Assembly: GCA_048941265.1 (NCBI GenBank)
Contig: JBHLNT010000049.1
Location: forward strand, 1 to 26,144
DNA: 26,144 nt
Origin: Promethearchaeota archaeon
Lineage (GTDB): Archaea; Asgardarchaeota; Lokiarchaeia; Sigyniarchaeales; SOKP01
Direction: 5' to 3'
Both the position numbers and the translations under genes were made by a program. Below, in pieces: positions 1-26,144 of this stretch. Each line of letters begins with the position of its first letter. Positions within the stretch are counted from its first letter, which is position 1. The notes beneath the pieces are model-generated. The model saw only the letters and a list, made by a program, of their open reading frames with translations, did no database searches and was not told where the DNA came from.

Positions 1-1404
1 TACGAAAGAGAAGATTATGTATTTGATACCTGCCAAATAATTCCTAACCTTTCAGAAATTTTAGATTATCTAGGTGTAGAAATAGAGCTTAAGGCTTTCA
101 AAGGTTATTACATGAGAATTTTCTTAGTGAATCCAGAAACTAATGAGGTGAAAGTGCTCGAGTTACCCTCAGGAGTAGAAACTTTTAAAAAAATGCTGAT
201 GGAAAAATATCCAAATAATGCCCAAGAAATCGGCAAATTTTTAGATTATTCCCGGGCGATGTATTTGGAATTATTTAAGTTGAAAATGGAACCAAAGTTT
301 ACAGAAATCTTAAAGATGTTGATTTCCTGCCCTAAAATAGTTAAAAACGCCTCAAAAACTTTTAAAAAATATTTTGAGAAATTTCATATAAATGAACCAG
401 ATGTCATAGAGATTTTTAATGTTTTTGCGGAATTTAGTGCGCTTCCAAGCGAACAAGTTGTCGCAATTGTACCGCTTTCCGCTATGAATTCACTTTTAGA
501 CGGAGCATTTCGCCCCACAAAAGGTTTTATTGAATTTCCCAAAAAAATTGAAGAACGATATTTAAGTCTGGGAGGAGAATTACATTTAAAAACTAAAGTT
601 GAAAAGATTTTAGTTGAAAAAGGTCAAGTGAGAGGAGTTAAATTAGCAAATGGAGAAGAAATATACTCTGATTATGTAGTAACCACGGTAGATCCCAAAG
701 TTGCAATGATGGAAATGGTTGGTTTAGATATTTTAAGGCAATATGATAAAAAATACGCCAATAAAGTAGAAAAAGTAAAAATGTCAACTTCTTCAATGAA
801 TATTAGTATTGGTTTAGATGACGAAATTGATCTTGCTGGATTAGGATTAGATTGTGGATATAATGTTATTACCACAGGTGGAGATACTTATGATCAATTA
901 TTTAAAGCGTACGAGAAAGGAGAAATTGCATTTTCTGATAAATTATTTCATATAGGAGTTGTATGCGCCTCCCTTACTACTGGCGGAAGACCAAATATTA
1001 CAGTTCGTATAACACCAATGGCTTTGGGAGATTGGGCAGAGGTAAGGGAAAAGGAATATAAAAGATATACTGAAAAGAAAGAAAAATGGGCAGACTTTTT
1101 CATAGATAAAGTGGAAAAATATCTAATTCCCAATCTAAAAAAGCATATTCTCGTAGTTGATATTTCCACTCCCGCTACTTATGCCCGCTATTCAGGTTCA
1201 CCCTCCGGCGCAGTATATGATATGGCACCTTACCCTGATAATTTCGGTAGGACCCGTTTAAAAATGAGAACTCCCATAAAAGGACTGTTTCAACCGAAAT
1301 TTGTTCATGGTGTATTTGGCTGTTTACTCGCAGGAATTCAAGTCAATGATATGATTCTCAACCGAAAGATAATGGATGGAAATGCACGTATGCCAAAATC
1401 ATAG
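1..1404 (+). CDS. Phytoene dehydrogenase (CrtI)-like FAD-dependent oxidoreductase, 5'-truncated by the window edge
   Basis: Frame +1 is open from base 1 (YEREDYVFDTCQ...), so the gene starts upstream of the window, not at 112. Family motifs seen: PTKGF, GGELHLKTKVEKILVEKGQVRGV, STPATYARYSGSPSGAVY, RTPIKGLF. Confidence 0.8.
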   Translation, partial: YEREDYVFDTCQIIPNLSEILDYLGVEIELKAFKGYYMRIFLVNPETNEVKVLELPSGVETFKKMLMEKYPNNAQEIGKFLDYSRAMYLELFKLKMEPKFTEILKMLISCPKIVKNASKTFKKYFEKFHINEPDVIEIFNVFAEFSALPSEQVVAIVPLSAMNSLLDGAFRPTKGFIEFPKKIEERYLSLGGELHLKTKVEKILVEKGQVRGVKLANGEEIYSDYVVTTVDPKVAMMEMVGLDILRQYDKKYANKVEKVKMSTSSMNISIGLDDEIDLAGLGLDCGYNVITTGGDTYDQLFKAYEKGEIAFSDKLFHIGVVCASLTTGGRPNITVRITPMALGDWAEVREKEYKRYTEKKEKWADFFIDKVEKYLIPNLKKHILVVDISTPATYARYSGSPSGAVYDMAPYPDNFGRTRLKMRTPIKGLFQPKFVHGVFGCLLAGIQVNDMILNRKIMDGNARMPKS

Positions 1405-1515
1405 AAATTCTAAAACTTAATTTTCTATTAATAAATATAAAAATAAACCAAAGAATAATAGAGGATTATATAGAATTCTAACTAAAATAATTAGCAAGTA
1501 CTGTAATAAATATAA

Positions 1516-3630
1516 ATGCCCTCAAAAATAACCGATTACATAGAGAAGAAGGCCATAATTTTAAAAAAAAAAGATTTGATTAAATCTCCAAACCTTAAAA
1601 AAACCTTTATTTTAATAAATCAACATCTTTATGGAAAATTAAAATATACAGATACAGACACGAGAACTCGCTCTAAAGAAATCGTGAATCTTCTACTATG
1701 TAAATTAGTTGATGAGATTCATAAAACTCCCGAAGATAATGTTGATTTTTGTATAAAAAAAGGGGAAACTAAAGAAGAACTATTTGATAGGATACAATAT
1801 TTTTTTACTAAAAACGTTCTTAGAAAATATAAAGATATTATAAGCGAAAATGAAAAAATTAGCTTAAATAAGGAACTTGTTTATTTTATAGTTAAAGAGA
1901 TACAACATATTTCTCTTCTAAATTCATCTAAGGATATTTTAAGTGATGCCTTCGAAGTTTTTGTGAGCAAAATTTTAAAAGATGAAGGAGGGCAATTTTT
2001 TACACCATCTAATATAGTAAAATTCATGGTGAAATATTTAAACCCTAAAATAAGCTCTAAAATATTGGATCCTGCATGTGGACATGGCGGGTTTCTCCTT
2101 GAAGCAAAGGATTACGTCTGGTCTAAAATTGAGCTAGGAAATAAAGATACTGAGGATAAAGAAAATCTCAAAAAAATTGAGGTCATTTCAAATTTATATG
2201 GTATTGACAAAGATCTATTCCTTTCAAAAATGTGCAGGCTTTACTTAGAAATTTTAAGTGGTGGAAAATCAAAAATTTTCTGCGAAGATTCTCTGGATTC
2301 TAATAGTTATCGTCCTCCGGCAAAAAATTTAATTAAAAATAATTCTTTTGATTATATCTTGACTAACCCTCCTTTTGGTGCTAAAATTCCTATAGAGGAT
2401 AAGGATATTTTGGCCAATTATGAATTAGCTCATGCTTGGAAAAATGTAACTGATAATACATGGAAAATGCAAAATAAATTAATGAAAAGGCAACCCCCCC
2501 AGATATTATTTATTGAGAGATGTGTACAGCTACTTAAAGAGAGTGGAAAATTAGGAATCGTTTTACCTGAAGGCCTTTTTGGAAATATCACTGATAGATA
2601 TATATGGGAGTATTTAGAAAATAATGGAAAAATTTTGGGTATCATTTCATTAGATCAAAATTCATTTCAGCCTTTTACATGTAATAAGACCAGTATTTTA
2701 TTTTTTCAGAAATTAAAGCAAGTGCCTAACGACTATAAAATAGATTTCGCTATTGTAGATAATGTCGGGCATGATAAGGACGGTAAAGTGCTCTTTAAAT
2801 TGAATAAAGACGGTAGTAAAAAACTAGATATTAAAGGAAAACCTATAATAAACGATGAACTATTAAATCTTGATGTAAGATTAAAGGAGGCCGAAGATTT
2901 TAGCTATGTAAAAGAGCAAAAAACCTTTAAAATAAAATATAGCCAAATTAGGAATAAAATATATATTCCAAATTATTATACGGGTGTAGAAAAAAATCTT
3001 TTTTTACTTTCAGAAAATAAAAACTTTATTTTAATGACAATTGGAGATTTAATTAAAAAGGGAATCATATATACTAATAAAAACGGATATCTCCCTAGAG
3101 GAGATGAAATAGGTTCCCAAGTTTATGGTTTAGGCGAGATTCCTTTTATTCGAACAAGTGAAATAAATAACTGGGAAATTAATTTAGACTCAAATAAAAG
3201 AACCTCAGAAGAAGTCTATGAGCAATATAGATATAAACAAAATATCCAAGAAGGGGATATTCTATTAGTAAAGGACGGTGGTCCAAACCTAATAGGAAAA
3301 ACAGCTTATATTACTAAATTAGACACTAAGATAATAATCCAAAGCCATATTTATCAATTTAAACTCCAAGAAAATAAGGAGGCAATCAATCCATATTTAT
3401 TATTATACCTTTTAAATTTGGATATCGTCCAAAAACAAATTCAAGCCATAACCTTCATACAAGGAACAATTGCAACAATAGGTAATAGAATAATGGAAGT
3501 TATCCTGCCAGTGCCCTCAAGTATTCATAAACGTGAGGAGATTTCAAACTATATACAAAAAATTATTGAATCTAAAACCGATATTAAATTAAAAATCAAG
3601 AACTTATCCCTAAACTCTTCCATCATGTAA
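1516..3630 (+). CDS. N6-adenine DNA methyltransferase (HsdM-like) fused to a single HsdS-like target recognition domain
   Basis: GQFFTP, SAM-binding DPACGHGGFL, catalytic NPPF, GKLGIVLPEG. C-terminal IPFIRTSEI...GDILLVKDG...IGKTA...ILPVPS pattern is typical of HsdS TRDs. Confidence 0.85.
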   Translation: MPSKITDYIEKKAIILKKKDLIKSPNLKKTFILINQHLYGKLKYTDTDTRTRSKEIVNLLLCKLVDEIHKTPEDNVDFCIKKGETKEELFDRIQYFFTKNVLRKYKDIISENEKISLNKELVYFIVKEIQHISLLNSSKDILSDAFEVFVSKILKDEGGQFFTPSNIVKFMVKYLNPKISSKILDPACGHGGFLLEAKDYVWSKIELGNKDTEDKENLKKIEVISNLYGIDKDLFLSKMCRLYLEILSGGKSKIFCEDSLDSNSYRPPAKNLIKNNSFDYILTNPPFGAKIPIEDKDILANYELAHAWKNVTDNTWKMQNKLMKRQPPQILFIERCVQLLKESGKLGIVLPEGLFGNITDRYIWEYLENNGKILGIISLDQNSFQPFTCNKTSILFFQKLKQVPNDYKIDFAIVDNVGHDKDGKVLFKLNKDGSKKLDIKGKPIINDELLNLDVRLKEAEDFSYVKEQKTFKIKYSQIRNKIYIPNYYTGVEKNLFLLSENKNFILMTIGDLIKKGIIYTNKNGYLPRGDEIGSQVYGLGEIPFIRTSEINNWEINLDSNKRTSEEVYEQYRYKQNIQEGDILLVKDGGPNLIGKTAYITKLDTKIIIQSHIYQFKLQENKEAINPYLLLYLLNLDIVQKQIQAITFIQGTIATIGNRIMEVILPVPSSIHKREEISNYIQKIIESKTDIKLKIKNLSLNSSIM

Positions 3631-3780
3631 GATTGGAAAATTTCCTCTTTTACCTAATATTCACTATCAGAAATATAGATGTTTGTTAAAATCTTAAATA
3701 TGAAACTAGTAATATTATTATTCAAGAATTTTATCCAAAAAAATTGTATATATCTTATTAAAATATACAAGGTGATTAAA

Positions 3781-5568
3781 ATGTCTTTAAATATGGCTAA
3801 AGAATGGCAAATAAATGAAGATAAAGCATGGTTTAAAAAATGGTGGCCAGAAAACGTGCCTAAAAACTATGATTTTGAGAAAATCACATTAGGCGAATTC
3901 TTTGATAGGCAACGTAAGAAATATTCTAATGATCATTTAATTTTTTATCTTGGCTCCTGGATGACTTATGGAGAGGTCGGAAAAGCAATGGACATAGTCG
4001 CTACTAGTCTTTATAATCTCGGAATTAAAAAAGGAGATGTCGTAGGACTGCTTATGCCCAATTGCTTTCAGTATCCTATATGCTTTTACGCATGTGCGAA
4101 AATAGGAGCCATTCCAACCGGTATTAACGTTACTTACAAGCCTATTGAAGTATTACACCATATCGAAACGACAGGGGCTAAAGCTATAATTACTTTAGAA
4201 GCCATGTATGAGCTATTGGTCAAACCTATTATCGATAAAACTGATATTGAGCTAATCATCTATACTAATGTAGCAGACTTAGTTTCTGGAACAAAAAGTT
4301 TTGATGAGTTTATCGCTCGCAAAACCCGGAAGATAAGGAAAGGAAAAATCGATTTTGAACCATCTTATAATTTTTATGAGCTTTTAACAGCCGAACCAAA
4401 CGTTCCCAATGTGAAGATTGATCCCACAGAAGATACCGGTACATATATTATGACTGGAGGTACTACCGGAGTTCCTAAAGCAACGGTGTTAACTCATTTT
4501 AATATAGTTTGTAATGCTGTGCAGGTAAGATTAGTATTTGGAGGGGAACAGCCCGGTATGGGAGCTATCGGAGTATTACCTATGTTTCATGCCTTTGCAA
4601 TAACAGCTGTAATGAATGCAGCTATCACTTTAGGAGGTTGGATGCTATTATTTACACGACCACCGCCTACCGAAGAACTACTTCAAATAATTAATGACAT
4701 GCCCGTACCTCAAGGATTTGCTTATCCTGGAGCTGAAATTCTTTTTAAAAGAATTGCAGATTTTCCTGATCTTAGTCCATATTCAAATCTTTCGGGAAAG
4801 CTGAGATTATGCGTATCAGGTGCAGGTCCCCTACACCGACCAGTGCAAGTAAAATTTCAGGAAAGAACAGGAGGTAGGGTAGTAGAAGGATATGGATTAA
4901 CCGAGACTACTTGCGTTTCCAGTGTGAACAGTTTATTCGGTGAAAATCCGGTCGGCACAGTTGGAATGCCCATACCGGGTACGGATTGGGCAATCTTCGA
5001 ACCCGACGATTTTGAGGCTGGTCCTATTGCTGATGGACTACTTGGGTCGAAATACGGAGAGGAGCATACCGGAGAAATCTGCGTATGCGGACCTCAGGTA
5101 ATGAAAGAGTATTTAAACAAACCCGAAGATACTGCTGATACATTAAAAATATGGGATGGTCGTACGTGGCTCCGAACGGGTGATATCGGTTTTATGACGG
5201 AAGATGGATGTGTTTCAATTCGGGATAGAAAGAAACAATTGATTAAAGTCGCCGGGCGTTCCGTCTTTCCGACGGAAGTTGAAACTCTGCTGATGAAGCA
5301 TGAAGCAGTATCAGAAGCTGCAGTTGCTGGTTTACCCGATGCTGAGGTGGGAGAAATTGCAAAAGCATGGATATCGATTAAATCGGAATATATTGGCAAA
5401 ATAACCGAAGAAGATTTGAGAGAATGGGCTAATGAAAACATGACTTATTGGAAGGTACCAAAATTGATTGAGTTTATAGAAGAAATTCCTAAAAATCTAA
5501 TTGGTAAGGTTCAAAGAAGAGCTTTGCAGGAAGCAGATCCATTATATAAGGCAAAATATGGCAAATAA
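3781..5568 (+). CDS. fadD: Long-chain fatty acid--CoA ligase (AMP-binding family)
   Basis: TGGTTGVPKA, GYGLTE, RTGD and GKVQR motifs. Start moved from 3679 to 3781 because GGTGA (3771-3775) precedes this ATG and the upstream extension looks like AT-rich noise; ATG 3793 is an alternative. Confidence 0.88.
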   Translation: MSLNMAKEWQINEDKAWFKKWWPENVPKNYDFEKITLGEFFDRQRKKYSNDHLIFYLGSWMTYGEVGKAMDIVATSLYNLGIKKGDVVGLLMPNCFQYPICFYACAKIGAIPTGINVTYKPIEVLHHIETTGAKAIITLEAMYELLVKPIIDKTDIELIIYTNVADLVSGTKSFDEFIARKTRKIRKGKIDFEPSYNFYELLTAEPNVPNVKIDPTEDTGTYIMTGGTTGVPKATVLTHFNIVCNAVQVRLVFGGEQPGMGAIGVLPMFHAFAITAVMNAAITLGGWMLLFTRPPPTEELLQIINDMPVPQGFAYPGAEILFKRIADFPDLSPYSNLSGKLRLCVSGAGPLHRPVQVKFQERTGGRVVEGYGLTETTCVSSVNSLFGENPVGTVGMPIPGTDWAIFEPDDFEAGPIADGLLGSKYGEEHTGEICVCGPQVMKEYLNKPEDTADTLKIWDGRTWLRTGDIGFMTEDGCVSIRDRKKQLIKVAGRSVFPTEVETLLMKHEAVSEAAVAGLPDAEVGEIAKAWISIKSEYIGKITEEDLREWANENMTYWKVPKLIEFIEEIPKNLIGKVQRRALQEADPLYKAKYGK

Positions 5569-5634
5569 GATCATTATTAACTCTTTTTTTTTAAAGAATT
5601 TTTATTTTGATACCTTTTTAAAATCATGTCATCT

Positions 5635-5895
5635 CTATTTAGATTTTTTGTTGATTGAAAGTAAACTAATAGCATCTTGACGACAGCGTTTAAAACATAC
5701 AGAACAACCTCCACATGACTTATTTGTCTTTATCGTGATTGCTTTTCCCTCAGAATTAAAAATCCTTATGTTTAAGGGACAATATTTCACGCAGGTACCA
5801 CATGAAACACATTTTGAGAGATCGGTTACCGCTGTGTAGGTAATATTGGACAATTCCTTGAACTTTTTTTGTAAATTCTCCGAAACTGAGTTCAT
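5635..5895 (-). CDS. 2x[4Fe-4S] dicluster ferredoxin
   Basis: CVSCGTCVKYCP and CGGCSVCFKRC motifs. Confidence 0.88.
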   Translation of the reverse strand: MNSVSENLQKKFKELSNITYTAVTDLSKCVSCGTCVKYCPLNIRIFNSEGKAITIKTNKSCGGCSVCFKRCRQDAISLLSINKKSK

Positions 5896-6013
5896 GATTT
5901 TAAATTTTAAAACAATTAAAGTTGATAATACTTATAAAATATATAATTTATGATATTTCAAAAATAAATGGAAAAAAAAAGCATAAAGAAAATTAGGTTT
6001 TCCTATAAAATTT

Positions 6014-7036
6014 TTAAGAGATTTTTGAACACAGATTCTTAAGTATTTTCTCTGCTTCTTTAGTGAAGCCTGTAATTATATCATCCACATCCATTAATGA
6101 ATCAATTAATCCTACTGTTTGACCTACAGGAATCGCTCCATTTTCAACATCTCCTTCGGTATACACAATCATGTATTTATGTAAATCATCTAAAAAACCA
6201 TCTAAATCATAGGCTAATTCTTGTTCTATTTTTTCCTCTTTTGAAACAACCTTACCATGTTCAAGGCAGTATTTATTTTTTAGCAGTCTTATCGGTCCGA
6301 ATCCTCCTGTGGTAAGCATAGTATCTCTAGCAGTAGCGGGAGGAATAAGTGCTTTATAATTAGGGTGAAATTCGCTCTGATTTGAGGCAATAAATCGGGT
6401 TCCCATCGCAACCGCATCTGCGCCCATGGCTAAACCCGCTGCCACACCTTCTGGGCTTGCAAATCCGCCGCATGCTATTAGTGGTTTTTCGGGATACTTT
6501 CGGGCTACTTGTTGGACTAACACAAGAGTACTAATACCTTCATAACTTTGATGACCACCACCTTCAGTCCCCGTAGCAACAATCCCATCGCAGCCCGCTG
6601 CAACTACTTTATCAACCAACCATAGAGCAGGAGCCACATGAAAATGCTGTAAATCAGGAGCTTTTTTTTTCCATATTTTACTCGCTTCTCTAGAACCCCC
6701 CGCACTAGTTACCCCATAAATTAACTGTTCTCGCAATTTTGGATCTTTCTGGCGCCATTTTGCAATATTATTTAACAATATTTTATGATCAGTTTGAACC
6801 CTTGCTGTTCTTATATTAACTCCAAACGGTTTGTCAGTATGTTCTATTACATGTTCAAGCTGCGCCTTCATATCGGTTACCGAATTTTTTCCCATTAACG
6901 TCACATGGCTTAAGGTTCCTAGCCCTCCAGCCTCAGCAACTGCAATTGTTAACTCGGTAGTGTAAAATGGACCCATCGGAGCACTTACAATAGGATATTT
7001 AATCCCAAACGTTTCGGTAATTTTTGTTTTAATCAT
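6014..7036 (-). CDS. Nitronate monooxygenase / FabK enoyl reductase family FMN enzyme
   Basis: FGIKYPIVSAPMG, AGGLG, KPFGVN, GTEGGGH, ACGG, MGTRF and GQTVGLI motifs. Confidence 0.88.
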   Translation of the reverse strand: MIKTKITETFGIKYPIVSAPMGPFYTTELTIAVAEAGGLGTLSHVTLMGKNSVTDMKAQLEHVIEHTDKPFGVNIRTARVQTDHKILLNNIAKWRQKDPKLREQLIYGVTSAGGSREASKIWKKKAPDLQHFHVAPALWLVDKVVAAGCDGIVATGTEGGGHQSYEGISTLVLVQQVARKYPEKPLIACGGFASPEGVAAGLAMGADAVAMGTRFIASNQSEFHPNYKALIPPATARDTMLTTGGFGPIRLLKNKYCLEHGKVVSKEEKIEQELAYDLDGFLDDLHKYMIVYTEGDVENGAIPVGQTVGLIDSLMDVDDIITGFTKEAEKILKNLCSKIS

Positions 7037-7132
7037 GCTAAAATTTCACTTTCAAAACTATAATATTTATAGTTAATACTTATCTTTGACAGTAAAAAAA
7101 CTCTAATATTAATGCATAGATTTACTACTCTA

Positions 7133-7212
7133 CTTCTCTATTTACCTTAGTTTCTTTAGGAATAGCCATATTGGGCATTCTCTAAAGAAAAAATAAGTTA
7201 AAAATAGAAGAA
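7133..7212. other. Long imperfect inverted repeat / hairpin
   Basis: TTTCTTTAG 7151-7159 pairs with CTAAAGAAA 7182-7190. Inner GAAT/ATTC and GCC/GGC close a 6-nt loop. Outer CTTA/TAAG and TCTATTT/AAATAGA. Confidence 0.6.
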
Positions 7213-7231
7213 AAATTAGCGCTAAATCTCT

Positions 7232-7369
7232 TTATGTAACGAATTTTTTCAATTTTTCAGCTAAATTGCCTAATTTGTTAGTATTAGCATAAAATTTCTC
7301 AATTGACGCAGTTTTTTCTTTTATAGAAGTATTAATTCCTTCCTTAAAAGCTGAGGTTATATGAATGTT
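7232..7369 (-). pseudogene. Relic of a methyl-accepting chemotaxis protein C-terminus
   Basis: Startless 45-codon frame NIHITSAFKEGINTSIKEKTASIEKFYANTNKLGNLAEKLKKFVT* aligns without gaps to [45 protein letters not shown] of the MCP at 20487-21335 (19 identities in the first 41 positions, counted by hand). Confidence 0.8.
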
Positions 7370-7382
7370 TTAATAAGTAAAA

Positions 7383-9731
7383 CTATGTTCGGCAAAGTCT
7401 TTTGAGTAGGGTGGGATCAATAATTTCTTTGGGTTGCCAATTTTTTTTCTTTAAATATTCCACAATTTCTGTTTTCATGCTAATTGGTATATCTGCTTCT
7501 ACGCGAATAAATTTTTCCAAATCGTTTGGAAAATCTACACCTTTATATTTTCGTTCTAAATCAATCCAATGGGACAACTTTATCATTCTTCCTTTTGTAT
7601 TGTCTGCGGGTCTCAAACACATTTTAGCAACTAAACAAATAGCTTGCTCAATGGATTCAGCTGTAGTTAAGAGATGTTCTGGACCAGGTCCAACTAAGTG
7701 TCCTGAGGTACCATCTCTAGCATTATATACTTTCCATGTTTCTTCCTCGTCGGACCTACCTATATACATTCTTCGGTATTCAGCACCATGAGGACCGATT
7801 ATAGCCGGTATACCCATGCTATTACAACTACTTGCAATACTCGCAGCTTTTTGACTCATCGCACCCCAAGCCACTCCACATGCGCCAACCCGATTTAATA
7901 TATAATCCGCAATTTCTTCAAAGTTCCCTCTCAAAGGTCTTCTTGCAAATATATTCGCTACTTTACATGCAGCACCATTGATGTGGGGATTCGATACGCA
8001 GGAACCTACGTTTACTAAGCCCCCTCTAGCGAAATCTCCTGGAAATCTGTCATACAGGGTTTTTCCTTCCTCATCTTTTACAAGACCGATATCCATTGCT
8101 CCGCAACCGGAAACCACTACAATATAATTTCTATGGCAAAATTCCTCCGCCATTAAGTATAACTCTTGAATATCTTTACCATAATTTGCACAGCCTATTA
8201 TTGCAACAATTCCAGGAATTTCACCTAATACTATAGGGGCTCCTACATTCCTAATTTCAGTATCTTGAATCGGACCACGACCAACTCTTAAATTAAACTT
8301 TTCATTTCTAATTTTTTCGCGACCGGCATACATAATGAGTGTTAAAGGTGAAACTCCTTTCATGCATTCTGCTTCACATCTTCCGCAGTCTAAACAAGAG
8401 TCGAAAGCATCTGATAACATCGAAAAATCACCATCCTTCACCAAATTTATTCCTTCGACGAGAGGTAAATCATTCGGACAATTACGCTGGCAATTTCCGC
8501 AGCCATTACAATTCATTGCCATGTCTATACAACCTTGCTCGTCAGGAACAGCACTTTTTTGTTTTCTTAAGGGATGAACTTTAATTGCTGTTTCAATAGC
8601 AACCGCACCCGCTTTTATTGGGTTTAAGATCAGAACTCCATTAGCTTTACCACTAACGAGATCGTCGACAATTAAATCTATCGAATCTTCGGTTCTATCT
8701 GGTAAACCATTCATATTCTTTTCATTTGTCGCAATAAATGGTGCGCCCACCAATTGGGCTTGCTCATAACATCTTAAATTAACGCATTGCTCATCAACCA
8801 TTACTACATCCGCTAATCCAGAACGAATAAAATGCATTTGACGTGAAAGAGATCCTACCACCTTCGCTCCATCGAAATATCTTGTCAAATCCAGAGCGGT
8901 ACAACATATTGCACCTACATCCACTTTTTCTTGTAATCCTTTTTCCCTTAAATAATCCACTAATTCAATTCCTGGGGCAACATTATGTCCGACCATCAAG
9001 ATTGTAGCTTTATTTTCTGTATCAAGTGTACCCATGCCTAATTCAACAATTGGAACATCTGCATCTCCCATTGGGAAACCATAAGCCGCAATTTGAGCAG
9101 CATCCGCAATTTCCATCCCCACCGCATCGGCTAATCCTGCTAAAAAACTTTTAGCTTCAAAATCCTTGTAACTTGATTCTTGACCTGTATGCCCGGCTGC
9201 TAATAAATGTGTTATCGTATAATGAACCCATTCCATAGCAGTCTCAAGGTCTTCCAAATTTTCCGGCTTCATTCCTACGATTAATCGGGTACAGGGCATC
9301 TCAACAGCTATATTATTTCCAAAGTTTATTGCAACGTTCCCATATTTTTCTTTAAGCCAGTGTAATAGATGGTCACCATGAGCACTATGACACGATGCAC
9401 CTATACAACAGGCAATTTCAACAATTCTCGCCTGCTGTGTTTCCATATTAATACCACAGGCTCCAGTTCTGCCCTTTGATAAATTACACTTTCCGTAAGT
9501 ACATAAACAGCACATATCACAAATTGGCATATAAAAAGGCTTATATCGTTCCATTAATTTAAAGAACCATGGTCTTAAGGTAGGAATATGAGGCATTGGA
9601 TGCGGTCCCATTTCCTCCCATTCCGTTTCGTCTCCATAACTAACTTTACCCGTAGTGAATTCAAAACCTTTAATTGAACCGAGTGGGCCTTTATAAGAAT
9701 CAATTTTAATTTTAGCACCCTTTTTGCTCAT
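7383..9731 (-). CDS. cdhA: CO dehydrogenase/acetyl-CoA synthase complex alpha subunit (archaeal Ni-CODH)
   Basis: D/B-cluster CDMCCLCTYGKC..ACG. C-cluster ligands in GHN, ICCT, DEQC, IGCAN, SGCG and GSCV. E/F-cluster motifs CNGCGNCQRNCP and CLDCGRCEAEC. HSAHGDH and SQKA catalytic motifs. Confidence 0.95.
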   Translation of the reverse strand: MSKKGAKIKIDSYKGPLGSIKGFEFTTGKVSYGDETEWEEMGPHPMPHIPTLRPWFFKLMERYKPFYMPICDMCCLCTYGKCNLSKGRTGACGINMETQQARIVEIACCIGASCHSAHGDHLLHWLKEKYGNVAINFGNNIAVEMPCTRLIVGMKPENLEDLETAMEWVHYTITHLLAAGHTGQESSYKDFEAKSFLAGLADAVGMEIADAAQIAAYGFPMGDADVPIVELGMGTLDTENKATILMVGHNVAPGIELVDYLREKGLQEKVDVGAICCTALDLTRYFDGAKVVGSLSRQMHFIRSGLADVVMVDEQCVNLRCYEQAQLVGAPFIATNEKNMNGLPDRTEDSIDLIVDDLVSGKANGVLILNPIKAGAVAIETAIKVHPLRKQKSAVPDEQGCIDMAMNCNGCGNCQRNCPNDLPLVEGINLVKDGDFSMLSDAFDSCLDCGRCEAECMKGVSPLTLIMYAGREKIRNEKFNLRVGRGPIQDTEIRNVGAPIVLGEIPGIVAIIGCANYGKDIQELYLMAEEFCHRNYIVVVSGCGAMDIGLVKDEEGKTLYDRFPGDFARGGLVNVGSCVSNPHINGAACKVANIFARRPLRGNFEEIADYILNRVGACGVAWGAMSQKAASIASSCNSMGIPAIIGPHGAEYRRMYIGRSDEEETWKVYNARDGTSGHLVGPGPEHLLTTAESIEQAICLVAKMCLRPADNTKGRMIKLSHWIDLERKYKGVDFPNDLEKFIRVEADIPISMKTEIVEYLKKKNWQPKEIIDPTLLKRLCRT

Positions 9732-9770
9732 TTTTATCTTTCCAAATTTGTTATTATTTTCTAATTAATT

Positions 9771-9786
9771 ATGAATATTTATTCAC
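9771..9786. promoter_or_regulatory. Palindromic operator, copy 1 (ATGAATATTTATTCAC)
   Basis: Matches the ATGAATAATyATTCAy consensus found five times in the window; 40 bp upstream of the cdhA start. Confidence 0.7.
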
Positions 9787-9828
9787 TATTTAGACATATA
9801 ATATATATTTCTATAACTTAAAAACCTA

Positions 9829-9844
9829 GTGAATAATCATTCAT
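9829..9844. promoter_or_regulatory. Palindromic operator, copy 2 (GTGAATAATCATTCAT)
   Basis: Near-perfect palindrome; on the minus strand it is followed by TAGGTTTTTAAG (TATA-like) facing cdhA. Confidence 0.8.
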
Positions 9845-9888
9845 TCTAAAATCATCTAAAACAAATAAATAAAAAGGTTTTATTGATT

Positions 9889-9904
9889 ATGAATAATCAT
9901 TCAC
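9889..9904. promoter_or_regulatory. Palindromic operator, copy 3 (ATGAATAATCATTCAC)
   Basis: Followed directly by AAATCTTAAATA (TATA-like) facing the DUF5320 gene. Confidence 0.8.
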
Positions 9905-9986
9905 AAATCTTAAATATGTAGATTACTTTTATTATATTGGATAATATAAAATTAAAAAAATAAAAAAAGGAGATGATGTATAAAAT

Positions 9987-10376
9987 ATGCCAAGAGGAGA
10001 TAGAACCGGACCTGCAGGATTTGGTCCAATGACAGGTAGAGGATTAGGCTATTGTGCAGGATATGATACACCTGGATACACAAAAGGACCAGGCATGGGA
10101 ATGGGACGCGGATGGGGACGAGGCATAGGATATGGGAGAGGTCCTGGGTGGCGAAGAGGTTGGGGCAGAGGATTTGGCGGATACTGGGGCTATGGGGCTC
10201 CATCGTACGTTCCACCTATAATCGCTTCTCCGGCTTATGTGTCTCCCACTACCCCTGAAACTCAATTAACAATGCTTAAACAAGAAAAGGATTATTTAGA
10301 ATCAGAAATGGAAGGGATAAAAGGAGCATTAGCAGATATATCTAAAAGAATTGACGAATTAGAAAAAACTGAATAA
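9987..10376 (+). CDS. DUF5320 family protein (Gly/Arg-rich, C-terminal coiled coil)
   Basis: Characteristic MPRGDRTGPxGxGPMTGRGLGYC N-terminus, GRG repeats and LKQEKDYLESEM...ISKRIDEL coil; GGAG upstream. Confidence 0.88.
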   Translation: MPRGDRTGPAGFGPMTGRGLGYCAGYDTPGYTKGPGMGMGRGWGRGIGYGRGPGWRRGWGRGFGGYWGYGAPSYVPPIIASPAYVSPTTPETQLTMLKQEKDYLESEMEGIKGALADISKRIDELEKTE

Positions 10377-10417
10377 TTTTTTTTAAATTTACATCGGATA
10401 TGAGGGTGTGAAATAAA

Positions 10418-10810
10418 ATGAGTAATTTAAATGAAAGTTCCGAAGATTATTTAAAAGCAATTTATTTTATTTCAAAAAAGAAAAAGGGTGGATGGTGTTC
10501 TAACCGAGAAATCTCAAAGTATTTAGATGTCAAACCTTCATCTGTTACCGGTATGTTGCATAAATTAAAAGAAAATGGATTAATTATTTGGAGTCCTCGA
10601 AAATCATTAAGATTAACTGAGAAAGGTAAAAATGTTGCTCAGGAAACAATAGATTGTTATAACATCTTAAAAAATTTCTTTTCAACCGTCTTAAAAATTG
10701 AAGACCATTCATTAATTGAGGAATTGAGTTGCGGAATCGAACATCATATCACCCCGGAAATATTAGAGTCTCTGCAGGGAGTAATTTTTGGTAATTCAAG
10801 TGCGGAATAA
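10418..10810 (+). CDS. DtxR/MntR family metal-dependent transcriptional regulator (no FeoA domain)
   Basis: EDYLKAIY, VKPSSVTGMLHKL helix-turn-helix, LTEKG and CGIEH. Confidence 0.9.
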   Translation: MSNLNESSEDYLKAIYFISKKKKGGWCSNREISKYLDVKPSSVTGMLHKLKENGLIIWSPRKSLRLTEKGKNVAQETIDCYNILKNFFSTVLKIEDHSLIEELSCGIEHHITPEILESLQGVIFGNSSAE

Positions 10811-10813
10811 TGA

Positions 10814-11749
10814 TTAATCAGCTACTAACCTCCAAAAAACATTATTGTTATACTTAATTTTTTCAATTTTTTTACGATCTTCAAGAACTTTTAACCGTTG
10901 AAAAATTTCTTCTTTATTTAGATTCTGATTACAAAAAGTCTCAATAATTTGATCCTGCCTCATGGGATGCCTTTCGATAATAGATAGAAATTCATTTTCG
11001 AAATTCGTTGAATAAAAGTTAAATTTCCCCATTTCGGGATAATGAATATCAGAATAATCGCCAAATATCTCATTTAATAAGAAAATAATACTATTTTCAG
11101 GCATTTTAACCCATTTTTCTGCGGGTGGTCTGATTGGTACGTTTATATCAATCCTGTCTGGCATTAGTAGATCAATTTTTTCTTTTAAATTTAACAATTC
11201 ATTCTTAGAATCGTTGATTCCTTTCATTATCATAATTTCAAGCCAAAATTTTCCGTCAAACATATTCCTAAATTCTATTAGTCCTTGGATCATCTTATTA
11301 TATTTAATAGAAGGATGGGGTCTGTTGATTTTGATAAATGCCCTTTCATTTCCCGCATCTAAACTAGGTAAGATTAAATCAGCAGGCATGAGAGCATTGC
11401 GAACTTCTGGATCATATAATAATGCTCCATTTGTAATAACGCACACTATCTTTTTAGTTAGCGTTTTAGTAAATAATATCAAGTCTTCAATATCTTTATA
11501 TAGCGTGGGTTCCCCGCTTCCTACAAAAGTTATATAATCTAATTCATTTTTGTATTGATTAATAGCTTCTCTGATTTCACAGATTATATCTTCTTTTGGA
11601 AAAAAATTTCTCCGAGTGTTCGTAAAATAAGTGGTTTTTCCCAATTGACAATATATACATTGATAATTACAAGTTTTTGAGGGAAGAAGATCAATCCCTA
11701 AGGATCTTCCCAATCTTCTGCTCGGTACAGGACCATAAAGATATTTCAT
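10814..11749 (-). CDS. Radical SAM protein (COG0731 / Tyw1-like, function unknown)
   Basis: YGPVPSRRLGRSLGIDL N-terminus, CNYQCIYC cluster motif, GSGEPTL, TNG and SLDA. Confidence 0.85.
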   Translation of the reverse strand: MKYLYGPVPSRRLGRSLGIDLLPSKTCNYQCIYCQLGKTTYFTNTRRNFFPKEDIICEIREAINQYKNELDYITFVGSGEPTLYKDIEDLILFTKTLTKKIVCVITNGALLYDPEVRNALMPADLILPSLDAGNERAFIKINRPHPSIKYNKMIQGLIEFRNMFDGKFWLEIMIMKGINDSKNELLNLKEKIDLLMPDRIDINVPIRPPAEKWVKMPENSIIFLLNEIFGDYSDIHYPEMGKFNFYSTNFENEFLSIIERHPMRQDQIIETFCNQNLNKEEIFQRLKVLEDRKKIEKIKYNNNVFWRLVAD

Positions 11750-11770
11750 GCTAATTTTTAAATCTATAAA

Positions 11771-13027
11771 TTAATCAAAACTTTTATTTCTCAAATTAAT
11801 TTTTTCATAATCGATTATTTCATTGATATTATCTAACTCAGTAAGAGAGACCTCAATCAAATTATTATTAAAAATTAAGGAGGGTCCTTTCTTGAGACTA
11901 TTTTTTAAAATTAACTTGTCAATCTTATGAAATATCAACCATTCAGAGATTAATATTCCTTTTCTTTTTTCTTCCTGAGCATATTGATTTGGGAGTACCT
12001 CTAATTTTGAGAATTTTCCCTTATCAAATTCTATAAATCCGAAAAATGGGCTTTCTCCAAAATGTTCTGAAATTGTAGAGTTTAAATCTTGATTGTTATT
12101 TAGTGGAATTGCAATTTTAATTATATCTTTTTCCTGACTTTTAATAATAATTATTATTTTAAATATAGATGGAAAATTGTTCATTATTTTATGACTTAAT
12201 TTATTTTTGAATAAATTTATTTGGGAAAGCGGGAATTCTTTGCTTAAGCTGATTTCTAATTCCAAAAATATATATCTCCCATAAGATCTAATTCCCATGT
12301 TATCAATTTTTTTAATTTCTGGAGTGTTCTCAATTAAAGTAATGAGCTCGGTTCTGTTTTCAAAATCAATTACCGCATCGAGCAATGTTTTCGTGGAGGA
12401 AAGAAAAATATCATACCCCCCTTTAATAATAAAAATAGCAATAAATAATCCGATTATCGAATCCAAGATATAGAAATTAAATAGTGCTCCTATGAATCCG
12501 ATAAAAACAGAGAGGGAAATAAATATATCAAATAACTTTTCATTTGCTTCAGATTTAATTATTGGTGATTTAGTTTTCTTTTCAATTAATTTCAGATACA
12601 ACATTATGACTATAGTACTTAATAATGAAATGATTAGAAATATCAAAACTAAAGGGGTGGGGTATATCATTTTAGGATTTCCCCTAAAATAATTCATTAG
12701 AGCTACGATTGATTGGGTGATAATCGTGTATGCGGTAAAAAAAATTAACAGGGAAAATAATAAACTGATAATATTTTCCATTTTGTAATAACCATAAGGG
12801 AATCTTTCATTTGGTTTTTTATTAGTAAAGAGGATGCCTATAAGAGCAGTAATATTCATGATAATATCAGTCAAATTGTCAAAGGCATCCGCTTGAAGGG
12901 CTATACTGTTTGTTAGAATTCCGAAAATTAATTTCAAAATAAAAAAAACAGTATTAACTAATAATAGTACAATATTGATAAAAAACGGGCGCTCATAAAA
13001 ATTTAAATGATCCCTTATTTCATTCAT
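11771..13027 (-). CDS. Cation diffusion facilitator transporter with C-terminal NifB/NifX-like domain
   Basis: KLIFGILTNSIALQADAFD, FPYGYYKME and LLD after about six hydrophobic helices; ZT-dimer domain (RSYGRY); C-terminal IAIP...ISEHFGESPFF. Confidence 0.88.
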   Translation of the reverse strand: MNEIRDHLNFYERPFFINIVLLLVNTVFFILKLIFGILTNSIALQADAFDNLTDIIMNITALIGILFTNKKPNERFPYGYYKMENIISLLFSLLIFFTAYTIITQSIVALMNYFRGNPKMIYPTPLVLIFLIISLLSTIVIMLYLKLIEKKTKSPIIKSEANEKLFDIFISLSVFIGFIGALFNFYILDSIIGLFIAIFIIKGGYDIFLSSTKTLLDAVIDFENRTELITLIENTPEIKKIDNMGIRSYGRYIFLELEISLSKEFPLSQINLFKNKLSHKIMNNFPSIFKIIIIIKSQEKDIIKIAIPLNNNQDLNSTISEHFGESPFFGFIEFDKGKFSKLEVLPNQYAQEEKRKGILISEWLIFHKIDKLILKNSLKKGPSLIFNNNLIEVSLTELDNINEIIDYEKINLRNKSFD

Positions 13028-13030
13028 TTA

Positions 13031-13474
13031 TTATCCATTCTCATTATATCTGTATTTCTCAATCGATCTTTTTAAGGTTCTTACTGCTAATTCAGCGCAA
13101 TGTTTATGATCTTCAGGTAACCCTTTTAATGCTTTATCAATATCTTCTGGAGTTAAGCTTTCGGCAAATTCTAAAGATTTTTTCTCAATCATTAGCGTTG
13201 TTTGACTACCTGCCGCAACAGTCGCACCGCAACCATCTGTAATAAAATTTGCTTTTTCGATGATATTATCTTTAATTTTTAAAAAGAACTTCATAGTATC
13301 CCCACAAGAACCCTCGTAAGCATGCCATACAGTTATTTCATCTTCGGATGGTTTACCCCAATTTATCGGATTATGAAATAAGTTGACAACGTATTCATTA
13401 TAGTGTTCTAATTCTTTATCAATAATTTCTTTTTGAAGCTTTTTTACAAATTCATCAAAATCCTCTTCAGACAT
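13031..13474 (-). CDS. iscU: IscU/NifU-type Fe-S cluster scaffold protein
   Basis: Three conserved Cys in GSCGD, DGCG and KHCA; FHNPINWG. Confidence 0.85.
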   Translation of the reverse strand: MSEEDFDEFVKKLQKEIIDKELEHYNEYVVNLFHNPINWGKPSEDEITVWHAYEGSCGDTMKFFLKIKDNIIEKANFITDGCGATVAAGSQTTLMIEKKSLEFAESLTPEDIDKALKGLPEDHKHCAELAVRTLKRSIEKYRYNENG

Positions 13475-13542
13475 GCGATATTAAATTCTCTGTTACTTTT
13501 TTATATTTCAATTACTCAATTATGGATAATAAAAACAATTAA

Positions 13543-14394
13543 TTATTTCTCCACTATTTCTTGAATCTGTTTTACAACCTGCTTAAATGCTTTCGCACTT
13601 TCGCTATTTGGATTTTTTATAACAAAGGGTAAACCTCTATCCCCTTGGATTCCAAGTTCTACTTCAAAAGGAATCTTACCTAATAATAGTACACCAAAAT
13701 CCTTCGCAGCCTTTTCAGCACCTCCGGGTGGATAAAGATCGATATATTCCCCACAATGAGGGCATTTAAATCCAGACATGTTTTCAATTATTCCAATCAC
13801 CTTTCTCTCCATAACCATCGACATTTTGATAGTTTTACGAGCATCCATAAGAGCTACTTCTTGAGGTGTCGTAACAACAATCACATTCTCGTCTGGAATT
13901 AGTTGTAAAATATCTAACGTTTCATCAGAAGTACCCGGTGGTAAATCACAGATAAGATAATCTAATTCTTCCCATTCAGCATCTCCTAAAAACTGCCTGA
14001 CAGCACCCATTTTCATTGGACCTCTCCAAATAACTGGCTCGTCTGGATTCAACGTTAAAAACGCCATGCTCATTACTTTCATGTTTAATGGCCCTATAAC
14101 GGGGTAGAATTTTTTGGCTTCAGGGTCCACACTAGGTTTTAGTTCTGGACTTACTCCTAACATTTTTACTACATTCGGTCCCGTAATATCAACATCCAAA
14201 ATTCCAACTCTGCAACCTATGCTGGCTAAACTTATAGCGAGGTTAACAGCGACGGTCGTTTTACCTACCCCTCCTTTGCCGGAAATAATCACAATTTTAT
14301 GCTTAATTTTTTCCATATTTTTTTTAATATTTTCCATTCGCTCATCTAACATTGCTTTTTTTACAGATTCTTCCGTAATTTCTTCATTTCCCAT
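13543..14394 (-). CDS. mrp: Mrp/NBP35/ApbC family Fe-S carrier ATPase
   Basis: SGKGGVGKT, DVDITGP, IWRGP, DLPPGTSD, VTTPQ and ENMSGFKCPHC. Confidence 0.93.
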   Translation of the reverse strand: MGNEEITEESVKKAMLDERMENIKKNMEKIKHKIVIISGKGGVGKTTVAVNLAISLASIGCRVGILDVDITGPNVVKMLGVSPELKPSVDPEAKKFYPVIGPLNMKVMSMAFLTLNPDEPVIWRGPMKMGAVRQFLGDAEWEELDYLICDLPPGTSDETLDILQLIPDENVIVVTTPQEVALMDARKTIKMSMVMERKVIGIIENMSGFKCPHCGEYIDLYPPGGAEKAAKDFGVLLLGKIPFEVELGIQGDRGLPFVIKNPNSESAKAFKQVVKQIQEIVEK

Positions 14395-14462
14395 TACAAT
14401 TCAACCTATTTCAATCTCTTTTAATTCTATTTAAAAAAAGTTAACCATAATTTTAAAATTTA

Positions 14463-14478
14463 ATGAATAATCATTCAA
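14463..14478. promoter_or_regulatory. Palindromic operator, copy 4 (ATGAATAATCATTCAA), in the mrp/osmC divergent region
   Basis: Consensus match flanked by TATA-like TTTATAAA (plus strand, 14479) and TTTTAAAA (minus strand). Confidence 0.8.
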
Positions 14479-14557
14479 TTTATAAATCAAAATTAATTTT
14501 ATTTATATACAACATTAAATTTTAAAAAGTTGTTAAAAACAAAAAAAGTGAAAAACT

Positions 14558-15067
14558 ATGCCAAGTTTTAAAGAAACGTATGAAGCTATTAAAGCAGATT
14601 GGGCAAATGGGGAGAAGAATTTCAATATTGAATGTGAAATGCTTTCTGATGGTATGCAAGTCATGTGTACTATGGGAAATCCTGGAGGAGAGCCCTTTAA
14701 ACTGCTAATTGATGCCCCTGGAGGATTAGACGGTACAAATAAAGGACCTTCTCCTTTATTGGTGATCTTATCCTCAATTGGAGCTTGTATCATAGCAGTT
14801 ACTAAATTTTGGGCTAAGATAATGGATATCAAAATTGAAGAATTAAAAGTATTCTCACGCGGTCATATAAATTTAGGAGCTATTTTCGGGATTGACGACT
14901 CCAAAATTGCTGGATATGATAACTTAGAGCCAGTTATCCGAATTAAAGCAGATGCTTCTGAAGAAAAAATTAATGAATTAATGGATAAAGTTTTTAATCA
15001 TTGTCCTGTCATTACGAACTTCGGAGGGGCATCTAAAATTACACCTAAGGTACAAATTAGAACTTAA
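14558..15067 (+). CDS. OsmC/Ohr family protein
   Basis: IDAPGGLDGTNKGPSP...IGAC and HCPV two-cysteine signature. Confidence 0.85.
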   Translation: MPSFKETYEAIKADWANGEKNFNIECEMLSDGMQVMCTMGNPGGEPFKLLIDAPGGLDGTNKGPSPLLVILSSIGACIIAVTKFWAKIMDIKIEELKVFSRGHINLGAIFGIDDSKIAGYDNLEPVIRIKADASEEKINELMDKVFNHCPVITNFGGASKITPKVQIRT

Positions 15068-15177
15068 TTAATTCTAATCTTTTTTTTTTTTATAATTAAA
15101 AAGTTAACATCTTTTTTTTTCTATCAACTTTTCTTCATAAGTGAAGAAATTTTAAGCGAGAACTTTTTTATTTCATT

Positions 15178-15219
15178 TTGAATAATTAATTATTAAAATT
15201 TTATTGAATAGTTATTATT
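15178..15219. promoter_or_regulatory. Two degenerate operator-like sites upstream of the DUF134 gene
   Basis: TTGAATAATTAATTAT (15178-15193) and TTGAATAGTTATTATT (15204-15219) have 3-4 mismatches to the consensus; weak in AT-rich DNA. Confidence 0.35.
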
Positions 15220-15277
15220 AATTATATATTGATTCATTAAAAGATAAATCCTAGAAAAAAAGATACATCTGATAAAT

Positions 15278-15697
15278 ATGGGAAGAAGGACACGAAGAAA
15301 ATGGGTACTTAAAACACCGGACAACTTATATTTTTCCAATATAGAGCCGCAAATGGCAAACTGTGTATTTTTAACTGTTGCTGAATTTGAGGCTATGCGA
15401 CTTAAACATTATACAAAACTAACTCAAGAAAGAGCAGCTGATAGTATGGGTATTAGTCAACCCACATTTTCACGTATCCTTGATGTTGCTCATCAAAAAA
15501 TTACTCAAGCATTAATTGAAGGAAAAGTAATTAAAGTCTCGGGTGGCAATTTTGATGTTAAACCAAATTTTATTGGCTATGGGTGCTTGAATTGTGATCA
15601 TGAATGGGAAGATCGGAATGCCTCAAGAGATAGAAAAGTAAAGTGTGTTAAATGCAATTCCGAAAATGTTTATTATTTTGAAAGAGAAATTATCTAA
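15278..15697 (+). CDS. DUF134 (UPF0251) HTH DNA-binding protein with C-terminal zinc ribbon
   Basis: LTVAEFEAMRL, QERAADSMGISQPTFSRIL, ALIEGK, GG; then CLNC...CVKC. Confidence 0.9.
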   Translation: MGRRTRRKWVLKTPDNLYFSNIEPQMANCVFLTVAEFEAMRLKHYTKLTQERAADSMGISQPTFSRILDVAHQKITQALIEGKVIKVSGGNFDVKPNFIGYGCLNCDHEWEDRNASRDRKVKCVKCNSENVYYFEREII

Positions 15698-15707
15698 AAT
15701 AATGTTT

Positions 15708-16646
15708 TTAGTGGATTGAATTATTCCATAAGATGGCCTTCAGATTTTTATAAATTTCTTTAATTGCTAAGCTTGCCTTTGAATCTGGAGCGTATTCTAT
15801 TACTGTTTTTGCAAATGACATTGCTTTTGGAATTGCTAAATCATATGGAATTCTTCCAAGAACATTATAACCAGTCTCATCAATAAATTTCTTAAATTGG
15901 TCTTGAAAGGGACTTTTCAAGTCAAATTTATTAATCACAATTCCAAAGGGAATTTTAAATTGCTGAACGACTTCAATTGCTCTGTTTAGGTCATGTAAAC
16001 CCGAAGGGGTAGGTTCAGTTATCGCAATTACATAATCTAACCCTGAAATAGTTGCTATTACAGGACAGCCGATACCAGGAGGTCCATCAATTAAAATTAA
16101 ATTACTTTCTTCAAACTTCTCAATTCCAGATGTATATTCTTTTACATCTGAAACTAGCTTTCCTGATGTTGTACTCCCAATTCTGGTCTTACCATAGACG
16201 AGTGGGATACCGAGTTGTGATTGATAATAAATAATTTGTCCACTTTTTACAGTATTTATCTGAAAAGCATGTTCTGGACATAATACTTTACAAGCTCCAC
16301 AGCCTTCACATGATAAATAATCAACTTCTGGGATTTCATTTATATCATTCCATTTTAAAGCATGGAATTCACAAAAATGCTCGTCAATACATTTTTTGCA
16401 ATTAACACATTTTTCTTCTAAAAATTCAGCTTTTAAGGTTGTAAATGTATCAACAGTTTTTATTTCATCATTCGATTTAGCAGGGAGAATTAAGGCTAAA
16501 TTTGGAGCATCTACATCGCAATCTAATACAATTGATTTAATTTGAACATCGTCCTTAGTTAAATTTGCTAATGATGCCGTAAGCGAGGTTTTACCTACTC
16601 CCCCCTTACCCGAAATAATTCCAACACTTTTTTTTTGATCGTCCAT
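15708..16646 (-). CDS. MinD/CobQ-superfamily P-loop ATPase with inserted ferredoxin domain (COG1149)
   Basis: SGKGGVGKT, DCDVDAPNL, CVNCKKC...C, CEGCGACKVLCP, DGPPGIGCP and TEPTPSGLHDL. Start placed at 16646 (GGAGA RBS, 2 nt after the upstream stop) rather than 16673. Confidence 0.9.
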   Translation of the reverse strand: MDDQKKSVGIISGKGGVGKTSLTASLANLTKDDVQIKSIVLDCDVDAPNLALILPAKSNDEIKTVDTFTTLKAEFLEEKCVNCKKCIDEHFCEFHALKWNDINEIPEVDYLSCEGCGACKVLCPEHAFQINTVKSGQIIYYQSQLGIPLVYGKTRIGSTTSGKLVSDVKEYTSGIEKFEESNLILIDGPPGIGCPVIATISGLDYVIAITEPTPSGLHDLNRAIEVVQQFKIPFGIVINKFDLKSPFQDQFKKFIDETGYNVLGRIPYDLAIPKAMSFAKTVIEYAPDSKASLAIKEIYKNLKAILWNNSIH

Positions 16647-16648
16647 AT

Positions 16649-17569
16649 TTAGTCTCCTTTTGAATCTAACCAAAATGCTAAATTTTCAAAAATTTTTTGA
16701 AATGCGTTATATCCTGCTCCACCCTTAAATTCACTATTTTCATTCATCAATGGTTTCCCTTGACAATAAGAATTAACAATATCATCATCTAAAGGGATAT
16801 CACCTAAGACTTGGATATTCATATCTTTTAATTCTTTTATAAACTGATCTTTATACCCCAATAATGATGATCTATTAATGATAACCTGAAAATCCTTGTT
16901 TAATAAACTAATTAGCTCAATAATTCTCAATAGATCTAACTTACCAAATTTGGTGGGTTCCGTAACCGGTATTACCTTATCTGCCTTATCAATTAATAAT
17001 TCAACATCGCAATGCGCACCAGGAGCAGTATCTAAAATAATTATATCGAACTTTGTAGGATCATTTTCTATAATGTTAGAAAGTTTTTTCATAAGTACTT
17101 CCACTACAGACGCAGAACGAGCTTCAGATGGTTTTAATTCTCCAATTAAGAGGGAAATTCCATCTGCGAATGTAGAATAAGTCCAACCGACTGTTTTGTA
17201 ATCTTCCTCAATTGCGTCTTCTGGACATATTTTATAACATAATCTACAACCTGAACACACTGCTAATATTGGAATCGGATATGCATCTTTAATATGTAAT
17301 AGCGCATGAGGAGTACAATTTTCTGCACATAAGCCACACTTTGTACATTCTTCTTCATTAATTTTCGGTTTAAAAAAAGGAACTTCTTCTCTATTTTCCA
17401 ATGAACCGCCTAATAATAAAAAAGTGTTAGGATTTTCAACATCTCCATCAATTAATAAAACTTTTTTACCCTCATTTTTAAACATCGTAGCGATATTAAC
17501 AGCTACTAAAGTTTTACCGGTTCCTCCTTTACCTCCCGTAATACAGATGATTTTAGGTCTATTCACCAT
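16649..17569 (-). CDS. MinD/CobQ-superfamily P-loop ATPase with inserted ferredoxin domain (COG1149), partner paralogue
   Basis: GGKGGTGKT, DGDVENPN, CTKCGLCAENC, CSGCRLCYKICP, DTAPGAHC and TEPTKFG. Confidence 0.9.
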   Translation of the reverse strand: MVNRPKIICITGGKGGTGKTLVAVNIATMFKNEGKKVLLIDGDVENPNTFLLLGGSLENREEVPFFKPKINEEECTKCGLCAENCTPHALLHIKDAYPIPILAVCSGCRLCYKICPEDAIEEDYKTVGWTYSTFADGISLLIGELKPSEARSASVVEVLMKKLSNIIENDPTKFDIIILDTAPGAHCDVELLIDKADKVIPVTEPTKFGKLDLLRIIELISLLNKDFQVIINRSSLLGYKDQFIKELKDMNIQVLGDIPLDDDIVNSYCQGKPLMNENSEFKGGAGYNAFQKIFENLAFWLDSKGD

Positions 17570-17618
17570 ATTTTTTGCAACACTATGTTTAGATTTCGTT
17601 GATTTTGCGTCAAATTAA

Positions 17619-18092
17619 TTAGAACTGAGGTCCTCGACCTCTTCCTTGCCCTCCTCCCATACCACGTCCTCCGCCCATTCCTCGGCCGCCTCCCATACCT
17701 CGCCCACCTCCCATTCCCCAATGGGAAACAACATTAGCTTCGCTCATCAGAGATAATTTGTCTTCAATATATAATTCGATGGCTTCTTTTACAGTGAGTT
17801 GCCTATTAGGGGCTTGATAGATTTTAAAATTAGAAGCCGCCAGTGATTGAGCCGCATTTGGACCAAGATTTCCTACAATCACTTCCTTAGCACCATAGTT
17901 TCCTATAGTTTGAACAGCTTGAATCCCTGCTCCCCCCATAGCATTTGCAGCCATATTACTTACAGCTCTTACCTCCTTAATAGATTTATCCTCGATTGTG
18001 ACAAAAGTAAACGTATCACAGCGTCCAAACCGAGGATTCATGAGAGAATTCAATCCTCCATCTCCAAATGAAGGAACAGCTATTATTACCAT
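17619..18092 (-). CDS. NifB/NifX (MTH1175 / Orange protein) family protein with Gly-Arg tail
   Basis: IAVP, RFGRC, GGAGIQAVQ and GNLGPNA motifs. Confidence 0.88.
   Translation of the reverse strand: MVIIAVPSFGDGGLNSLMNPRFGRCDTFTFVTIEDKSIKEVRAVSNMAANAMGGAGIQAVQTIGNYGAKEVIVGNLGPNAAQSLAASNFKIYQAPNRQLTVKEAIELYIEDKLSLMSEANVVSHWGMGGGRGMGGGRGMGGGRGMGGGQGRGRGPQF
17649..17720 (-). repeat. Four tandem GMGGG(R/Q) peptide repeats (18-bp period, synonymously diverged)
   Basis: Translation GMGGGRGMGGGRGMGGGRGMGGGQ; the codons differ between units. Confidence 0.8.
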
Positions 18093-18134
18093 TTTATTCT
18101 AACCTCCTTTTTACAATATACTATTTTAAATTTT

Positions 18135-18518
18135 TTAAGAATATTCATGCTGATGAGGGGAATTTTCTCCACAACTCGCTCCAGCTAATGGTATTAATCT
18201 ACCACCTAATAGATATTCAACATTATCCTTTAAAGTTCCATATATCCCTTGATGGAGATTTATCCCAACCTGCAAAAATCCCTTATAGGGTCGGCCTCCA
18301 ATACCTCCAATAATCATATCTGTAACTCTTCTATTTTTCATATTCATGACAGGCTCCATACAACCAGCATGCCCCTCATTGCGCAAAGAAAATAATTTTT
18401 TATAATTATTGTTCTCGTCTATTTCTATTCCAACAAAATAATTCGCATGTCCAAAATGTTCAGAAATATTATCTGATAGTTCCGGACCATCTGAAGGAAT
18501 CCCTATGACTTTATTCAT
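18135..18518 (-). CDS. NifB/NifX family protein
   Basis: IGIPS, ISEHFGHANYF, HAGCMEP and GGIGGRP; C-terminal SCGENSPHQH. Confidence 0.85.
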   Translation of the reverse strand: MNKVIGIPSDGPELSDNISEHFGHANYFVGIEIDENNNYKKLFSLRNEGHAGCMEPVMNMKNRRVTDMIIGGIGGRPYKGFLQVGINLHQGIYGTLKDNVEYLLGGRLIPLAGASCGENSPHQHEYS

Positions 18519-18575
18519 TTTTTAAATACCATTTTTATTTTATATTAATATAGTGAATTTTCAAATTTAAAATTT

Positions 18576-18591
18576 ATGAATAATTATTCAT
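18576..18591. promoter_or_regulatory. Palindromic operator, copy 5 (perfect ATGAATAATTATTCAT), between divergent NifX genes
   Basis: Perfect 16-bp palindrome; on the minus strand it is followed by AAATTTTAAAT (TATA-like). Confidence 0.85.
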
Positions 18592-18654
18592 TAAATTAAA
18601 ATATTATAAATCATATTTATCACTTAGAACTTAATAAAAAAAATGATGTTTTAA

Positions 18655-19059
18655 ATGATTGTTGCAATAAGTACAGATTCAAGGGAAGTCTGTCCTCATT
18701 TTGGAAGGGCACCAGAATTTACATTTGTAGAGTTTGAGGATAATAATGTGGTGGATAAAAAGGTTCTTCCTAATCCGGGACATACCGTGGGGAGTATACC
18801 TAAATTCATCAGTGAACAAGGAGCATCCTGCATTATTACAGGAGGAATGGGACATCGCGCTATAGGGTTTTTTCAGCAATACGGTATAGACGTAATTATG
18901 GGCATAACTGGAACGATTGATGAAGTTATTAAGAAAATCATTGATGGGACATTGGAAGGAGGAGAAAGTCTATGTGCTCCCGGACAAGGTAAAGGATTTG
19001 GAGTTGAAAAGATTCATACTGACGCTGATGATGATCATGACCATCATCATCACTTTTAG
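18655..19059 (+). CDS. NifB/NifX family protein with His/Asp-rich tail
   Basis: CPHFGRAPEF, NPGH, GGMG and GGESLC; tail HTDADDDHDHHHHF. Confidence 0.88.
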   Translation: MIVAISTDSREVCPHFGRAPEFTFVEFEDNNVVDKKVLPNPGHTVGSIPKFISEQGASCIITGGMGHRAIGFFQQYGIDVIMGITGTIDEVIKKIIDGTLEGGESLCAPGQGKGFGVEKIHTDADDDHDHHHHF

Positions 19060-19135
19060 ATTTTTTTACAGTGTGAATTTCACAACTAAATCTGGATGCC
19101 ACACTTAAAAGAAAGGAATTTATTAAAATAAGGGC

Positions 19136-20035
19136 TTATTTTCCCTTTTTTATGTACGTGATGATTTGATCGAAGTCACTCAAGCTAAAGGGTTTTAATA
19201 TGTATCCTGTTGCTCCTAGATCTTCTGCCATTTTTTTTACTTTATACTCGGGTATTGCGGTAATGAAGTATACTGGAATTTTGTTATACTCTTTATCTGA
19301 ATTAAGGTCTCTCATTATATCATCCCCACTCATACCTGGTAATAAAATATCAAGAAGTATCAATTTTGGGATATTTATCCTCAACTCACTAAATACACTA
19401 GAGCCCTCAACTATTCCTTTACATGAAATTCCTTTAGTATGAAAATAATTGATCAGAACCTTGCGCGTTTCATAATCATCCTCTACAAAGAAAATATCAT
19501 ATTGTGTACTTTCTGTTTCAATAAATTTAGGTTGTTCGATTTTGGGGCTATCTAAATAATCAATGATCTTATTTTCAAGGTTTTGGTAATACTCCAAAAT
19601 AGTATCAATAATCTGAATAATATTATCATCAAATTTATCGCTATGAACCTCTTTTAAAATCTGTAAGTTAACTTTAATCAAAGTTAACGGTTCTTTTAAT
19701 TCAAAAGAAAGAGCTGAAAGGATATCAAAATCCTCTTTCTGTTCAATTTTAAGTTTTGGATAAAGTTTAATAAAACAATCCAGAGCTTCTCTAACTAAGG
19801 CCGAGATTGTCTTAAATTTAGTGTTTTTGGCAAATTTTTCCCATTGTTCTTTAACTCCTTCAGGAATATATAAAGATACTCTCTCTTGGTTTGTGTAATA
19901 CAATTTTTCACCTTTCTGCCACTTTTTAAAACTCTCAGTCAATTTACCGCGCCAATACGCATCTTTCCCTGTTTCTTCTTTATATTTTTTTCTAATTTCT
20001 TCTGATATCTTTGTCTTATCTGAAATACTTCTCAC
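19136..20035 (-). CDS. Response regulator: N-terminal small domain, ribbon-helix-helix, degenerate HisKA and receiver
   Basis: Receiver motifs VEDD, LLDILLPGMSG, ITA and KPF. RVSLYI..WEKFA..TISALVREAL is RHH-like. SFELKEPLT is a pseudo H-box. GTG start. Confidence 0.8.
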   Translation of the reverse strand: MRSISDKTKISEEIRKKYKEETGKDAYWRGKLTESFKKWQKGEKLYYTNQERVSLYIPEGVKEQWEKFAKNTKFKTISALVREALDCFIKLYPKLKIEQKEDFDILSALSFELKEPLTLIKVNLQILKEVHSDKFDDNIIQIIDTILEYYQNLENKIIDYLDSPKIEQPKFIETESTQYDIFFVEDDYETRKVLINYFHTKGISCKGIVEGSSVFSELRINIPKLILLDILLPGMSGDDIMRDLNSDKEYNKIPVYFITAIPEYKVKKMAEDLGATGYILKPFSLSDFDQIITYIKKGK

Positions 20036-20116
20036 CCATAATAAATATAAATTTTTTTATACAAAATAATTCAATATTACATATATTTAAGTTTTTTTAT
20101 GTTTAATTATACCTTT

Positions 20117-20197
20117 AAAAAATGGGGGTTTGAATCCCCCCAAAGGTGAAAGAAAGGTGATAAGATGATTTTTCATCTGTGTAAAATCATGATATTA
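20117..20197 (-). ncRNA. Candidate small RNA (hairpin, two TCACCTTT motifs, GC hairpin and U-tract)
   Basis: The minus strand reads TTTATATA box (20229-20222), ATGATTTT/AAAATCAT stem, ATCACCTTTCTTTCACCTTT, GGGGG-ATTCAAA-CCCCC, ATTTTTT. Ends are estimated. Confidence 0.45.
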
Positions 20198-20486
20198 TGT
20201 GCACAATTATGGCTTTATGCATATATAAAGATAATTTTTATATTTAAATGTTTACATTTTTTTCCTTCGAATTTACATTTTCTTAAATTTTATAACAATA
20301 ACACAGATTATTTGTAAAAAAAATATATTTAAATACAAATTATATTATTACTGATTTATGTGTGATTTATCAACTTTATGCACATATTAAACAAAAAAAT
20401 AATTATAAAATTTTTATAAATCAACATTTAAGAAAAAAGAAGTTGATTATAAGTGCCAGAATTTGAAATAATTAAAACTAAAAAAA

Positions 20487-21335
20487 ATGGTGATAAAAAT
20501 AATCTTTCAAGATAATGAACTTTGGAACAGCACAGGGTATCATAATAGCTTAAATTTTTTATTATTAAGTTTATGTATGCTCTTCTTTGCGTTATATTTT
20601 TATTTTCGTTTTAAAAGAGATATTCGGCAGCTACATTATAAAGTTGCTTTTCTAATGAGTGCAGCTTTGGTGTTTATTGCGTTTATTGCCGTCCTTCATG
20701 CTGGAACGTTTAACAATTCATGGATATCGGCAATAATATTATATTCTATAGGGATAACTGTAGTAATTTTATTAATAGAATATACATGCAAGATTATAGT
20801 TAAAACTAACTCTAATTTGGAGAATGTAATAATGAAATCAACAGAAAGTTCTATTAATGTTTCCAATATCGCCACAGAATTAGCGGCAAGTGCCAGTGAA
20901 GTAAACGCCTCATCCGAAGAAATTGCCTCAACAGTTTCAGTGATTTCTCGGGATACTCAAGAAGTAATGGCGTCCACGGACGATTTGCGTAATATAATGA
21001 AATTAATCACAGATATTTCTGAACAAACTAATCTACTCGCATTGAATGCCAGCATCGAAGCAGGAAGGGCCGGAGAACATGGTAGAGGCTTTGCAGTCGT
21101 GGCAGATGAGGTTCGAAAGTTGGCTGAAGAATCAAAAAATGCTATCTTGAGTACAGGTCAGAAGATAGATAGAATTATTAATAAGATTCAAGGAGCGACA
21201 GCGTCAATGGAAGGAATTAGTGCATCTACGGAAGAGCAAACGGCTTCTATGGAAGAAATTTCTGCTACTGCAAATAGATTAGGAACCCTCTCTGAAGATT
21301 TAAAAAATTCATTAATTATGAAAGATGAAAAATAA
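20487..21335 (+). CDS. Short methyl-accepting chemotaxis-like protein (about 3 TM helices and a compact signalling domain)
   Basis: [38 protein letters not shown] hairpin tip; three hydrophobic N-terminal segments. Confidence 0.9.
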
Positions 21336-21358
21336 TTTATTGACTTCTATAGGTTTTT

Positions 21359-21472
21359 TTTCTAAATTTTATTTTTAAATTTTAGTAATTAAAGCGAACT
21401 AACTGGACATGTTTTCTGTCATATATTAAGTTAGTGTCTTTGATGTAAACTAAATTTAAAATAATATAGAAA
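21359..21472 (+). other. Long imperfect hairpin / MITE-like element
   Basis: Nested pairs TTTCTA/TAGAAA, TTATTTT/AAAATAA, AATTT..AGT/ACT.AAATT, ATTAAAG/CTTTGAT, ACTAACT/AGTTAGT and GACA/TGTC. Confidence 0.55.
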
Positions 21473-21678
21473 TTTATTCATAGGTTTTTAGGTTTTTTTA
21501 ATGAGATCTGTTAATTTCTTTATATAAAAAAGTAGAATCTTAAAATTGTAAAAATTAATTTATACGAGATACTGTAAAGAAATTTATATTATAATTTATA
21601 ATTTAAATAGTAATCTTACTATAAATTTTGTATTACAAAATTATACAAGAAATTTTTTGCTTTTAAGGGGATAATATA

Positions 21679-24600
21679 ATGGAAGATTCCAAAGTCGAAT
21701 CAAATTTTCGAGTTTTTACTGAATCTGTAGATGTAGCAATATTCTTATATCAGAATTATAATTGTATCTATGCGAATCCTGCAGCAGAAAAATTAACAGA
21801 ATATAATAATGTTGAACTTCGCGTTTTAAAATTCTGGGACTTTGTTCACCCTGATTTTAGGAATTTAATTATTGAAAGTGGAGAAGCTTTAGAAAGGGGT
21901 GAAGAGATTGAAACAAAACATGTTTTGAAAATTATAGCAAAGAATGGAACGGAAAGATGGATAAATGGGAATTTTGTATTAATTGAATATAAAGGGAAAA
22001 GAGCCGCCTTAATATCAGCAGTGGATATCACTAAACAAAAAATTGCTGAAGAAAAGTTAAAACAATCCGAAGAAAAGTATCGGACATTAGTAGAAAATTC
22101 CTACCAAGGAATTGTAATTATTCAGGATATGAAAATTGTCTTTGCGAATCTTACTTTTGCTGAGTTTTTTGGCTATTCCATTAAGGAAATACTCTCTTTC
22201 TCAGTAGAAGAAACTACTAAACTAATACATCCTGAGGATAGGTACTATGTTTTAAATCGCCATAAAGAACTCATGGAAGGAAAACCTGTAACAAATCGAT
22301 ATGAATGTCGAATAATTCAGAAGGATAAAAAAATCAGGATCGTCGAGGTTTATGCTTCTCTTATACAATATAGAGGAAGACCTGCATCCCATCATGCTTT
22401 TATGGATATTACGGAGAGGAGAGAAGCTGAGAAAGAATTAAAAAAAGAAAAAAATCTCTATAGGGATACAATTAATGGATTGCCTGGGGTTTTTTATTTA
22501 TTTAATCAACAGGGGGAATATAAGATATGGAATAAAAATTTTGAGAGAATTTCAGGTTATACATCCAAAGAATTTAGGGAATTAAGGCCAACTGATTTTT
22601 TTGATGAGCCTGAGAAACAAAAAATTTCAGATAAAATTAAAGAAGTAATATCTGTTGGAAAAGGTGATATTGAGGCAAATCTCATATCTAAAAATAAAAC
22701 TTCGACACCATACTATTGGTATGGAAAGAAAATAATGATAGATGATGAATTACACATCGTAGGACTAGGAGTCGATATTAATGAACTCAAAAAAACAGAA
22801 CAAAAACTAATAGAACGAGAGCATGAACTTAAAAATTTAGAACATATTATTAATCATAGTCCAGCAGTAGTATTTCTTTGGCGTAATGCTGAAGGGTGGC
22901 CTGTAGACTTCGTGAGTGAGAATGTTAGACAATTTGGATATGAGCCAGAAGATTTTTATTCTGGAAAAACATCCTATACTGATATTATTCACTCTGATGA
23001 TTTAGAGCGAGTTATGAAAGAAGTTTCTAAATATAGTGAAGAAAAACAACGAAAAGAATTTGTTCAAGAATATCGAATCTTAGCAAAATCAGGTAAAATA
23101 AGGTGGATAGATGATCGAACTTGGATTAGAAGGAATTCTTTTGGTGAAATAACTCATTATCAAGGGATTATTTTGGATATAACTGAGAGAAAACATGCAA
23201 AGGAGTCATTAGAAAGAGAGAGAAAAATACTTAATAATTTTATTGATTTAAATCCATATGCTATTTCTATAATCGACACTAATGGACATAATATTAGAAG
23301 AAATAAAGCATTTATAGATTATTTTAAAATTATCCCTCCTGATGACTATTCTCTCTTCAATGACCCTATAATTAACAAGGCAGGATATTATAATGAATTA
23401 TTAAGAGCTAAAAATGGAGAAATAGTGAAATTACCTGAAGTATGGTATAACTTACACTCTTTTTCTCCAGAATATCCTAATATAGATAAATGTTTTCGAT
23501 TAACGATTTTCCCGATCTTAGATCAAAGAGGTAATATTCAAATTTTTGGAGCTATGGGAGAGGATGTAACTGAACAAAAATTAGCTGAAAAAAAATTGAA
23601 AGAGTCTGAGGAACGCTTTAGAATCATTTTGGAAAAAGCAGTTCCCATGATGGCAATTACCGACCTTGAAGGAACTATATTAATGGTAAATGATTTAACC
23701 GCAAAAATGACGGGCTATTCGAAAAAAGAGTTACTTCAAATGAATATTACTGAAATCGCTCTTGAAATTATCCCGATGAAGCATAGAGAATTGTATTGGG
23801 AGAAACTTGCGATTGGAGAACATGTTGAAACAATGGGAACACATAAAAGAAAAGATGGAAGTACTTATCCCATAGAAGTTACTTTGGTCAAACTAAAATT
23901 TAAAGATAAACCCGTAATTGCCGCTTTTGGGAAGGATATTTCCAAACGTAGAGAGGCAGAGCAAGAATTAAAAGGATCTGAAGCGATGTATCGTATGATT
24001 TCTGAGAATGCAAATGATATAATTTCACTTGTAAGTAATGAAGCAAAATTTATTTATTGTAATGAAGCTTTTGAAAGAATTTTAGGTTATACTCCCGAAG
24101 AATTAATCGGCACTTTGATGTTTAAACTTGCTCATCCGGAAGACCTAAATAATGTTTTTCAGGATTTTAAAAATTTAATCAAAACAGGAACGACAAAGAA
24201 CATCGCAAGGATTAGATGTAAAGATGGAAACTATAAATGGCTTGAATCAATTGGAAAAGGATTGTTTGAAAAAAATAAGAGCTTTACAAAACTAGTAATT
24301 ATAGCTAGAGATATTACAGATCGTATAAGAGCAGAACAGGAATTAAAAGAATCGGAAGAAAAATTTAGAACTATAACTGAGCAATCTTTTATGGGTATAT
24401 GTATAGTTCAAGATAATAAAATCAAATATATAAATAAAAAATATGCAGATATTTGGGGATATAGCATTGAGGAGATGATGAATTGGGAAGTTAAAGATGC
24501 TGCTAATGCGCTCTATCCTGATGATAGGGTTTTTATTTTAGAACAGATAAAAAAAAAACAGAGAGGGGAACAAAACATAGATAATAATTATCAGTATCGG

Positions 24601-25455
24601 GGATTTAAAAAATCTGGAGAAATAATATGGCTCGAGAATTATTCAAAATCAATACTATTTAATGGAAGACCCGCAGATTTCATCACTTTGATAGATATTA
24701 CAAAGCGTAAAGAGGCAGAAGAACTCATTTATGAAGAAGTAAAAAAATTAAAGGAACTTGATGAGATGAGAGAGGATATAATTACTCGAGTCTCACATGA
24801 GTTGAAAACCCCATTGACATCCACCTATATGGCATCGGAAATTCTTTTAGAACAATATAAGAATAAATTTGATCAGGACATTCATACTCTGATTCAAACT
24901 ATTCATAAAGGTTGTTTTAGATTAAAATCGTTAATTGAAAATTTATTAGACGTATCAAGTTTAAGTGTCCAGAAGTTAAAATTAAATATAAACAAAGAAA
25001 ATCTCATCGAAATAATCAATGAATGCGTTGATGAAATGGTTTTTTTAATAAGTAATCGTCAACTCTCTTTAAAACTTAATATGCCTGATATAATTTATCA
25101 TAAAGTTGATAAATTACGTATTGAACAAGTTTTAAATAATATTTTATCAAATGCCATAAAGAATACACCAACAAAAGGAAAAATATTTATAAGCACAAAT
25201 GATAATCCCCAATATGTCGAAATCCAGATAAGCGATACGGGAGTAGGTATAACTGAGGAAGAAAAAGAAAAGTTATTTGAAAAATTTGGGAAAGTAGAGC
25301 GGTATGGTAAGGGATTAGATGTAGATATTGAAGGTTCAGGTCTCGGTTTATTTATCTCAAAACATATTGTTGATCTTCACAATGGTGAAATTTTGGTGGA
25401 ATCTGAGGGGAGAAATAAGGGAGCTACGTTTACCATAAGATTGAACAAAAGATAA
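21679..25455 (+). CDS. Cytoplasmic sensor histidine kinase with eight PAS/PAC domains
   Basis: Eight DIT-type PAC/linker ends (DITKQK, DITERR, DINELK, DITERK, DVTEQK, DISKRR, DITDRI, DITKRK). H-box SHELKTPLT, N-box NILSNAIK, DTGVG and GSGLGL. No TM segment seen. Confidence 0.93.
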   Translation: MEDSKVESNFRVFTESVDVAIFLYQNYNCIYANPAAEKLTEYNNVELRVLKFWDFVHPDFRNLIIESGEALERGEEIETKHVLKIIAKNGTERWINGNFVLIEYKGKRAALISAVDITKQKIAEEKLKQSEEKYRTLVENSYQGIVIIQDMKIVFANLTFAEFFGYSIKEILSFSVEETTKLIHPEDRYYVLNRHKELMEGKPVTNRYECRIIQKDKKIRIVEVYASLIQYRGRPASHHAFMDITERREAEKELKKEKNLYRDTINGLPGVFYLFNQQGEYKIWNKNFERISGYTSKEFRELRPTDFFDEPEKQKISDKIKEVISVGKGDIEANLISKNKTSTPYYWYGKKIMIDDELHIVGLGVDINELKKTEQKLIEREHELKNLEHIINHSPAVVFLWRNAEGWPVDFVSENVRQFGYEPEDFYSGKTSYTDIIHSDDLERVMKEVSKYSEEKQRKEFVQEYRILAKSGKIRWIDDRTWIRRNSFGEITHYQGIILDITERKHAKESLERERKILNNFIDLNPYAISIIDTNGHNIRRNKAFIDYFKIIPPDDYSLFNDPIINKAGYYNELLRAKNGEIVKLPEVWYNLHSFSPEYPNIDKCFRLTIFPILDQRGNIQIFGAMGEDVTEQKLAEKKLKESEERFRIILEKAVPMMAITDLEGTILMVNDLTAKMTGYSKKELLQMNITEIALEIIPMKHRELYWEKLAIGEHVETMGTHKRKDGSTYPIEVTLVKLKFKDKPVIAAFGKDISKRREAEQELKGSEAMYRMISENANDIISLVSNEAKFIYCNEAFERILGYTPEELIGTLMFKLAHPEDLNNVFQDFKNLIKTGTTKNIARIRCKDGNYKWLESIGKGLFEKNKSFTKLVIIARDITDRIRAEQELKESEEKFRTITEQSFMGICIVQDNKIKYINKKYADIWGYSIEEMMNWEVKDAANALYPDDRVFILEQIKKKQRGEQNIDNNYQYRGFKKSGEIIWLENYSKSILFNGRPADFITLIDITKRKEAEELIYEEVKKLKELDEMREDIITRVSHELKTPLTSTYMASEILLEQYKNKFDQDIHTLIQTIHKGCFRLKSLIENLLDVSSLSVQKLKLNINKENLIEIINECVDEMVFLISNRQLSLKLNMPDIIYHKVDKLRIEQVLNNILSNAIKNTPTKGKIFISTNDNPQYVEIQISDTGVGITEEEKEKLFEKFGKVERYGKGLDVDIEGSGLGLFISKHIVDLHNGEILVESEGRNKGATFTIRLNKR

Positions 25456-25466
25456 GAAATGAAAAT

Positions 25467-25584
25467 AAAAAAATTAAATACAAATTAATTAAGATATATC
25501 TTTAGTTTTCTTCATAATTGATTAATCCTGTGCAAACAGGAAAACGTGAAGAAGCATCTTATTTAGGTGTATTGAGATTTTTTT
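25467..25584 (+). other. Structured intergenic element with GNRA-capped hairpin
   Basis: TCCTGT-GCAA-ACAGGA (25526-25541) nested inside TTCTTCAT/GTGAAGAA, TAAGAT/ATCTTA and AATACA/TGTATT. Confidence 0.55.
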
Positions 25585-25683
25585 CTGCAACTGATTAACA
25601 ATTTTAAAATATAATTAATAACAAATTTAATCTATCTATATTTTATTCAAAAAAATCTAAAAAAAGGTTGAGTGAAAAATAAA

Positions 25684-26144
25684 TTGAGAAGAGTAGCGAT
25701 AATAGGTATAGGAATTACACCTTTTAGAGCAAGATATTTGGATAAGACCTATTTTGAGCTGGCGTATGACGCAACTAAACTCGCATTGGGCGATGCTAAT
25801 AAAAACGGAGCAGAAATTGCGCATAAAGACTTAGAATCCGCGGTATACGGAATATATAATGAGCTGTTTGAGCGGCAATTCATGCCGGATATTTTTACAA
25901 ATAGTTATCTTGGATTGAATAATAAGCCAGGTACAAGAGTAGCTACAGGAGGGGCAACAGGGGGTTATACAGTCAGAATGGCGTACGCTGAAGTTGCTTC
26001 TGGTTTGTCTGATTTATGTCTTTGTATTGGTTTGGAAAAATGTAACGATTGTTATGATGAACAAACAGGAACTACCACCCCAGAAGTGCTTAATGCCATA
26101 GCTTATTCTGCAGATATGACATATGAGTATCCTATGGGAATGAT
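25684..26144 (+). CDS. Thiolase-like protein (SCP2/Ltp type), 3'-truncated by the window edge
   Basis: Not in the ORF track. Reads MRRVAIIGIGITPF...FELAYDA...LGLNNKPGTRVATGGATGG...VASGLSDLCLCIGLEK from a TTG start (in-frame GTG at 25672 is an alternative) and stays open to the end. Confidence 0.88.
   Translation, partial: MRRVAIIGIGITPFRARYLDKTYFELAYDATKLALGDANKNGAEIAHKDLESAVYGIYNELFERQFMPDIFTNSYLGLNNKPGTRVATGGATGGYTVRMAYAEVASGLSDLCLCIGLEKCNDCYDEQTGTTTPEVLNAIAYSADMTYEYPMGM

Follow-up and report, generated by a model that had tools for sequence, protein, structure and literature searches.

A palindromic operator shared by cdhA and a neighboring set of Fe-S and metal genes in a minority of Asgard lineages

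Two described systems resemble parts of the locus analyzed here. In the ORP system of Desulfovibrio, the MrpORP protein hands Fe-S clusters to the Orp3-Orp4-Orp8 complex, as described in PMC6345978. According to PMC5524996, the NifX-domain protein IssA binds thioferrate through a cationic tail rich in Gly. The Asgard locus resembles the Desulfovibrio ORP locus in its pair of MinD-ferredoxin ATPases, its NifX-domain proteins, Mrp and a DUF134 protein, but it adds IscU, a CDF-NifX transporter, a radical SAM protein, an OsmC protein and, among the NifX proteins, an IssA-like one that ends in a Gly/Arg tail.

Gene content of the locus

The window, i.e., the whole stretch of 26,144 nucleotides that was analyzed, carries cdhA (7383-9731, minus strand) head-to-head with 13 metal/Fe-S genes (9987-19059). 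Annotation of the window genes against Pfam and NCBIfam confirmed the original prediction of an intact cdhA divergent from such a set, which includes three single-domain NifX-family proteins and which we group with cdhA into seven inferred transcription units.

7383..9731, minus strand: cdhA, 782 aa, Ni-Fe-S catalytic (alpha) subunit of archaeal CODH/ACS, intact
9987..10376, plus strand: DUF5320 protein (PF17253, E 7.6e-26), first gene of the regulator operon
10418..10810, plus strand: DtxR/MntR-family regulator, 130 aa (PF01325 and PF02742), candidate operator-binding protein
10814..11749, minus strand: radical SAM protein (PF04055) without an assigned subfamily, last gene of the Mrp operon
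11771..13027, minus strand: CDF-NifX fusion (PF01545, E 1.7e-43; PF02579, 28.3 bits, cut-off 26.3)
13031..13474, minus strand: IscU/NifU-N-like Fe-S scaffold (PF01592, E 2.1e-26)
13543..14394, minus strand: Mrp/NBP35 (ApbC-type) Fe-S carrier ATPase (PF10609, E 5.3e-91), without a NifX domain
14558..15067, plus strand: OsmC-like protein (PF02566) with conserved Cys residues
15278..15697, plus strand: DUF134 protein (PF02001, E 3.5e-20), alternative candidate regulator
15708..16673, minus strand: MinD-type ATPase, second of the pair (CbiA/ParA and Fer4 families), with an inserted 2x[4Fe-4S] ferredoxin domain
16649..17569, minus strand: MinD-type ATPase, first of the pair (CbiA/ParA and Fer4 families), with an inserted ferredoxin domain
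17619..18092, minus strand: NifX1 (PF02579, E 1.7e-17), with a Gly/Arg-rich cationic tail, IssA/IssX-like
18135..18518, minus strand: NifX2 (PF02579, E 1.2e-9), first gene of the NifX2-NifX1-ATPase operon
18655..19059, plus strand: NifX3 (PF02579, E 3.8e-22)

The Mrp/NBP35 protein covers positions 1 to 250 of the 365-position MrpORP model (322 bits, cut-off 450), and NifX3 matches positions 265 to 365 of the same model (E 4.7e-24). The CDF-NifX fusion belongs to the CDF family TIGR01297, with MamM, MamB and FieF as its nearest named models. All NCBIfam matches of the radical SAM protein fall below cut-off, and its gene is syntenic in seven related loci. The two ATPase genes overlap by 25 bp, and the OsmC-like protein is ~81 to 93% identical across five loci. 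The NifX proteins had been described as His-tailed. This holds for NifX3, whose conserved tail has six His in its last 27 residues (H121 and D125 invariant, H132 retained by 90% or more of 37 sequences), but not for NifX2, with two His in the last 18 residues, nor for NifX1, whose 40-residue tail contains 19 Gly and five Arg/Lys (pI 12.0). The five NifX1 operon orthologs have the Gly/Arg tail; a second copy in locus L045, 43% identical, lacks it.

CdhA scores 1058.7 bits against the TIGR00314 cdhA equivalog (cut-off 781.3) and consists of a Prismane domain with a Fer4 dicluster insert at residues 407 to 460. Its closest solved structure is 8riu_A (E 2.3e-267), and 39 Asgard sequences share residues H249, C277, C316, C514, C543 and C578 without exception. 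With 81 to 93% identity across Asgard classes and a full equivalog score, it looks like an ordinary ACDS alpha subunit. No CdhB, C, D, E or CooC-like protein was found among the 23 scanned window ORFs of at least 60 aa, as had been predicted. We compared the window with 79 Asgard cdhA loci on MAG contigs, 1.31 Mb in all; scanning 188 distinct neighboring ORFs identified cdhB to cdhE beside cdhA in none of them. A lone cdhA is thus normal in Asgard archaea and does not in itself mark out a special, monofunctional enzyme.

Operator sites in the window and at other Asgard cdhA loci

It had also been proposed that one palindrome precedes cdhA and most units of the cluster, and the counts bear this out. 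The palindrome TGAATNNNNATTCA occurs in five exact copies in the window, at 9772, 9830, 9890, 14464 and 18577, against a mean of 0.12 copies per window after shuffling (0 of 100 shuffles reached five). All five are intergenic, in promoter regions of the locus: three in the gap between cdhA and DUF5320, one between Mrp and OsmC and one between NifX2 and NifX3. Six of the seven transcription units have an exact copy upstream; the DUF134 unit has only a two-mismatch copy, a weak match given that 5.5 of this kind are expected by chance per window. The extended consensus spans ~20 bp, TTATGAATAATTATTCATAA. The sites, listed without strand, and the putative cdhA core promoter element are as follows.

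9772..9785: cdhA-proximal operator, exact, 40 bp to the cdhA ATG
9815..9826, minus strand: TATA/BRE-like box assigned to a putative cdhA promoter, minus-strand sequence GGTTTTTAAG, closely following the distal site
9830..9843: middle operator, exact, distal for both the cdhA and DUF5320 promoters, 58 and 60 bp from its two neighboring sites
9890..9903: DUF5320-dtxR-proximal operator, exact, 83 bp to the DUF5320 ATG
14464..14477: Mrp/OsmC operator, exact, 69 bp to Mrp and 80 bp to OsmC
15179..15192: degenerate operator-like sequence with two mismatches, in front of DUF134
18577..18590: NifX2/NifX3 operator, perfect 14-bp palindrome, 58 bp to NifX2 and 64 bp to NifX3

The comparison set contains 42 exact copies of the palindrome, confined to 10 of the 79 loci. 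The genes downstream are cdhA, DUF5320-dtxR, NifX1/Mrp, NifX2, NifX3/DUF134, OsmC and CDF-NifX, except for two uncharacterized ORFs, one of them followed by an HdrB-like gene; none of the 42 copies in these 79 loci adjoins a gene whose function is known and unrelated. Between NifX1 and Mrp, a site is present in each of L010, L016, L045 and L079. Sites are found 66 to 77 and 126 to 138 bp from the DUF5320 start in five of the seven related loci that hold this gene, with deviating distances in L052 (34 and 85 bp) and L016 (17 and 79 bp), and L035 has the same three-site layout between cdhA and DUF5320 as the window. The operator is conserved in sequence and position, and is real and specific. 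At cdhA, it is a feature of a minority of lineages rather than of Asgard archaea in general, the exact site being absent from the 300 bp upstream of cdhA in 61 of the 71 loci with at least that much upstream sequence. On the CdhA tree, the operator-bearing genes were scattered, requiring at least six to seven changes of state, which indicates that the link between cdhA and the operator was gained or kept repeatedly.

In L010, L035, L036, L049, L052 and L079, as in the window, the proximal operator is found 46 to 54 bp ahead of the cdhA start, and a second site or a one-mismatch copy is located ~58 to 119 bp, usually ~61 bp, above it. A T-rich TATA-like box lies 4 to 7 bp after this distal site or copy in the window and nine related loci (CTTTTAT in six). 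The box at 9815..9826 may act as a TATA box, although such assignments are uncertain in intergenic DNA of 30% G+C.

Position alone cannot assign the sites in the window and L035, where three of them share one 255-bp divergent region. They might serve the DUF5320-dtxR promoter and the Fe-S set only, with cdhA an unregulated neighbor by chance, as the lack of a site at most cdhA orthologs would allow. We regard this as very improbable, because the two-site cdhA promoter is retained next to other upstream neighbors: a same-strand Glu-synthase-like gene in L052, where dtxR is 3.3 kb downstream; NifX2 in L079, which has the entire cluster in inverted orientation; and CDF in L036. The persistence of the sites in these lineages argues that cdhA is a direct target there. 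Furthermore, the distance of the proximal site from the cdhA start is kept in the seven genomes, the TATA-like box between the sites points toward cdhA, and 6 of the 14 non-exact PWM matches in the 1.31 Mb lie at positions -40 to -76 of cdhA, in six further loci.

Candidate regulators and signals

In all seven related loci, as in the window, the DUF5320 gene immediately precedes the dtxR-like gene, and exact operators lie ahead of the operon in each case, suggesting autoregulation. The DUF5320 protein has a basic N-terminal part rich in Gly, Arg, aromatic residues and Pro (27 G, 10 R/K, 14 W/Y/F, 12 P and 1 C in residues 1 to 90; pI 10.3), followed by an acidic coiled-coil end. The DtxR-like protein has HTH and metal/dimerization domains without an SH3-like domain and scores below cut-off against MntR models (75 versus 138). 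It was aligned to MntR structures, and D/N10, C105, E108 and H109 are conserved in eight of eight orthologs. The operator is probably bound by this locus-encoded DtxR-like repressor. The archaeal DtxR-family motifs printed in PMC10783522 for TroR (TTTAGGC-NNN-CCTAAA) and SirR (TTTwGAnnnnTCwAAA) differ from the palindrome. Other candidate binders are DUF134, which combines a predicted DNA-binding region with a C-terminal CxxC...CxxC ribbon whose four Cys are kept in six of six orthologs, or a protein encoded elsewhere. In L036 the operator is present, dtxR is absent from the 18 kb of the locus and a Fur gene is nearby.

In a rival reading the signal would be redox state or Fe-S cluster integrity instead of metal, sensed by DUF134 with its conserved Cys residues or by the DtxR-like protein through Cys105. 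The role of the set would then be the repair of Fe-S proteins damaged by oxygen, among them CdhA, which is oxygen-sensitive. Desulfovibrio orp operons answer redox potential via an Fe-S regulator, as described in PMC8359166, and the very conserved OsmC-like protein points the same way, as do a peroxiredoxin and a thioredoxin in the vicinity of the operator-bearing cdhA genes of L036 and L052 and, in L052, the HdrB-like gene that follows an operator. A regulon for redox or oxidative stress nevertheless appears doubtful: the DUF134 promoter has only the degenerate site in the window, whereas the sites at the dtxR operon are exact throughout the related loci, and metal transport genes (CDF, feoAB, ZIP and MntP) dominate the surroundings. 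The gene pair feoAB follows cdhA in six to seven loci, and CDF, MntP, DUF364, Fur and ZIP genes adjoin operator-bearing cdhA genes.

Linkage of cdhA to the gene set and a shared regulon

The synteny of cdhA with the ORP-like set recurs across Asgard archaea, in six full and two partial loci, with at least two arrangements and in several CdhA lineages. It is nevertheless a minority state: of the 59 cdhA loci in which 3 kb or more upstream is available, only 8 contain even one gene of the set. The gene module is not tied to cdhA: NifX3 and DUF5320 orthologs are widespread in Asgard archaea (309 and 2395 protein clusters, respectively), and in Loki_b32 both are on contigs other than that of cdhA.

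These distributions bear on the original prediction of a CooC-independent system dedicated to the maturation or repair of a lone, monofunctional CdhA, in which IscU and Mrp would supply Fe-S, NifX3 and CDF-NifX would deal with Ni or a different metal, and insertion would be driven by the ATPase pair. The direct inclusion of cdhA in the regulon, the recurrent adjacency, the lack of a CooC-like gene in the window and the conserved His-rich tail of NifX3 are consistent with it. So is the presence of the operator at one of two cdhA copies in some MAGs (L052 versus L054, L036 versus L042), pairs that may reflect binning. However, the rarity of the linkage, the wide occurrence of NifX3 and DUF5320, the ordinary appearance of this CdhA and its solitary state in all 79 loci, which leaves nothing special about the window copy, lend the proposal no support. 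ORP-type loci are also known from organisms and contexts unrelated to CdhA in the accounts of PMC6345978 and PMC8359166. We thus consider such a system unlikely.

The other reading offered at the outset, a metal- or redox-responsive regulon, is supported by the conservation of the operator almost exclusively at cdhA and set genes and by the locus-encoded DtxR-family regulator with exact sites at its own operon. In its metal-responsive form, to which we assign a probability of roughly 0.55, a transcriptional regulon would tie cdhA to the neighboring Fe-S/metal trafficking and storage set in a minority of Asgard lineages. A dimeric locus-encoded regulator, most likely the 130-aa DtxR-family protein, would bind the 14-bp palindrome. 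At cdhA and the regulator operon, two sites ~61 bp apart flank the putative core promoter. One abuts the BRE/TATA box, and the second is close to where transcription is expected to begin, so that occupancy would block assembly of the initiation complex, i.e., repress transcription. The other divergent promoters have a single operator between two TATA-like boxes. Archaeal activators also sit just upstream of BRE/TATA, and the position of the distal site is therefore compatible with activation as well as repression. That a metal-loaded repressor should shut off Fe-S assembly genes together with an enzyme rich in Fe is counterintuitive; a precedent for repression of Fe-S assembly genes is the control of suf by Fur in E. 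coli.

In the metal-responsive regulon, the ORP/IssA-like module would supply, store or repair Fe-S and metal cofactors generally, possibly with a physical hand-over to CdhA. CdhA may be co-regulated as a major consumer, because it needs several Fe-S clusters and a Ni-Fe-S C-cluster. One metal signal would thereby set both the supply of cofactors and the demand for them.

cdhA and its neighbours in the window and in related loci

Six-frame ORFs of the window were scanned against Pfam and NCBIfam. The resulting map confirmed the original prediction of an intact cdhA next to 13 metal/Fe-S genes with neither CdhB-E nor CooC beside it; no Pfam match to CdhB, C, D, E or CooC was found among the 23 window ORFs.

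Genes of the cdhA locus in the window, with the basis of each assignment

7383-9731, minus strand: cdhA, 782 aa (TIGR00314 equivalog)
9987-10376, plus strand: DUF5320 (Pfam/NCBIfam)
10418-10810, plus strand: DtxR/MntR-family regulator (Pfam/NCBIfam)
10814-11749, minus strand: radical SAM protein (Pfam/NCBIfam)
11771-13027, minus strand: CDF-NifX fusion (Pfam/NCBIfam)
13031-13474, minus strand: IscU-like protein (Pfam/NCBIfam)
13543-14394, minus strand: Mrp/NBP35 (Pfam/NCBIfam)
14558-15067, plus strand: OsmC-like protein (Pfam/NCBIfam)
15278-15697, plus strand: DUF134 (Pfam/NCBIfam)
15708-16673, minus strand: MinD-type ATPase with ferredoxin insert (CbiA/ParA + Fer4)
16649-17569, minus strand: MinD-type ATPase with ferredoxin insert (CbiA/ParA + Fer4)
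17619-18092, minus strand: NifX1 (PF02579, E 1.7e-17, residues 15-109)
18135-18518, minus strand: NifX2 (PF02579)
18655-19059, plus strand: NifX3 (PF02579)

CdhA matches TIGR00314 over residues 15-769 with 1058.7 bits against a cut-off of 781.3 (NCBIfam), and solved ACDS alpha subunits align with it end to end (8riu_A, E 2.3e-267). Residues 407-460 correspond to Fer4_7/Fer4_9 in Pfam, i.e., a 2x[4Fe-4S] ferredoxin insert of the kind typically carried by archaeal alpha subunits. H249, C277, C316, C514, C543 and C578 are invariant in 39 CdhA sequences and align with 8riu_A; from CODH structures, we take this His and these five Cys to be the ligands of the Ni-Fe-S C-cluster.

The gene spacing suggests seven transcription units, namely cdhA, DUF5320-dtxR, Mrp-IscU-CDFNifX-rSAM, OsmC, DUF134, NifX2-NifX1-ATPase-ATPase and NifX3. 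NifX3 ends in a conserved, acidic and His-rich tail, and the 40-residue tail of NifX1 contains 19 Gly, 5 Arg/Lys and 2 aromatic residues (pI 12.0). The Gly/Arg tail is kept in five operon orthologues and is missing from a second, 43%-identical copy in the related locus L045. The four-Cys ribbon of DUF134 is conserved. In L016, another related locus, a single 518-aa ORF (L016:4496-6052) covers parts of both MinD-ferredoxin ATPases, with two CbiA stretches; the two genes may be naturally fused here, or the ORF may result from a deletion or an assembly artefact.

Beyond NifX3, three signalling genes (19136-25455) encode a response regulator whose N-terminal 180 aa are unassigned, a 282-aa protein with an MCP signalling domain and a histidine kinase of 1258 aa that contains five or more PAS domains. 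Elsewhere in the window (1516-3630), a 704-aa N6-adenine DNA methylase with Eco57I/MmeI-like methylase domains (Pfam) is encoded, which is also present in the related locus L035 (73% identity). Rfam gave no match in the window at gathering thresholds. Sigma-70 and terminator scans of the window were at or below shuffle level, and such signals are bacterial and do not apply to an archaeon.

To place the locus among its relatives, genome contigs were searched with CdhA and the best 80 of 114 relatives were kept, corresponding to 79 loci (L001 to L079). The proteins are 81-93% identical over their full length, and the loci with a named lineage are all Asgard, the rest being titled 'uncultured archaeon'. 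Window proteins were mapped onto the 79 loci by tblastn, all 1110 flank ORFs were clustered, and 188 distinct ones (26 + 12 + 150) were scanned against Pfam; 79 clusters with a single member, located over 4.7 kb away from cdhA, were left out. Among these 188 ORFs, no Cdh subunit family was found beside cdhA in any of the 79 loci, and a lone cdhA is thus the norm in Asgard. This corrects an easy misreading, in which the lone state would mark out a monofunctional enzyme of a special kind. The third cdhA of Methanosarcina acetivorans, a lone clade A CODH, similarly has no adjoining ACS genes, but in Asgard the lone state holds in all 79 loci, with a protein 81-93% conserved. Clade A CODH operons contain a one-carbon gene in 93% of cases and CooC in 62% (PMC13056359); no mention of Asgard, NifX or DtxR was found in the accessible portion of that article. 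With regard to cdh gene lists, excerpts of the Asgard literature say no more than that CODH/ACS is present and transcribed in Atabeyarchaeia and Freyarchaeia, and PMC8027215 gave no match.

The commonest neighbourhood families, in 41-56 loci each, are Arf-like and Gtr1/RagA-like GTPases, a VWA protein and an MtrH-like methyltransferase. In most of the Asgard loci they form a conserved block with cdhA (Arf-like GTPase in 47 loci, Gtr1/RagA-like in 56, VWA in 47, MtrH-like in 44; examples are L065:5231-6250, L069:2422-3630, L078:2274-3473 and L050:16665-17549), and it is unexpected to find a gene of carbon fixation so constantly accompanied by small GTPases of eukaryote-like type. Metal genes also recur around cdhA, including feoAB, CDF, ZIP, MntP, DUF364 and Fur. 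The ferrous iron uptake genes feoA and feoB lie downstream of cdhA in six or seven loci, some of them without the Fe-S set (L025:12795-15313, L045:13941-16569, L004:19887-22040 and cluster mates).

The synteny of cdhA with ORP-type genes, named after the orange protein locus of Desulfovibrio, recurs outside the window, but it is far from general in Asgard, any gene of the set being found in only 8 of the 59 loci with at least 3 kb upstream (7/42 with at least 9 kb). The full Fe-S set adjoins cdhA in L010, L016, L035, L045, L049 (where a contig end cuts it) and L079, in which the entire set is inverted relative to cdhA and still adjacent. Partial sets are present in L052 (DUF5320-dtxR and the radical SAM gene, downstream) and L036 (CDF only).

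A shared palindrome at fixed promoter positions

The 14-bp palindrome TGAATNNNNATTCA has five exact copies in the window, at 9772, 9830, 9890, 14464 and 18577, all of them in the locus, within its three divergent promoter regions, and a two-mismatch copy is located 85 bp before DUF134. Dinucleotide-preserving shuffles yielded a mean of 0.12 copies and reached five in none of 100 trials, so that the repetition of the palindrome in the cluster promoters, first noticed from the sequence alone, is confirmed. The window scan found no palindrome upstream of the three signalling genes at 19136-25455.

In 1.31 Mb of related loci the exact palindrome occurs 42 times, always in the same 10 loci. All 42 copies precede cdhA, DUF5320-dtxR, NifX1/Mrp, NifX2, NifX3/DUF134, OsmC, CDF-NifX or two uncharacterised ORFs; two copies of L079 that fall within an extended cdhA ORF frame are actually upstream of the homologous start at 10001. 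No exact copy was found in the 69 loci that lack any gene of the set or have only the usual GTPase neighbours. Upstream sequence of 300 bp or more is available for cdhA in 71 loci, and 10 of these carry an exact copy no farther than 300 bp from the gene. A position weight matrix built from 47 sites, used with a threshold of 12 bits, returned only 14 further non-exact matches, and six of them lie 40-76 bp before cdhA (L003, L031, L033, L040, L041 and L068). The proximal site therefore persists, in a weakened form, in more lineages. In total, at least 11 genomes conserve the site at a constant place in their promoters.

One of the two uncharacterised ORFs, of 248 aa, lies in L052 (L052:16708-18842) and has an operator site 62 bp before it; the next gene scores above the HdrB equivalog cut-off (362.6 bits, cut-off 345.15). 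HdrD-like CCG proteins adjoin dtxR in L052 and CDF in L036, and the regulon may reach into heterodisulfide-reductase-like genes.

Side-by-side comparison of the cdhA upstream regions revealed one promoter plan shared by the window, L010, L035, L036, L049, L052 and L079. It consists of a site or one-mismatch copy, a TATA-like box, a second site and the cdhA ATG, in this order. The box is T-rich and begins 4-7 bp after the first site (CTTTTAT in six loci, GGTTTTTAAG in the window); it is separated from the second site by about 30-90 bp, about 30-35 in most loci, and the second site precedes the ATG by about 35-40 bp. L016, L045 and L073 have the same order of elements with a longer leader. A distance of 58-62 bp is usual between the paired sites. 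In most loci such a pair is also found at the DUF5320-dtxR promoter, and in five of them its sites lie 66-77 and 126-138 bp ahead of the start. The window and L035 have three sites for the two divergent promoters, which share the middle one. The plan of cdhA is kept with quite different upstream neighbours, namely an unrelated gene in L052, NifX2 in L079 and CDF in L036, which makes cdhA itself a target.

The two sites bracket the BRE/TATA region and the expected transcription start, which suggests repression by exclusion of initiation factors and polymerase. Because a site just upstream of the BRE can also activate transcription in archaea, however, we only infer the sign of the regulation. 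Through the operator, cdhA is linked with an ORP/IssA-like gene set in a small predicted regulon, IssA being the thioferrate Fe-S storage protein of Pyrococcus furiosus.

The operator-bearing cdhA genes might have represented a single paralogue clade. In a maximum-likelihood tree of 80 CdhA sequences they are scattered, requiring at least 6-7 state changes, which rules this out; none of 500 label shuffles gave a number as low. Two MAGs contain two cdhA loci each, with the operator in L052 and L036 and none in L054 and L042, and L073 has a tandem cdhA pair (6893-9280 and 10001-12352). Such paired copies may be isoforms under different control, or may stem from a binning error.

Candidate regulators of the operator

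The DtxR-like protein of the window (130 aa) combines a winged HTH (PF01325, E 6.7e-16) with a metal-binding/dimerisation domain (PF02742, E 7.6e-9). Its score against the MntR equivalog, 75.3 bits, is below the cut-off of 138. Aligned with Bacillus MntR (1on1_A), it presents D10, K13, Y81, S104, E108 and H109. The binuclear Mn site of MntR, which comprises D8, E11, H77, E99, E102 and H103, is not matched: D10, E108 and H109 are kept, but K, Y and S replace E11, H77 and E99. The protein has an extra Cys relative to MntR, Cys105, and D/N10, C105, E108 and H109 are conserved in all eight DtxR-like orthologues. This set of residues resembles the Cys-Glu-His primary site of DtxR/IdeR, which we take to be C102, E105 and H106, and would point to Fe(II) or another softer metal more than to Mn; direct alignment of the protein to DtxR is weak (E 3e-4). 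Exact operator sites are present at the dtxR operon in every locus that holds dtxR, suggesting autoregulation. The operator is probably controlled by this DtxR-family repressor, and DUF134, with its four-Cys ribbon, remains a candidate regulator.

Another protein recurs close to cdhA. A 198-aa protein (L071:7733-8329 and 46 cluster mates) is encoded in the same orientation as cdhA, about 360 bp ahead of it, and it immediately precedes cdhA in 42 loci. It has no Pfam match; in NCBIfam it weakly matches MsvR, a redox regulator, over the C-terminal half of the latter (E 1.1e-6; 28.5 bits for a cut-off of 220). In loci without the palindrome, this protein may act as the usual regulator of cdhA or as its partner.

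Relation to known systems and the place of CdhA

The ORP locus of Desulfovibrio vulgaris Hildenborough comprises orp5-orp4-orp3 and orp7-orp8-orp9 (PMC6345978, PMC8359166). According to the excerpts at hand, MrpORP hands Fe-S clusters to an Orp3-Orp4-Orp8 complex, the function of which is still open (PMC6345978), and the orp operons respond to redox potential (PMC8359166). As far as those excerpts describe it, the window set shares with that locus a paralogous pair of MinD-type ATPases with two [4Fe-4S] ferredoxin motifs (Orp3/Orp4), single-domain NifX/Di-Nase proteins (three PF02579 candidates for the Orp8 counterpart), an Mrp/NBP35 carrier, divergent operons under one regulator, which is predicted in the window, and the character of an anaerobe-specific system of unresolved function. 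The control differs, with a 14-bp palindrome and probably a DtxR-family repressor in the window and sigma-54, OrpR and IHF in Desulfovibrio. No sigma-54/OrpR-type regulator was found in the window by Pfam, and to our knowledge archaea are devoid of sigma-54. The MrpORP fusion is split in the window, where Mrp covers positions 1-250 of the 365 of the MrpORP model (322 bits, cut-off 450) and NifX3, a separate gene on the opposite strand, covers positions 265-365. The window set also adds IscU, CDF-NifX, radical SAM, OsmC, DUF5320 and an IssA-like protein, and its regulon includes cdhA. The ORP-type complex is defined by a physical association of the ATPases with the NifX protein and by a Mo-Cu-S cluster on Orp8.

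The IssA-like protein is NifX1, in which a NifX domain (IPR003731) is followed by a disordered, cationic, Gly-rich tail. The same build, a NifX domain with such a tail, is reported for the IssA/IssX storage proteins (PMC5524996). Unlike that of IssA, the NifX1 tail has few aromatic residues (2/40), and its composition fits better the uncharacterised 'IssX' clade described in the available part of that paper than IssA proper (PMC5524996). The IssA tail has 15 G, 7 cationic, 14 aromatic and 11 P residues and 1 Cys in 70 residues, with a pI of 10.7 (PMC5524996). Residues 1-90 of DUF5320 have 27 G, 10 R/K, 14 aromatic and 12 P residues, 1 invariant Cys and a pI of 10.3, and are followed by an acidic coiled coil; this basic half comes close in composition to the published thioferrate-binding tail of P. 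furiosus IssA. The likeness is a lead only, because none of the best 120 of 2395 DUF5320 matches (70-226 aa) is a fusion with NifX, PF17253 occurring alone.

MDR1 of Archaeoglobus fulgidus is one archaeal DtxR-family metalloregulator, and TroR and SirR of Haloferax volcanii are others (PMC10783522). From what the accessible text reports, they share with the window protein the two Pfam domains, a palindromic operator near the promoter and the regulation (predicted for the window protein) of metal transport and storage genes, and TroR also regulates another family member (PMC10783522). In contrast, the window operator is unlike the TroR and SirR motifs given there (PMC10783522), the predicted targets are Fe-S assembly/storage genes and cdhA rather than uptake systems, and the window-type regulator is always paired with a DUF5320 gene.

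The MinD-class ATPases and the His-rich tail of NifX3 recall nickel insertion by CooC, CooJ and CooT. This is a resemblance only: the window has no CooC-type protein, the ATPases have ferredoxin inserts, and the His tail is borne by a NifX domain. A 258-aa CbiA/AAA_31 protein encoded in a related locus (L052:20612-21388) was considered as a CooC and cannot be called one, because no named NCBIfam model matched it above cut-off.

These observations bear on the two roles first proposed for the locus. A module dedicated to CdhA, in the form of a CooC-independent maturation system, is not supported, and the evidence leans against it. The linkage to cdhA is rare, metal transport and homeostasis genes recur around cdhA, NifX3 orthologues are abundant in Asgard (309 clusters at E <=1e-10) and the DUF5320 family comprises 2395 clusters (E <=1e-3); among the best 120 listed for each, the named records are all Asgard or subsurface metagenome. 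In Loki_b32 the NifX3 and DUF5320 orthologues are located on contigs of 191,400 and 31,813 bases and cdhA on one of 244,494. Prediction of a CdhA-NifX3 complex from two alignments, run without controls, gave a score of 0.00 and a mark of 0.32, and weighs neither way. The other proposed role, that of a metal- or redox-responsive regulon, is supported by the conserved operator at cdhA and at the genes of the set. As read from its sequence, the locus is probably a DtxR-type metalloregulon with an ORP/IssA-type gene set, both of known kinds, with cdhA as a predicted member, and this cdhA-containing regulon has so far been seen in a minority of Asgard lineages.

The direct and repeatedly kept place of cdhA in the regulon leaves room for a client relationship. 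In such a relationship, CdhA would be served by an ORP/IssA-type machine. The ATPase pair, CDF-NifX and the NifX carriers, of which one has a His tail and another a tail of the thioferrate type, would assemble the Ni-Fe-S and Fe-S clusters of CODH, or repair them, with no need of CooC. DUF5320, with its IssA-tail-like basic half, would inform the DtxR-like repressor encoded in the same operon about the state of the Fe-S store. We consider this scheme unlikely, with the odds clearly against it. If true, it would put a name to the client of the ORP system, long without a resolved function, and offer a signal path open to testing. A literature search, with the sources accessible in part, found no paper linking Asgard cdhA with NifX, ORP, IssA or DtxR genes.

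In the archaea that are closest to eukaryotes, CODH/ACS has a central role in the metabolism of carbon and energy. The operator provides a concrete, sequence-level handle on the regulation of CODH and on Fe-S/Ni supply in these organisms. It makes testable both the purpose of ORP-type systems and the way in which Fe-S supply in anaerobic archaea is balanced against what the largest of their Fe-S enzymes require.
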